Source: Bacteroidia bacterium
GTDB lineage: Bacteria; Bacteroidota; Bacteroidia; AKYH767-A; OLB10
Direction of reading: 5' to 3'
Length of the DNA stretch: 64,000 nucleotides
NCBI GenBank assembly: GCA_037045145.1
Contig: JBAOIA010000012.1
Coordinates: forward strand, 235,210 to 299,209
The notes under the pieces were generated by a model that made no database searches, had not been told where the DNA came from, and was given only the letters and a program-made list of their open reading frames with translations. This document shows, one piece after another, positions 1-64,000 of the stretch. How positions within the stretch are numbered: position 1 is the first letter of the stretch; each line of letters starts with the position of its first letter. Position numbers and translations under genes: made by a program.

Positions 1-67
1 TAACAACTTATTTCCCTTTAATATCATCAGATTAATAAGATTTTTATATTTTTATCGTTTAAATCTT

Positions 68-691
68 ATGACTTCAAAAAGAATTCTTTTGTTGACGGCC
101 GCACTTCTGAGTAGCATGGCATCATTTGCACAGTTTGCATTCAATCCTCAGGTAGGTTTGTCTGTTGCAAAACTTAGAAACCTGGAAAGCGATGAATCTA
201 CCAAAGCACGTGTGGGATGGCATGCCGGTGCCGATTTCAGAATTGGAAGACGGTTTTATGTTCAACCCGGAATCTATTATTGGCAAACCTCCACAGCCTT
301 CATCAATGATTCTTTAAATATTCAAACCGATCTTCAACGCAGTGATATTAAACTTAATGCTCGTCTTGGACTGAATCTTCTTGATGATGAAAATGCAAAA
401 ATCAGATTCAGTCTTGGGCCTTCTTATAATGTTTTAGTTTCAAAAAGTGCCAAGAGCGATGACCTGGACAAAGTATCTCTTGGAGAACTTGAAGACAATT
501 TCAATAATGGTGTTTTTAATTTTGATGCAGGTCTTGGAGTTGATTTCTGGATAATAACTTTTGATTTAGGTTATAGTATCGGACTTTCTGATGCACTTGA
601 TAACACCGCATATTACAAGTCTGAAGCACGATACGGTACATTTTATTTTAATGTTGGACTTGTTATCGGAAATGCTACTTCTAGTAAATAA
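68..691 (+). CDS. small outer-membrane beta-barrel protein (porin-family like)
   Basis: 207-aa ORF. It has a signal peptide ending SFAQ, alternating hydrophobic strand pattern and an aromatic-rich C-terminal strand (YGTFYFNVGLVIG). Confidence 0.55.
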   Translation: MTSKRILLLTAALLSSMASFAQFAFNPQVGLSVAKLRNLESDESTKARVGWHAGADFRIGRRFYVQPGIYYWQTSTAFINDSLNIQTDLQRSDIKLNARLGLNLLDDENAKIRFSLGPSYNVLVSKSAKSDDLDKVSLGELEDNFNNGVFNFDAGLGVDFWIITFDLGYSIGLSDALDNTAYYKSEARYGTFYFNVGLVIGNATSSK

Positions 692-767
692 CTTGCCGGT
701 ATTTAACTGAGCTAATTTCATAAAGATACTTTTCAAATTCTGTACAAATTATTGAGCCAAACAAAAC

Positions 768-2252
768 ATGCATAAAAACAACTTTTTCAGATTTTTTTTA
801 TTACAATTATTTGTTGTTCTTATTGCCTGCAGGAAAGATCAGTTGTTGACCGATGCTTCTGCCAAACTCAATTTTTCTGAAGACACGGTTTTATTCGATA
901 CCGTTTTTGCATCAATAGGAAGTACCACGCAATACCTTTTGGTTTACAACAATCATAATCGACCTATAAAAATTTCTTCCATCAGACTTGCAGGTGGCAC
1001 AAGCTCTCCATTTAGAATGAATGTTGATGGTGTAGCTGCCAACAGTCTTAACGACATTGAAATACGTGCCAAGGATAGTCTTTGGATTTTTATTGAAGTA
1101 ACTATTGATCCTACAAGTGACAAAACACCATTTATTGTTACAGACTCTATAATCTTTGAAACCAATGGAAATATACAGGATGTAGATTTGGTGGCTTATG
1201 GAAAAAATGCTCACTTCATCACACCAAAACATGCCATTACATTTTCTGATGGCAGCGGACTACCCTACTCCATCATTGGCGAAGGTTCGCCTTGTGGAAC
1301 TGTTATTGAATGGGACAGTTTATTACCCTATGTTGTTTATGGCTATGCTGTGGTTGATAGTTGTCTTACACTAAAGATTAATGCCGGAACAAAAGTTTAC
1401 TTCTACAACAATTCAGGTTTATGGGTTTACAGGTATGGCAATCTACAAGTTGATGGCACTTTGGAACATCCGGTGTTGTTTACCAGTTCGCGCCTGGAAA
1501 ATTCCTACAGCGAGGTCCCCAATCAGTGGGACAGAATCTGGATTAACGAAGGTGGTGTCAATACAATCAATCATGCCATCATTAAAAATGGTTTGTATGG
1601 TGTGCAAGCCGAAGATGTACAGTATGACGGCACCATCGGTGATGCACCTACACAATTGAACATCTACAACAGTGTTATTCGAAATATGACTGTGGGTTTG
1701 CTGGCACGAAGTTTTCAAATTACAGCCTATAACAACATTATCAGCGACTGTAAAAGTTACGGTGCTGTTTTTTCGCAAGGCGGTAATTATACCTTAAAAC
1801 AAAATACCATTGCCAATTATTGGCGCTACTCGCAGCGCAGCACGCCTGCATTTTTTATGAATGATTTTGTGAATGATGGCACTGCCAATGTTCACATTCC
1901 GCTAAGCATCACCGTTGACAATTGTATTATTTATGGCAATAACGACAATGAAATTGAAAAAGATTTGCTCGACAGTCTGGCAGATACTTACAGTTTCAGA
2001 AATTGCCTGATAAAGGTTGACGAAAAAGTGACTCCTGTGAGTGTAATACCTGCTTTTATCAATACATTTAAAAATCAGGATCCGCAGTTTGAAGATTATG
2101 CCAAGTATGATTTCAGATTAAAAGATACGTCTCCTGCCATTGATGCCGGTGATGGTGCCTTGCTGACAGTTCCTGAACTCAACACAGACATTGACGGAAA
2201 TATCAGACCGCAAGGTGCTGCCCCTGATATTGGTGCATTGGAAAAAAAATAG
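768..2252 (+). CDS. lipoprotein with right-handed parallel beta-helix repeats
   Basis: 494-aa ORF with a lipobox-like LIAC. It has repeated N/G-rich beta-helix turns, and the C-terminal motif DIDGNIRPQGAAPDIGALE is typical of beta-helix (PbH1) proteins. Confidence 0.5.
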   Translation: MHKNNFFRFFLLQLFVVLIACRKDQLLTDASAKLNFSEDTVLFDTVFASIGSTTQYLLVYNNHNRPIKISSIRLAGGTSSPFRMNVDGVAANSLNDIEIRAKDSLWIFIEVTIDPTSDKTPFIVTDSIIFETNGNIQDVDLVAYGKNAHFITPKHAITFSDGSGLPYSIIGEGSPCGTVIEWDSLLPYVVYGYAVVDSCLTLKINAGTKVYFYNNSGLWVYRYGNLQVDGTLEHPVLFTSSRLENSYSEVPNQWDRIWINEGGVNTINHAIIKNGLYGVQAEDVQYDGTIGDAPTQLNIYNSVIRNMTVGLLARSFQITAYNNIISDCKSYGAVFSQGGNYTLKQNTIANYWRYSQRSTPAFFMNDFVNDGTANVHIPLSITVDNCIIYGNNDNEIEKDLLDSLADTYSFRNCLIKVDEKVTPVSVIPAFINTFKNQDPQFEDYAKYDFRLKDTSPAIDAGDGALLTVPELNTDIDGNIRPQGAAPDIGALEKK

Positions 2253-2282
2253 GCCCTTGCTTTTTTCACTATATTACTCGTT

Positions 2283-2312
2283 TTTGTACCTTGTTACCAT
2301 TCATTATCTTTG
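2283..2312 (+). promoter_or_regulatory. putative Bacteroidota sigma-A promoter (TTTG-N18-TAtcTTTG)
   Basis: TTTG at 2283-2286 and TATCTTTG at 2305-2312 match the -33/-7 consensus TTTG/TAnnTTTG. The -7 box ends 6 nt before the ATG at 2318, which argues against the TTG start at 2291 in the ORF track. Confidence 0.4.
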
Positions 2313-2317
2313 CCCAC

Positions 2318-2740
2318 ATGGAGAATCATAAACATGCTCAAAAAGTTGTTAACCACATGATGGAACATGACCGTTTCAGTCAGTGGTTAGGCATTAAATG
2401 TTTGGTTATGGAAGCCGGAAAAAGTATCATTCAAATGCAGGTGCGTGAAGAAATGCTCAATGGCTTCGGCTTAATACATGGTGGCATTGCATTTTCTTTA
2501 GCCGACAGTGCCCTGGCTTTTGCTTCCAATGCCTATGGTAGGTTATCTGTGGCTTTAGAATGTTCTATTTCCTACCCTGCTCCGGTAAACAATGGCGACA
2601 CACTCACTGCAACAGCAGAAGAGCTTTCATTGACCAATCGCATTGGAGTCTATCAAATTACTATCAGCAATCAGCAAGGTGTCAAAGTAGCTTTTTTCAA
2701 AGGCACTGTTTATCGTACCAGCAAAGAATATTTTAAATAA
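2318..2740 (+). CDS. paaI: PaaI-type hotdog-fold acyl-CoA thioesterase
   Basis: Contains the motif LIHGGIAFSLADSA and has the PaaI-like length. It sits immediately upstream of a PaaJ/PcaF-like thiolase. The start is moved to the first ATG downstream of the promoter-like box. Confidence 0.7.
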   Translation: MENHKHAQKVVNHMMEHDRFSQWLGIKCLVMEAGKSIIQMQVREEMLNGFGLIHGGIAFSLADSALAFASNAYGRLSVALECSISYPAPVNNGDTLTATAEELSLTNRIGVYQITISNQQGVKVAFFKGTVYRTSKEYFK

Positions 2741-2742
2741 AA

Positions 2743-3948
2743 ATGAAACAAGCTTATATAGTTGATGGCATTCGTACACCAGTGGGTAACTATGGTGGCG
2801 CATTGTCTTCAGTACGTCCTGATGATATGGCATCACTGGTGATTAAAGAGCTAATGACAAGAAATGCCAGTTTGTCTCCAGAAAAAATTGAAGATGTAAT
2901 TTTAGGCTGTGCCAACCAAGCCGGAGAAGACAACCGTGATGTGGCTCGTATGGCTGTTTTACTTGCAGGGCTACCGGTGACGGTACCTGGCGAAACTGTG
3001 AATCGTTTATGTGCCTCTGGCATGTCGGCAGTAATTAGTGCTGCCCGTGCTATTCGCACAGACGACACCTCTTGTATGATTGCCGGTGGAGTTGAAAGTA
3101 TGAGCAGAGCACCGTTTGTCATGTCAAAATCTTCGGCAGCCTTTGCACGCGATGTACAACTTTTTGATACCAGTATCGGATGGCGTTTTGTGAATCCTCG
3201 CATGAAAGAAATGTTTGGCACCGACTCCATGGGAGAAACAGCAGAAAATGTAGCAGTGCAATATAACATCAACAGAAAAGATCAGGATCTTTTTGCCTTA
3301 CACTCTCAACAAAAAGCAACTAAGGCAAATAGCCAGGGAAGGTTTAATCAAGAAATAACACCTGTACTCATTCCCCGAAAAAAAGGTGATCCTTTACTCG
3401 TTTCAAATGATGAGTTTATTAAACCTGATACCACCATTGAAGTTCTTTCAAAGCTAAAAGCTGCTTTCAGAAAAGAGGGAAGTGTGACTGCTGGCAATGC
3501 ATCAGGTGTGAATGATGGGGCGTGTGCACTTTTGATTACCAACGAAGAAACACTTAAATCATCAGAACTTAAACCCATGGTGCGCATAGTGTCATCGGCA
3601 GTGGCCGGAGTTGAACCCCGTATTATGGGCATAGGCCCTGTTCCTGCTGCCAATGCTGCTCTGAAAAAAGCCGGACTTACCTGGAATCAAATTGATATAA
3701 TTGAATTAAACGAAGCTTTTGCAGCACAGTCGTTGGCCTGCATCCGTGAGTGGAAACTTGATGATAAGGATGAAAGAATAAATCCGAATGGAGGCGCCAT
3801 TGCTTTAGGTCATCCGTTAGGAATGTCGGGAGCGCGAATAATTCTAACAGCAGCCCATCAGCTAATACTAACGAAAAAGAAATATGCACTCTGCACCATG
3901 TGTATTGGTGTAGGACAGGGCTATGCAGTAATTATTGAAAGGTGTTAA
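2743..3948 (+). CDS. paaJ: acetyl-CoA C-acyltransferase / 3-oxoadipyl-CoA thiolase
   Basis: 401 aa. Thiolase signatures are present: NRLCASGM (active-site Cys), NPNGGAIALGHPLGMSGAR and CIGVGQG. The symbol is tentative and rests on adjacency to paaI. Confidence 0.85.
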   Translation: MKQAYIVDGIRTPVGNYGGALSSVRPDDMASLVIKELMTRNASLSPEKIEDVILGCANQAGEDNRDVARMAVLLAGLPVTVPGETVNRLCASGMSAVISAARAIRTDDTSCMIAGGVESMSRAPFVMSKSSAAFARDVQLFDTSIGWRFVNPRMKEMFGTDSMGETAENVAVQYNINRKDQDLFALHSQQKATKANSQGRFNQEITPVLIPRKKGDPLLVSNDEFIKPDTTIEVLSKLKAAFRKEGSVTAGNASGVNDGACALLITNEETLKSSELKPMVRIVSSAVAGVEPRIMGIGPVPAANAALKKAGLTWNQIDIIELNEAFAAQSLACIREWKLDDKDERINPNGGAIALGHPLGMSGARIILTAAHQLILTKKKYALCTMCIGVGQGYAVIIERC

Positions 3949-3953
3949 AATCT

Positions 3954-4589
3954 CTAGTGCTTTCGTCTGAAAAGGTAAACCCGGTTCTCTGTTCTTTTAA
4001 GAATACGCTCAATATTTTTTTGATGTGTAATTAACACCAGTATTGGAACTGCAATTGCAAAAACATTCATACTCGTTACTGTTTCATTTAGCCACCACAT
4101 AACAATAAATGGAAAAGAAACAGCAGCAGCCATAGAGCCTAATGAAACATAGCCTGTTGTTAAAAAGAAAAGTAAAAAAACGCCCATACATATTACTGCT
4201 GCAGGTGGATTGACACCCCATAGAATTCCGAGTAATGTAGCTACTCCTTTACCACCTCTGAATCCTGCAAAGACAGGAAAAATATGTCCTAATAAAGCTG
4301 CCGCACCAAGTGTAAGTTTAAAGTTAATAAACTGTTGTGTTGCAGGCATATATTCCCCAAAATAAGTAGCTAATTGTACTGCTATCCAGCCTTTGGCAAT
4401 ATCCATCAATAATACAGGCACTCCCGCTTTGGGGCCTAACACACGAAATGTATTTGTTGCACCGGCATTACCGCTTCCGTACTCGCGAACATCAGTATTG
4501 AAAAAAACCTTTCCTATCCAAACAGCAGATGGAATGGAGCCAAACATGTAGGCTGCTAATAAAAGAGTAATGTTTTCGGCATTAATCAT
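3954..4589 (-). CDS. plsY: glycerol-3-phosphate acyltransferase PlsY
   Basis: 211-aa polytopic membrane protein with the GSGNAGATN and FRGGKGVAT motifs. Confidence 0.9.
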   Translation of the reverse strand: MINAENITLLLAAYMFGSIPSAVWIGKVFFNTDVREYGSGNAGATNTFRVLGPKAGVPVLLMDIAKGWIAVQLATYFGEYMPATQQFINFKLTLGAAALLGHIFPVFAGFRGGKGVATLLGILWGVNPPAAVICMGVFLLFFLTTGYVSLGSMAAAVSFPFIVMWWLNETVTSMNVFAIAVPILVLITHQKNIERILKRTENRVYLFRRKH

Positions 4590-4665
4590 TCAACAAAAAT
4601 CACGCATAAAGATTTGACGCAAATATATTCTTTCTGAAAATAATGAACCTTTGATGTCATGTCTT

Positions 4666-5733
4666 TCATCCGTCACGATGTGACGATGATGTATAATTGC
4701 GCCATTTTTCCAACAAATTCAGAAAATTCTCCGGCAGATCTGCTTCAAAAAATTTTCTCTCTCCATTTACTGGATGCATAAAACCGAGTGACTGTGCATG
4801 TAGTGCCTGATAGGGCATCAGTTCAAAACAATTATGTATAAATGATTTATATTTATTTTCTGTTGTGCCTTTTAAAATCTTATCGCCACCATATTCAAAA
4901 TCACCAAACAAAGGATGACCAATATGTTGCATGTGTACTCGAATCTGATGTGTTCTCCCTGTTTCTAATTTAAGTTTTAACAAAGTAACATATCCAAACC
5001 GTTCTATAACCTCATAGTGCGTTTTTGCATACTTGCCATGACTGCCATCAGGAAATACATCCATAACTTTTCTGTTGATTTTATTCCTACCCACATGGCC
5101 TTCTATTTCGCCTTTATCTAGTTTTAAATCTCCCCATGCCAATGCAATATAGTTTCTGCTGATGGTGCGTTCATAAAACTGCAAAGCCAGATAATTAAGT
5201 GTATCCTCATCTTTTGCAACTACCAGCAACCCCGATGTGTTTTTATCAATACGGTGTGCCATGCCTGGTTTAAAAACATCTTTTGGCAAAGCCTGACCTT
5301 TTAATTCAGGATAAAAATGCCCGGCCATTGCATTGGACAAAGTTCCGGTATAATTACCATAAGCAGGATGAACAACCATGCCAGCCGGTTTATTTACTAC
5401 TACAATATATTTGTCTTCATACACAATATTCAAAGGAATATCTTCGCATAACAATTCAATTTCACGAACCGGATAAGGTAATACAACTCTGATTATATCT
5501 CCGGGTTTAACCTTATAATTTGCCTTTGTAGGTAGATTATTTACCAAAATACTTCCATTATCAATGGCTACCTGCAATCTGTTGCGTGTAACATTTGCCA
5601 TTCTAGAGGTAAGAAACTTATCTATTCTCACCTGCTCTTGCCCACTATCCACTATTATGCGGTGATGCTCAAAGAGTTCGTCCTGCTCCAGATGCTCTGA
5701 TGCATTTCCTTCTTGTTCTAATTCAGTTCTCAT
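4666..5733 (-). CDS. rluD: RluA-family 23S rRNA pseudouridine synthase (RluD-like)
   Basis: N-terminal S4 domain (RIDKFL...) plus the catalytic HRIDKNTSGLLVVAK motif. Confidence 0.85.
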   Translation of the reverse strand: MRTELEQEGNASEHLEQDELFEHHRIIVDSGQEQVRIDKFLTSRMANVTRNRLQVAIDNGSILVNNLPTKANYKVKPGDIIRVVLPYPVREIELLCEDIPLNIVYEDKYIVVVNKPAGMVVHPAYGNYTGTLSNAMAGHFYPELKGQALPKDVFKPGMAHRIDKNTSGLLVVAKDEDTLNYLALQFYERTISRNYIALAWGDLKLDKGEIEGHVGRNKINRKVMDVFPDGSHGKYAKTHYEVIERFGYVTLLKLKLETGRTHQIRVHMQHIGHPLFGDFEYGGDKILKGTTENKYKSFIHNCFELMPYQALHAQSLGFMHPVNGERKFFEADLPENFLNLLEKWRNYTSSSHRDG

Positions 5734-6026
5734 TCACTGCAAATTTAAAAAACATGTGCAAAAAGACTTTTTTTTCTTATTTCATTACATAATTTTTTCA
5801 TCAGAATTTTGTCATTACTTTTTTCCACAAAATCCTGTTTTTCAGAGGTATTGTCAAAGTTTTTGATTTAAAACAATTGCACTTATTCTTTTTACTTCTC
5901 ATTGTTTATGAAAGATTAATTGAAAATATACTGCTTTTCATACAAATACCTTTTCATAGTGCTGTAACTGTTGCAGTGCAGTTGCGTTTCACTATTCATA
6001 ATTATTTTCAGGAGAACAATTAAACT

Positions 6027-6890
6027 ATGCGTCAGTTAAAAATTACAAAACAAGTTACCAACCGCGAGACCTATTCTTTAGACAAATACCTGAGTGAGAT
6101 TGGTAAGTTGCCATTACTGACATCGGAAGAAGAAGTAAAGTATGCCAGAAAAATTAAAGAGGGCGACCAACATGCTTTAGAAATGTTGACAAAATCGAAC
6201 CTTCGTTTTGTGGTTTCTGTTGCCAAACAATATCAGAATCAGGGTATAACACTTGGTGATTTGATAAATGAAGGTAATCTTGGTCTAATAAAAGCTGCTT
6301 ATCGCTTTGATGAAACCCGTGGGTTTAAATTCATTTCGTATGCGGTTTGGTGGATTCGCCAAAGCATTTTACAAGCTATTTCCGAACAGGCACGTATTGT
6401 CAGGCTTCCTGTAAATAAATTAGGTTTTATCAATAAGATAAATAAAACATACGCACAGCTTGAGCAAGATTTCGAAAGAGAACCTTCAAACGAGGAAATT
6501 GCAAACGTACTTCATGCCAACATTGATGAAATAAACGATACCCTTCGTTCGGCAGGAAAACATATTTCTATGGATGCACCACTCTTGCAGGGAGAGGATG
6601 GCAATATGCTTGATTTAATTCCTACAGAAGATGGACAAAGCCCGGAAGTTTCATTGATGAGCGAATCACTTAAAAGAGAAATTGAACGTGCACTAACAAC
6701 CTTAACCCCCCGCGAAGCTGATGTCATCAGACTGTATTTTGGGCTAACACCCGAACCTGCAATGACTCTTGAAGAAATTGGAGAAAGATTTGAACTTACA
6801 CGCGAAAGAGTACGGCAAATAAAAGAGAAAGCTATTCGCAGATTGAAACATACCTCCAGAAGTAAAATTCTGAAGGCTTATTTAGGATGA
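6027..6890 (+). CDS. rpoD: primary RNA polymerase sigma factor (Bacteroidota sigma-A)
   Basis: 287 aa. Regions 2-4 are present ([43 protein letters not shown]...[14 protein letters not shown]). Confidence 0.9.
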
Positions 6891-6914
6891 TTTTTTCATT
6901 GTATATGGTTAATG

Positions 6915-6945
6915 ACGGTATTCTTTAATTAGGGTACCGTTTTTT
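6915..6945 (+). terminator. putative intrinsic terminator after rpoD
   Basis: ACGGTA (6915-6920) pairs with TACCGT (6935-6940) and is followed by TTTTT. Confidence 0.4.
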
Positions 6946-7005
6946 GTTTTATGATTTTATTTATTTTGGCTGCGAAAAAATTAATCAATCTAACACAAAG
7001 AAATT

Positions 7006-7722
7006 ATGGCCTACGAATTTTACGATGCAACAATTATTGATATAATTGATGAGAACGATGTAGTAAAACGCTATTTTATAAAAGTACCCGATGAGCGTCC
7101 ATTTAGTTTTAAAGCCGGACAGTTTGTGATGGTTGATTTACCTATTGACTCTAAATATACCAACAGAAGCTATTCAATAGCCTCTGCCCCTACTACCGAC
7201 AATATTTTTGAACTTTGTATAGTACTAAATCCAAAAGGTATGGGAACCCCCTATATGTGGGAGAATTACAAAGTAGGAACCACCATTAAACTTTCCAGAG
7301 TATTAGGTAAATTTCAGATTCCTGAACCTATTGATACAGATTTATGTTTTATATGTACAGGCACAGGAATTGCGCCATTACGTTCGCAGGTAATTGACAT
7401 CCTTAATCGTAAAATTCCACATAAAAACTTATACATGGTTTTTGGAAATCGCTGGACAAAAGACATACTCTACCGGCAGGAAATGGAACAGCTGGAAAAA
7501 GATTATCCTCAGTTTAAGTTCATCCCTGTTTTATCACGGGAAAACGAAGGATGGACCGGGCGCAAAGGATATGTGCATCAGATATATGAGGAAATTTTTG
7601 CTGATAAACGCCCTGCAAAGTTTTTTATCTGCGGCTGGGCCGATATGCTAAAAGAAGCTCGTCAGCGCTTGGAGGCCATGGGATATGATAAGAAAGCCAT
7701 TAAGTTTGAGTCGTACGACTAA
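7006..7722 (+). CDS. ferredoxin-NADP reductase-like FAD/NAD(P)-binding oxidoreductase
   Basis: RSYSIAS (FAD RxYS motif) and GTGIAP (NAD(P)-binding), with a length of 238 aa. Confidence 0.75.
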   Translation: MAYEFYDATIIDIIDENDVVKRYFIKVPDERPFSFKAGQFVMVDLPIDSKYTNRSYSIASAPTTDNIFELCIVLNPKGMGTPYMWENYKVGTTIKLSRVLGKFQIPEPIDTDLCFICTGTGIAPLRSQVIDILNRKIPHKNLYMVFGNRWTKDILYRQEMEQLEKDYPQFKFIPVLSRENEGWTGRKGYVHQIYEEIFADKRPAKFFICGWADMLKEARQRLEAMGYDKKAIKFESYD

Positions 7723-7832
7723 GTCACATTTTCTTCACTTTCATTTTTGATTCATAAGCGACCGTATATTTTAGCCCGAGTTAGCTGTTTAATCAATTTT
7801 TTTAAATTTGCACCTCCTTAAATTTCAAGACA

Positions 7833-9848
7833 ATGAAAAATTTTAATGCATTGGGAATTATTTTAATTTCCTGCTTGTTCACAAATGCCTATGCACAAAA
7901 GAAAACAAACAGTGCTGTGGCAAAACCAACAAAAGCTGTAATTGCCACAACAACGGCAGTAACCAACGATCCTGTTTTAGTTAATGTTGCCGGACAAAAC
8001 ATCACCCGCTCCGAATTCGAAAGGGTTTATTACAAAAACAACAATAAAGGTACAGCAAACGATGAAAAATCCATCAGAGATTATATGGAGCTTTTTATCA
8101 ACTATAAACTTAAAGTTAAAGAAGCCGAATCGCTGAAAATGGATACTTCGGCAGCTTTTAAAGATGAACTAACAGGCTATCGTAAACAATTGGCTCAACC
8201 CTATCTCACCGACAAGGATGTGAATGACAACTTAGTTAAAGAGGCATATAACCGACTGCAAAACGATGTTAGAGCAAGCCATATCCTGATAAAACTAAGC
8301 AGTGATGCCCTACCCAAAGATACTTTGGCTGCTTACAACAGAATCATGAAAATCAGAGAAAAAATTGTAAAAGGTGCAGACTTTGAAAAGATGGCTCGTG
8401 ATAGTTCTGAAGATCCATCGGCAAAAGAAAATGGTGGAGACCTTGGTTATTTTACTGGCTTGCAAATGGTTTATCCATTTGAAACTGCTGCCTACAATAC
8501 CAAGCCCGGTCAGGTATCAATGCCGGTAAGAACCCGTTTCGGTTATCATATCATTAAGGTAAGTGACATTCGTCCTGCAGTTGGCGAAATACACACTGCG
8601 CATATCATGATTAAAGTTAACAAAACTGATAATGACTCTTTACAAAAAGAAGCTAAACGTAAGATAGATGAAATATATGCCAAGTTCAAGGCAGGTGAAA
8701 AATTTGATGATTTGGCAAAACAATATTCTGATGACAAAGGCTCTGCCGTAAATGGCGGTGTACTACCTTGGTTCGGAACAGGTAAAATGGTACCGGAATA
8801 CGAAAAGGCATCTTTTGCATTGTTGAAAGACAATGATGTTTCGGCACCTGTAAAATCTGCTTATGGATGGCATATCATAAAACGTATAGAAAAACGTGGT
8901 ATAGCATCATTCGATGAAAAGAAAAATGAATTGAAGAATCAGATTATGCGCGACAGCCGTAACGAAATGGGCAGAGCTTCTTTAGTTGCTAAAATCAAGA
9001 AGGAAAACAACTTTAAAGAATTTGTTGCCAACAAAGAAGATTATATTAAATCGCTTGACACTACACTTGCCGATGGAACATATAACGACTCTTCAGCATT
9101 GAAAAAAACAAAACCTTTGTTTAACCTGGCAGGTAAAGAATATACGGAATTTGATTTTGCAGCATACCTTGCAAAGCATCAAACAAAAAGAAAAGACATC
9201 ACCTCTCAGGCAATAGCATATTCGCAGTATGAGAACTTTGTGACCGATGCTTGCATTGCACTTGAAGAATCGCAGTTAGATAGAAAATATCCAGACTTTA
9301 AAGCATTGATGGATGAATACAGAGATGGTATTTTATTATTCGACCTTACAGACAAAATGGTTTGGAGTAAAGCAGTGAAAGACACCACAGGATTAGAGCA
9401 GTTTTATGAGAAAAACAAAAACAATTACATGTGGGGTGAGCGTTTAGACGCTGTAATTTACACTTGTAAAGATGCTGCTGTTGCAAAAGAGGCAAGAAAA
9501 ATGATTAAAAAGAAAAAATCCGACAGTGAAATTGCAGCAACTTTAAACAAAGATTCATCTTTGAATATAAACATTAAAGACAGTAAATACGCTAAAGGTG
9601 ATAATGAAATTATTGACAAACTTGAATGGAAGACGGGGTTATCTGCTGATATGAATAATAACAATCAGGTGGTTTTTGTAGATGTAAAATCTATACTTGC
9701 AGCACAACCTAAAAAATTAGACGAAGCACGCGGATTGATTACTGCCGACTATCAGAATTTTCTTGAAAAATCATGGATCACTGAATTGCGTAAAAAATAC
9801 AGCTATTCAGTAAACGAAGATGTTTTAAAATCTATGTTTGCCAAGTAA
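7833..9848 (+). CDS. periplasmic parvulin-type peptidyl-prolyl isomerase (SurA/PpiD-like), two PPIase domains
   Basis: Signal peptide, and the parvulin signatures GGDLGYF...FGYHIIKV and GGVLPWFG...YGWHIIKR. Confidence 0.8.
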   Translation: MKNFNALGIILISCLFTNAYAQKKTNSAVAKPTKAVIATTTAVTNDPVLVNVAGQNITRSEFERVYYKNNNKGTANDEKSIRDYMELFINYKLKVKEAESLKMDTSAAFKDELTGYRKQLAQPYLTDKDVNDNLVKEAYNRLQNDVRASHILIKLSSDALPKDTLAAYNRIMKIREKIVKGADFEKMARDSSEDPSAKENGGDLGYFTGLQMVYPFETAAYNTKPGQVSMPVRTRFGYHIIKVSDIRPAVGEIHTAHIMIKVNKTDNDSLQKEAKRKIDEIYAKFKAGEKFDDLAKQYSDDKGSAVNGGVLPWFGTGKMVPEYEKASFALLKDNDVSAPVKSAYGWHIIKRIEKRGIASFDEKKNELKNQIMRDSRNEMGRASLVAKIKKENNFKEFVANKEDYIKSLDTTLADGTYNDSSALKKTKPLFNLAGKEYTEFDFAAYLAKHQTKRKDITSQAIAYSQYENFVTDACIALEESQLDRKYPDFKALMDEYRDGILLFDLTDKMVWSKAVKDTTGLEQFYEKNKNNYMWGERLDAVIYTCKDAAVAKEARKMIKKKKSDSEIAATLNKDSSLNINIKDSKYAKGDNEIIDKLEWKTGLSADMNNNNQVVFVDVKSILAAQPKKLDEARGLITADYQNFLEKSWITELRKKYSYSVNEDVLKSMFAK

Positions 9849-9859
9849 GAAAAAGTATA

Positions 9860-10747
9860 TTGAAAAAACAACACATAACATTTAATGGTTCCGGCTTGCT
9901 TTTAGCATTTGCCGGAACTGTTTTTTTAATGAGTTGTAACAATCTGCCGGTAAACTTCAAAAAGGATAAGAATAAAAATGCCATTGCCCGCGTTTATGAT
10001 AAGTATTTATATTCACACGATATTAAAGATCTTGTTCCTAAAGATGCCACGCCACAAGACAGTTCAATGATTGTAAAAAGTTTTATTGACGATTGGATAA
10101 AACAAAATATTGTATTGCATCAGGCAGAAAGTAATCTACTTGAAGAACACAAAAATGTAGAGCGGCAGTTGCAGGAATATCGTAATTCCTTAATCACTTT
10201 TGCCTACGAGCAAGAGTTGGTTCGTCAGCGACTTGACACAACAGTTACAGAACAGGAAATTGAACAATACTACAATGATAATAAGCAAAACTTTTTATTG
10301 AAAAGTAATATTGTAAAAGCCACATTTATAAAAGCAGCTAAAAAAACTCCAAAGATTGATAAACTTAAAACATGGTTTAACTCATCAAAAGAAAAAGACA
10401 GGCAACTTCTTGAAGAGTTTTGTTTTCAATATGCTATTGACTACTCTCTAAACGACAACGATTGGATGCAATTTGACGACTTATTAAAAAGAGTACCGAT
10501 TAAAACTTATGACAAAGAAGAGTTTTTACGTAACAACAGAAATATTGAAACTGCTGATTCAGTAAACATTTATCTTATAAAAATTACCGATTTTAAAACT
10601 AATGAAAGTGTTTCACCACTTGACTTTGTAAAAGACAATATAAAGAACCTGATTATAAACAAAAGAAAACTTGCTCTGATAGAGCAAATGCAGAAATCTG
10701 CATTTGATCAAGCACTTAAAAATAATGACTTTGAAATATATAAATAG
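9860..10747 (+). CDS. hypothetical lipoprotein (SurA N-terminal-like chaperone region)
   Basis: TTG start in the ORF track and lipobox LMSC. It is located between two PPIase genes and I recognised no catalytic motif. Confidence 0.4.
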   Translation: MKKQHITFNGSGLLLAFAGTVFLMSCNNLPVNFKKDKNKNAIARVYDKYLYSHDIKDLVPKDATPQDSSMIVKSFIDDWIKQNIVLHQAESNLLEEHKNVERQLQEYRNSLITFAYEQELVRQRLDTTVTEQEIEQYYNDNKQNFLLKSNIVKATFIKAAKKTPKIDKLKTWFNSSKEKDRQLLEEFCFQYAIDYSLNDNDWMQFDDLLKRVPIKTYDKEEFLRNNRNIETADSVNIYLIKITDFKTNESVSPLDFVKDNIKNLIINKRKLALIEQMQKSAFDQALKNNDFEIYK

Positions 10748-12083
10748 AACCGTTCTTCTCTTCATGGTATTCATTATACCCTCGCAGTTGTATTCTCAAA
10801 AATCCGATACTGTCATAGATCAGATAATCGGTATTGTTGGAAATAAAATCATTCTGCAATCCGACCTTGAGGCTCAATACCAACAGTATCTTGCGCAAGG
10901 ACATTACAAAGATGAGGCTGCAAAATGTGATGTACTCGATCAGTTGCTGCTTACCAAATTACTTATTCACTATGCAAATATTGACAGTGTTACAGTGAGT
11001 GATGCGCAGGTTGAAGGCGAAATTGAAAAGCGAATTGCCTATTTTACAGAACAATTTAACGGCTCAACAGAAAAACTGGAAGAGTACTATCAGAAGTCTG
11101 TTCCTGAAATTAAAGACGAATTTCGTCCTTTAGTAAAAGAACAATTGCTGGCTCAAACCATGCAACAAAAAATAATAGGAAAAGCATCTGCATCACCTGC
11201 TGATGTAAAAGCATACTTCAATTCCATACCCAAAGACAGCCTGCCTTACATTAACTCCGAATTGGAATACGGAGAAATTGCATTTAAGATTGCTGTCTCC
11301 GATGAAGAAAAAAGTAAAGTTAAAACAAGGCTTGAAGATATAAGAACCCGTTTGTTAAAAGGAGAGGATTTTGCAACACTTGCAATTCTTTATTCGCAGG
11401 ATGCAGGCTCTGCAAAGAATGGCGGAGAATTGGGTTATGTGCCCAGAGGGCAGTTTGTTCCGGAGTTTGAAGCTGTGGCCTATAAATTGAAAAAAGGTGA
11501 AATTTCACCAATCATTGAAACAAAATTTGGCTATCACGTGGTACAATTAATTGATCGCAGAGGAGAAACAATCAATGTACGTCACATATTACTGAAACCA
11601 GAAGTTAGTAATAGTGATTTGTTAGCTACAAAAGCTAAGGCAGATAGTATTGCTTTTGACATCAGAAGTGGTAAAATGAAATTTGAAGATGCAGCAATAC
11701 AATTCTCAGATGCAGAAGATTCAAAAAACAATGGCGGCAATGTGGTTAACCCGGCAACAGGTAATACCCGTTTTGAAGCCAATCAGGTAGATGCCATGGT
11801 GTTTTTTCAGCTTGACAAACTAAAAGAAGGCGAAGTAAGCAACCCTGCATTAATCACATCACGCGATGGAGCACAGTATTATAAAATATTTCTGCTTAAA
11901 AAACGCACACAACCACACGTTGCTAATCTTACAGACGACTATCAACGTATTCAGCAGGCTGCATTAAGCCATAAACAAGCTAAGTTGATGGATGACTGGA
12001 TAGTGAGAAAGCGGAAATCAACCTACGTAAGAATTGACCCTGAATTCAGTCATTGCGAAGAAATAAAAAAATGGTCTAACTAA
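10725..12083 (+). CDS. SurA-like peptidyl-prolyl isomerase
   Basis: Signal peptide MTLKYINRTVLLFMVFIIPSQLYSQ. The parvulin domain carries GGELGYV...FGYHVVQLIDRR. The ATG at 10725 is preferred over 10704. Confidence 0.75.
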   Translation: MTLKYINRTVLLFMVFIIPSQLYSQKSDTVIDQIIGIVGNKIILQSDLEAQYQQYLAQGHYKDEAAKCDVLDQLLLTKLLIHYANIDSVTVSDAQVEGEIEKRIAYFTEQFNGSTEKLEEYYQKSVPEIKDEFRPLVKEQLLAQTMQQKIIGKASASPADVKAYFNSIPKDSLPYINSELEYGEIAFKIAVSDEEKSKVKTRLEDIRTRLLKGEDFATLAILYSQDAGSAKNGGELGYVPRGQFVPEFEAVAYKLKKGEISPIIETKFGYHVVQLIDRRGETINVRHILLKPEVSNSDLLATKAKADSIAFDIRSGKMKFEDAAIQFSDAEDSKNNGGNVVNPATGNTRFEANQVDAMVFFQLDKLKEGEVSNPALITSRDGAQYYKIFLLKKRTQPHVANLTDDYQRIQQAALSHKQAKLMDDWIVRKRKSTYVRIDPEFSHCEEIKKWSN

Positions 12084-12101
12084 CACAAAAAATAATTCAA
12101 A

Positions 12102-13070
12102 ATGAATCAACACTATACTTCAGATGTTGAAGCAATAAAAGGTTTAGTCAACAGTTATCAGAAACTCCGAACAGAGATTGGAAAAGTAATTGTCGGTCAG
12201 GATGAGGTGGTACGCGATGTGCTTATTTCTATTTTCAGCAAAGGACATTGCCTTCTTGTTGGTGTTCCCGGACTAGCAAAAACGCTGTTAGTAAACACTA
12301 TATCACAGGCATTAGGCCTTTCATTCAGCCGCATTCAGTTTACACCCGACTTAATGCCAAGTGACATTACAGGTATAGAAATATTAGACGAAAACAGACA
12401 CTTTAAATTTATCAAAGGTCCTGTATTTGCCAATATAATTCTTGCCGATGAGATTAACCGTACCCCTCCAAAAACGCAGGCTGCACTTCTTGAGGCAATG
12501 CAGGAAAGGTCTGTAACCGTTTCCGGAAAACGTTATGAATTGCCTAATCCGTTTTTTGTATTGGCAACACAAAATCCCATCGAGCAGGAAGGCACCTATC
12601 CCCTTCCTGAAGCACAGCTCGACCGATTTATGTTTAATGTTTTTCTGGATTATCCTTCATTTGAAGAAGAAGTTCTGGTTGTAAAAAACACTACCGGTGA
12701 TAAAATTGGCAAAGTGGAAAAAGTACTGGAAGAAAATGAAATTATTTTTTTTCAGGAACTTATCCGCAAAATCCCTGTCCCCGACAATGTGTTGCATTAT
12801 GCAGTAGGTTTAACCGCCAAAACACGTCCGGGTTCGGAAAACAAATCTGCTATGATTAATGACTATGTTGCATGGGGAGCAGGTCCGCGTGCATCACAGT
12901 TTTTAGTAATAGGTGCTAAATGTCATGCAGCTATCAACGGTAAATTTTCTCCTGATATAGAAGATGTAAAAGCTGTTGCTGTTCCAATACTACGCCATCG
13001 TTTAGTTCGCAATTATAAGGCCGAAGCCGATGGTGTTTCTGTTGAGAAGATAATAGACAGTATCCTTTAG
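12102..13070 (+). CDS. moxR: MoxR-family AAA+ ATPase
   Basis: Walker A LLVGVPGLAKT, Walker B ILADEINR, ATQNPIEQEGTYPLPEAQLDRF. Confidence 0.9.
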   Translation: MNQHYTSDVEAIKGLVNSYQKLRTEIGKVIVGQDEVVRDVLISIFSKGHCLLVGVPGLAKTLLVNTISQALGLSFSRIQFTPDLMPSDITGIEILDENRHFKFIKGPVFANIILADEINRTPPKTQAALLEAMQERSVTVSGKRYELPNPFFVLATQNPIEQEGTYPLPEAQLDRFMFNVFLDYPSFEEEVLVVKNTTGDKIGKVEKVLEENEIIFFQELIRKIPVPDNVLHYAVGLTAKTRPGSENKSAMINDYVAWGAGPRASQFLVIGAKCHAAINGKFSPDIEDVKAVAVPILRHRLVRNYKAEADGVSVEKIIDSIL

Positions 13071-13218
13071 TTTTTATTTGTCAACCGCTTCTTCCGATTT
13101 TATTTTCTTCTGAAAGCATCAAATATTAAGGGCTAATTTATTTCAATTATCACCATGAATGGTGATAACTGATTGTTTCAAATATTATTAGTTTTACATG
13201 CTACTAAACTAATAAAAG

Positions 13219-14349
13219 ATGAGAACATTAAAATTGATAGGATACGGATTACTCATTACTATTTTTACATCTTGCGGCAGTGGTGAATCTTCCGTACAAG
13301 AAGCCGATGAAGGAAATGAATCAGGCACAACAACACATGCCTCAGGAAGAGGCTCCTCTGATAAAAATAACAATTGGGAAAAACTAATTGCATATGAGTT
13401 ACGCGATGCCAATGGAAATTTGCAATCTACCATACCAATGCCATCAACTTGGAAAATTAATAACTCAAGGCAAAATGGAGAACCCACCATTACAGGCCCC
13501 GGAGGAATTATGGTAAAGGACTATCCATTGCAGATGTTCAATTACCCATTTGATCAAAACACACAGTATATTTATAATCAAAGCGGGCAGCAGGTCAGAG
13601 ATTTTCCGGGAGTTGAACAATTCATTCAACAAGATTTAGTTCCGGTGTGCCGCAATCAGGGACTTACGTTTATAAAATATTATGAGTTGCCCGAAATAAC
13701 AAGAATTGATAAGTGGTATAGCGACCAATTATATCAGGCAATGCCAATGGATAAAAAAACTTTTGCAATTGGCACAGATTGGCAAACTTCTGATGGTAAC
13801 CCGTATTTTTTGTTGTTGCATTTCTCTATTAGCACTACAGAACAGCTTCGCATGTGGAGTTATTATGCTTCAGGGTTAGAAGCCGATAAAGACATTTTTG
13901 AAAAGGCCAAAAAACAGCTTTTATTTTCATTGGCCAATACCCGTTTCGAACTCGAACCCATTATGGCTTACAACAGATCGGAGGCAGAAAAAGCCGGTAG
14001 AAGTTGGGCACAGTTTAATGCAAGGATGGCACAAAATCAGGCAAATTTTGAAGCCTCACAGCGTGCACATATTAATAAAACCAATGCTATAAACGATGCC
14101 ATTATGAGTGGTTGGCGTGAAAGAAATGCTGCATCGGACAGAATGCAGGAACGAACCATTGATGGAATTTATGAAAGAACAAATGTCGTGGATGAAAGCG
14201 GACAGAAGTATAAAGTTGAAAGCGGTTACAATCAATATTGGATGAATAACGATGGCGAATATATCAGTACCGATAAAGTTGATTACAATCCTAACCTTGA
14301 CGACAACATGAATAATCAAAAATGGCAGGAGTTAAAAGAAATAAAATAG
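13219..14349 (+). CDS. hypothetical lipoprotein
   Basis: 376-aa ORF with lipobox FTSCGSG and no recognisable catalytic motif. Confidence 0.5.
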   Translation: MRTLKLIGYGLLITIFTSCGSGESSVQEADEGNESGTTTHASGRGSSDKNNNWEKLIAYELRDANGNLQSTIPMPSTWKINNSRQNGEPTITGPGGIMVKDYPLQMFNYPFDQNTQYIYNQSGQQVRDFPGVEQFIQQDLVPVCRNQGLTFIKYYELPEITRIDKWYSDQLYQAMPMDKKTFAIGTDWQTSDGNPYFLLLHFSISTTEQLRMWSYYASGLEADKDIFEKAKKQLLFSLANTRFELEPIMAYNRSEAEKAGRSWAQFNARMAQNQANFEASQRAHINKTNAINDAIMSGWRERNAASDRMQERTIDGIYERTNVVDESGQKYKVESGYNQYWMNNDGEYISTDKVDYNPNLDDNMNNQKWQELKEIK

Positions 14350-14810
14350 TCGCCTCCCTCCAATTCTTTTAAAATCTTTTTATCACTTTTTAACTAATCT
14401 ATGTGGCATCTGCATCACAAAGCCAAGTCTTCTTTACAATAAATACTAATCTTAAATTTGTGTGTACAACGTTTATAAAAAATCAGATACCGTATTTTAA
14501 CTTTAAGAGATAGAATTTTTGGCAATAGTTTTATTTTGAATAAGAATGCATCTTATTAAATATTATGTAGATTGAATGATTGAGAAATATATTGCAGTAA
14601 AATTGATGGCTGAAATGTTTTTTATTGCAAAAACAAATTTATCAGCATAGGAATAAAACACCATTCTCTTCTGGTTAAACATAACAACTAAAGTTGTACT
14701 GCAGTTGCTCTTTAGAAGTATAATAAAAACCTTATTACGATAAAAACCTGCAATATATTTTAGAACTTAAAAGCAAGATGATGAGGTATAATCACAATCA
14801 CAACCATTTG

Positions 14811-14841
14811 TTTGTAAAACTTAAACACTTATGTATATTTG
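14811..14841 (+). promoter_or_regulatory. putative sigma-A promoter (TTTG-N19-TAtaTTTG) for the DUF2130 gene
   Basis: TTTG at 14811-14814 and TATATTTG at 14834-14841, about 50 nt upstream of the ATG at 14894. Confidence 0.45.
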
Positions 14842-14893
14842 TGAGTTAGCACCCATTTTTAGAAAACACCAAAACAAATAAGCGTATAAAAAA

Positions 14894-16153
14894 ATGAACG
14901 AAATTATTTGCCCAAACTGTAAGAAGGCTTTCAAGGTAGATGAAGCAGGTTTTGCTGACATACTGAAACAAGTAAGAGACCATGAATTTGAAGAAGAGCT
15001 TCAAAAGCGACTAAACCTTGCTGAACAGGACAAAGAGAATGCAGTCAAACTTGCTGATGCAAAACATAAAAATGTGCTGCAAGAAAAACTTGCATTGAAA
15101 GATAAAGAACTGGAAAAGTTGAAAGCAGACAATGCTCTTGAACTTGCCAAAAAAGACACAGCAATTGCAGAACTGAAAACCAAGAGTAGTAATGCTGACA
15201 TCGAGAAAAAACTTAGTGTTGCTGAAGCAGTAAAAAAGATTGAAAAAGAAAGAGATGACTTAGCTAATAATTTAAAGAATAAAGACACTGAGAAGCAACT
15301 ACTGGAAAAGTCATTAAACGAAAAACATTCTGCTGAACTTAAAACAAAAGATGAAATCATTAAACTGAAAGATGAGGAAATTGCTCTTCGTAAAGATATG
15401 AAGCAAAAACTTTCAACTAAAATGGTTGGAGAAACACTTGAACAACATTGTGAAGTTGAGTTTAATAAACTTCGTGCGACAGCCTTTCAAAAATCCTATT
15501 TTGAAAAAGACAACGACTCAAGTTCAGGAACCAAAGGCGACTATATCTTTAGAGAAACTGATGAAGAAAATAATGAAGTGATTTCAATCATGTTTGAGAT
15601 GAAAAATGAGGGCGATGAAACTACCAATAAAAAGAGAAATGAAGATTTTTTTGACAAACTTGATAAAGACCGTTTAAAAAAGAATTGTGAGTATGCCGTT
15701 TTAGTAACACTATTAGAGGCAGACAACGAACTCTATAATTCAGGAATTGTTGACGTATCACACAAGTATCCTAAAATGTATGTTATACGACCACAGTTTT
15801 TCATACCAATTATCACCTTCCTCAGGAATGCAGCAATGAACTCTTTACACTATAAAGCTGAACTTAATAGAGTAAGAAATCAAAATTTAGACATTACGAA
15901 TTTTGAGGAAAAGTTAAACAAATTCAGAGACGGCTTTTCTAAGAATTATCTCTCAGCACAAAGTCATTTTCAAGAAGCAATAAAAAAAATTGATGCTTCA
16001 ATAGCTGCCATGAACAAAGTTAAAGAAGAACTTACAACAAGCGAAAACCAATTACGGTTGGCAAATGACAAAGCAGACGATTTGACTATTAAAAAGTTGA
16101 CGCATGGTAACCCTACAATGAAGGCAAAGTTTAACGAACTGAAATCTAAATGA
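14894..16153 (+). CDS. DUF2130-family protein (zinc-ribbon, long coiled coil, PD-(D/E)xK-like C-terminal region; RmuC-like architecture)
   Basis: The N-terminus is CPNCKKAF. An approximately 170-aa K/E-rich coiled coil follows, then GDYIF...IMFEMKNE, which resembles a D...ExK nuclease motif. Confidence 0.65.
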
Positions 16154-16212
16154 TGAAAGATTTAATACAAGTGGTAACATTATGTTCCTACTCAAATCAT
16201 TTAAATCCTGAT

Positions 16213-16447
16213 TCAGGCAGATTATGTCACTTTGAGCCCAAAAGCGTTTAGGGGGGAGTTATAAAACCAGAACAGGTTTGTCCCTGATGGAGTCATATAT
16301 TTATAGAACAAAACATTATCTACCAACCTGCGACCCCAAAGGGGTCCAACAAAGTGAAAATAAAAAATATGCAACTGCAACAAATCAAGCTGGTCAATAA
16401 AGGTTTCGATAATCCGTATTGCGATATCGTTGTCAACTTGTTACACT
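16213..16447 (-). pseudogene. possible N-terminal remnant of an IS5/IS1182-type (DUF772) transposase
   Basis: The minus-strand translation IRIIETFIDQLDLLQL...GPLWGRRLVDNVLFYKYM resembles the conserved (V/I)RxIxxFVDxLDL...GRPxYxPxxLFK N-terminus of these transposases. There is no start codon and the rest of the gene is absent. Confidence 0.3.
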
Positions 16448-16644
16448 AAAACACGCTACCACAATCTTATGCCAATCTGTTGGTACTATGTAATCCATAT
16501 TTCAAACTTAATCCAATTGACCTTTACTATTTTCTGTTTTTATCATTAGTTGAGATATTTGCGCCTTTTGTTAATATTGTATATTTTCACAGTCTATCGT
16601 TACTTACTATACAAATCAACCATCTGCCAAACAATAATGTCTGA

Positions 16645-17730
16645 ATGAGAAAAATCAGAAAACTTTATCAATGGACAACCTCAATCCCTGTGTTAGCTTG
16701 TCTATTGTATTTATCCGGACTTTTAGACAATAACCTTGTTTTTCAAACAATAGCCGGCATACTATTAATATTTTGTGTGATGTCAGCAGTACATCACTCT
16801 GAAATTATTGCGCACCGTGTAGGAGAGCCTTATGGAACTATAATTTTAGCTGTTTCAATTACAATTATTGAAGTAGCCATTATTGTTTCTTTAATGACAA
16901 CAGGAGGCAAAGATTATGCAGCATTTGCTAGAGACACCGTTTATGCCGCAGTGATGCTTATTCTAAATGGAATTGTTGGATTATGTTTGTTTATCGGAGG
17001 ACGAAAGTTTCATACACAAACTTTCTCTCCACATTCTGTGAAAATTGCTCTGATTTCTCTTGTATCTATCGTTGCATTTACTATGATACTTCCAACCTTT
17101 ACCAATAGTGAAGTTGGACCATACTACACTGAAACACAATTGCTTTTTGAAATTTTCGCATGTTTGGCAATTTATACAGCATTTATATCTGCACAGACAA
17201 TTAGACATAGGGAGTATTTTATTTCTGATGACACCGATATTAAAAATAATGAAAAGAAGGTAAATCTTATTTCAAACACATCTCTTGTTATTAGCTTAGT
17301 GTTCTTGCTTATCAGTTTAACCATAGTAGTTCTACTTGCAAAAATCTTATCAATACCTATTGAACAGTTAATAGTCAGTCAAGGGTTACCCAAAAGTTTA
17401 GTAGGAATAATTATCGCTGCAATAATTTTGTTGCCAGAAGGGATTGCCGCAGTGAGTGCCGCAAAAAACAACAAATTGCAAACCAGTCTTAATTTATCAT
17501 TAGGCTCTGCCTTAGCCAGCATTGGACTAACCATTCCTGCAGTTTCAGTGGCAAGTTATATCTATGATTTTCCTATTGTTTTAGGATTAGATATTTTATC
17601 CATCATACTCTTGGTAATATCAATATTTACTGTGATGCTCTCACTTATTGGCGGTAGAAGTAATGCAGTTTATGGTGTAGTTCTGTTGGTAAACCTTGTT
17701 GCATATATATTTTTGACAATCAATCCTTGA
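16645..17730 (+). CDS. calcium:proton antiporter (CaCA/ChaA family)
   Basis: 361 aa with about 11 TM segments. It has two alpha-repeat-like regions (GNxxE-like ...TIIEVAIIVS and LLPEGIAAVSAA). Confidence 0.65.
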   Translation: MRKIRKLYQWTTSIPVLACLLYLSGLLDNNLVFQTIAGILLIFCVMSAVHHSEIIAHRVGEPYGTIILAVSITIIEVAIIVSLMTTGGKDYAAFARDTVYAAVMLILNGIVGLCLFIGGRKFHTQTFSPHSVKIALISLVSIVAFTMILPTFTNSEVGPYYTETQLLFEIFACLAIYTAFISAQTIRHREYFISDDTDIKNNEKKVNLISNTSLVISLVFLLISLTIVVLLAKILSIPIEQLIVSQGLPKSLVGIIIAAIILLPEGIAAVSAAKNNKLQTSLNLSLGSALASIGLTIPAVSVASYIYDFPIVLGLDILSIILLVISIFTVMLSLIGGRSNAVYGVVLLVNLVAYIFLTINP

Positions 17731-17768
17731 AGTTAAGTATATTGTCTTACATTATTGGACATACAAAT

Positions 17769-18262
17769 ATGGCAGTAACCAATAATACAGATGACCGACA
17801 AAACAGTTTTTACATGATTGGTGTAAGTATTCTGACTTTGTTTTACCAACAATTGATTTTATTGGCGAGAACTTAATAACTGACACCACTCTTACATTTG
17901 ATTTATTCAGCAAATCGTTCATTTGCTCAGCAGCTGGGCTTCGCTTATTTTTAGCCGGTATAAAACAGGTAAAGAGACCTGAATTTACTGCAAAACAAAT
18001 TTCCCACCTCTACAGCCCCGATAGTTCTCCAATCCTTCGTGAATTAGGGTTTGCTAACATTTGTTTAGGACTTGTAGCTATAATTTCCTTTTTTAAACCA
18101 GAATGAAGAATTGTAAGTTCGTTTGCAAGTGGACTACATTATGGTATTGCAGAAGTTCATCACGGACTTAAAAAAACTTTAGGTATAAATGAAAAATTTG
18201 CCTTCTGGACTGACATAATAATTTTCGTTTTCCTTTTAGTCTTTTTCGAAAGAACTGTGTGA
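17769..18262 (+). pseudogene. disrupted small membrane-protein gene (frameshift plus in-frame TGA)
   Basis: No ORF of 60 aa or more lies here. Reading ...LGFANICLGLVAIISFFKPE*RIVSSFASGLHYGIAEVHH...IIIFVFLLVFFERTV shows an otherwise continuous hydrophobic protein interrupted by TGA at 18104-18106. The upstream part (MAVTNNTDD...) is in another frame. Confidence 0.45.
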
Positions 18263-18490
18263 ATAAAACAAAAATTGGTAAAACAAAGAATAGCAGTTCA
18301 ATTGGACAAAATGTAACAAATTACAAACAGAGAATCCATTTGAATAAAATGACATTTAATAAAACTATGCCGAATAGATAAAAGCCGTGAGGTAACAGAA
18401 CTTCAAATTAGAATCCTCGAAAAAGTGGACAAAAAACAATTGATTCATAAAGGAATTCCTGAAACAACTACTAGAGAATCTATAAAACAA

Positions 18491-19441
18491 CTATTTTGCA
18501 AAAAGTGAATCAACAAAACTGACTCTATCAAAAGCCTGAAGGTCTGTCATCTTCTCTCCCACTCCAATATATTTTACCGGAATTTTAAACTCATCAGAAA
18601 TACCAATCACTACACCACCTTTTGCAGTACCGTCTAATTTTGTTAATGCAAGTGCATTTACTTCTGTTGCTGCTGTAAACTGTCTAGCCTGTTCAATAGC
18701 ATTCTGACCGGTTGAAGCATCAAGCACCAACAATATTTCATGAGGTGCATCAGGCACAACTTTTTGCATAACACGTTTAATTTTAGTCAACTCATTCATG
18801 AGGTTAACTTTATTATGCAGGCGTCCAGCAGTATCAATAATTACTACATCGCTGTTCTGCGCAACACCTGACTTTACAGTATCGAATGCAACAGATGCAG
18901 GGTCGGCATTCATTCCCTGCGACACTATAGGCACCTGAACTCTGTCGGCCCAAATATTTAATTGATCTACTGCAGCGGCACGAAAAGTGTCCGCAGCACC
19001 CAACAACACATTTTTTCCTGACTGTTTAAACTGATAGGCTAATTTACCAATGGTAGTTGTCTTACCCACTCCATTCACACCAACCACCATAATAATATAT
19101 GGCTTTTTACTTTCGTCAATAAGATTTGCAACAGTAGCTGATTTATTTTCGGCAAGTAGTGCAGCTATTTCTTCCTTTAAAATGTTATTTAGCTGATCGG
19201 TTCCTACATATTTATCACGTGCTACCCTATCCTGAATACGTTTTACAATTTTCAAGGTTGTATCCACACCAACATCAGACGACACTAAAATTTCCTCCAC
19301 ATTATCGAGCACTTCATCGTCAACTGTTGACTTACCAATTACTGCTTTGGTAATTTTTGTAAAAAAATTTTCACGAGTTTTATTTAATCCGCTCTCAAGT
19401 GATTCTTTATCTTTTTTCGAAAACAGTCCGAAAAATCCCAT
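18491..19441 (-). CDS. ftsY: signal recognition particle receptor FtsY
   Basis: GVNGVGKTTTIGKLA, DTAGRL, LTKLDGTAKGG. Confidence 0.92.
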   Translation of the reverse strand: MGFFGLFSKKDKESLESGLNKTRENFFTKITKAVIGKSTVDDEVLDNVEEILVSSDVGVDTTLKIVKRIQDRVARDKYVGTDQLNNILKEEIAALLAENKSATVANLIDESKKPYIIMVVGVNGVGKTTTIGKLAYQFKQSGKNVLLGAADTFRAAAVDQLNIWADRVQVPIVSQGMNADPASVAFDTVKSGVAQNSDVVIIDTAGRLHNKVNLMNELTKIKRVMQKVVPDAPHEILLVLDASTGQNAIEQARQFTAATEVNALALTKLDGTAKGGVVIGISDEFKIPVKYIGVGEKMTDLQAFDRVSFVDSLFAK

Positions 19442-19469
19442 AGTCTGATTCTTTTTGTTATAGTATTAA

Positions 19470-19505
19470 AACAAAAACAGCCTTCTTCCTGAGGGAAGAA
19501 AGCTG
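19470..19505 (-). terminator. intrinsic terminator after rpmB-rpmG-DUF4295
   Basis: On the minus strand CAGCTTTCTTCCCTCAGGAAGAAGGCTG forms a stem with one mismatch and is followed by TTTTTGTTTT. Confidence 0.6.
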
Positions 19506-19524
19506 TCATTCGGTCTCATAAATA

Positions 19525-19677
19525 TTATTTCTCTTTCAAAAAATCTTTTACGTGATCGTTATGCACAATCTCTTCTTTGAATGAATAGGCTCCATTGGCA
19601 CCTTTCACCATTTTAATCACCTTGGAAAACTCTTTTCCTTTACCGGTTTTAAGTGTTGCAACTACTTTCTTAGCCAT
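19525..19677 (-). CDS. DUF4295-family small protein
   Basis: A 50-aa ORF below the ORF-track cutoff: MAKKVVATLKTGKGKEFSKVIKMVKGANGAYSFKEEIVHNDHVKDFLKEK. It occupies the conserved position between rpmG and ftsY in Bacteroidota. Confidence 0.7.
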   Translation of the reverse strand: MAKKVVATLKTGKGKEFSKVIKMVKGANGAYSFKEEIVHNDHVKDFLKEK

Positions 19678-19694
19678 TTTATTTAAGCTTTAAA

Positions 19695-19877
19695 TTATTT
19701 AATTTCTTTATGAAGAGTAACTTTTTTAAGAATGGGGTTGTATTTCTTCAACTCCAAACGCTCTGTAGTGTTCTTCTTGTTTTTTGTTGTGATATAACGT
19801 GATGTTCCTGGCATACCACTGTTCTTGTGCTCTGTGCACTCCATGATTACCTGAACTCTGTTTCCTTTTTTTGCCAT
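19695..19877 (-). CDS. rpmG: 50S ribosomal protein L33
   Basis: 60 aa, [18 protein letters not shown]... Confidence 0.92.
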
Positions 19878-19889
19878 GATGCTAAAAGA

Positions 19890-20123
19890 TTAAATGTGTC
19901 CTTTTTTTATCAGACTGTTTATACAGGCTGAAATTCCTTTTTTATTGATGGTGCGGATAGCAGAAGCTGAAACTTTTAAAGTTACCCACTCGCCCGTTTC
20001 CGGAATAAAAAACTTTTTAGTTTGCAAATTCGGATTAAATCTGCGCTTCGTTTTACGATTGGAAAAAGAAATATTGTTTCCTACAATACTTGTCTTTCCG
20101 GTCAAATCACATATACGGGACAT
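19890..20123 (-). CDS. rpmB: 50S ribosomal protein L28
   Basis: 77 aa, MSRICDLTGK...SNRKTKRRFNPNLQ. Confidence 0.92.
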   Translation of the reverse strand: MSRICDLTGKTSIVGNNISFSNRKTKRRFNPNLQTKKFFIPETGEWVTLKVSASAIRTINKKGISACINSLIKKGHI

Positions 20124-20149
20124 AACTACTCAATTTTATTAAGGGAGTG

Positions 20150-20180
20150 CAAAAGTAATTATTTTTTGTTTAATGCCAAA
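20150..20180 (-). promoter_or_regulatory. putative sigma-A promoter (TTTG-N19-TActTTTG) for the rpmB operon
   Basis: Plus-strand CAAAAGTA (20150-20157) and CAAA (20177-20180) reverse-complement to TACTTTTG and TTTG with a 19-nt spacer, 27 nt upstream of the ATG. Confidence 0.5.
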
Positions 20181-20271
20181 TGCTTTTCATATTTTTTTAC
20201 TGTAACGTCTATTTCACTGTCTTGCTTTACAACTAATTACAAATCAATATTTTGCAAAATAAAACAAAACG

Positions 20272-21483
20272 CTATTCCATTGGAACCAACGTATAATCTT
20301 TGATTTCAATAAGATTTATCCCTTGATTTTCTTTGATGCCATTGGCAGCATCTTTGACAAATTTAATCTTTAACGTAGGCAAATAATTAGATTTAAATGT
20401 GCCATGTGCAGCATTTGATTTCACATACTCCATCACGGCTTCGTAGCCCTGAAAAGCAGCTAATAAAGGCTCGGTTTTGTAATGATTAATAAAACTGTTT
20501 CTAAAACTCTTGGTTGAAGCGGCATGGTAATCTAAATATGTTGATGTAAAAAAAGTAATTCGCAAATTTTTAAGAATATTAAAATCTATACTCTCAAAAT
20601 TTTCCCAGGTAGGAAGGCCAAAGGCAAATGCAGGTTTTTCTATACATTCATTTACCTGATTGAGTATGGTATTGACATAGGCTTCGGCAGACGAGGCTAT
20701 AATCAAAACAGCGTTTTCTGATTTTAATATTTTACAAACAGAATCCGGATAAAAATTACTGGTTATAAAATGCTTCAGTTGCTTTGCGGGTAAATTCTCT
20801 TTAAAAATCTGTGCTATGTCTTTATCCGGTTTTACATCACGGGCAAGTAAAATAAATTTGGAATCGGGAAATCGAGCTGCAATTTCTTTAGCTGCCACCA
20901 TGCACTGTGTATGGGTTGAAGGCGAAAGCATATAAACATGCTCGTTAGATGTTTTAAAATTGGTGTTTGAAGCTTGTGTAAGAATCAAACTTTGTTTGTT
21001 GTTGAAACTCAGACGAGCAACTGCCGGAATATAAGACGATGGAACAGACGCTATTACAGCCTCGCACTTAACAAAATTGTTTTGCCGCCACAATCGCCAA
21101 AGAGCAAAACTATCTGCAGGGGTTTCTGCAATGTGTAAATTAACATTGATTCCTAAATATTTTAAACTGTCTGCTGCCAGCAATGCACCTTCTGCAAACT
21201 GCAGGGTGCTCAAATTATTATAATCCGGTGTGGCATTTCCTGATGTATCATCAAACATTTGTATTTGCTGTTGCAGATTTAATGGTAACATCAATCCAAT
21301 ATTGATATCTTTTTTCTCAGGTTTTTCATGTACTACTTCAGTTTTTTTAACCGGTTGCTCTACCTGCTTGGGTGTGGGTGCCGGTGGTGGCGGTTGTGTA
21401 GTTTTTCTACTGCTACTGCAGCCTGCCAGCAACATCACTGCCAGTGCACAACTCAAATACTTTTTGCTGCTTCTAAAATTCAT
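20272..21483 (-). CDS. lipoprotein with type-1 periplasmic-binding-protein-like fold (substrate-binding-like)
   Basis: The start is moved to MNFRSSKKYLSCALAVMLLAGCSS, 4 nt after the guaA stop. There is a P/Q-rich linker, and the overall pattern resembles LivK-like PBP1 proteins. The functional call is weak. Confidence 0.4.
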   Translation of the reverse strand: MNFRSSKKYLSCALAVMLLAGCSSSRKTTQPPPPAPTPKQVEQPVKKTEVVHEKPEKKDINIGLMLPLNLQQQIQMFDDTSGNATPDYNNLSTLQFAEGALLAADSLKYLGINVNLHIAETPADSFALWRLWRQNNFVKCEAVIASVPSSYIPAVARLSFNNKQSLILTQASNTNFKTSNEHVYMLSPSTHTQCMVAAKEIAARFPDSKFILLARDVKPDKDIAQIFKENLPAKQLKHFITSNFYPDSVCKILKSENAVLIIASSAEAYVNTILNQVNECIEKPAFAFGLPTWENFESIDFNILKNLRITFFTSTYLDYHAASTKSFRNSFINHYKTEPLLAAFQGYEAVMEYVKSNAAHGTFKSNYLPTLKIKFVKDAANGIKENQGINLIEIKDYTLVPME

Positions 21484-21487
21484 AACC

Positions 21488-23014
21488 CTACTCCCATTCA
21501 ATTGTTGCAGGTGGCTTTGAACTGATGTCATAAACAACCCTGTTTATTCCTTTTACCTTATTGATAATTTCGTTGGAAACAATACTTAAAAACTCGTATG
21601 GTAAATGAGCCCAGTCAGCAGTCATACCATCGGTACTGGTAACTGCTCTGATGCAGATAGCATTTTCATAAGTACGCTCATCGCCCATCACGCCAACAGA
21701 ATTAACCGGCAGAAAAATAGTCCCTGCCTGCCACACTTTTTGATAGAGATTGTGCTTTTGCAATAAGGAAATAAAAACATGATCGGCTTCCTGCAGCATC
21801 CTTACTTTCTCTGCACTAATTTCCCCCAATATTCTAATGCCTAATCCGGGACCGGGAAATGGATGACGGTTCAACAACTCTTCTTTTAATCCCATCTCCT
21901 TACCTACTTTTCTTACTTCATCTTTAAAAAGCGACCGTAATGGTTCCACAATTTGAAGATTCATTTTTTCCGGAAGCCCACCAACATTGTGATGCGACTT
22001 AATGGTTGCAGAAGGGCCTTTTACAGAAACCGACTCAATTACATCAGGATAAATAGTGCCTTGTGCAAGCCACCGAACATCAGATATAAGATGTGCTTCT
22101 TTATCAAAAACTTCAATAAATACCCTGCCAATGGTTTTTCTCTTCTGTTCAGGATCTGATATATTTTTTAATGCATCATAAAAAACAGAAGCTGCATCTA
22201 CACATTTAATATTCAACCCCAATGGCTTGAAAACTTCCATCACATGTTGTGCTTCGTTTTTACGAAGCAGACCATTATCAATAAAAATACAATAGAGGTT
22301 TTTTCCGATTGCTTTATGAAGAAGTAATGCAGCCACACTTGAATCAACACCGCCTGAAAGTCCAAGAATTACTTTATCGTTTTTTAACTTCATTTGTAAA
22401 TGAGCAACAGTTTCATCTACGAATGAGGATGGTGTCCAGTCACCCCTGCAGCCACAAATATTATAAACAAAGTTAGCCAACATTTTCTTGCCCTCTTTGC
22501 TATGATACACTTCCGGATGAAACTGAAAGCCATAAACAGCCAAATGCTTATGTCTGAAAGCAGCTACGGCAACATCGTCAGTTTGTGCTATAACTTCAAA
22601 ATCATTACCCGCATTACGAATGGTGTCGGCATGCGACATCCATACTTGACTGTTGTCATTTACATCATTAAAAATATCATCATCAAAATTAATTTTAAGA
22701 ATGGCACGTCCATATTCTCTGATTTTTGATGCCACCACCTCGCCTTGATTTTGATGGGCCAGCATTTGTGCTCCATAGCACAGACCTAACACAGGTGTTT
22801 TACCGAAAAAACTTTTTGTATCAAAAAATGGTGCCTGTGTGTCGCGCACAGAGAAAGGGCTCCCTGAAAAAATAACTCCTTTAATGGTATCACTTATTTC
22901 AGGCAGGTGGTTATAAGGATGTATCTCGCAATAAACATTTAGCTCACGAAGCCTTCTGGCAATAAGTTGTGTGTATTGTGAGCCAAAGTCAATGATTAGT
23001 ATAGTTTGGTGCAT
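21488..23014 (-). CDS. guaA: glutamine-hydrolysing GMP synthase
   Basis: GATase domain (CYGAQ), the SGGVDSSV P-loop and the C-terminal PPATIEWE. The ATG at 23014 ([13 protein letters not shown]) is preferred over the TTG at 23020. Confidence 0.93.
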
Positions 23015-23106
23015 GGGCAAATGTAAGGAGAAAAGCAGAAACCTAAGTCAATAGTTTTTTTTACCTGCATGTTTAGTTAATTATCTTTGCCGAAATTTTT
23101 TTAAGA

Positions 23107-25044
23107 ATGAAAATTACTTTTCCGGATAAAAACGTCAGAGAATATCCTGACGGAACCACTGCAATGGAAATAGCTAAGAGCATTAGCGAAGGGCTTGCAC
23201 GCAACGTACTTGCAGCAAAAATTAATGGTCAGGTATCAGACCTTTCCAGACCTATAAACAGTGATGCAGCATTGGAATTACTGACATGGGATAGTCAGGA
23301 TGGTAAAAATACTATGTGGCATTCATCGGCACATCTGATGGCCGAAGCTTTGGAGTTTTATTTTCCGGGAATCAAATTCTGGGTTGGACCTCCTGTAGAA
23401 AATGGTTTTTACTACGATGTGGACTTAGGTGGCAAACAAATTTCAAGTGATGACTTCAAGAAAATTGAAGATAAAATGATTGAGCTTGCCAGAAAAAATA
23501 ATGTCTTTATCAGAAAAGAGGTTCCCAAACAAGAAGCCATTGCATATTTCACAGATAAAAATGACGAATACAAATTAGACCTCTTACAAAACCTCGAAGA
23601 CGGAAACATTACGTTCTACACTCAGGGAGGTTTTACTGACTTATGTCGCGGGCCGCATATTCCACATACCGGTTATATTAAAGCCGTTAAGTTGATGAAC
23701 CTTGCCGGTGCCTACTGGAAAGGCGATGAAAAGAACAAACAGCTGACACGTATTTATGGCATTACTTTTCCAAAGCAGAAAGAGTTGGACGAATATTTAG
23801 CCATGCTGGAGGAAGCCAAAAAGCGCGACCACCGTAAGTTAGGCAAAGAGCTCGAAATATTTATGTTTGATGACGAGGTTGGCCCCGGTCTGCCGCTATG
23901 GCTGCCGAATGGAGGTGTTTTAATAGAGCAATTAGAAAATCTTGCAAAACGTACAGAAAATGAAGCCGGCTACAAGCGTGTCCGCACCCCTCATTTGGCT
24001 AAGGAAAGCATGTATCTGACTACAGGACACCTTCCATATTATGCAGAAAGCATGTTTCCGCCAATGGAAATGGATGGAGAAAAGTACTACCTGAAACCCA
24101 TGAACTGTCCACATCACCACAAAATTTTCGGGAATCTTAATGCCAGCTATCGCGATTTACCCATTAGACTGGCTGAATATGGAACTTGCTACCGCTACGA
24201 ACAATCGGGTGAGCTATTTGGACTGATGCGTGTACGCTGCCTTCAGATGAATGATGCTCACATTTATTGTACAGAAGAACAGTTTGCATCTGAGTTTAAG
24301 GCAGTTAACGACATGTACTTAAAGTATTTTAAAATCTTCGGAATCGAAAAATACATCATGCGTTTTTCTACCCACTCACCTGAAAAATTAGGAAAAAAAT
24401 ATGTAAACGAGCCTGAACTTTGGCTCAAAACCGAAGATATGGTAAGACGTGTATTAATTGAATCAAACATACCCTACGTTGAAGTACCTGACGAAAGTGC
24501 TTTTTATGGCCCTAAGATAGATGTACAGGTGTGGAGTGCCATTGGTCGTGAGTTTACATTAGCCACCAATCAGGTTGACTTTGCTGTACCTGCACGCTTT
24601 GGACTCACCTACCGCGATACCGACAATACCATGAAAACACCGCTTTGCATACACCGTGCGCCCTTAGGTACGCACGAGCGCTTTATCGGATTTTTGATTG
24701 AGCATTATGCAGGTAATTTCCCTTTGTGGCTTGCACCTATGCAAGTAGCCATACTGCCCATCAGTGAAAAGTTTAATGATTTTGCAAAATCTGTTTCACA
24801 GTTACTAAATAATTACGATATTCGCGCCCTCGTTGACGAAAGGGGGGAAAAAATTGGCAGAAAAATCAGGGATGCAGAGGTAAAAAAAGTGCCTTTTATG
24901 CTGATTGTGGGAGAGAAAGAAATGAATGAGCAGCAGGTTTCGGTACGTAAACACGGAGAAGGAGATAAAGGTAGCATGACACCTGAAGCATTTTGCCAAT
25001 TAGTGAAAAAGGAAATTGAAAATCAATTATTAATAAACCAGTAA
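23107..25044 (+). CDS. thrS: threonine-tRNA ligase
   Basis: 645 aa with a TGS domain, class II motifs (RVRCLQMNDAHIY, HRAPLGTHERFIGFLIEHY) and an anticodon-binding C-terminus. Confidence 0.93.
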   Translation: MKITFPDKNVREYPDGTTAMEIAKSISEGLARNVLAAKINGQVSDLSRPINSDAALELLTWDSQDGKNTMWHSSAHLMAEALEFYFPGIKFWVGPPVENGFYYDVDLGGKQISSDDFKKIEDKMIELARKNNVFIRKEVPKQEAIAYFTDKNDEYKLDLLQNLEDGNITFYTQGGFTDLCRGPHIPHTGYIKAVKLMNLAGAYWKGDEKNKQLTRIYGITFPKQKELDEYLAMLEEAKKRDHRKLGKELEIFMFDDEVGPGLPLWLPNGGVLIEQLENLAKRTENEAGYKRVRTPHLAKESMYLTTGHLPYYAESMFPPMEMDGEKYYLKPMNCPHHHKIFGNLNASYRDLPIRLAEYGTCYRYEQSGELFGLMRVRCLQMNDAHIYCTEEQFASEFKAVNDMYLKYFKIFGIEKYIMRFSTHSPEKLGKKYVNEPELWLKTEDMVRRVLIESNIPYVEVPDESAFYGPKIDVQVWSAIGREFTLATNQVDFAVPARFGLTYRDTDNTMKTPLCIHRAPLGTHERFIGFLIEHYAGNFPLWLAPMQVAILPISEKFNDFAKSVSQLLNNYDIRALVDERGEKIGRKIRDAEVKKVPFMLIVGEKEMNEQQVSVRKHGEGDKGSMTPEAFCQLVKKEIENQLLINQ

Positions 25045-25119
25045 AAAGGAGGCTATATAGCAACATTTAACAAACCAGGTTCACCCAAGCCGCCAGGCGG
25101 TCGTTTTCAAGACAGACGA

Positions 25120-25647
25120 TTGCCCCGGCCTAAAGTAGAGGAGCACCGTATTAACGGACGAATTCACGCACCACAAGTAAGATTAGTTGGTGATAATGTA
25201 GAACCCCAAATATATGACACCCAGACTGCGTTGAACATGGCACAGGATATGGGGCTTGATTTGGTAGAAATATCAAATACCAGCACACCACCGGTTTGTA
25301 AAATAGTTGACTATCAAAAATTTCTTTACGAAAGAAAGAAAAAAGACAAAGAGCAAAAAGCAAAAGCAGCGAAGTCTGTCGTAAAGGAAATACGCTTCGG
25401 GCCCAATACCGATGAACATGACTTTAATTTCAAATTAAAACATGCCATCAAATTCCTTGAAGAGGGAGCAAAAGTTAAAGCTTATGTTCACTTTAAAGGA
25501 CGAAGCATAGCTTATAAAGAAAAAGGAGAAATTATCCTCCTGAAGTTTGCGCAGGAGTTGGAGCAATATGCAAAGGTTGAAATGCTTCCGAAATTAGAAG
25601 GCAACCGCATGTTTCTGCACCTGGCACCACTTGCAAAGAAGAAGTAA
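25120..25647 (+). CDS. infC: translation initiation factor IF-3 (non-ATG start; frame open back to 25045, possible ATA start at 25057)
   Basis: [18 protein letters not shown]..., ...[32 protein letters not shown]. No in-frame ATG precedes the conserved core. Confidence 0.85.
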
Positions 25648-25681
25648 ATAAAATAATAAACAAATAAAAATTAGAAGCATC

Positions 25682-25879
25682 ATGCCGAAAATGAAAAGAA
25701 ACTCCAGTGCAAAGAAAAGATTCAGTGTTACTGGAACGGGTAAAATAAAAAGAAAACATGCTTTCAAAAGCCATATCCTTACCAAGAAGTCAACTAAGCG
25801 CAAGCGTGCATTAACCAATGCAGCCATCGTTCATAAGTCTGACGAGTTTAACGTAAAAAGAATGCTTTCAATAGCATAA
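25682..25879 (+). CDS. rpmI: 50S ribosomal protein L35
   Basis: 65 aa, [14 protein letters not shown]. Confidence 0.92.
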
Positions 25880-25962
25880 AAAATATTATTCAATTAAGTT
25901 TAACCAGGTAATTAGCATCAAGATTCCGCAAGGCGGAGCGCTAACACCAAAAATTAAAACAC

Positions 25963-26307
25963 ATGCCACGTTCGGTAAATTCAGTAGCATCAAGAGCAAG
26001 ACGTAAAAAACTGCTCAACCGCGCCAAAGGAAATTGGGGCGCAAGAGGTAACGTATTAACCGTTGCCAAACACACCGTAGAAAAAGGTTTGCAATATGCC
26101 TACCGCGACCGTAAAACAAAGAAACGCAACTTTCGCGGCTTATGGATTCAGCGTATTAATGCTGAGGTAAGAAACTATGATATGTCTTACAGCGAGTTTA
26201 TGGGTAAACTGCATAAAGCAGGAAACCAACTTAACCGCAAAGTTCTTGCCGACCTTGCACTTAACAATCCGGACGCTTTTAAAGCAATTGTTGAGTCGGT
26301 AAAGTAA
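25963..26307 (+). CDS. rplT: 50S ribosomal protein L20
   Basis: 114 aa, [16 protein letters not shown]...AYRDRK. Confidence 0.92.
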
Positions 26308-26330
26308 ACCTACTTTAAAATAATTAAAAG

Positions 26331-26370
26331 AGGCTGTTTCAAAACAATAAATTGAGGCAGCCTTTTTTTA
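26331..26370 (+). terminator. intrinsic terminator after rplT
   Basis: AGGCTG (26331-26336) pairs with CAGCCT (26358-26363) and is followed by TTTTTTT. Confidence 0.55.
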
Positions 26371-26478
26371 TACGCTGCTTTATAGAGGCAGATGATTAAA
26401 AAGAAATCGAGTTTTATTTTTATTTCTGAGGGACGTTATGGTGTATTAGGAGATGTTTTTAATGATTATGACATCCTT

Positions 26479-26515
26479 CCCCGTACCTGCGAAGCTGTGC
26501 TTCGTGGGGTTTGTG
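26479..26515. repeat. REP-like hairpin, left arm of RAYT unit 1
   Basis: CCCCGTACCTGCGAAGCTGTGCTTCGTGGGGTTTGTG. A second related hairpin, GGAAGC-TGC-GCTTCC, follows at 26518-26532. Confidence 0.7.
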
Positions 26516-26545
26516 CAGGGAAGCTGCGCTTCCGATAAAAAACAC

Positions 26546-27076
26546 TTACATACTTAACACCTTAATCGGGCTGTTTTCGTTTGCGATGCTTAACCTCCAT
26601 AAATGCGGTTCATCAACAAAACCTGCTTCAACAGGATTACGATGTATGTAATCAACCTTTTGGTCTATGATGCGGTTAGAGTATAATTCAAATGCGTGAT
26701 TATCGTGTTGCCAAAACTGTTTTTCCTGTTTATGTGATGATAGTCTGCCATAAAACTTAAATTCTTTCATCAACCATTCGCGCCTGCTTTCCAGCATATT
26801 TTCTTCTATAGACTGCATTATCGTTTTAGCGGTAAAAGATTTCATATCACGCATTAAATCATTTAAAGTTCCTTCTTCTCTTGATGCAATTATGTGAACA
26901 TGGCTTGGCATGATGCAGTAGCAATATAGTTGCAGCCCTTTGTTTTTTTGGCAGTAAATAATACTGTCTGTAACTATATCCTGATACAATCGCCTTGTGA
27001 AAATATCAACCCAGCCAATGGTTGTAATTGTTACAAAATATAAACCGCCCGGAAAAGTTTTATAAACTTCAGACAT
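26546..27076 (-). CDS. REP-associated tyrosine transposase (RAYT; IS200/IS605-like Y1 HUH transposase)
   Basis: HUH motif SHVHIIA and the catalytic-Tyr helix VDYIHRNPVEAGFV. The start is taken at MSEVYKTFPGGLYFVT. Confidence 0.8.
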   Translation of the reverse strand: MSEVYKTFPGGLYFVTITTIGWVDIFTRRLYQDIVTDSIIYCQKNKGLQLYCYCIMPSHVHIIASREEGTLNDLMRDMKSFTAKTIMQSIEENMLESRREWLMKEFKFYGRLSSHKQEKQFWQHDNHAFELYSNRIIDQKVDYIHRNPVEAGFVDEPHLWRLSIANENSPIKVLSM

Positions 27077-27144
27077 TTGTTGTTTGCATATATGCAAAAA
27101 TGATAATTTTTAGATCAGTATATGATTGAAGTAAAACTTCCAAA

Positions 27145-27181
27145 CACAAAACCCACGAAGCACAGCTTCGCGGGTACGGGG
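27145..27181. repeat. REP-like hairpin, right arm of RAYT unit 1
   Basis: CACAAAACCCACGAAGCACAGCTTCGCGGGTACGGGG, the inverted copy of 26479-26515. Confidence 0.7.
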
Positions 27182-27212
27182 ATGCTGCGCTTATGAATTT
27201 GAGTAATTTCAT
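27182..27212 (-). pseudogene. 31-nt stump of a sixth paralog (start codon plus about 10 codons, MKLLKFISAA..)
   Basis: The segment 27182-27240 parallels the junctions at 30238-30295 and 31795-31852. It has the same 12-nt spacer, the same upstream CTD end, and ATGCTGCGCTTAT identical to the ATG-proximal arm of the SP-2 palindrome. The gene stops abruptly at REP1-R. Confidence 0.7.
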
Positions 27213-27225
27213 TTTACAACAAAAG

Positions 27226-28809
27226 TTATTCAACTATAAATTTCTTTACCAATCTTTCTTTTTCTGTTTGCAACGAAACAATGTACATGCCTTTTGCAAG
27301 TGCGCTGCAATTAATATCCTGTGTAAAATAACCTCCTGCGCTACCCCCAACCCCTGAAGGGGAGAGCCTACGCGCAGTGTTATAAATTAGATTGCCTGTA
27401 ACATCGTATATGGTTAGCGTTATACTTTTTCCTTTTAAATGCTGCGCATTTACAAACAGCTTTTGCCATGAAGCTATGTAGGTAACAAACAACTCCGCTC
27501 CCTTTGCTGATGTTGCAAGAGGTGCTATACCTGTTAGTGTATCACACGCACTACCTGCTATTGCTCCAAGTTCATAATTCGGATTATTAGGCAAGCCCAA
27601 GTATGTTCTCTTACCGCCAAGATAAAAACTGTAAGGCTGAAAATCACATGCCGAACCTAAACTATCAGGCTGGTTTATTACTGACAAGTTCATATTGTAC
27701 ATATTATAGACAGTATCAGGGTATGGGTAAGGAAACATAATTCCATTGTTGTACCAACATGCCAAATAAATTTTGCCATCGGATGCAAGTTTTAAACCAC
27801 CCCCAGCATAATTTGGAAAAGTCAACGCCCACAACGTATCCTTAGTAAGCGAAATATTCGCTGCGTTTAAATCATATTGAAATAAGTAAGTAGTATTTGG
27901 AGATGCGGTTACATACAACTTACTTTCATCGGGTGAAAATTCACAACTCCATGTAAAAGGATAGGGTGGCATACCCGCATCAGGCTCTATAGTAACGGGA
28001 TTATTTAACAATCCTGTGCAACGGTCAAAATCATAAAGTTCTATTAAACCCAACCAATTGGTAAATACCAATTTTTCGCCATCAGGCGAAAAATTGGTAT
28101 GCGCTCCTCCTGTTCTGTTTTGCGAACCAACGGACTGAACGGATAAATTCTGAATTCCGTTAGGAGTTATTAAATAGCTGTACCAATCGTTATTTGAACT
28201 AAATGTGAGTGCATCTGATTTTCTGAATAATAACCACCAATCTCTTCCGTTGCCATGCTTAACAGCATTTAAGCAATCCACTTGTTCAAAGCTTTGCAGT
28301 TGAACATTTTTAACTGTTACAGCACCCAAGCCGTTATTCAATCGCATATCTATTACGCTATAAACAATACCAAATGTATCGGTAATACTTATTGAGAAAA
28401 GGTAATATGTGCTGTCATTTGCAGGATTTGGAATTATAACCAATTCCTGATACCACAACCTGCCTACAATAGAATCCCCATTAAGCATTATATCATGATT
28501 TCTATCAAAAACAAAAGTTGCCATCTCTGTATTAGAAGCATATGCACGCATAGTAGCCGCATAAAACAACAGTTGTCCATTACTATCCGCAATGCTTACA
28601 CAACTGCCTCTTCCGTCAACAGAAGAAGAAAAAGTTACAGGTATTCCGCTTGAAAAATCAATACCAGCACTATCACCAAAACACCATACCGAGTTCCTAT
28701 TTTGTGAAACGCAAAAAAAATGGCAGCAACAAAGTGTTGCTGCCATTATTAAACATTTTAAACTATTTAATAACCACAAACCGTTTTTTAAAATATTCGC
28801 CTGCTTCAT
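27226..28809 (-). CDS. paralog A: T9SS-sorted secreted beta-propeller-like protein (SP-1 signal, CTD variant alpha)
   Basis: Shares the family motifs SVWCFGDS, GRGSC.SI.D..G.LLFY, KHGNGRDWW, FSPDGEKL, YDFDRCTG and LKLA.DGKIYL. The C-terminal about 90 aa has a Por_Secre_tail-like pattern (ITLTIYD..G...INCSALAKGMYIVSLQTEKERLVKKFIVE). The start is uncertain: 28809 overlaps gene B, and the conserved ATG is at 28746. Confidence 0.75.
   Translation of the reverse strand: MKQANILKNGLWLLNSLKCLIMAATLCCCHFFCVSQNRNSVWCFGDSAGIDFSSGIPVTFSSSVDGRGSCVSIADSNGQLLFYAATMRAYASNTEMATFVFDRNHDIMLNGDSIVGRLWYQELVIIPNPANDSTYYLFSISITDTFGIVYSVIDMRLNNGLGAVTVKNVQLQSFEQVDCLNAVKHGNGRDWWLLFRKSDALTFSSNNDWYSYLITPNGIQNLSVQSVGSQNRTGGAHTNFSPDGEKLVFTNWLGLIELYDFDRCTGLLNNPVTIEPDAGMPPYPFTWSCEFSPDESKLYVTASPNTTYLFQYDLNAANISLTKDTLWALTFPNYAGGGLKLASDGKIYLACWYNNGIMFPYPYPDTVYNMYNMNLSVINQPDSLGSACDFQPYSFYLGGKRTYLGLPNNPNYELGAIAGSACDTLTGIAPLATSAKGAELFVTYIASWQKLFVNAQHLKGKSITLTIYDVTGNLIYNTARRLSPSGVGGSAGGYFTQDINCSALAKGMYIVSLQTEKERLVKKFIVE
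28720..28746. repeat. SP-1 perfect palindrome (12-bp arms, 3-nt loop) containing the start ATG of paralog A and followed by U8 on the mRNA
   Basis: ATGGCAGCAACA-AAG-TGTTGCTGCCAT on the plus strand, with A8 at 28713-20 whose last A (28720) is the first stem base, i.e. 7 A beyond the stem. Confidence 0.85.
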
Positions 28810-30268
28810 TCTTTATTCTAATATTATACACTCCGTCAGAAAGCGAAGATACATCAATGCTGCCATTTGTGCCATTAGTTTGTTTTTCTATTATCAGTCG
28901 CCCGTAAATGTCGTAAACAACCAGTTCATTTTTTGCATCGCTTAATCCTGATATAAACAAGATGTTGTTTACAGGGTTGGGGTAAATGTTTATTAAGTTC
29001 CCCTTTGGGGGATTTAGGGGGCTTATGCCTGTCAACGTATCACACGCACTTCCCGCTAACGCCCCCAACTCATAATCCGGATTATTAGGCAAACCTCCGT
29101 AAGTTCTTTTGCCACCAAGATAAAATGAGTAGGGTTGTAAATCACATGCTGAGCCTAAGCTGTTGGGAGAGTTAATGGTGCTTAAATACATATTGGTGTT
29201 ATTATACATAGTGTCGTTATAAGGATAATATTGATAATAACTTGTTGCTAAATAAATTTTACCGTCAGGAGCAAGCTTTAAATCGTCCATAGTTTCATTA
29301 AAATGAGTTTGTCGCAATGTATCAACACTTGCAGCAATATTGGTTGCCGTTAAATCAAACTGATACAGCCGCGATGTATCGGTTGATTGTATGGGTATGC
29401 CGGATATATAAAGTAAATTATCGTCAGGCGAAAAACATGCGCCCCAATAACAACCAAATGGAGCTTGCGTGGGTTCAGGATAAATGGTTTGCAAATTACT
29501 TAATTGCCCTGTGCATCTGTCAAAGTCATACAATTCCAATAAGCCAACCAAGGTATAATATACCATTTTATTGCCATTATTTGAAAATTGAATTCTGCCA
29601 AACCCATGATTAGTTGCAAACCCAATATTTTGCGGCATGGAATCGGAAACACCCGCTGGCGAAATCAAATATTTGTAAAAAGTGTTGTTAATATTATTCC
29701 ACCTCCGGTTAATAATCCACCAGTCTCTTCCGTTGCCATGTTTAATGGCTTTTAATCCGTCAGCGCTTTTGTAATTATGTAACTGCACATTTTTTTGAAT
29801 CACTTCGCCTAATCCGCCATTGGCGCTCATATCAACTATGGAATAATATAAACCTAACTGACTACTACCCGTTACGCCAATGGAAAAAACATAATATTGA
29901 TTGTTGTTAGATGGATTATCAATAATTAAAACTTCATGGTACCAGGCTTGCATAACAATAGAATCACCATTTTGCATGATTTGATGTTGTTTATTCCAAA
30001 TTTCACCATTTTGAAATGGCGGACCTCCGGCAGCCCATGTATCTGTATTATAACCTGCATAAAATAACAGGCTTCCGGCACTGTCGGCAATGCTTGCACA
30101 ACTGCCGCGCGATTTTACCATGCTGCTGCCTGTTATGATATTGGCAGTATCACTAAAATCAACCAGCGCACTGTCGCCAAAGCACCACACGCTGCCCTGC
30201 TTTTGCGCATTTGCAAAATAAGCGCAGCATATAAGAAATGCTGCGCTTATGTATCGGAGTGATTTCAT
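28763..30268 (-). CDS. paralog B: T9SS-sorted beta-propeller-like protein (SP-2 signal, CTD variant beta)
   Basis: 501 aa. The CTD reads IYPNPVNNILFISGL...VVYDIYGRL...IDVSSLSDGVYNIRIKNEAGEYFKKRFVVIK. Confidence 0.8.
   Translation of the reverse strand: MKSLRYISAAFLICCAYFANAQKQGSVWCFGDSALVDFSDTANIITGSSMVKSRGSCASIADSAGSLLFYAGYNTDTWAAGGPPFQNGEIWNKQHQIMQNGDSIVMQAWYHEVLIIDNPSNNNQYYVFSIGVTGSSQLGLYYSIVDMSANGGLGEVIQKNVQLHNYKSADGLKAIKHGNGRDWWIINRRWNNINNTFYKYLISPAGVSDSMPQNIGFATNHGFGRIQFSNNGNKMVYYTLVGLLELYDFDRCTGQLSNLQTIYPEPTQAPFGCYWGACFSPDDNLLYISGIPIQSTDTSRLYQFDLTATNIAASVDTLRQTHFNETMDDLKLAPDGKIYLATSYYQYYPYNDTMYNNTNMYLSTINSPNSLGSACDLQPYSFYLGGKRTYGGLPNNPDYELGALAGSACDTLTGISPLNPPKGNLINIYPNPVNNILFISGLSDAKNELVVYDIYGRLIIEKQTNGTNGSIDVSSLSDGVYNIRIKNEAGEYFKKRFVVIK
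30218..30250. repeat. SP-2 perfect palindrome (13-bp arms, 7-nt loop) inside the signal-peptide codons of paralog B
   Basis: ATAAGCGCAGCAT-ATAAGAA-ATGCTGCGCTTAT. It encodes ISAAFLICCAY on the minus strand. Confidence 0.85.
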
Positions 30269-30280
30269 TTAAAACAAAAG

Positions 30281-31825
30281 TTATTCAACAACAAATTTAT
30301 TTACCAATCTTTCTTTTTCTGTTTGCAACGAAACAATGTACATGCCTTTTGCAAGTGCGCTGCAATTAATATCCTGTGTAAAATAACCTCCTGCGCTACC
30401 CCCAACCCCTGAAGGGGAGAGCGCACGCGCAGTGTTGTAAAATAACTTGCCTGAAATATCGTATATGGTTAGTGTTATATTTTTTCCTTTTAAATGCTGT
30501 GCATTTACAAACAACCTTTGCCATGATGCCATGTAGGTAACAAACAACTCCGCTCTCTTTGCTGATGTTGCAAGAGGTGCTATGCCCGTTAATGTATCGC
30601 ATGGGCTGCCTGATATTGCAGGCAGTGTATAATCAGGATTATTAGGTAAACCTCCGTAAGTTCTTTTGCCACCAAGATAAAATGAGTAGGGTTGTAAATC
30701 ACATGCTGAGCCTAAGCTGTTGGGAGAGTTAATGGTGCTTAAATACATATTGGTATTATTATACATAGTGTCCTTATAAGGATAATATTGATAATAGCTT
30801 GTTGCTAAATAAATTTTACCGTCAGGAGCTAATTTAAGAAATCCCATAGATGCATTAAAATGAGTTTGCCATAATGTATCGGCACTGGCAGCTATATTGG
30901 TTGCCGTTAAATCAAGCTGATACAGCCGCGATGTGTCGGTTGATTGTATGGGTATGCCGGATATATAAAGTAAATTATCGTCAGGCGAAAAACATGCTCC
31001 CCAATACCAGCGTAAGGGAGCCTGTGTGAGTTCAGGGTAAATGGTTTGTAAATTACTTAATTGCCCTGTGCATCTGTCAAAGTCATACAATTCCAATAAG
31101 CCAACCAAGGTATAATATACCATTTTATTGCCATTATTTGAAAATTGAATTCTGCCAAACCCATGATTAGTTGCAAACCCAATATTTTGCGGCATGGAAT
31201 CGGAAACACCCGCTGGCGAAATCAAATATTTGTAAAAAGTGTTGTTAATATTATTCCACCTCCGGTTAATAATCCACCAGTCTCTTCCGTTGCCATGCTT
31301 AATGGCTGTTAATCCGTCAGCGCTTTTGTAATTATGCAACTGTACATTTTTTTGAATCACTTCGCCTAATCCGCCATTAGCGCTCATATCAACTATGGAA
31401 TAATATAAACCTAACTGACTACTACCCGTTACGCCAATGGAAAAAACATAATATTGATTGTTGTTAGATGGATTATCAATAATTAAAACTTCATGGTACC
31501 AGGCTTGCATAACAATAGAATCACCATTTTGCATGATTTGATGTTGTTTATTCCAAATTTCACCATTTTGAAATGGCGGACCTCCGGCAGCCCATGTATC
31601 TGTATTATAACCTGCATAAAATAACAGGCTTCCGGCACTGTCGGCAATGCTTGCACAACTGCCGCGCGATTTTACCATGCTGCTGCCTGTTATGATATTG
31701 GCAGTATCACTAAAATCAACCAGCGCACTGTCGCCAAAGCACCACACGCTGCCTTGCTTTTGTGCATTTGCAAAATAAGCGCAGCATAGTAAAAATGCTG
31801 CGCTTATGTATCGGAGTGATTTCAT
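30281..31825 (-). CDS. paralog C: chimera of a B-like body and a D-like tail (SP-2 signal, CTD variant alpha)
   Basis: 514 aa. It is near-identical to B over the N-terminal region at a 1557-nt offset. The C-terminal about 130 aa are near-identical to D. Confidence 0.8.
   Translation of the reverse strand: MKSLRYISAAFLLCCAYFANAQKQGSVWCFGDSALVDFSDTANIITGSSMVKSRGSCASIADSAGSLLFYAGYNTDTWAAGGPPFQNGEIWNKQHQIMQNGDSIVMQAWYHEVLIIDNPSNNNQYYVFSIGVTGSSQLGLYYSIVDMSANGGLGEVIQKNVQLHNYKSADGLTAIKHGNGRDWWIINRRWNNINNTFYKYLISPAGVSDSMPQNIGFATNHGFGRIQFSNNGNKMVYYTLVGLLELYDFDRCTGQLSNLQTIYPELTQAPLRWYWGACFSPDDNLLYISGIPIQSTDTSRLYQLDLTATNIAASADTLWQTHFNASMGFLKLAPDGKIYLATSYYQYYPYKDTMYNNTNMYLSTINSPNSLGSACDLQPYSFYLGGKRTYGGLPNNPDYTLPAISGSPCDTLTGIAPLATSAKRAELFVTYMASWQRLFVNAQHLKGKNITLTIYDISGKLFYNTARALSPSGVGGSAGGYFTQDINCSALAKGMYIVSLQTEKERLVNKFVVE
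31775..31807. repeat. SP-2 perfect palindrome in paralog C
   Basis: ATAAGCGCAGCAT-AGTAAAA-ATGCTGCGCTTAT. The arms are identical to the B copy and the loop differs at 3 of 7 positions. Confidence 0.85.
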
Positions 31826-31837
31826 TTAAAACAAAAG

Positions 31838-33409
31838 TTATTCAACAACAAATTTATTTACCAATCTTTCTTTTTCTGTTTGCAAAGAAACAATATACAT
31901 GCCTTTTGCAAGTGCGCTGCAATTAATATCCTGTGTAAAATAACCGCCTGCGCTACCCCCAACCCCTGAAGGGGAGAGCACTCGCGCAGTGTTATAAATT
32001 AGCTTGCCTGTAACATCATATAGGGTTAGTGTTATATTTTTCCCTTTTAAATGCTGCGCATTTACAAACAATTTTTGCCATGATGCCATGTAGGTAACAA
32101 ACAACTCCGCTCCCTTTGCTGATGTTGCAAGAGGTGCTATACCCGTTAATGTATCACAGGGACTGCCTGATATTGCAGGCAGTGTATAATCAGGATTATT
32201 GGGTAAACCAAGATATGTTCTTTTGCCTCCGAGATAAAAACTGTAAGGCTGAAAATCACATGCAATTCCTAAACTATCAGGTTGGTTTATTACTGACAAG
32301 TTCATATTGTACATATTATAAACAGTATCCTGATATGGATAAGGAAATTGAACTCCATTATAATATATGCTGGCTAAATAAATTTTATTGTCTGGAGCTA
32401 ATTTTAATCCGCCTCCAGTATAAAGAGGATAGTTGGTTGTCCAAAGTGTATTTTTACTTTGTGAGATATTTGACGCATTTAAGTCATATTGAAATAGGTA
32501 AGTAGTATCATCTGCTGTTGTTACATATAATTTGCTTGCATCGGGTGAGAATTCACAACTCCAAGTATATGGCACTGATGGCAATGCTTCCGGTTCAATG
32601 GTAACAGGATTGCTCAATAATCCTGAACAACGGTCAAAATCATATAGCTCAACCAACCCAATCAAATTGGTAAATACCAATTTTTCGCCTGATGGCGAAA
32701 AATTGGTATATCCTGAGTTGGTTTTGTTTAATGAACCTATTGACTGAATGGAAAAATTCTGAACGCTGACAGGTGTAATTAAATAAGAATACCAGTCATT
32801 GTTGCCATTTGATAAAGAACCTGCTTTTCTGAATAATACCCACCAGTCCCTTCCATTGCCATGCTTAACGGCATTTAAGCAATCAACCTGCTCAAAGCTT
32901 TGCAGTTGAACATTTTTAACCGTCACAGCCCCCAAGCCGTTATTCAGCCGCATATCAATTATGCTGTAATATAAGCCATATATGCTCGTTACTCCAATAG
33001 AAAATAAGTAATAGGTGCTGTCATTAGCCGGATTGGGTACTATTACCAATTCCTGATACCAACCTCTGCCAACAATATTATTTCCGTTTTGCATTACCTG
33101 ATGAGTTGTATCAAAAACTAATGTGGTGTTGCCACTTATTGTGGCTCTTGTTTCGGCATAGAAAAGAAGTTTACCATTTTCATTTGCAATTGATGCGCAT
33201 GAACCTCTGGTATCTAATCCACATGAGCCAACTATAATATTTGAAGTATCACTGAAGTCAATTAAAGCGCTGTCGCCAAAGCACCACACCGAATTACGGT
33301 TTTGCGCATAGGAAAAGAAATGGCAGCAACAGAGTGTTGCTGCCATTAATGAAAATTTTAAATTATTTAATAACCACAAACCGTTTTTTAAAATATTCGC
33401 CTGCTTCAT
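31838..33409 (-). CDS. paralog D: T9SS-sorted beta-propeller-like protein (SP-1 signal, CTD variant alpha)
   Basis: 523 aa with the same family motifs. The start is uncertain: 33409 overlaps E, and the conserved ATG is at 33346. Confidence 0.75.
   Translation of the reverse strand: MKQANILKNGLWLLNNLKFSLMAATLCCCHFFSYAQNRNSVWCFGDSALIDFSDTSNIIVGSCGLDTRGSCASIANENGKLLFYAETRATISGNTTLVFDTTHQVMQNGNNIVGRGWYQELVIVPNPANDSTYYLFSIGVTSIYGLYYSIIDMRLNNGLGAVTVKNVQLQSFEQVDCLNAVKHGNGRDWWVLFRKAGSLSNGNNDWYSYLITPVSVQNFSIQSIGSLNKTNSGYTNFSPSGEKLVFTNLIGLVELYDFDRCSGLLSNPVTIEPEALPSVPYTWSCEFSPDASKLYVTTADDTTYLFQYDLNASNISQSKNTLWTTNYPLYTGGGLKLAPDNKIYLASIYYNGVQFPYPYQDTVYNMYNMNLSVINQPDSLGIACDFQPYSFYLGGKRTYLGLPNNPDYTLPAISGSPCDTLTGIAPLATSAKGAELFVTYMASWQKLFVNAQHLKGKNITLTLYDVTGKLIYNTARVLSPSGVGGSAGGYFTQDINCSALAKGMYIVSLQTEKERLVNKFVVE
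33320..33346. repeat. SP-1 perfect palindrome containing the conserved ATG of paralog D
   Basis: ATGGCAGCAACA-GAG-TGTTGCTGCCAT. It is followed on the mRNA by UUCUUUUCC. Confidence 0.85.
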
Positions 33410-34865
33410 TCTTTATTCTAAGGTTATACACTCCGTCAGAAAGCGAAGATACATCAATGCTGCCCGCTGCAGAAGCATTCTTCTTTAATAATAATCTGCC
33501 GTAAATATCATACACCTCTATTTCATTTTTGCCTTCAGGCATTCCGCTAACATACAATGTGCTGTTGGCGGGGTTGGGAAATATCCTCACCCCACCCCTC
33601 TCCAAAGGAGAGGGAGCTATGCCTGTAAGTGTATCACACACACTACCCGCTACCGCCTCCAACTCATAATCAGGATTATTAGGTAAACCAAGATATGTTC
33701 TTTTGCCTCCGAGATAAAAACTGTACGGCTGAAAATCACATGCTGCGCCTAAGCTATCAGGTTGGTTAATTACTGATAAGTTCATATTGTACATGTTGTA
33801 AACACTATCCCTGTAAGGATAATAATTAGAGGCATTATAATACACATTACTCAAATAGATTTTGTTATCAGGAGCCAACTTTAATCCTCCTATTGCATAA
33901 GGAAATAAATTAAATGACCATAGAGTATCTTTGCTTCCGGGAATATTGGGTGCGTTTAAATCGTATTGAAATAAATATGAAGTAGTTTGATTGGTGGTAA
34001 CATATAACTTACTTTCATCAGGAGAAAACTCACAACTCCAAATAAATGGATAAGGAGGGTTACCTAAATCAGGTTCTATAGTAACGGGATTATTTAACAA
34101 TCCTGTGCAACGATCAAAATCATAAACTTCAATCAAACCCAACCAATTGGTAAATACCAATTTTTCGCCATCAGGCGAAAAATTGGTATGCGCTCCTCCT
34201 GTTCTGTTTTGCGAACCAACGGACTGAACGGATAAATTCTGAATTCCGTTAGGAGTTATTAAATAGCTGTACCAATCGTTATTTGAACTAAATGTGAGTG
34301 CATCTGATTTTCTGAATATTAGCCACCAATCTCTTCCGTTACCATGTTTAACGGCATTTAAGCAATCCACTTGTTCAAAGCTTTGCAGTTGTATATTCTT
34401 AGCAGTAACTGCTCCTAATCCACCATTCTGTTTCATATCTATGATGCTGTAAACAAGTCCGTTATTACCAGTGACATTTATTGAAAAAAGATAATATACA
34501 CTGTCGTTGGCAGGATTAGGAACAATTACCAATTCCTGATACCAACCTTCTCCAACAATAGAATCTCCATCTTGCATTACTGATCCTGTTGAATTAAAAA
34601 CAAAGGTTGAATTATCAATACTTATGGCATACTTGTACATTGTTGCTGCATAAAAAAGTAAATTCCCGTTATTGTCTGAAATGCTGACACAGCTTCCCCG
34701 ACTATCCATTCCTGATTGAAAAGTAACAGGTAATCCCGAACCAAAATCTATTCCCGCACTATCGCCAAAGCACCATACGCTATTTCTATTTTGCGCATAA
34801 GAAAAAAAATGGCAGCAACAAAATGTTGCTGCCATTAGTAAGCATTTTAAATTAAGTGATTTCAA
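33363..34865 (-). CDS. paralog E: T9SS-sorted beta-propeller-like protein (SP-1 signal, CTD variant beta)
   Basis: 500 aa. The ORF track uses a TTG start at 34865, and the conserved ATG is at 34835. Confidence 0.75.
   Translation of the reverse strand: MKSLNLKCLLMAATFCCCHFFSYAQNRNSVWCFGDSAGIDFGSGLPVTFQSGMDSRGSCVSISDNNGNLLFYAATMYKYAISIDNSTFVFNSTGSVMQDGDSIVGEGWYQELVIVPNPANDSVYYLFSINVTGNNGLVYSIIDMKQNGGLGAVTAKNIQLQSFEQVDCLNAVKHGNGRDWWLIFRKSDALTFSSNNDWYSYLITPNGIQNLSVQSVGSQNRTGGAHTNFSPDGEKLVFTNWLGLIEVYDFDRCTGLLNNPVTIEPDLGNPPYPFIWSCEFSPDESKLYVTTNQTTSYLFQYDLNAPNIPGSKDTLWSFNLFPYAIGGLKLAPDNKIYLSNVYYNASNYYPYRDSVYNMYNMNLSVINQPDSLGAACDFQPYSFYLGGKRTYLGLPNNPDYELEAVAGSVCDTLTGIAPSPLERGGVRIFPNPANSTLYVSGMPEGKNEIEVYDIYGRLLLKKNASAAGSIDVSSLSDGVYNLRIKNEAGEYFKKRFVVIK
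34809..34835. repeat. SP-1 perfect palindrome containing the conserved ATG of paralog E
   Basis: ATGGCAGCAACA-AAA-TGTTGCTGCCAT. It is followed on the mRNA by U7CUU (A8 at 34802-34809, whose last A is the first stem base). Confidence 0.85.
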
Positions 34866-34866
34866 A

Positions 34867-37800
34867 TTATTTAATTACAATAAATCTCGTTCTAAAATAC
34901 TCATCTGTCTCATTTCGTATCCTCAGATTATAAATACCTTCTGCCAGCGAAGATACGTCAATTACGCCACTGCTGCTGTTATTTTGCTTTGTAAATAATA
35001 ACCTGCCATAAAGGTCGTAAACCTGCATTTCATTTTTACCATCACTCATTCCTGTTACCAACAGCAAGCTGTTGGCTGGGTTAGGTTGTATGCGTACCTT
35101 ATCAGCCGGCAGTGTTTTTTCAGGCAATTCATTCTGAGTATGACTGCCACCCTGCCGCAATGCGGGCAATTCAGGAGAGTAATATTCCTTACCGAGCAAG
35201 GCTGCCGCACTGTAAACGCTCTTGCCCGCTATGAGCCAGTGCTGCGCCAGCAGGCTTTCCAACGCTGTGGTGTCTGTTGCATCAAGCGTATCACCTGCTG
35301 CCAGCTTGCCGATAATAAGGCTGTTGATGAGCTTATAGTTGGCTTCCATATCATTGCTTTCGGTAATGCTGCTGTTAATGGTTGCAGCAGCAGCAATGTC
35401 ATCGGCTTTAATAGCCTGCTTTACGGAGTCAAACTTGCCTATGTTGGCATTGAGCATGACATTGTAAAATGCGCGGAATGATGAGTCAGCCGCGCTGCCT
35501 GTGGTGAGCAGTGTGGTGTCAGCGCTGAGCCGTTTGAACAGGGTTTCTTTAGCAAGGTATTTAGCCTCATCTGCATAACTATCGTACACAGCAGAATCAC
35601 CCACTACGGGACCAAATTCTTTATCTCTGTCAATATCGACATTGGTAAATAACGCGGTTGCACAATCAGTATTTGAACTTGCTTCATTATCATCCGCTAA
35701 AATAACATTCCCATTATAAGGATCAGGAGTAAATAAATTATTTACGTCTGTTTCATCTCCTTGAAAATACCATTTAAAAGGTGATGCTACCTGCAAGTAT
35801 CCATCCACTTTCATTAAAGCATTGTTTGAAGTAATCCATTGATTATCCCATGCGTTATTTGCAGTTCCCTGAGGTGAAAATTGTGCGTTTTCATACCAAA
35901 TACCTTTGTTATAATCAGTCATCACATTATTTTTCAGCCGCGTGGTTTGGCAATCGCCCTCAAAGCGCAGGGCATAGCCGAGGCGTGTAATGCCGTTGCC
36001 GCATATATTCAGGTTTTGAGAATTGTCGGCAGCAATGCCGCGTATTTTATCAGCATTATAAGCAACAACGCTGTTGTTATAAATGTCGTTCGCTTTAATA
36101 ACAGCATCGTTGCAGTCCTGTATAAATATGCCTGAATACATTTGGCTTGTTTCTAATCCGTCATCAGCCTCCATAGCAATGGTGTTGGGCAAAAGGCTGC
36201 TGCCGTCCGTTCCAACGCTTATGCCCGGTGTGTTGTTGGCATATATTCCTATTCGCGCTCCGGTTATGGAGTTGTCTGTAATAGTTACTGCGCTGTTTGC
36301 GCCCTGCTCATATAATACCCTTATGCCATAATCGCCAGTTGCATAAATGTTATTATGGTCAACGGAAACGGCATTGCCTGTGGTGGCTGTGCTGTTTATA
36401 TAAACGGCAGAAGTAGGAACAGTTAAATCGGCAGGTGTTTTTACATGCAAATCGTTACCGGTAATCTGAATAGTGTTGCTGCCGCATTTTTCAACCAAAA
36501 TGTTGTTTTTGCTGTTGCTCATGGCATTCTGGTTGCATTTAACAAAGCTGCCTGCAAGCTTTCCGTTGCAGTTAAACATCCTGTACCCTGCTTCGGCACA
36601 GTTGTTTATTGTGTTTTGTTCCATCCTCAACTGCTCAGTTACATTGCCAATGCCATACCTCATGTTTTCAAATGTGTTGTGCAAAATAATTTTATCATCA
36701 TTGGCATTGGCGGCTTCGCCCAATATTAAAGCTCCGTAGCCGGTGGGCGAGGTTATAAGCGGATAAGCCAGTAACCGCGCCTGTGACACATCGGGTACAC
36801 GCCCCGGTGCATCTTTAAAATAATTGTACCGGATGTTATAGTCAACGGGGTTTACTAATCTTATACCATAGTCCATGTCAGAAAAAACATTTTGCTCATT
36901 TGCTGCGCCAATGGTTAAATCGGATGGCGCGAGGAGCAGAATATGGTTAAACGATTTGTCGCCATATTCATAAACCGCTCTTCCGCTGCACCTGAAAATG
37001 CAATTATGTATTTGCATATTGCTGTAATCCGTTACGCCCGCCCCTAATTCAACTATGCCGTAAAAATTATGGTCGAATAAGGTATTGGATAAATTAATAT
37101 TTGTAATGGATGAGGAATTGCCGTTAATTGCAATAGCTGCTTCGGCATCTTCCATATCGGAATTGGTTATTTCCAGCTCGGAAGTGCCGTCAGCAAGCAC
37201 AATGCCTTTCCATAACACATTACAACCGAAAAAACGGCTGTCTTGTACATCTAGCTTTTTGCCTGCATCAACATATATTCCCACTCCCTGGCTGCAAATT
37301 ACTGTTTTGTTGTTAAATAAATTAAAATCGGCATCTACCGTAAAATCATCCGTAAGATATACCACATCAGGAGTTATAACGCTGATTGCGCTTGCAATGT
37401 TATTTCCACTATTAATAGTAAATGTGCTGCTGACGCACAATGTTGAAGATAATGTGCCGCACACATCGGGCTGCGGCTGCAAAGCAAGGTTTTTGTCTTC
37501 GGCAATAACTATTTGGTCAACTAACACGTTTCCGTTAATGCTGTTAATGGATAATGTATATTCCTGATTATCGAGTTGGCTCAATAAAATAGGAGATAAA
37601 CTGTTTGGCAAAAACCGATACCAATTCCAGTCACTGCTGCTAATACAGCTTAACGTACAAACGGGAGTACCGTCCAATTTAATTTCAAGCTGGCTGCCTG
37701 AACCGGCATCTTTGGCTTTTATCCAAACATAATAATCGGTATCATCAACTCTGGGGTGAAATTTATATTCAACAGGGGCACTTCCTGCTGCAAAAGAAAT

Positions 37801-39540
37801 ATAAGTGGTAAAGTTTCTATAATCACCAGAAGATGTTCCACCCGGTACAGATGTAACACGGGTTACATTTGCAGGTGCAGAAACATTATCCCACACCTCG
37901 GCTTCAAACCAAAAATCTTTGCTCCAGCGGTCAGGGTGCTTATATTCATGCCATGCATCAAGCTGGTAGAATACAGGAGGATTAACAGAAGCATCGAAAA
38001 TGTAAGTGCTGCCCTGCCTGCGAACGTTAAACTGCAAGTCGTAAGTGGATGTGCTTCCGCCTGCATTATCAGCCAAATGTATTTTGGCTGCTTTTTCCAA
38101 AGGAGCATTGCCTTTTACATTGGAGTAAGGTTGAACGGTACCGGTGATGACGTATTTTTCTATAGCATTATCTTTTCTGGAAAGCACCAACACATCAGGT
38201 GAACTAGATTTAAAGGCGTACATCATATCGGGCGCAGCAGAATTACCCGGCTCTTGTAATCTGTCACCTTCAAGCAAATGTCCATCTATAATTAAATCAG
38301 CAAATCGGTCCGCTATTGCATGTGCGTAAGCAGGTGTTGCAGCTTGCCAAACATAACCTTTAGGTTCAACAACATCTGGAAGTGCAAAAACATGAAAGAA
38401 ATCAGATCCAAGAACAGAGACTGCCTTTAACAATCCAAGCCATTGCCCGGGTCTTAAATTATCTTCTTCATTATGAGCCCATCCGGGTGCAACAAATGGC
38501 GCATTTATATAATCCCCGTTATTTAATTCTTCTTTTTTGCTTCTGGTCAGCCATAAAAATCCGTGATCTGCAGAGCGAGATTCTCTAAGCCAGTCTTCTG
38601 GTCTTCTTGGATAAAAGTCAGGCGTAGCAAGCCTGACATTTACGGGCGTTGAACCGTATTGTACAACCGATTGGGTTTCTCTTAATTCATTATAGCGGTA
38701 TCTTGCTTGATCGTAATTGATTCCGTTATTAGTTACTAACTTCCAATGACCATCAACAGCATAATTTAGAAATATGGTTCCATCAGAAACAAGTTTTGAA
38801 ATATTCATAAAATTGTCCCTATAATCATTGTCAAGTTCTTTTCCCTTTGTTGCCATAAATTCTTCCCATTTTAATGGTGTATCAGCATTTCCAGATAAAA
38901 ATGTAATGTAAGCAGATGACAATGGAGTAGAAGATAATGTATTTCTTAAATTATAAATTGCTTTATGAGAAACCTCATTATTTTCAGAAATTACTTTGAC
39001 TTTTGCAGAAATTCCGTTTAAAATAGTTTGTAAATAATCATTCTGCAATAATCCATCTGTTGCATACACATCTCTTTTGTTTGAAAAAATATTTCCTGTT
39101 CCTGTTCCAAATGCCGGGCTGTAATTCCAAAAATGTGTACCACTGTTGTTTCCTTCAAAATTATAAAACATACTTGACTTATAAAGATAAAAATCCTCAT
39201 CACTAACGGTAACAGTACCAAAATTTGTAAAGCTTGTAGCGTTTTGTTCCCTGATCCAGGAGTTGGTAATTCCAGGAGGCACTTTATTAACAAGAGATGA
39301 TGGCAATGAATGTCCAAGATCACTTGTACTATAACTTAATTGAGCACGATTTGTTATAATTCCTATTTCATCAGTTGAATTAAAATTTGTTGCTGCATAA
39401 TTAATATATTGTTGATTTTCGGGATCAAGATATGTTCTCGTGTTTTCACAAATATTGAATAAATAATACCAATTTTTATACAGTTCGAGCTGTACATTTA
39501 AGGATCTTGTTCCATCATGTTCTCCAAGATAGTTACTCCC
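34867..39540 (-). pseudogene. C-terminal fragment (1,557 codons) of a giant T9SS-sorted protein split by RAYT unit 2
   Basis: The frame is open from 39540 down to the stop at 34867. The ORF track reports only 34867..39306 from an internal TTG. A TAG contributed by the inserted element (39541-43) lies immediately upstream. The fragment contains PbH1-type beta-helix repeats, a CBM-like segment and the CTD IQPNPANSLLLVTG...IDVSSLAEGIYNLRIRNETDEYFRTRFIVIK. Confidence 0.7.
39505..39540. repeat. 36-bp direct repeat, left copy (flanks RAYT unit 2)
   Basis: TCTTGTTCCATCATGTTCTCCAAGATAGTTACTCCC, identical to 40192-40227. Confidence 0.9.
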
Positions 39541-39569
39541 CTACTGGCGCAAGTCTTCAGACTTGTGCC
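39541..39569. repeat. REP-like hairpin, left arm of RAYT unit 2
   Basis: GGCGCAAGTC-TTCA-GACTTGTGCC (one G-T pair). Confidence 0.7.
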
Positions 39570-39601
39570 ATCCTGTCATTAAAAATTGCACATTTGCAAC
39601 C

Positions 39602-40153
39602 ATGAGTTCCAAGTATAAGTTTCACACTCCTGATGCCATATATTTTGTTACTTTTTCGGTTATAAACTGGATTGATGTTTTTACAAGAAACGGTTATAAA
39701 GATATTTTAATTGACAGTATAAAACATTGCCAAAAAGAAAAAGGCTTAGTGGTTCATGCTTGGGTTATTATGACCAATCATGTACACATGATTATTTCTA
39801 AAAACGGAACATGTGTGCTGCCTGATATAATGCGCGACCTTAAAAAATTTACAGCCTATAAAATTACAGGGGCAATTATGGAAAATTCTCAGGAAAGCAG
39901 GCGCGAATGGATGTTTAATCTTTTTAAACGGGCTGGTGAAAGAAATTCCAACAATACAAACTGGCAGTTTTGGCAACAGGATAATCATCCTGTTGAATTA
40001 ACTGATGCAAGAATGCAAGAACAAAAATTAAATTACATACATGAAAATCCTGTGCGGGCAGGATTTGTTTATAACCCTGAAGACTATGTGTACAGTAGCG
40101 CAACGGATTATTGCGGCAGCAAAGGGCTTATTGACTTAGTGCTGCTTGAATGA
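39602..40153 (+). CDS. REP-associated tyrosine transposase (RAYT) paralog
   Basis: MSSKYKFHTPDAIYFVT..., HUH motif NHVHMII, Tyr helix LNYIHENPVRAGFV. It is about half identical to the RAYT at 26546 by eye. The ATG at 39602 is preferred because the TTG at 39563 lies inside the hairpin. Confidence 0.8.
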   Translation: MSSKYKFHTPDAIYFVTFSVINWIDVFTRNGYKDILIDSIKHCQKEKGLVVHAWVIMTNHVHMIISKNGTCVLPDIMRDLKKFTAYKITGAIMENSQESRREWMFNLFKRAGERNSNNTNWQFWQQDNHPVELTDARMQEQKLNYIHENPVRAGFVYNPEDYVYSSATDYCGSKGLIDLVLLE

Positions 40154-40159
40154 TAGTAG

Positions 40160-40191
40160 GGCGCAAGTCTGAAGACTTGCGCCAGTGGGGG
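40160..40191. repeat. REP-like hairpin, right arm of RAYT unit 2
   Basis: GGCGCAAGTC-TGAA-GACTTGCGCC, a perfect 10-bp stem. Confidence 0.7.
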
Positions 40192-40227
40192 TCTTGTTCC
40201 ATCATGTTCTCCAAGATAGTTACTCCC
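40192..40227. repeat. 36-bp direct repeat, right copy
   Basis: Identical to 39505-39540. Confidence 0.9.
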
Positions 40228-42989
40228 TAACCAATTAAAATTTCTCCTTAATGTTCTATTAGATTTGTATCTTGGTAAAGGATATGCTTTCAGTTGTTCA
40301 ATAACATTTTTAACTTCACTGTAATTTCCTGTTCCGGGAGCGTATCCAAACGGATAATCGTTTTCATCATACTGTCCGGCATTTGTAAATGTAAGTGGAC
40401 TATAGGGCGAAGTGTTTTGGGTGAAAACATTTAAAGAAGTGGTATTTAATCCATGTTGTTCAATTGTTTTATCACACAATTCATTTTGTAAATAAATAGC
40501 CACCTGATCGAAATAACCACCCATGTTCGTATGCTCACTACTGGTTTTTAAATTTAAATCCATCCCGGTTCCATTTATAAAAAGGCCTGTTATTGATGCA
40601 TTAATAATATCTTTACTAAAACCTTCATTGAGTTTTCCATCAATCCATATTTGCTTTTGATAATGATGAGCAGCAATTTTTTTATGAACAAAACAGAAGT
40701 AATGCCATGAGTCGTTAGTATAATAACCAAAAGATTTTTCATTAATTCCATCGAAAGGAATAAAAAAACTTTCATAAGGTATTGCTGTCGATCCGGTTAT
40801 TCCTGAATAATCGGTACTAAAACTGATACCGGTTTGATCAATTGATGCGCTGTGTACGCCATTTTGTATTCTAAAAAATCCGGCAGAAGCTCTGTTTGCA
40901 AAATTTCCATCAAACCTCACATACATTTCAACTGCAAAATATTCAGATGTTTGATCAATTAACACATTGGGTACATATAAATCTGTTCCGTTATCGCTAA
41001 GTAATGAATAACCTGTATTTGGAATTCCGGAATTACTTACCAGTGTATTAGTTCCACTTGAAGACAGTGTCGTAGAAAATATGGCAGGGCTGGAACTAGC
41101 AAAGTTATTGGCATCAAAATTATAATAGTAATCAGGTGCAATTGCACCTGAAATACATGATGCAAACACAAATGCCGTGTATCCTAAAGTAAAGTTACCA
41201 AAGCTGTTTAGGTTGCTGGCATTTGTTGCCGAACCAACAGTTCTGTCTCCGGATAAGGCAACTGTTCCCAAATCACTCCATTGCGTACCGTTCCATCTTG
41301 CCAATTTAACTTTTGAGCTGTCAAAAACACTGCTGTATCTATTCCAAGATAAGGTAACTTTAACCTGTGAGCTGCCTGTATTCCGCGCTAAATTCCAATA
41401 GTTGCTTCCATTTATATAATCAATGCCTGATTGCCGTGCATTTGGGTCGTTTGGTAATGCTCCTGCAAAATACTCTCCCGTAAACGCATCGGTTGTGTTT
41501 GAAGGTGCAGAAATTCCAATTGCCCTGCAGCTGTTTCCCTTTCCTGTTGGAAACACAAATGCGCTGTTGCCGATTTTCTTAACAGGCCCGTCAATATAAC
41601 TGCTGTCGCTTGCTCCGCTCACAGTGCCACCGTTGTTTATGGTAAGCAAATTGCTGCTTGTGGTGGTGAGCGTGCCTTTTGCAAACGTTACCGTTCCGCT
41701 TACAGCCAATGCAGTTGCCAGTGTTGCACTGCCTCCACTTTTGTTCAGCATCAAGTTTTTCACAAGCGTGTTGCTGTGAAAGCTTAATAATTGTGTTCCG
41801 CTTCCTGCAAGGCACAAGGTGCCTGTGCCTGCATTAAAGGTGGTATTGTTTGCTGTGGTTATGTTTCCGTAAAACGAACTTACATCACCACCATAACACA
41901 CCCTCAGCTCGCGTGAGCCGCCAAAGGTGGCATCGGCATAGTAGGTATTGGAAGTATCGGCATCAAGCCGCAGGTTACCCGCGCTGGCATTGTTGGTAAA
42001 GGTGGCATTGCCATAAAACTTATTGCCGCCATACCAACTGCTGCTGCCGCTGCCTGTGGCGGTAAACGATGCCGTTCCGTTAAAATTACAGTTTTTAAAT
42101 AACAGCGAGTTGGATGTAATGCTGAAATCACCTCCGAATGTAGCTCCTGTTATGCTTGGCAATGCCGATCCTGTAAAGGTGAGGCTTATGGCAGTGCTGC
42201 CATCCTGATAAAAATTAGTGGCATTAAAATCACCTGCTGAAAAACCTCCGCTGCCTATGCTTATGGTATGCCCTGCTGTAAGCGTATCGTTACCCAGCAG
42301 AATTCCTCCTGCTCCGGTATTTATTAAAACCATATCGCCATTGAACACATTAATGCCCGCTCCTGCAAAGGTTATTTCTTTTGTTCCTTTGTTATGTATG
42401 GTTACCTTACCGTTAAAGCGGTGCCCTGTGCTGTTGTTCATTACCCACACTCCTGCACCTGTATAATTATGATAGAGGTAAACGCTGTCGTTAAACACCG
42501 CTCCACCGCTTCCTGTGCCGGGTACATCGGTAATGGTTTCAAAATAGCAATAATTATTAAACGTAGCGGCATTGAGATCAATACGGCTCACCACTGCATT
42601 AATCACCACATTAAACGTGGTGCTGCCAAATGTCATTTGCGTGCCTGTAAGCTCAAGCCTTCCATTGCTGATAGTGCCTCCACTAAATACGCTAGATCCG
42701 GAGTTCAATACCAATGTATCGCCATTGCAATTTAAGGTTCCGCTATGCATGGTCATTCCGCTAAGTGTTTTTTTGCCGGGCAGGGTGGGATTGAAAGTAG
42801 CACTATAAATATGCACATAATCTCCACTTCCCGGCACGCCTGCAGGCGACCAGTTGGATGTGGTGTTCCAGGCTGTGCTTGTGCCGCCTGTCCAGGTGTA
42901 GGTTGTTGCTAACGACAGCAGCCCGCTCAGTATAAGCGCTGCCGTTAAAATCAGTTGGATATATTTTTTCATGATAGATAGTTTAAGAA

Positions 42990-43403
42990 TTAATTTGAAA
43001 CAAATGAATAAACGCTGCTCCATACGCCCGATTCTTTAATGCGTACTTCTCCAAAATATGCACTCTGTTGGTCATAATCGCCAATGTCAACGGCAATAAT
43101 ATTTCCGCTGCGCGAATAGGAAAAACCCGGAGGAAGACTTGCCGGTGTATCGTAAACAAACGATTCATTTATCATGTCATATAAATTCCAGTCGGTTCCT
43201 AATTTAATTTCAATATTTGTTATGTTTACTGTGTCGGGAATTTCAATGTAGTAAGTTCCATGCATTATGCCTACTGTTGGAGTGGTTCTCATGCTCACAA
43301 AGGCATCGGATGGTTGTGCATTTGCTGCTGCCGCCATCAGCAGAAGCAGAGCAGTGAACAAGCTAACGCAAGCTGCACTGCATGTTTGTTTGAATGATTT
43401 CAT
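42990..43403 (-). CDS. small secreted hypothetical protein, first gene of the accessory block
   Basis: 137 aa with a signal peptide ending AANAQ. It ends 17 nt upstream of the giant-gene start. Confidence 0.5.
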   Translation of the reverse strand: MKSFKQTCSAACVSLFTALLLLMAAAANAQPSDAFVSMRTTPTVGIMHGTYYIEIPDTVNITNIEIKLGTDWNLYDMINESFVYDTPASLPPGFSYSRSGNIIAVDIGDYDQQSAYFGEVRIKESGVWSSVYSFVSN

Positions 43404-43429
43404 ATTTATTTGGTTTTAACAATTTTTTA

Positions 43430-43437
43430 CAAACCTA
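43430..43437 (-). promoter_or_regulatory. -7 box candidate (TAggTTTG on the minus strand) for the accessory block
   Basis: Plus-strand CAAACCTA lies 27 nt upstream of the ATG at 43403. No good -33 TTTG is present. Confidence 0.3.
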
Positions 43438-43665
43438 TAGCTGAAAAGGGGGAAAAGCGATTTATCATAGCCTCTATTTTTTTCCTATTGGAGATTATTT
43501 TTTTCCTCATAGGAAAATAACAGGAAAAAAAAGGAAACCGAATACATGTCCTATTTAAAATATAAAATCTTTTTGCTTATGGATCTTTATAATATTCTTC
43601 AAAAACTTGCTTTTTTTAAGAAAAAACATTTACTTAGTGATTCCAAACCACATTTATACAGCACA

Positions 43666-44097
43666 ATGAAAATCTATGAAAAAATAAAGGAGTTTATTAA
43701 AACAAGAAGTATTCAATTAAAAGAATTGGCTCCTGTGCTTGGTATTACCCAGGGACAGTTAAGTAAAATTATTAATGGGAAAACCCGTAATATCAAAAAC
43801 GAATACATTAAAAAGTTGGAAGCACATTTTGATACGAAATTTTCCAATCATAATGATCATGAAAGAATAGAATGGATTGAAAAACCTTCATGTGAAGAAG
43901 AAAAAGTAATTTTTTCTATTTACAAAGAACTTAAGAGCCAAAAAAGCCTTGCAGAAAAACAGATACGACTCAGCCATTCGTTCCGGAAAGCTTTAGCGCT
44001 AATTCAATATAATGCCAATAAAGAGAGGTTTATTAACACGGCTGAATTTAAAAGTTGGCTTAATGATAATAATGCTACAGATGAAAAAGATCAATAA
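43666..44097 (+). CDS. XRE-type helix-turn-helix transcriptional regulator
   Basis: MKIYEKIKEFIKTRSIQLKELAPVLGITQGQLSKIINGK is a canonical HTH_3 pattern. The start is moved from 43546 to the ATG at 43666. Confidence 0.6.
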   Translation: MKIYEKIKEFIKTRSIQLKELAPVLGITQGQLSKIINGKTRNIKNEYIKKLEAHFDTKFSNHNDHERIEWIEKPSCEEEKVIFSIYKELKSQKSLAEKQIRLSHSFRKALALIQYNANKERFINTAEFKSWLNDNNATDEKDQ

Positions 44098-44190
44098 TAA
44101 AATGCACCCTTTGGCGCTAATCTTTTTTGTATTTACCTTATGGAAAACCTTGAACTTATCGGGTGTATTGAAGTTATAAACTATTAAAAA

Positions 44191-44217
44191 AGCCATTCGC
44201 AACCGGATGGCTTTTTG
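44191..44217. terminator. putative bidirectional terminator between the HTH gene and the M13 peptidase gene
   Basis: AAAAA-AGCCAT...ATGGCT-TTTTT. Confidence 0.45.
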
Positions 44218-44317
44218 ACAATTCAATTGCAATTTTAAAAGCTAATACCTATCTTTCGTAATTCTACTTTACTTATCACAAAAGTAAGAATCAATTATAG
44301 GGTATCTAAAAACTTAA

Positions 44318-46372
44318 TCACCATATTTCCATTCTCTGTTCCGGAGCCAAATACAACTTGTTTTCTTTTGTAATCTTAAAGGCTTCGTAGAACTCCGGCA
44401 TATTTCGCACGGTGCCATTGGCGCGAAATTTACCCGGACTGTGCGGATCTGTTTTCAAACGTTTTTTTAACTCTTCGGGGCGTATGTTGTTGCGCCATAC
44501 CTGTGCAAAGTTGATGAAGAAACGTTGCTGTGGTGTAAAGCCGTCAAGCAAAGTTTTGGACTTGGCATTTTCTGTTTTTTGGAATGCTGCATAGGCAATA
44601 GTCAGTCCGCCTAAATCAGCAATGTTCTCTCCTAAAGTAAGCTGTCCGTTGATGGTGAGTGAATCAATTACTACGTAACTATTAAATTGTGCTACCAGTT
44701 TTTGAGCATTTTGATTGAAGAGTGTTTTGTCTTTATCTGTCCACCAGTTTTTCAGGTTACCATCGGCATCATACTGGCAACCCTGATCATCAAAACCGTG
44801 TGTGAGCTCATGACCAATCACTGCACCCATAGAGCCATAGTTAACAGCATCGTCAGCAAGCGGATCAAAAAATGGTGGCTGCATGATAGCTGCAGGAAAA
44901 ACAATTTCATTGAAGCCCGGATTGTAATAGGCATTGATTGTTTGTGGCGACATGCCCCACTCTGTTTTGTCAACCGGCTTTCCTAATTTTGAAAGGTTGT
45001 ACTGAAACCAAAACTCAGCTGCACGGTTCACATTATTGCAATAAGAATCTTTTTTAATAATCATCTTAGAATAATCGCGCCATTTGTCAGGATAAGCCAG
45101 CTTTCGGATAACCTTTTCTAATTTTGCCAATGCCGCAACTTTTGTCTGATCTTCGAGCCAGGTGCGTGATTTGATGCGTTGCTGATAGGCTGTAATAAGA
45201 TTATCTACCATTTTGTTGACACGATCTTTTGCCTCCGGACTAAAATACTTTTTCACATACAACTCTCCTATCAACTCACCCATAGTACCATTCATGGTTC
45301 CTAATACACGCTTCCAGCGTGGACGCATTTCTTTAGCACCACTCAATACGCCCTGATAAAATTCAAAATCTGTTTTAACAAAGTCTGAGCTTAATGTACT
45401 TGCACGGCTGTTAAGTATATCCCATTTAAGATAAAATTTTAAATCTTCCAATGGTAGTTTTTCCATTAACTCATTGAACCGTTTAAAAAATTCTGGTTGT
45501 CCAACAATGATTTCATTTTCTTTTACACCAAACGAGCCAAAGTATTTCTCCATAGAAAATGCAGACATTTCTTTATTAAAATCTTCGGTAACCATCTTAT
45601 TGTAATTACTTTCCGGATCGCGTAACGCAACTCGTGAGCGTGATATTCTTGCCAACTCTGTTTCGAGACTCATCAGATTTCCTACAGCATTTCCCTCCGG
45701 CTGAATGCTCATTAAATGAAACATGTTTTTGATATGCGATAAATATTTCGCTCTGATTTCTACTGACTCTTTATCATCTTTAAGATAATAATCTCTGTCA
45801 GGCAATCCCAGCCCACCCTGATAAAGCGTGATAATTATCTGATCACTTTTCTTATCATCTTGACCAACATAAAAATTAAAAAAACTGTTAATGCCTATAG
45901 TATGCAGATAAGCCACCAGTGCAGGTAGTTGATTTTTATCTGTTACCTTATCAACTTTTTCGAACAGCGGAACAATGGGTAAGAAACCTGATTCTTCTAT
46001 AAGTGCAGTATCCATAGCAGACAAATAGAAATCACGTATCTTCTGTGTGGAGCTACCTTCTGCAGCATCTTTATTTTTTGCTGTCTCTTCTAGTATAGTA
46101 AGTACTCTATGACGTGTAATATCATCCAGCACATTGAAAGAGCCCCATCGTGTTTCTGAGGCAGGCAGCGGGTTCTTTTTTAGCCAGTTGCCGTTTACAT
46201 ATTGGTAAAAATCATCTCCGGGATTTACACTCTTGTCGAAGTTGGACAAATCAATTGCTTTGGGCGCTTTAGCGGCTGTAAGTGATACAGTTTGCTGTGG
46301 ATCTTTTTTCTTAAATGCAAAAATTGCTGCAAGAGAAACTGCACAGCAGGCAAGAATAAATATTTGTTTCAT
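44318..46372 (-). CDS. M13-family zinc metalloendopeptidase (PepO/neprilysin-like)
   Basis: 684 aa with a signal peptide, VIGHELTHGFD (HExxH), GENIADLGG and the C-terminal ...EQRMEIW. Confidence 0.88.
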   Translation of the reverse strand: MKQIFILACCAVSLAAIFAFKKKDPQQTVSLTAAKAPKAIDLSNFDKSVNPGDDFYQYVNGNWLKKNPLPASETRWGSFNVLDDITRHRVLTILEETAKNKDAAEGSSTQKIRDFYLSAMDTALIEESGFLPIVPLFEKVDKVTDKNQLPALVAYLHTIGINSFFNFYVGQDDKKSDQIIITLYQGGLGLPDRDYYLKDDKESVEIRAKYLSHIKNMFHLMSIQPEGNAVGNLMSLETELARISRSRVALRDPESNYNKMVTEDFNKEMSAFSMEKYFGSFGVKENEIIVGQPEFFKRFNELMEKLPLEDLKFYLKWDILNSRASTLSSDFVKTDFEFYQGVLSGAKEMRPRWKRVLGTMNGTMGELIGELYVKKYFSPEAKDRVNKMVDNLITAYQQRIKSRTWLEDQTKVAALAKLEKVIRKLAYPDKWRDYSKMIIKKDSYCNNVNRAAEFWFQYNLSKLGKPVDKTEWGMSPQTINAYYNPGFNEIVFPAAIMQPPFFDPLADDAVNYGSMGAVIGHELTHGFDDQGCQYDADGNLKNWWTDKDKTLFNQNAQKLVAQFNSYVVIDSLTINGQLTLGENIADLGGLTIAYAAFQKTENAKSKTLLDGFTPQQRFFINFAQVWRNNIRPEELKKRLKTDPHSPGKFRANGTVRNMPEFYEAFKITKENKLYLAPEQRMEIW

Positions 46373-46440
46373 TAGTATAATAAATTAAGTAACGGATTTT
46401 AAAAATTTAACTTTGTTTGAAAAGGTAATTTTCTTTGGTG

Positions 46441-47829
46441 TTATTTTTTCAACGCTGTGAAATATTGAAAGAAGTAAGGTATTGTTTCTATGCCTTTATA
46501 GAAGTTAAACAAACCATACTTTTCATTGGGAGAGTGCAGGTTATCGCTGTCTAACCCAAAGCCAAACAACACCGTTTTCAGACCTAACTCCTTTTCAAAC
46601 AGTGCAACAATCGGAATACTTCCGCCACCTCTGGTGGCTATCGGTTTCTTACCAAAAGTTTTTTCCATTGCCATACTGGCTGCTTTAAATGGAACACTAT
46701 CTGTAGGAGTTAAAACAGGTTCGCCACCGTGATGGGCAGAAACTTTTACTTTGACAAAAGGTGGTGCAATGGATAGAAAATGCTTTTCGAAAAGCTTGGA
46801 AATATTGTCTGAGCTTTGATTCGGTACCAGACGCATGGAGATTTTTGCAAATGCTTTTGAGGGTAATACAGTTTTAGCACCTTCACCGGTGTAGCCTCCC
46901 CAAATACCATTTACCTCAAGTGTTGGTCTGATACTGGTTCGCTCAATGGAAGTATATCCTTTCTCGCCCCATACCTCATTAATGCCCAAATCTTTCATAT
47001 ATTCTTTTTCGTCAAAAGGTATTTTAGCCAAATCTCCTCTGTCAGCATCACTCACCGTCAACACATCATCGTAAAACCCTTTTACAGTGATATGATTATT
47101 TTCATCATGTAACGATGCAATCATCTGACAAAGTATTGTTGCAGGATTTGCAACAGCACCCCCATAAACACCACTGTGAAGGTCGCGGTTAGGTCCTGTA
47201 ACTTCAACTTCCATATAGGCCAGACCGCGCAATCCAACATCAATAGAGGGTGTGTCGTTGGCAATCATCGAAGTATCTGAAATCAATACTACATCTGCTT
47301 TAAGTCTTTCTTTATTGGCTTTAACAAAAATGCCAAGGTTTGATGAGCCTACTTCTTCTTCTCCTTCAATCATAAACTTTACATTACATGGCAGCGAAGA
47401 TGTTTTCATCATGCTTTCAAAGGCTTTTACGTGCATGAACATCTGTCCTTTGTCATCACATGAACCACGTGCAAAGATGGCTCCCTCGGGATGAAGGTCT
47501 GTCTTTTTAATTACCGGTTCAAACGGTGGTGAATGCCATAAATCCAATGGATCGGGCGGCTGTACATCGTAGTGCCCATACACCAAAACTGTTGGCAGCT
47601 TAGGATCAATTATTTTTTCTCCATAAACAATAGGATGTCCACCTGTTGGGCAAATTTCAACTTTGTCGGCACCGGCTTTTTCAAGGCTTAACTTAACAAA
47701 CTCTGCTGTACGAACCATATCAGCTTTATGTTTAGAGTCAGCGCTGACGGAGGGTATTTTCAGAAGTTCCAGCAATTCACTGAGGAAACGATCTTTATTT
47801 TGTTCTGAATATTGTGTTGCTTTTTCCAT
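46441..47829 (-). CDS. M20-family dipeptidase/metallohydrolase
   Basis: 462 aa with LVYGHYDVQP, ARGSCDDKGQ and EGEEEVGS, which are typical M20 metal-ligand motifs. Confidence 0.8.
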   Translation of the reverse strand: MEKATQYSEQNKDRFLSELLELLKIPSVSADSKHKADMVRTAEFVKLSLEKAGADKVEICPTGGHPIVYGEKIIDPKLPTVLVYGHYDVQPPDPLDLWHSPPFEPVIKKTDLHPEGAIFARGSCDDKGQMFMHVKAFESMMKTSSLPCNVKFMIEGEEEVGSSNLGIFVKANKERLKADVVLISDTSMIANDTPSIDVGLRGLAYMEVEVTGPNRDLHSGVYGGAVANPATILCQMIASLHDENNHITVKGFYDDVLTVSDADRGDLAKIPFDEKEYMKDLGINEVWGEKGYTSIERTSIRPTLEVNGIWGGYTGEGAKTVLPSKAFAKISMRLVPNQSSDNISKLFEKHFLSIAPPFVKVKVSAHHGGEPVLTPTDSVPFKAASMAMEKTFGKKPIATRGGGSIPIVALFEKELGLKTVLFGFGLDSDNLHSPNEKYGLFNFYKGIETIPYFFQYFTALKK

Positions 47830-47855
47830 TTATAATTATTATTAATGATTAAAAA

Positions 47856-48740
47856 TTATGCACTCATTACCTGTGCATCTTTATGAATTTTCTTTACAAG
47901 TCCTTGCAAAACTTTTCCGGGTCCGGCTTCGATAAAATCAGTAGCACCGTCATTCACCATTTTAATAACAGTTTGTGTCCACCGAACGGGTGCTGTAAGT
48001 TGTGAAATAAGATTTTGCTTGATTTGTTGTGGGTCGGATGAAGGCAATGCATTTACATTCTGATAGACAGGGCAAACCGGTATTGCAAAAGTTGTGTTAG
48101 CAATGGCATTGGCTAACCTCTCACGAGCAGGCTCCATCAGTGGTGAGTGAAATGCTCCTCCTACAGGAAGAAGCAAAGCACGTCTTGCACCGGCAGCAGT
48201 GAGTTGTTCGCATGCAGTTTTTACACCTTCAATAGTTCCGGAAATAACCAATTGACCGGGACAGTTATAATTGGCACAAACAACAACGTCATTAACTCCA
48301 GCACATATTGTCTCCACTTTTTCGTCTTCAAGACCAAGAATAGCTGCCATAGTTGAAGGCTTTAATTCACATGCAGCTTGCATGTCGAGTGCACGTTCCA
48401 TCACCAGCTTCAGCCCATCTTCAAAACTCAGACATCTATTAGCTACCAATGCTGAAAATTCGCCTAATGAATGACCTGCAACCATGTCGGGATGAAAATT
48501 TTCTCCAAGCGAAGCAATGACTGCACAGGAATGAATAAAAATTGCCGGTTGTGTAACCTTAGTTTGTTTCAGCTCTTCATCGGTACCACCAAACATAATC
48601 TCTGTAATAGCAAATCCTGTAATGCTGTTTGCTTTCTCAAAAATTCTTTTGGCGGCATCAGACTGTTCAAACAAATCTTTTCCCATTCCGGAAAATTGTG
48701 ATCCTTGACCGGGGAAAATATACGCTCGTTTTAAACTCAT
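47856..48740 (-). CDS. fabD: malonyl-CoA:ACP transacylase
   Basis: FPGQGSQ, GHSLGEFSA, length 294 aa. Confidence 0.92.
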   Translation of the reverse strand: MSLKRAYIFPGQGSQFSGMGKDLFEQSDAAKRIFEKANSITGFAITEIMFGGTDEELKQTKVTQPAIFIHSCAVIASLGENFHPDMVAGHSLGEFSALVANRCLSFEDGLKLVMERALDMQAACELKPSTMAAILGLEDEKVETICAGVNDVVVCANYNCPGQLVISGTIEGVKTACEQLTAAGARRALLLPVGGAFHSPLMEPARERLANAIANTTFAIPVCPVYQNVNALPSSDPQQIKQNLISQLTAPVRWTQTVIKMVNDGATDFIEAGPGKVLQGLVKKIHKDAQVMSA

Positions 48741-48827
48741 AAAATATTTAGTCAGTTATTTCAGTTGATTTTGATTAATGTGAAAATCTTTTGCCAAAGC
48801 TAAGTAAAACAAAATAAAACAGGTTGT

Positions 48828-49238
48828 CTAATTCTGAAAATATGGTGTAAACACTATGTTAAATTCATCAGTCGGGTTAACCGGCTTACCTGTTGCCTTA
48901 CTCACAAAGACAAGTGTTACCGATGCAGTATTGAGTAACTCTCCCTTTTCATTAAAGGTTTCATAGTCAAAAACAATTCGTACAGAAGGCTTTTTTCTGA
49001 TGGTAGTTTTTATCGTCAGTAAGTCATCATAAAATGCCGGTTTCTTATATTGAACAGAAAAATCAGATACCGGCAAAATAATTCCCTTATCTTCAAGTGA
49101 CTTGTAAGGTAAACCAAGACTGCGCAGCATTTCTACTCTTGCCACTTCAAAATAAACAGCATAGTTTCCATAATACACATATCCCATTCTGTCGGCTTCG
49201 GCATATCTAACTCTAACCTGATGTTCAAACTCAATCAT
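48828..49238 (-). CDS. YbgC/4HBT-family acyl-CoA thioesterase
   Basis: 136 aa, VRVRYAEADRMGYVYYGNY is typical of the hotdog 4HBT class. Confidence 0.8.
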   Translation of the reverse strand: MIEFEHQVRVRYAEADRMGYVYYGNYAVYFEVARVEMLRSLGLPYKSLEDKGIILPVSDFSVQYKKPAFYDDLLTIKTTIRKKPSVRIVFDYETFNEKGELLNTASVTLVFVSKATGKPVNPTDEFNIVFTPYFQN

Positions 49239-49361
49239 TAAATTTCGATAATATTAAATGCAAATAAAAAGAAAATGATGCTATGAAAATTTTAGTCATT
49301 ATTTCTAGGTTAAAAATTTCTATATTTGAAAGTTCAATTATGTCAGCATTAATTTTTATTT

Positions 49362-51752
49362 ATGAATTCATTTCTATATCATCTAAAATCAAAACAACTT
49401 CAATCATTTAATTTAAAACTACTATTCCTGTTGTTGGGTATATTTTCCTTTAACACCGGCTTGTCGGCTATGACTTCAATAGCAGACACTTTTCATATAG
49501 AAAAGTACATTATCAGTATTGATACTATTGACTTTACCGGCAAACAAATTAAAGCAAAAACACAAATACAAATTGTTGCCAATCAAAATAATCTAAGTGC
49601 CATTGAAATGGATTTGTTTCAGCTGACTGTTGATTCTGTTTATTATCCATTGGGAAACCTACCCTATTCCTATCAAAACGATAAACTAAATATTAGTCTT
49701 CCTGTTGTATTAAACACGAATGACACTATAAGTTTAACCGTAGCATATCAAGGTAGTCCGAAAAAAGATGCATCAGGATTTGGCGGATTTTATTTCTTTC
49801 CGAACATGGCCTTTAATCTCGGTGTAGGTTTTACTGCCGACCCTCACAACTTAGGTAAAGTTTGGTTTCCTTGTCTTGATGTTTTTGATGATAAAAGTAA
49901 ATATGAATTTTATATTACAACACCACTGACACAAAAAGCCTATTGCAATGGTTTTTTAAATGATTCACTCATTAATGCCAACAACACCATCACCTGGCAT
50001 TGGAAAATGAATGATTATATTCCAACTTATTTAGCTTGTATGGCAACCGGACCATACACTTCATGGTCGAGAACTTACAATGGTGTTCCTATTGAAATTG
50101 CAGCATTGCCTGCCGATACTGCGGCAGTGTCAGCCACGTTTGTTAACCTGCCGGCAGCAATAAATCTGTTCACACAGTATTATGGGAGTTACCCCTTCAA
50201 TAAAATAGGATATACATTGGTAAATTTTACCGGTGGTGCCATGGAACATGCCACTAACATTGCCATTGGCAAGGCTTTTATTAATGGCACACTTGGTTAT
50301 GAAACATTGTGGGCACATGAGTTATCGCACATGTGGTGGGGCGATAAGGTGACCTGTAAAACTGCTGAAGACATGTGGCTAAACGAAGGCTGGGCATCTT
50401 TCAATGAAGCGTTGTTTACAGAAGCAATTTATGGACCAACAGCGTATAAAGACTGGATTAGGACAAATCACAGAAAAGTATTGCAACTGGCACATATTAC
50501 CGATGGTGGATATCTTGCATTGAATAACGTTCCGACCTCGGTTACCTATGGAAATACAGCATATCAAAAAGGTGCCGATATTGTTCATACTTTAAGAAAT
50601 TATGCAGGCGATTCATTATTTAAAGTTGGAGCGCAACATTATTTAGACACTTTTGCTTATAGCAATGCATCGAGTATTGACATGGAACATGCATTTACTT
50701 CTTCCACAGGAACAGACTATTCACGTTTTTTTACAGATTGGGTTTACACTCCGGGATTTCCACATTTTTCTATTGACTCTGCAATATATGTTCCCGGAGG
50801 ATTGGATCATTACTTTGTTTACACCCGTCAGCGTAATAAAGGCAGCAATGGACACATTTATTCCATGCCCGTAGATATTACCTTTAGTGATGGCATTACT
50901 GACACTACTGTGAGCATACAAATTGACTCTGCCACACAAATGTTTCATATTCCATTGCTGATGGCAAATGCAACATGGATAGCATTAGACAGAGGTGAAA
51001 AAATCAGCGATGCAATATCGGATTACGAGAAAATAATTACAACTACGGGTTTACAGATTATGAAAGAAACAAATACAACATTAAATGTACAATCTGTTGG
51101 AGCATCACCATCAACAGTAAGAATAGAACATCATTGGGTACAGCCCGATGGATTTAAAGGCAGCAACCCCGGAATACGATTAAGTGATTATCATTATTGG
51201 CAAGCTGAAGGTATTTTCAATCCAGGATTTGTGAGTAAAATTTCGTTTCAGTATGATGGCTCAACCAATGGGCTAACCGGATATATTGACAACACTTTGA
51301 TTACCGGCCGTGAAGACAGTCTGGTATTATTGTATCGCGAAAACACTGCTGGCGACTGGCAAATCATTTCTGCTTCTCAAACTATGGGCTCACCATTGGA
51401 TAAAAGAGGTTCTTTTTCTGTTGACACTTTGAAGAAGGGAGAATATGTACTTGGTTACAGAGATTTTACTGTGAATAATGAACAGTTAAACAACATGCAG
51501 AATTTCAATTTAAACATAGTTCCCAATCCGGCCAAAAATCACATCACCTTAACACTAAATTTGGAACCGGGTGATAGCGGCATAGCCCAAATTATAGATA
51601 TCAAAGGAAGAGAAGTTGACCGCATAAAAGTACAATCAGGGCAAAGTGAATATGTGATCCAAACAAGCAAATGGAAAAACGGAGAATATTTCATTCACCT
51701 GAAAACCGATAAGTCGTTGATTGCTAATGGCAGATTTATTATTCAAAAATAG
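49362..51752 (+). CDS. M1-family aminopeptidase with a T9SS C-terminal sorting domain
   Basis: GGAMEHATN (GAMEN-like), HELSHMWWG...WLNEGWASF. The CTD reads IVPNPAKNHITLTL...IIDIKGREV...WKNGEYFIHLKT. Confidence 0.85.
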   Translation: MNSFLYHLKSKQLQSFNLKLLFLLLGIFSFNTGLSAMTSIADTFHIEKYIISIDTIDFTGKQIKAKTQIQIVANQNNLSAIEMDLFQLTVDSVYYPLGNLPYSYQNDKLNISLPVVLNTNDTISLTVAYQGSPKKDASGFGGFYFFPNMAFNLGVGFTADPHNLGKVWFPCLDVFDDKSKYEFYITTPLTQKAYCNGFLNDSLINANNTITWHWKMNDYIPTYLACMATGPYTSWSRTYNGVPIEIAALPADTAAVSATFVNLPAAINLFTQYYGSYPFNKIGYTLVNFTGGAMEHATNIAIGKAFINGTLGYETLWAHELSHMWWGDKVTCKTAEDMWLNEGWASFNEALFTEAIYGPTAYKDWIRTNHRKVLQLAHITDGGYLALNNVPTSVTYGNTAYQKGADIVHTLRNYAGDSLFKVGAQHYLDTFAYSNASSIDMEHAFTSSTGTDYSRFFTDWVYTPGFPHFSIDSAIYVPGGLDHYFVYTRQRNKGSNGHIYSMPVDITFSDGITDTTVSIQIDSATQMFHIPLLMANATWIALDRGEKISDAISDYEKIITTTGLQIMKETNTTLNVQSVGASPSTVRIEHHWVQPDGFKGSNPGIRLSDYHYWQAEGIFNPGFVSKISFQYDGSTNGLTGYIDNTLITGREDSLVLLYRENTAGDWQIISASQTMGSPLDKRGSFSVDTLKKGEYVLGYRDFTVNNEQLNNMQNFNLNIVPNPAKNHITLTLNLEPGDSGIAQIIDIKGREVDRIKVQSGQSEYVIQTSKWKNGEYFIHLKTDKSLIANGRFIIQK

Positions 51753-51827
51753 CTTTCGTGGCTCAATTTTATGTTAAAGTTAATTACATTTGCAACAAAT
51801 TAAAATTCAAATTAAAATCAAATTATC

Positions 51828-54122
51828 ATGAGAAAAACATTACTCACATTAATTGCTGCTGTAGGCTCGTTATTTACGCAAGCACAGTGGATTAGTCAAA
51901 ATGTACCCATGACGTATGACGGCTACATGTTCGATATGGAAACTGTAGATGCCAATACGTGCTGGGGCGCATTGTGGAATGGTGTAGCTACCAGCCAATA
52001 TACTTCAGATTTTGCCAAAACAATAGATGGTGGAAACACATGGACCACAGGAACTATTCCTGTAGCCTCCGGATGGGTTATCTCTAACATTTGGCCTTTA
52101 AATGCTGACACTTGTTTTGTAATGATGTGCAACATCAATGCAGGCGGTGGAATGATTTACAAAACGGTTGATGGTGGAACAACATGGACACAAAATTCAA
52201 CAGCAGGGATGTATTCACAAGGCACTTCTTTTGGAAATGTGATTTACTTTTCTGATTCTCAAAATGGATTTACCATGGGTGATCCTGTTGGTGCCGGTGC
52301 TAACAAACGTTATGAGCTTTATACTACCAACGATGGTGGTGCAAACTGGACAGCAGTGCCTGTTGCCAACATTCCTGCTTTAACCAATGCAGGCGAATAT
52401 GGTATCACCAACTTGTTTTCTGCTGTTGGCAGCAACATTTGGTTTGCTACTACTTATGGTGATGTATTACATTCAAGTGATAATGGACTAACCTGGACAA
52501 AATCTGCATCAGGACTTCCTGCTTATACAGCAAACGGAAATCGTCAGGATATTTCTGACATTGCATTCAGTGATGCCAACAATGGAATAATTACTCAGGT
52601 TAATGCTACTACCTATATTGTTAAACAAACAACTGATGGTGGTGCTACCTGGAATACGATTACGCCTACTGGTAATTTCTATCCAACAGAAATTGAAGCC
52701 GTAGGTGGTTCAAACATTTATGTTAGTGGTGGATCGAACGCTACTTATGGTTTTGGTTCTTCATACAGTACCGATTTAGGTTTAACCTGGACTGCACTTG
52801 ACACCAACTTCTCTCATACTACTTTTGATTTCCTTAACTCTTCAACCGGCTATGGTGCAGAATATATTGCTGCCGGTAGCCCGGGTGGAGCTTGGAAGTT
52901 TTCAGGAACTCTTAGCAATAATCCTTTAAATGATGATTGTGCCGGTGCTATAAACATCAATACACAATTCGGTCAGGCGCCAGGAACATTAACTTCATCA
53001 GGCCCATACGATAATACTAATGCAACTACAGGGCCACAAGACCCTACAACAGGCTTTGCATGTTTTGGCGAACCTGATGGTAATGGAGGCGCACCTTCTT
53101 TAGATAACACTCTGTGGTTTACTTTCACCGGTGATGGTAACACTTATTTTATTGAAGCACCCAATACCTGTGCAGGTGTCACCGATCCTATTGATGATGG
53201 TGATACTCAAATAGCCATTTATACAGGTACTTGTGGTAACCTTACTCCTGTTGCCTGTAATGAAGATGGCCCTAATGCAACTACTACATATTATCCTGCA
53301 GGCTTAAACTTTACTACCACTCCAGGTACCGTTTATTATATGATTGTAGATGGATTTAGCTTACAAGGAACTGTTTCTACTGGTCAGTTCTGTGTTCAGG
53401 TAACTAACCAATCAGTAATTGCCTGTGGAGACACTGCAATTAATTCAGGTTTAACTGTTTTAAATAAACCTGTTATTTGCTACGACAGTACTTTAACAAT
53501 TACTGTTTCCGGAATTAAAGCTCCTACAGTTGGTACAACAAAAGGGTTCAGCATAATGGTTTCAAATGCAGACATCAGTGGTAATAATGACCCAATGTCA
53601 ACAGGTGCTGTTGTTGGTGGTACTGGAACAATCTCTGTTGGAAGCAATGGAATATTCCAAACAAATTTAACTAACAATGCTACAAATCCTTTCGGTGCAG
53701 GTGTGTTTTATATTACACCGGTAGTTTATGGTAATGCAACAGGAACCGGAAACATTACGGCACTAACACTTGATCCAAACTGTACTTACACAGGTGCTTC
53801 TGTAATGGTTGAGTTCTTGGCTCAGGGTGTAATTTGCCCAACCGGAATAAAAGAACTTAATGGTGCTTCATTTGCAGTTACAGGAGTTTATCCTGTGCCT
53901 GTAAAAAACACATTGAACATAGCTGTTGAGTCTGCAAAAACTTCAACCATGACCATTACCATCAGTGATGTTCTTGGAAGAAATATTGTTTCAAGCACAC
54001 AGTCTGTTAACAATGGCAGCAACACACTGACTTTAGATACTCAAAATCTTTCTTCAGGAGTTTATACACTTACTGTTAATAATGAAAAACAACAATCTAC
54101 AGTTAAGTTTGTAAAACAATAA
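51828..54122 (+). CDS. BNR/Asp-box beta-propeller protein with a T9SS C-terminal sorting domain
   Basis: Repeated (T/S)xDGGxTW boxes (DGGNTW, DGGTTW, DGGANW, DNGLTW, DGGATW). The CTD reads VYPVPVKNTLNIAV...ISDVLGRNI...LSSGVYTLTVNN. Confidence 0.75.
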   Translation: MRKTLLTLIAAVGSLFTQAQWISQNVPMTYDGYMFDMETVDANTCWGALWNGVATSQYTSDFAKTIDGGNTWTTGTIPVASGWVISNIWPLNADTCFVMMCNINAGGGMIYKTVDGGTTWTQNSTAGMYSQGTSFGNVIYFSDSQNGFTMGDPVGAGANKRYELYTTNDGGANWTAVPVANIPALTNAGEYGITNLFSAVGSNIWFATTYGDVLHSSDNGLTWTKSASGLPAYTANGNRQDISDIAFSDANNGIITQVNATTYIVKQTTDGGATWNTITPTGNFYPTEIEAVGGSNIYVSGGSNATYGFGSSYSTDLGLTWTALDTNFSHTTFDFLNSSTGYGAEYIAAGSPGGAWKFSGTLSNNPLNDDCAGAININTQFGQAPGTLTSSGPYDNTNATTGPQDPTTGFACFGEPDGNGGAPSLDNTLWFTFTGDGNTYFIEAPNTCAGVTDPIDDGDTQIAIYTGTCGNLTPVACNEDGPNATTTYYPAGLNFTTTPGTVYYMIVDGFSLQGTVSTGQFCVQVTNQSVIACGDTAINSGLTVLNKPVICYDSTLTITVSGIKAPTVGTTKGFSIMVSNADISGNNDPMSTGAVVGGTGTISVGSNGIFQTNLTNNATNPFGAGVFYITPVVYGNATGTGNITALTLDPNCTYTGASVMVEFLAQGVICPTGIKELNGASFAVTGVYPVPVKNTLNIAVESAKTSTMTITISDVLGRNIVSSTQSVNNGSNTLTLDTQNLSSGVYTLTVNNEKQQSTVKFVKQ

Positions 54123-54145
54123 TTCATATTGTTAAACAATAAAAA

Positions 54146-54172
54146 AGCTGCCTCAAAAGGGCAGCTTTTTTT
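54146..54172. terminator. bidirectional intrinsic terminator between convergent genes
   Basis: AAAAA-AGCTGCC-TCAAAA-GGCAGCT-TTTTTTT. Confidence 0.7.
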
Positions 54173-54266
54173 GTTAGCTATCATGCACTACTAATTTAGA
54201 TTTTCAAAAATCAAATTGTTTCAATCAATGACTATCACAAAAAACGATTTTCTTTTTTAAAAACAT

Positions 54267-54548
54267 TCATACTTTTTCAAGCGACCAAGCGCTGGCACGT
54301 TGATGCAGCATTTTCTTAGCATTTGGCCAAACATCAGTAAAAAACGATGAATCTAAATAGGCCTGTAAATGACTTTCACTTTGCCAAAGGCTGTAAGTAA
54401 AATAATCCGAAGAGGCTACATCTTTATGCAACTCAACTAAATTGCATCCATCAAAGGAGGCAATTTTTTCTTTTATTGAAGTAAAAAGTTTTTCAAAAGC
54501 TTTTCCCTCATCAGGTCTAACAGGCAATCGCACAATACGTGTTATCAT
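54267..54548 (-). CDS. antibiotic-biosynthesis-monooxygenase (ABM/dimeric alpha-beta barrel) family protein
   Basis: 93 aa with an ABM-like pattern (...FDGCNLVELHKD...YSLWQSESHLQAY). Confidence 0.6.
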   Translation of the reverse strand: MITRIVRLPVRPDEGKAFEKLFTSIKEKIASFDGCNLVELHKDVASSDYFTYSLWQSESHLQAYLDSSFFTDVWPNAKKMLHQRASAWSLEKV

Positions 54549-55330
54549 TTTAGAAAAATTCTGATTTGATTACCATACTCAAATCCATACAACAAAGAAA
54601 TGTCACCCTGATTAATTGCAATTTCAAGATAGCCCGATGAATTAAACAAAGCCACCATCTTACCTGGTTCTACATCGTCATAACGATTATTAATTTGAGT
54701 AATAAATTCACGATGTCGAGGCAAATCAATTTCAAATCGCTTTTCTCCTACAACATTTTCAAAATACTCTTTCTCAATATTGGTAATAACATTTCCAAAG
54801 GTATCAACATAAATAACCGTTCCCTGAATAGTATTAACATCATGCGATGGTTGAAACATTGACGACTGATAAAAAGATTGTACAGGAAGTCCTATTTCTA
54901 CCAAAGGTTTATTGTTTACCAAATCATGTAACAATGTGACTAAAAAACTTTTCTCATGTGCCACACTCACATCTTCCGAACCTTTAATGTAAACTGCCTT
55001 TAGGGGTTCCTGCTTACTCACCAAAGTAAAAATACCATTATTACGACAAACGATTGTGCATTCTCCATATTGAATAACCATCCAACCTCTATTGGTGTCT
55101 TCTCTTGTATTCGGCTGTTTATCCACACAGATTAAATGAATTGTCTGAGGAGGGAAAAAATAAAATGCATTTTTAAAAACAAAGGCAGCCTTAACACAAT
55201 CGTAAACAGGAATCTGATGGCTGATGTCAACTATATTAACCCCCGGCAGCATGCTGAACAATTCGCCCTTTAGCGCTGCTACGTAGTGATCGGTTTGTCC
55301 CCAATCTGTTGTGAGTGTAATTAATGACAT
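54545..55330 (-). CDS. SAM hydroxide adenosyltransferase family protein (DUF62)
   Basis: MSLITLTTDWGQTDHYVAALKG...VDISHQIP...YVDTFGN. The ATG at 55330 is preferred, and a CAAAATTA (-7 box on the minus strand) sits at 55354-55361. Confidence 0.75.
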   Translation of the reverse strand: MSLITLTTDWGQTDHYVAALKGELFSMLPGVNIVDISHQIPVYDCVKAAFVFKNAFYFFPPQTIHLICVDKQPNTREDTNRGWMVIQYGECTIVCRNNGIFTLVSKQEPLKAVYIKGSEDVSVAHEKSFLVTLLHDLVNNKPLVEIGLPVQSFYQSSMFQPSHDVNTIQGTVIYVDTFGNVITNIEKEYFENVVGEKRFEIDLPRHREFITQINNRYDDVEPGKMVALFNSSGYLEIAINQGDISLLYGFEYGNQIRIFLK

Positions 55331-55502
55331 GAATGCTGCCGGAATTAATTTCACAAAATTATCGGTAGCGTTGTCATTGCTGATAACTATATTGATAAAT
55401 TATAAACTTTCTGATGTTAGTGAAGATTGTCGGAATTTTAAGAAAAATTGCTTCTGATTAGTCTAAAAAAATTAGGTTTGCATACATTAAACCTTTGTAA
55501 AA

Positions 55503-56456
55503 TTGAGTGAGTTAACCATACCTGTTGATTTAGAGAATCCTGTAGCGTTTTTTGGTATCAACGATAGTAATTTAGATTTATTAAGAGAAAAATTTCCTGC
55601 TTTTAAGTTGATTGTCAGAGGTAATGAGCTTAAAATTTTAGGTGATGAAAAGCAAATACATTGGGTGGCAAAAAAAATCACAGGTATCATTGAGTATTTT
55701 CATCACTACGGAAAATTTGATAACAATGTATTGGAAAAGCTGATTACTAACGAACAAAATGCTGAAACTTTAGTAAATCCACCAACAGGAAACGGCAGTG
55801 ATGTTTTGGTCTTTGGCCCCAATGGCGTTGTTGTAAAAGCACGAACTGCCAATCAGCAAAAAATGGTTGACAGCTGTAATAAAAACGACATTGTGTTTGC
55901 AATTGGTCCTGCAGGTACAGGAAAGACCTATACTGCCGTGGCACTGGCTGTACGTGCATTAAAGAATAAAGAAATCAAAAGGATTGTTCTAACACGTCCC
56001 GCTGTTGAAGCAGGTGAAAATCTTGGATTTTTACCCGGTGACCTAAAAGAAAAAATTGATCCTTATTTGCGTCCGCTTTATGATGCATTGTTTGATATGA
56101 TTCCCGGAGAGAAGCTAAAGACCTTTATTGATAACGGAGTTATTGAAGTAGCGCCTTTGGCATTTATGCGTGGTCGTACATTAGACCATGCTTTTGTTAT
56201 TCTTGATGAGGCACAAAACACAACAGAGAGTCAGCTAAAAATGTTTCTTACCAGAATGGGGCCTGCTGCAAAGTTTATTGTCACAGGTGATGTAACACAA
56301 ATTGACTTGCCTAACAAACAACCATCTGGATTGATTCAGGCAATGAAAATTTTGAAAAATATTCATGGTATTGATTTTATTACCCTTGATGCAAGTGATG
56401 TTGTGCGTCATCGTTTAGTTAAAGAGATTATTCTGGCCTATGGCAAAAATCAGTAA
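55503..56456 (+). CDS. phoH: PhoH-family ATPase
   Basis: GPAGTGKTY, ILDEAQNT, GDVTQIDLP. Confidence 0.9.
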   Translation: MSELTIPVDLENPVAFFGINDSNLDLLREKFPAFKLIVRGNELKILGDEKQIHWVAKKITGIIEYFHHYGKFDNNVLEKLITNEQNAETLVNPPTGNGSDVLVFGPNGVVVKARTANQQKMVDSCNKNDIVFAIGPAGTGKTYTAVALAVRALKNKEIKRIVLTRPAVEAGENLGFLPGDLKEKIDPYLRPLYDALFDMIPGEKLKTFIDNGVIEVAPLAFMRGRTLDHAFVILDEAQNTTESQLKMFLTRMGPAAKFIVTGDVTQIDLPNKQPSGLIQAMKILKNIHGIDFITLDASDVVRHRLVKEIILAYGKNQ

Positions 56457-57180
56457 TTGGATTTATATCCTTATGATGTTTGTCTTTTGCTCTTGTCAGA
56501 AAGACCACATGTTAGATTGCTTTAAGGGAACGGGAAATGACAAATCAGAAATAAGAAATATTACAGGATTCAACCGTATTAAAGCAAGTAATAATGTAAA
56601 TGTAAAAATCTATCCTGGTTATGATTTTAAAGTTGAAGTAAAGGCAGGTTCAAAATTAATTGAAGGCATAACCACAGAAGTAAAAGACAGCATGCTTTAC
56701 ATCAGAAACGAAAATGTATGCAACTGGGTTCGCAGCTTTAAAAATAAATTTACAGTTACAGTATGGATGCCTGATATTGAAGAGCTAACTTTAAATGGCT
56801 CAGGTAATATTGACCTAATGGACACTATTCGACATAATGAGTTTATATTCAACAATTGGGGCGCATCAGGCAAGGTAACTTTTTTATTTAACGCAGAAGC
56901 AGTGCGGACAAACATACATACCGGACCCGCTGATTTTGTATTTCATGGCTATGTTGGAGTGCATTATTTATACAATAACGGCAACGGCATTACTGATGCA
57001 AGCAACTTGAATACAGATGTTACCTTTACAGAAAACAAAGGTGCTAACAAAGAATATGTCAGAGCTAAACAATGGCTCACAGCTAAAATTTCTTATGTAG
57101 GCGACATATATTACTTCGGTAATCCCGACAGTGTTGTACATGAAGGCACAGGCAACGGAAAATTAATTAAAGCAGATTAA
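56440..57180 (+). CDS. DUF2807/head-GIN-domain lipoprotein
   Basis: Lipobox FCSC, repeated beta-strand pattern with NGSGNIDL. It overlaps the phoH end by 17 nt. Confidence 0.55.
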   Translation: MAKISNWIYILMMFVFCSCQKDHMLDCFKGTGNDKSEIRNITGFNRIKASNNVNVKIYPGYDFKVEVKAGSKLIEGITTEVKDSMLYIRNENVCNWVRSFKNKFTVTVWMPDIEELTLNGSGNIDLMDTIRHNEFIFNNWGASGKVTFLFNAEAVRTNIHTGPADFVFHGYVGVHYLYNNGNGITDASNLNTDVTFTENKGANKEYVRAKQWLTAKISYVGDIYYFGNPDSVVHEGTGNGKLIKAD

Positions 57181-57181
57181 C

Positions 57182-59017
57182 ATGCGTTTGATTACAAATT
57201 TTCTAAAGCTGACCATTTACTGGCTGTTGTTCTTCAGTATTTTCAGAATCATCTTTTTCCTGTTTCTGCAGTTTAACTCAGCAAATATTCAACTGAATGA
57301 ATTGCCATTAACATTACTTTATGGCATAAGGTTAGATATTTCCGCAACTGCATATATTTCTGCCCTGTCGTTAATTTTATTGCTATTGTATGTTGTGACA
57401 GGTAATAATTTTATTAAAAAATTATTTTTTACTTACAATGGAATCATATTGTTTATCTTAATTCTATTGCATGTCAGCAATCTTTTTCTATATCGTTCAT
57501 GGGGTGTGCTTATCAACTACCGTGCTCTGACATTTCTTGCAGACTGGCGGCAGATGTTTTTGTCGATAAATAACTTTGAATTGTTTGGAGGCATCATATT
57601 CATTACACTTCTATTTCTGCTTGCCTGGTATATATTCAGAAAAATCACAAAACACTTTTTTGATATTAAACTTTCAATTATTCAATCTTTATTTCAATTT
57701 ACTGTCACAGGAATACTGTTGGTAATCATGTTTCGTGGTGGCTTGCAGATGCTGCCAGTAAATGAGAGTGCAGCTGCTTTCAGTGAAAATATCACACTCA
57801 ATCACATTGCCACAAATCCGGCTTGGCACTTGGGACACAATCTCAATCAAACTAAAAGTGAAAATGCTGCATTTTACAAATTTTATAGTAATGAGTTTGC
57901 TGAAGAGAATGTAAAAAAGCTATTTCAAACACCTGTTGATATAATGTCGGTGCTGAACAATAAAAGACCAAATATTGTAATCATTATGCTGGAGAGCTTT
58001 TCAGCTGATGTTGTTGGTGCTATGGGTGGTGAAGCCGGTGTTTCGCCCACAATAGACTCATTGATTCACAATGGATTATCTTTTAGAAATATTTACAGCA
58101 GTGGTGCACGTACAGATCAGGCATTTGTGGCAGTTCTTAGTGGATTTCCGGCTCAGCCTAATCAATCCATAATGCGCTTTCCGGATAAGACTGCTAAACT
58201 CCCCTCCTTACCTGCTGAACTTAGGAAGCAAGGCTACAGCACTTCTTTTTATTATGGTGGCGATCTTGACTTTTCAAACCTGAACACTTATTTAGTCAAC
58301 TTGGGGTTTGAACAAATAACCGGTAAAAAGAAATTTAAACAAAAGCAATTGAGTGCCAAATGGGGAGCACACGATGAATTTGTTTTTGAAAAAAATCTGA
58401 ACGATTTAAATCAGACTAAAGAGCCTTTCTTTTCTGTTGTGATGACATTAAGCTCGCATGAGCCTTACGATATTCCAATGAAATCACCTTTTGGAAATGA
58501 AAACCCGAATGAATTGTTTAAAGGGTCTGCATGGTATGCAGACCATAGTTTAAGGAATTATTTGACAATGGCAAAAAGAGAACCTTGGTTTAAAAATACT
58601 TTATTTGTTGTAGTCGCAGATCATGGCAATAAAATTCCTCGCGACAGGTCGTACTACAGTCATTACATAAGGCACATTCCAATGGTAATGGCTGGCAATG
58701 TTGTAAAAAATATTTATAAAAATAAAAATGTTTACAGCACCGGTTCACATCACGATATCCCGGCTACTCTAATGCATCAATTAGGTTTAAATGCAGGTAT
58801 GTTTAACTGGAGCAACGATTTACTTAACCGCAAGCGACACGGCTTTGCTTATTTGTGTATGGATGATGCCGAAGGATGGATAACAGACAGTTGTACATTT
58901 GTGTATGATTTGAGTAATAAAAAATTCATTTATAAAAGACCATATTATGCAATTGCAGACACGATATCTGCAAAAAGTTATTTACAGAAGTTATATAGTA
59001 CATTTAGTAATCTTTAA
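57182..59017 (+). CDS. LTA-synthase/sulfatase-family membrane protein (alkaline-phosphatase superfamily)
   Basis: Five N-terminal TM segments followed by the sulfatase-type domain NIVIIMLESF...ARTDQAF...SSHEPY...VVADHG. Confidence 0.8.
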   Translation: MRLITNFLKLTIYWLLFFSIFRIIFFLFLQFNSANIQLNELPLTLLYGIRLDISATAYISALSLILLLLYVVTGNNFIKKLFFTYNGIILFILILLHVSNLFLYRSWGVLINYRALTFLADWRQMFLSINNFELFGGIIFITLLFLLAWYIFRKITKHFFDIKLSIIQSLFQFTVTGILLVIMFRGGLQMLPVNESAAAFSENITLNHIATNPAWHLGHNLNQTKSENAAFYKFYSNEFAEENVKKLFQTPVDIMSVLNNKRPNIVIIMLESFSADVVGAMGGEAGVSPTIDSLIHNGLSFRNIYSSGARTDQAFVAVLSGFPAQPNQSIMRFPDKTAKLPSLPAELRKQGYSTSFYYGGDLDFSNLNTYLVNLGFEQITGKKKFKQKQLSAKWGAHDEFVFEKNLNDLNQTKEPFFSVVMTLSSHEPYDIPMKSPFGNENPNELFKGSAWYADHSLRNYLTMAKREPWFKNTLFVVVADHGNKIPRDRSYYSHYIRHIPMVMAGNVVKNIYKNKNVYSTGSHHDIPATLMHQLGLNAGMFNWSNDLLNRKRHGFAYLCMDDAEGWITDSCTFVYDLSNKKFIYKRPYYAIADTISAKSYLQKLYSTFSNL

Positions 59018-59035
59018 GGCATTTGCAATAAAAAA

Positions 59036-59065
59036 GGCCGGGCAACAAATGTTCCCGGCCTTTTT
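59036..59065. terminator. bidirectional intrinsic terminator between convergent genes
   Basis: AAAAA-GGCCGGG-11 nt-CCCGGCC-TTTTT. Confidence 0.7.
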
Positions 59066-59079
59066 AAATAATTAATTTC

Positions 59080-60042
59080 TTAATGTTTACTATTGATATA
59101 ATTATTCAAATCATCTATTGACGACTCGAAGGTAAACATATCGTTAACTTTAAAATAATTTCCTATATCATAAGTAAAATCATAGGCATACTTTGCAAAA
59201 TCCAATTTAGATTCTTCAAATGTAAAGAGACCCATAAGTTCCTTTACCTGAGAGGTGAAAAGACAATTGCTCCTAAGCACTTGTTTTGCAATGGTCATTT
59301 TACTGTCTTCAAATGACTTTGAAGAAATTGATTGTTTAAGGTCAGAAAAATCCTGTGGTGCCATCGGGACAGGACAACCATAAGGACCATTATAACCCGG
59401 CAGATAAACAACGGGTGCAGGTGGTGCAGGTGCTACCGGAGGCGGCTCTGATGTAGTGGTATGTGTAACTGTAGTAGTTGTAGTATGGGTAGTAGTTTGC
59501 ATAGTACCACCGGAAACATTCATATTGATACCACCACCCGTTTCATTCATATTTAAACCAATGTTTACATTCACATTATCACCAGGTATGGGTGTTCCAT
59601 CTGTTGTTGTGGTTGTTGTTGTATGAGTCACCGTTGATGCAGCAGGTGGCGGGGCTGGTATTTCACTGTAAACAACAACAGTTTGGTTAGCTGCCGGAGG
59701 AAGCGCTTGTGCCAAAGGCACTTCACTTAAAGGGCGCAGGCTATAGCTGTTCTTTTTAGCTATAAACTTAATGCTAAATGTAGTTTCCATGCCGGGGTTA
59801 AATGCAAGATTAAAATCCTTCTCACCCAACTTAGTATCTTCAAAAATCACTTTTAATTTGTAGAAATTTGCATTAAGCCCTGTTACTTTCACATTTGTTT
59901 CAGGATTTGCATTCTGTCTGACACCATTTAGAATTGCATAAAATTTCTCACCGTTTTCAGTGAATAATATAACATTAGATGATTGTGCTTTGACAAAAAA
60001 AGCACAAAGAACAAATGCCATTGTAAAGAATGTGTTTTTCAT
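59080..60042 (-). CDS. DUF4476-domain secreted protein with a Thr/Pro-rich linker
   Basis: The C-terminus FSDLKQSISSKSFEDSKMTIAKQVL...FTFEESKLDFAKYAY is typical of DUF4476. The central region has a low-complexity HTTTTTT / PPPVAPAPPAP linker. Confidence 0.7.
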   Translation of the reverse strand: MKNTFFTMAFVLCAFFVKAQSSNVILFTENGEKFYAILNGVRQNANPETNVKVTGLNANFYKLKVIFEDTKLGEKDFNLAFNPGMETTFSIKFIAKKNSYSLRPLSEVPLAQALPPAANQTVVVYSEIPAPPPAASTVTHTTTTTTTDGTPIPGDNVNVNIGLNMNETGGGINMNVSGGTMQTTTHTTTTTVTHTTTSEPPPVAPAPPAPVVYLPGYNGPYGCPVPMAPQDFSDLKQSISSKSFEDSKMTIAKQVLRSNCLFTSQVKELMGLFTFEESKLDFAKYAYDFTYDIGNYFKVNDMFTFESSIDDLNNYINSKH

Positions 60043-60186
60043 TTGAATATGTTTTTATATTTTATTTTGACATTAACTATAATAGTACCAAAACGCAGCT
60101 AAAATATGAAAAAATCATAAAGTACTGTGTGTTTCGGTCTTGAAGGAATGTTAAAACAGCATTTTCAATAAGGTGAATACTTACAT

Positions 60187-60663
60187 TCATCCGGTTTCAA
60201 GAGTTATAATAGGACTATGATAAATTTTAAAATTTACAGAGTTTGCAATAAAACACAACTCATTGGCTTTTTTATGCAATGAAATTGCAAAATCCATTTT
60301 AGAAGCATCTGTTATTATTACAAGCGGATTAAGTGTTACTGATTCAAATTGTCCGGCACCGGTTGAAGTTTCATTCATAATACCGGTAGCATTATCTGAA
60401 TAACTTTTGACAACAACACCAGCATCGGAGCATAGATGCAGATACCACAACATGTGGCATGATGACAATGAAGCCAACAACAATTCTTCCGGATTGTATT
60501 TAGTCTTATCACCCCGAAATGCCGGATCAGAAGAACAATGCAAGTCAGACTTATTCTCAATTTTTACAAGATAACTTCTATCATAGCTTAAATAATCTTT
60601 GGTACCGTATCCTGTGTTTCCTGTCCAAACAATATTTGCCTTATAATGATGTTCTCGTTGCAT
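60187..60663 (-). CDS. OsmC-family peroxiredoxin-like protein
   Basis: 158 aa with an OsmC pattern (...EELLLASLSSCHMLWYL...CFIANSV). Confidence 0.75.
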   Translation of the reverse strand: MQREHHYKANIVWTGNTGYGTKDYLSYDRSYLVKIENKSDLHCSSDPAFRGDKTKYNPEELLLASLSSCHMLWYLHLCSDAGVVVKSYSDNATGIMNETSTGAGQFESVTLNPLVIITDASKMDFAISLHKKANELCFIANSVNFKIYHSPIITLETG

Positions 60664-60739
60664 CCAATAATTTTTACTTATTAGACTTTAAATAATTTAA
60701 AGATTCAAAATAAATACATAAAATTTATTAATTCCAATC

Positions 60740-63700
60740 TTACAAGTCAGCATCTTTAATTCTCTTCAAGAACTCATTCTTCTTTCTTTCTGTGGCAAGC
60801 ATAAACTGATAGGGTTCAAGTCCGCCTTTTTCTGATGCTACTCGTTTTTCAGGTTTCATTTCATCAATTGGCTTATTGAACTTTTCATCAGAAGAAATTG
60901 TTTGTAAAACACCACGCTGATAATTAAAATAGTACCACATATCAGGTAATGCTTCCAGATAAATGTTCAATACATCACCACTACGTCTTCGCATTATCTC
61001 AACTTTTCCTTTTACCATTCTGCCTACATAAGTCTTACCAATAACTCCAAGACCAATATTTCCAACAGAGATATAAGAGGCACGCTCCTTATTATAATAA
61101 AACTTAAGCTCACTAAGCACCAAAGTATGCTGCAACTCGGAAGGAACTTTTCGTGCAGAACCATATAATCCTGTTTCATTCAACAACTTTTCTGCTTTGT
61201 TTTTTCCAATCATATTAGTTAAAGCATTTCTATAAACAGGTCTGTCATCCATAAATGGCTGCAATGCAGGAATAGAGTTAAACATTTCGGCCATTTGTTT
61301 TAGTGCATCATCATTAAACATAAAGTCTGCTGCCATAACTGCATCAAACCCTATAGAGTCATTAATCGTTGAATAGTTAACCATACCAAAATTCGTAATC
61401 GAAAGCTGACCAAAATCCTGAGTGAGATTTATGCGGCCCTCCCCAATTAACTGACATCGCTTATCATCAAGAATAACAGTGTTAGTAATAACACTTGCCG
61501 ATTTGGTTGAATCTGTTCCAGGTATGGTACCAGATATTTTATATTGTTGAGAATTATTATCAAAGGTCAGATAACCCTCAGCAGAAATAACTTCTGCATC
61601 TGAACTATGCTTCTTCATTGATAAAAATGCAGGATACATCATGGTGCTGTCGCTGCCGAAATAAATTCCTGAATAAAGTTTCTGCAAACTTTCGTTAGCT
61701 GGGCTTTGAATCGGAATGTTCACTCCTTTAGGGTCAATGTCACCCGCAAAGCCAAACCAATTGTGTTCAAAAGTATTGCAGTGATGATTAACAATTGCAA
61801 ATCCATTGAAGTAGAGATTTTCTTTTGGCGCATTAATTCTTAACTTACCTTTATATTGAATTGTCGGGCTAATAAAAAACCGAGATGAATCTGGGATTTC
61901 GCCAATGGCAAATGTTTGTTTTGACGTGTCCACTCCAATCTGTGTAAGCTTAATTTTATGTTTCACCTTTGTCTGATCCATATATTCGTAATTACCATCA
62001 CCCGAATAATTCATTCTGCTTTGAATGGTAATATTTGTATTAAGCATAGTGTGATAGCGTGAAGTAGTATTGGCTATTACCTTGCTATTAACTAATGGCC
62101 GCATGACAGCATTGCGCTCTACGACAACATTTCCCAAGTCAGGAATTACTGAGGCGTCCGCTACCAAAATTTCCTTCACCTTAAACCCTTTAAGTAAGTA
62201 TGACTTTAGATTGTAGGTTGCCAATGGTGCATCCCAACGCAAGGAATCCTGTTGTTTGTTTACAGAAACAAACTCATTTGCCTTGTCAGCACTTGCATCT
62301 GAACCACCAAATTCAAGTTCTGATTTATCTATAAACCATTTGAAATCTCTTATGAAAGAAATGTATTCATTGACAGGAAATTCAACTTTAGCTTTATCAC
62401 CTTTACTGCTGAAATCCCCAATACGTTTATCAAGATCAATATTAGCCTTGACATTTTGTGTATGCAATGCCATCAAATCACCGGCATCTGTATTGAGTTT
62501 AAATTCTGCAGAATCTGACCCATAGCTGTGTTCGTGAATAAAATGATTATTGCTGATTAATTGAGACTGTTGATAGCGGATAATGCCATTGGCATTAATT
62601 CCTGAAGGCATCAACACTAAGTTTCCATCGAGGATTGCTTCACCATTAAACAACACAAAATCTTTGCTTCTTTTAAACACATACATCTTATCATTTTTAG
62701 GTCGCCAGTTAACAAACACATCTTCATTCTTAACGTCAGGAAAACGTGTAGCACCAACCTGTTCCTTTCTTACCGCAAAACTTTGAGTAACGGCATGCAT
62801 GCTGTCAGGAAAGAAAATAATGTTGTTTGATTTTGAAGTGCTGCTCAAATAATCCACCTCCCCTTTTCCAAGGAATCCTTCGTGACTTAAACTGATTTGC
62901 TGACGATATTTCCCTTTGCCACTATAGGCTGCAAATCCGGCATCGGGCGTGTTGGTAACAAATCCCAGAGAGTAATCTCGCTGCACCGTAAGTTGCTGGC
63001 GCCATTCAGGAAAAATATCTGCGGATACCATACTTCCTTCAAACACCAGTCCCTCTTTGGTAAGTGTGTTGAGACTGTCAATGCTGAATGGATCGAGATG
63101 ATAATAAAACTTATCGCGTTTATATACACCACCAAATATTTCAGGATAATCATAGTAAATGAAAGACTTGTTGGTACAAACAAAAATGGGGTATTCTTCA
63201 TTTGGAACAAACCCTGACTTATTGGTTGGATTATCAATAGAAAGTTTTCCGTTCAACTGTTGCAAAATACTTTTAATAGGAATGAGTCTTTTCCTTCCTC
63301 TTTCATCAACAGTGTCTGACGGAACTTTAAATCGCAGTGAATCCACATTTTTTAAGTCAATATTAAAATCGGCATAGTTAAAAGTAAACTCTTTACCGTA
63401 AAAATCAAGTCTTCCTGCATGGACACGCCCATTGAAAACAATGTCACGATTTTTTTTAAGTGTCATTTCCTGATCCAAAGGCTGAATATAAACTTCCTGC
63501 GAATCACTGATTAATACATGACTTACACCACGCATATTTATATCAAAATTCAATAAGTTGATGGTTGCATTAGACAATCCTGAAATCATGGATTCAATTT
63601 TCAACTCATCATAATCAACCTTACCGGTGCGCGCATTGAGGTAGTACATCACCTTGTCTTTGACAATAAACTTATCCGCATCGGCATCATAAGAAATAAA

Positions 63701-64000
63701 TCCTAATGATGATAATTGAAGAATTTGATTGCGTACTGTATTTTCAGTAAGTTTCATATATTCAGAAAACTCCGGCACACTGATAACTTTTACATTATGC
63801 TCCTCTGCATATTGCTTAATTTTAAAAAGCGGATGTACTTCAGAGAGTCCTTGTATTTTATCAAAACGCTGTCGTGAAAAGAAATTTACTGACTCAAATT
63901 TCAACTTACTTTCGCCACCACCGGAAATCATCTTAAGATCCATCAATGGGTCTGAAATTTTCCATATCAACTGATCAAAATCAAGATCCATTTTATGATA
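60740..64000 (-). CDS. large conserved hypothetical protein, 5' end possibly outside the window
   Basis: A 1083-aa ORF from the ATG at 63991, and the frame stays open to the window edge. I recognised no motif. Confidence 0.5.
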   Translation of the reverse strand, partial: YHKMDLDFDQLIWKISDPLMDLKMISGGGESKLKFESVNFFSRQRFDKIQGLSEVHPLFKIKQYAEEHNVKVISVPEFSEYMKLTENTVRNQILQLSSLGFISYDADADKFIVKDKVMYYLNARTGKVDYDELKIESMISGLSNATINLLNFDINMRGVSHVLISDSQEVYIQPLDQEMTLKKNRDIVFNGRVHAGRLDFYGKEFTFNYADFNIDLKNVDSLRFKVPSDTVDERGRKRLIPIKSILQQLNGKLSIDNPTNKSGFVPNEEYPIFVCTNKSFIYYDYPEIFGGVYKRDKFYYHLDPFSIDSLNTLTKEGLVFEGSMVSADIFPEWRQQLTVQRDYSLGFVTNTPDAGFAAYSGKGKYRQQISLSHEGFLGKGEVDYLSSTSKSNNIIFFPDSMHAVTQSFAVRKEQVGATRFPDVKNEDVFVNWRPKNDKMYVFKRSKDFVLFNGEAILDGNLVLMPSGINANGIIRYQQSQLISNNHFIHEHSYGSDSAEFKLNTDAGDLMALHTQNVKANIDLDKRIGDFSSKGDKAKVEFPVNEYISFIRDFKWFIDKSELEFGGSDASADKANEFVSVNKQQDSLRWDAPLATYNLKSYLLKGFKVKEILVADASVIPDLGNVVVERNAVMRPLVNSKVIANTTSRYHTMLNTNITIQSRMNYSGDGNYEYMDQTKVKHKIKLTQIGVDTSKQTFAIGEIPDSSRFFISPTIQYKGKLRINAPKENLYFNGFAIVNHHCNTFEHNWFGFAGDIDPKGVNIPIQSPANESLQKLYSGIYFGSDSTMMYPAFLSMKKHSSDAEVISAEGYLTFDNNSQQYKISGTIPGTDSTKSASVITNTVILDDKRCQLIGEGRINLTQDFGQLSITNFGMVNYSTINDSIGFDAVMAADFMFNDDALKQMAEMFNSIPALQPFMDDRPVYRNALTNMIGKNKAEKLLNETGLYGSARKVPSELQHTLVLSELKFYYNKERASYISVGNIGLGVIGKTYVGRMVKGKVEIMRRRSGDVLNIYLEALPDMWYYFNYQRGVLQTISSDEKFNKPIDEMKPEKRVASEKGGLEPYQFMLATERKKNEFLKRIKDADL

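What the first reader, a model, noticed from the sequence alone, without database searches (positions are those of the whole stretch)
39505..40227. A 651-bp RAYT/REP unit flanked by an exact 36-bp direct repeat splits an approximately 2,470-codon T9SS gene in frame
The 36-mer TCTTGTTCCATCATGTTCTCCAAGATAGTTACTCCC occurs at 39505-39540 and again at 40192-40227, immediately outside the inverted REP-like hairpins that bracket the RAYT gene. Both copies are read in the same frame (GSNYLGEHDGTR). One is the end of the upstream ORF (42972..40192). The other is the beginning of a frame that I checked codon by codon to be open from 39540 to the stop at 34867. Deleting the unit plus one repeat copy rejoins ...NFNWLGSNYLGEHDGTR|SLNVQLELYKNWYYLF... 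into a single ORF of 927 + 1545 codons with an N-terminal signal peptide and a C-terminal T9SS sorting domain. As it stands, the N-fragment reads through the REP hairpin and stops at 40108. The C-fragment is preceded by a TAG supplied by the element. IS200/IS605-type and RAYT elements are not known to make target duplications, so a 36-bp exact duplication is unexpected. It also provides a ready substrate for precise excision by slippage or recombination, which would make this a reversible on/off switch of a giant surface protein. The RAYT gene is antisense to the host gene.
Basis: partly seen in the sequence, partly recalled or inferred. Interest (0 to 1): 0.8.

Follow-up and report, generated by a model that had tools for sequence, protein, structure and literature searches.

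The report
Mobile RAYT transposon splitting a secretion gene
A small, still-active transposon of the RAYT type has landed inside a giant secreted-surface-protein gene of an uncultured Bacteroidota bacterium and knocked it out; the odd 36-base duplication on either side is real, but it looks like a one-off by-product, not a built-in on/off switch.

Summary
An exact 36-mer (39505-39540 and 40192-40227) brackets a 651-bp unit. The unit carries a 183-aa RAYT-type Y1/HUH transposase between inverted hairpin ends. Removing the unit plus one repeat restores a 2,472-codon T9SS cargo ORF. Close orthologs (about 91% identical, 2,481 and 2,499 aa) are intact and carry the 36-mer once.

- The unit is a multi-copy, IS-like element. 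Its 645-bp core is identical apart from one base in more than 12 junction contexts from many metagenomes. In every context I checked (nine junctions) it lies antisense next to long open frames, among T9SS cargo genes.
- No other left-end/right-end junction pair shows a flanking repeat.
- Both element ends show nested series of junctions into the same flank. This points to end-anchored rearrangement.
- Each junction of the 36-bp repeat is confirmed in independent assemblies. The two are seen together on one molecule only in this window.

My reading is a recent knock-out insertion plus a secondary 33-36-bp flank duplication made by replication, repair or recombination at the element end. A true long target duplication is not excluded, because this is the only near-intact insertion site available. 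No evidence supports a reversible switch. It is a new variant of a known kind, of moderate interest.

The parts
39505..39540 (.). Left copy of the 36-bp direct repeat. It is host sequence and forms the start of the open C-fragment frame (GSNYLGEHDGTR on the minus strand).
   Evidence: The same junction (36-mer followed by the left end) is independently present in L049.
40192..40227 (.). Right copy of the 36-bp direct repeat. It is host sequence and forms the end of the N-fragment's native sequence.
   Evidence: The same junction (right end followed by the 36-mer) is present in L021, L022 and L023.
39541..40191 (+). The 651-bp mobile unit: left end, RAYT gene, right end. Its termini are C(1-5)TACTGG... 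and ...CCAGTG(4-8).
   Evidence: The 645-bp core is identical except for 1 nt in L004-L013. Further copies are in L015-L020 and L049-L056.
39538..39583 (.). Left terminal inverted-repeat arm, including the left-end hairpin at 39546-39569 (stem with a G-T pair on the + strand).
   Evidence: MFE -10 kcal/mol, z = -4.6.
40146..40191 (.). Right terminal inverted-repeat arm, including the right-end hairpin at 40160-40183, preceded by GTAG. The G at 40163 is private to this copy; all other copies have A.
39602..40153 (+). RAYT (TnpA_REP-type Y1/HUH transposase), 183 aa. HUH motif is H60-V61-H62, the WQ motif is at W124-Q125, and the catalytic-type Tyr is in Y145-IHENP.
   Evidence: The motifs match subclass 2.6 of PMC6006769.
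40108..43023 (-). N-terminal fragment of the giant T9SS gene. The likely true start is 42972 (MKKYIQ...). It reads 28 codons into the element and stops at 40108-40110.
   Evidence: The exact 971-aa product is found on 6 further contigs.
34867..39540 (-). C-terminal fragment of the giant T9SS gene (1,557 codons open). There is no start codon before 39306. The T9SS sorting domain lies at about 34876-35085.
39541..39543 (-). TAG stop, supplied by the element's left end, that closes the frame just upstream of the C-fragment.

Best explanation
SHOWN. The 651-bp unit is an autonomous insertion sequence of the IS200/IS605 superfamily. Its transposase belongs to the RAYT (TnpA_REP) branch, and its ends are inverted hairpins. 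It is present in several near-identical copies per genome in a lineage of uncultured Bacteroidota. One copy inserted into a 2,472-codon T9SS cargo gene and inactivated it. The N-fragment keeps the leader but loses the sorting domain. The C-fragment has the sorting domain but no start or leader.

INFERRED. The 33-36-bp direct repeat is not a regular target-site duplication of this element and not a regulatory device. It is a one-off duplication of flanking DNA that arose at or after insertion through replication, repair or recombination at the element's ends. Three concrete routes fit the junctions:
(a) The element re-inserts a few tens of bases away on one sister strand, and unequal exchange within the 651-bp element follows.
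(b) The transposase nicks at the left end, and the flank's 3' end is extended by about 36 nt across the base of the looped-out element before re-joining.
(c) A template switch uses the CCC microhomology between the host sequence ...CTCCC and the element's C-run.

The same end-anchored lability, acting in the other direction, would give the nested junction series seen at both ends of other copies.
For: Identity of the element: Y1_Tnp, REP_Tyr_transpos, HUH aligned to ISDra2 TnpA; significant end hairpins.

Mobility and copy number. The identical 183-aa protein is listed in 203 blocks of the collection and on 147 contigs. Two copies lie on single contigs in L008, L011 and L050, and on two contigs of GCA_046329975.1. 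There are at least 13 distinct left-end flanks and about 10 right-end flanks.

Insertion into an intact gene. The empty site in L014 has one 36-mer and contiguous, near-identical flanks. The intact orthologs P0123 (2,481 aa) and P0126 (2,499 aa) read ...NFNWLGSNYLGEHDGTKSLNVQ... once. P0002 and P0007 are full-length distant homologs.

The duplication is real. The right-end-to-36-mer junction, carrying the private G SNP, is in L021-L023. The 36-mer-to-left-end junction is in L049.

The duplication is not a family trait. An all-against-all comparison of left-end and right-end flanks finds only this one overlap. There are no host-derived repeats around 15 relatives or around RAYT-2.

End-anchored lability. 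The left end is joined to the same host gene at three positions, 25 and 347 bp apart (L010, L015, L011). The right end is joined to the RAYT-2 gene at three positions, about window 26831, 26992 and 27098. Three right ends lie in tandem in L007/L009.

Microhomology. Host CTCCC, GTA(A/G)CC and GTAACC meet the element's CCC at three of four junctions where the uninterrupted host sequence is known.
Against: This is the only copy whose two flanks come from the same place. The other copies therefore cannot say whether a fresh insertion normally carries a duplication, so n = 1 for that question.

Flank pairings across a 651-bp repeat in short-read assemblies are unreliable. One left flank is paired with three different right flanks. 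Only junction-level statements are safe, and 'constant flank on the other side' in the nested series is weaker than it looks.

No allele with a simple insertion at either edge of the 36-mer was found. In particular, no N-fragment ends ...NFNWL plus the element tail in the cluster. Route (a) predicts such alleles existed at least transiently.

The three routes cannot be told apart from sequence. The cis arrangement of both junctions rests on this one assembly.
Confidence: 0.55

Rival explanations
1. It is a true, long target-site duplication. Because the two ends are inverted copies of one hairpin substrate, the RAYT could act on both DNA strands. It would join each 5' element end to a target 3'-OH at nicks staggered by about 36 nt, and gap filling would then duplicate the 36 bp.
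For: The ends are symmetric 46-nt inverted repeats, unlike the asymmetric ends of IS608-type elements. This is the only insertion with both flanks from one locus, and it does have the repeat. The two copies are identical to each other while differing at 2 positions from the empty-site allele, so the duplication is young.
Against: No Y1/HUH transposon is known to do this (PMC5027513; PMC6006769). No other junction pair shows any overlap. Relatives at 85-92% identity in a closed genome, and RAYT-2 in this window, lack flanking repeats. Part of the repeat (CCC) is ambiguous with the element end.
Confidence: 0.13
2. It is an assembly chimera. Two different element copies or alleles exist, one carrying the junction 'host...36-mer|left end' and another carrying 'right end|36-mer...host'. 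The assembler threaded them through one collapsed 651-bp repeat.
For: Short-read assemblies break or mis-pair at this element. In L049 the left junction is followed by an element with the A variant and an unrelated right flank, whereas the right junction always carries the G variant. The cis arrangement is seen only in the window.
Against: The window comes from a 1.13-Mb contig, which is hard to obtain from short reads in a genome with many identical 651-bp repeats and paralog arrays. Even if this explanation were true, the two junctions would still overlap by 36 bp on the uninterrupted gene, so the offset would still need a biological cause. L049's structure is equally explained by later recombination with another copy.
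Confidence: 0.13
3. It is a programmed or selected reversible ON/OFF switch of the giant surface protein. Either recombination or slippage between the 36-bp repeats, or transposase-mediated precise excision (leaving an in-frame 12-aa duplication), would restore the gene at useful frequency.
For: Both routes would restore an open frame, since the 36-bp repeat and the 651-bp unit are each multiples of 3. The element encodes an intact transposase. Surface proteins are typical targets of phase variation (general knowledge).
Against: No restored or footprint allele of this strain type is in the protein cluster. The arrangement is not repeated at any other copy. The same gene is also broken by unrelated lesions elsewhere. 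The in-frame property has a 1-in-3 chance expectation. There is no dedicated regulator.
Confidence: 0.05
4. The host allele already carried a 36-bp tandem duplication (12 aa), and the element happened to insert exactly at the joint between the two copies.
For: It would need no unusual transposase chemistry. The joint ...CTCCC|TCTTG... would end in a C-run, like most left flanks.
Against: No allele with a tandem duplication is seen. It requires an insertion at exactly one of 72 positions. L015 shows that the terminal Cs belong to the element, so a C-run in the left flank is not evidence of a target-site preference.
Confidence: 0.04

Closest known systems
IS200/IS605-family single-strand transposons (IS608, ISDra2)
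   Same: It has a small Y1/HUH transposase with the HUH motif aligned to ISDra2 TnpA. It has a Pfam Y1_Tnp hit, subterminal hairpins at both ends, and multiple identical copies. Its constant orientation relative to neighbouring genes is what one would expect from strand-specific insertion at replication forks (PMC5027513).
   Different: The transposase scores as RAYT, not IS200 (27.4 bits against a cut-off of 55). The ends are inverted repeats of each other rather than two different hairpins on one strand. There is no conserved target tetra- or pentanucleotide next to the left end. This copy has a 33-36-bp flanking duplication.
REPtrons: RAYT/TnpA_REP genes flanked by inverted REP sequences (E. 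coli, Pseudomonas; PMC3116915, PMC5581495, PMC6006769)
   Same: It has an NCBIfam REP_Tyr_transpos hit above the cut-off. The gene is bracketed by inverted G+C-rich hairpins, with GTAG at the foot of the right hairpin. The motifs NHVH / WQ / YIHENP fit the Bacteroidetes subclass 2.6. A roughly 150-bp derivative with only the two ends exists in L002, and solitary hairpins occur in other genomes.
   Different: RAYTs are described as single-copy, vertically inherited and no longer copying themselves (PMC5581495). Here the whole unit is multi-copy and nearly identical between copies, and this copy sits inside a coding sequence. No dispersed REP population is seen in the 64-kb window.
TIRtrons/TIRYT (tyrosine transposase genes flanked by terminal inverted repeats; PMC3733652)
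   Same: A Y1 transposase gene lies between terminal inverted repeats that include homopolymer G/C runs.
   Different: The published consensus is GGGGWSAS at the 5' end. Here the polarity is CCCC...GGGG, and the repeats contain a REP-like hairpin. Mobility and duplications were not reported for TIRtrons.
Target duplication during integration by another HUH nuclease (AAV Rep at AAVS1), and long variable duplications of some IS4-group elements (IS1634). Both are recalled from my own knowledge and were not checked here.
   Same: They show that nick-initiated, replication-coupled integration can duplicate tens of bases of target.
   Different: They involve different enzymes and hosts. They are cited only as a mechanistic precedent, not as relatives.

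Membership tests
Y1/HUH transposase (IS200/IS605 superfamily) | Y1_Tnp fold with an HUH motif and a catalytic tyrosine | tested here: met
   Pfam PF01797 scores 32.9 bits against a cut-off of 23. H60-V61-H62 aligns to the HUH of ISDra2 TnpA 2XM3. Y145 lies in YIHENP (by inspection).
Y1/HUH transposase (IS200/IS605 superfamily) | Subterminal hairpins at both ends | tested here: met
Y1/HUH transposase (IS200/IS605 superfamily) | Insertion without target duplication, 3' of a fixed short target motif | tested here: not met
   This copy has a 33-36-bp duplication. The left flanks share no motif once the element-derived C-run is removed.
Y1/HUH transposase (IS200/IS605 superfamily) | IS200-type transposase (NCBIfam transpos_IS200) | tested here: not met
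   27.4 bits against a cut-off of 55.
RAYT / TnpA_REP (REPtron) | RAYT-type sequence | tested here: met
   NCBIfam NF047646 scores 107.7 bits against a cut-off of 80. The motifs fit subclass 2.6 of PMC6006769.
RAYT / TnpA_REP (REPtron) | Gene flanked by REP hairpins in inverted orientation | tested here: met
   GTAG lies at the 5' foot of the right hairpin only.
RAYT / TnpA_REP (REPtron) | Single copy per genome, with no near-identical duplicates | tested here: not met
   Two copies lie on one contig (L008, L011, L050) and on two contigs of one assembly. The cores are identical.
RAYT / TnpA_REP (REPtron) | Many dispersed cognate REP/REPIN copies in the same genome | tested here: inconclusive
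   There are none besides the two ends in the 64 kb. One derivative with only the two ends and a few solitary hairpins occur in other genomes. The whole genome is not available.
Phase-variation switch by reversible insertion/excision | Both states present in one lineage, and recurrence of the arrangement | tested here: not met
   There is no intact 'GTR'-type allele among the cluster members. No other copy has flanking repeats. Read-level heterogeneity could not be tested.
T9SS cargo protein (host gene) | C-terminal type A sorting domain and an N-terminal signal peptide | tested here: met
   Por_Secre_tail scores 44.3 bits and TIGR04183 scores 39.6 bits at the C-terminus. The signal peptide is judged by inspection only (MKKYIQLILTAALILSGLLSLA).

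The most novel reading that the evidence does not exclude
The RAYT of this element, acting on symmetric hairpin ends, makes staggered nicks on the two strands or processes its covalent end intermediates. Fresh insertions would then carry long (about 36-bp) target duplications, and resident copies would shed or gain flanking DNA one-sidedly. That would be a transposition outcome not described for any Y1/HUH transposon. It would also be the first natural system in which a RAYT unit is caught moving. As a side effect, the flanking repeats would allow the interrupted surface-protein gene to be restored exactly.
Probability: 0.13. Interest if true: 0.7.

Novelty: new variant of a known kind. Interest (0 to 1): 0.45.

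Why it matters
RAYTs are the textbook example of a 'domesticated', single-copy transposase whose own movement has never been observed. Their biochemistry is known, but their biology is largely inferred.

Here a RAYT-class gene with its two hairpin ends behaves as an ordinary, currently active insertion sequence:
- Its copies are identical.
- This copy sits inside a coding sequence, and other copies abut long open frames in T9SS cargo arrays.
- Truncated and tandem derivatives exist.
- Both ends show nested series of junctions.

That offers a natural system for asking how RAYT-type enzymes choose targets and join ends. It also shows these elements reshaping the large arrays of T9SS cargo genes in environmental Bacteroidota.

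The 36-bp duplication is the only near-intact insertion footprint available for the element. If it proved typical, it would change the accepted picture of single-strand 'peel and paste' transposition. If it is a by-product, as I think, the finding is a well-documented gene knock-out by a new IS.

Tried and rejected
1. Source genome and other copies. An exact 27-nt hairpin scan of species-representative genomes found only solitary hairpins in other taxa, not the source genome.

2. C-fragment side in other assemblies. Exact look-ups with starts at 39306 and 39171 found nothing. A neighbouring gene gave only a 3-kb contig. The C-fragment is apparently not called as a protein anywhere. L049, reached through cluster member P0130, finally supplied that junction.

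3. A 'CC^' target rule for the left flank. All of the first 8 left flanks appeared to end in CC. The rule was rejected because in L015 the CCC is not host sequence: the host continues with AAAA in L011.

4. A hairpin within the 36-mer (ATCTTG/CAAGAT) as a target structure. It is no better than shuffled sequence (z = +0.3 and -0.5).

5. Direct repeats around relatives and around RAYT-2. None are host-derived. The hits in L036 and L038 are REP hairpins themselves.

6. GC skew to infer the replication direction, and hence the active strand. It is weakly negative on the + strand but confounded by gene orientation, so it is inconclusive.

7. T9SS genes as a family-wide target. The three relatives in the closed genome CP064983.1 sit next to LptF/G, TatC and other ordinary genes (one of the three also has a T9SS cargo gene on one side), so the association with T9SS arrays is local.

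8. 'Flank shuffling' as proof of recombination. I downgraded this after seeing one left flank paired with three right flanks in short SPAdes contigs.
Full report
OBSERVATION

The 36-mer occurs exactly twice, at 39505-39540 and 40192-40227. No further match exists at up to three mismatches, and none is expected by chance. The 651 bp between the copies carry one ORF, 39602-40153 on the + strand, 183 aa. It hits Pfam Y1_Tnp (32.9 bits, cut-off 23) and NCBIfam REP_Tyr_transpos (107.7 bits, cut-off 80). It falls below the IS200 model (27.4 bits, cut-off 55). Its HUH motif (H60-V61-H62) aligns with that of ISDra2 TnpA. The motifs NHVH, WQ and YIHENP match the Bacteroidetes subclass 2.6 of Quentin et al. 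(PMC6006769).

The unit ends in 46-nt inverted repeats. Each contains an 11-bp-stem hairpin that folds far better than shuffled sequence.

On the minus strand the host gene's N-fragment reads through the right copy of the 36-mer into the element and stops at 40108. The C-fragment frame is open from the left copy down to 34867 and is closed upstream by a TAG made of element bases. Removing 39541-40227 yields one ORF of 2,472 codons with a T9SS type A sorting domain at the end. All factual parts of the finding are therefore confirmed. The one caveat is that three C at the edge of the left copy could equally be the element's own C-run.

THE INSERTION AND THE DUPLICATION ARE REAL

A homology search with the rejoined protein found a 91%-identical ortholog (P0001) and full-length distant homologs (P0002, 2,505 aa; P0007, 2,450 aa) that span the junction. 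The DNA of P0001 (L014) has the 36-mer once, with two substitutions, and both flanks run on exactly as in the window. Members of the same 90% cluster include two intact genes, P0123 (2,481 aa) and P0126 (2,499 aa). Both read ...NFNWLGSNYLGEHDGTKSLNVQ... once. The two copies in the window are identical to each other and differ from that allele at the same two positions. The duplication is therefore younger than the split between the alleles.

THE UNIT IS A MULTI-COPY MOBILE ELEMENT

The identical 183-aa protein is listed in 203 blocks of the assembly collection and on 147 contigs. In ten loci fetched at first, the 645-bp core differs from the window's copy at a single base. The window has G at 40163 and all the others have A.

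Two copies lie on one contig in L008, L011 and L050, and on two contigs of one assembly. With further look-ups I collected about 13 different left-end flanks and about 10 right-end flanks.

At eight of the nine junctions I checked, a long open frame on the opposite strand abuts at least one end of the element (at six of them, both ends); at the L015 junction the longest abutting frame is 94 aa, with only about 120 bp of flank held on one side. The neighbourhood is made of T9SS cargo genes.

Derivatives also exist:
- a copy truncated at the right end (L008);
- a full copy followed by a 50-bp right-end fragment and a partial copy, giving three right ends in tandem (L007/L009);
- a roughly 150-bp derivative with only the two ends, in another MAG (L002).

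Relatives at 85-92% protein identity occur three times in the closed MAG chromosome CP064983.1, in ordinary intergenic contexts.

This is the behaviour of an insertion sequence. It is not that of a RAYT as usually described, which is single-copy, has no near-identical duplicates and no longer copies itself (PMC5581495). The window also holds a second, 49%-identical RAYT unit with its own 55-nt inverted ends, at 26478-27182.

IS THE 36-bp REPEAT A PROPERTY OF THE ELEMENT?

An all-against-all comparison of the collected left-end and right-end flanks finds only the window's pair overlapping. Relatives and RAYT-2 have no host-derived flanking repeat.

This test is weaker than it looks, for two reasons. 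First, wherever I could place the other copies' flanks, the left and right flanks come from different genes:
- In L004 the left flank is the last 623 codons of this same giant gene (window 36343-36738), but the right flank is a 500-aa-family paralog.
- In L005 the left flank is a giant-gene paralog.
- In L010, L011 and L015 the right flank is the N-terminal part of RAYT-2.

Second, short-read assemblies mis-pair flanks across the 651-bp repeat. One left flank appears with three right flanks. So the window holds the only near-intact insertion site available, and n = 1 for the question of what a fresh insertion looks like.

INDEPENDENT SUPPORT FOR EACH JUNCTION

The 971-aa N-fragment with its element-encoded tail is found on six more contigs from several samples. 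These contigs carry right end|36-mer|host with the private G variant. They stop exactly one k-mer (141, 127 or 55 nt) beyond that SNP, which shows that they break because of the repeat.

The other junction, host|36-mer|left end, is present and base-identical in L049. There the segment is inverted relative to the N-fragment, and the right end (A variant) abuts a different T9SS gene.

Both junctions are therefore real. Their presence on one molecule rests on the window, which is part of a 1.13-Mb contig.

END-ANCHORED LABILITY

At the level of junctions, which is robust to mis-assembly, both ends show nested series:
- The left end is joined to one host gene at three positions 25 and 347 bp apart (L010, L015, L011).
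- The right end is joined to RAYT-2 at about window 26831, 26992 and 27098, always keeping the same side of RAYT-2.
- None of the left flanks collected carries the missing half of RAYT-2.

One-sided deletions next to an intact element end explain this more simply than many independent insertions do.

In three of the four junctions where the uninterrupted host sequence is known, the host ends in CC or CCC where it meets the element's C-run. In the fourth (L015) it does not, which also shows that the Cs belong to the element.

INTERPRETATION

I take the feature to be a recent knock-out insertion of an IS-like RAYT element. The 33-36-bp duplication was then generated by the same kind of end-anchored event, acting in the duplicative direction. 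Three routes fit:
- local re-insertion on one sister strand followed by unequal exchange within the element;
- extension of the nicked flank across the base of the extruded element before re-joining;
- a microhomology-guided template switch.

These steps are inferred. Sequence alone cannot separate them.

A true long TSD from staggered nicking of both strands is not excluded. The element's symmetric ends make it conceivable, but it has no precedent among Y1 elements and no second example here. An assembly chimera of two copies remains possible. Even then, the two junctions would still be offset by 36 bp on the uninterrupted gene.

The switch idea has nothing in its favour beyond feasibility:
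- No restored or footprint allele of this strain type is among the cluster members.
- The arrangement is not repeated elsewhere.
- The same gene is broken by other lesions in other genomes: P0130/L049 at aa 770, P0127/P0128, P0124/P0125, and P0001/L014.

COMPARISON WITH KNOWN SYSTEMS

The element works like an IS200/IS605-type single-strand transposon and is built like a REPtron/TIRtron (PMC3733652, PMC6006769). It fails two features of the IS200/IS605 description: no duplication, and a fixed target motif. It also fails one feature of the RAYT description: single copy. I therefore rate it a new variant of a known kind. Interest is moderate. It would be considerably higher if the duplication proved to be the rule for fresh insertions.

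Noticed in passing
window 26478-27182: This is a second RAYT unit (RAYT-2). Its ORF is 26546-27097 on the minus strand, 183 aa, 49% identical to the first, with a Pfam Y1_Tnp hit. It has its own 55-nt inverted ends, CCCCGTACC...GGTACGGGG, built around a different hairpin (CGAAGC-TGTG-CTTCG). It has no flanking direct repeat. In many other contigs the first element's right end abuts truncated RAYT-2 at three nested positions.
   Followed up: partly
window 27226-34865 (minus strand): A tandem array of five paralogous T9SS cargo genes of about 500-527 aa lies directly downstream of the giant gene. Some have overlapping ends. The copy number of the equivalent array differs between assemblies (L004, L007, L009).
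   Followed up: no
L049 9840-10938 (ERZ27275110 k141_59531): The giant gene's N-fragment is joined at codon ~770, through an 8-nt overlap, to window 39201-40195 in inverted orientation. The joined piece is the C-fragment start, the 36-mer and the whole element. The element's right end then abuts the sorting domain of another T9SS gene. This is either a real inversion-type rearrangement or a chimeric contig.
   Followed up: partly
L007/L009 5540-6067: A full element is followed by a 50-bp right-end fragment and then by element positions 222-651. That gives three right ends in tandem before the flank resumes.
   Followed up: partly
L002 2985-3126; L001 6938-6964; L003 114-140 and 1419-1443: A roughly 150-bp derivative with only the left and right ends (MITE/REPIN-like) lies next to a RAYT-2-like terminus in another Bacteroidetes MAG. 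Solitary copies of the same 27-nt hairpin occur in Balneolaceae and Algoriphagus MAGs.
   Followed up: no
L025 ~2880-2920; L062-L065 ~2420-2460: In a related element variant, a 19-nt palindrome (CCCCGATAACTATCGGGAT) sits inside the loop of the left-end hairpin. L057 has a comparable insert in the right-end hairpin. These are small palindromic insertions within the transposase's own recognition hairpins.
   Followed up: no
proteins P0124/P0125, P0127/P0128, P0130, P0001 (cluster of the giant gene): The same giant T9SS gene is interrupted at different places in different genomes (about aa 420, 770, 1700 and 1970). P0126 is a mosaic of the window-type leader and the other allele. The gene seems prone to inactivation and recombination.
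   Followed up: partly
element termini in all copies: The homopolymer runs at the ends vary in length: 2-5 C at the left and 4-8 G at the right (for example 7 versus 8 G in L011 versus L010). I cannot tell whether this is biological slippage, junction microhomology or sequencing error.
   Followed up: no
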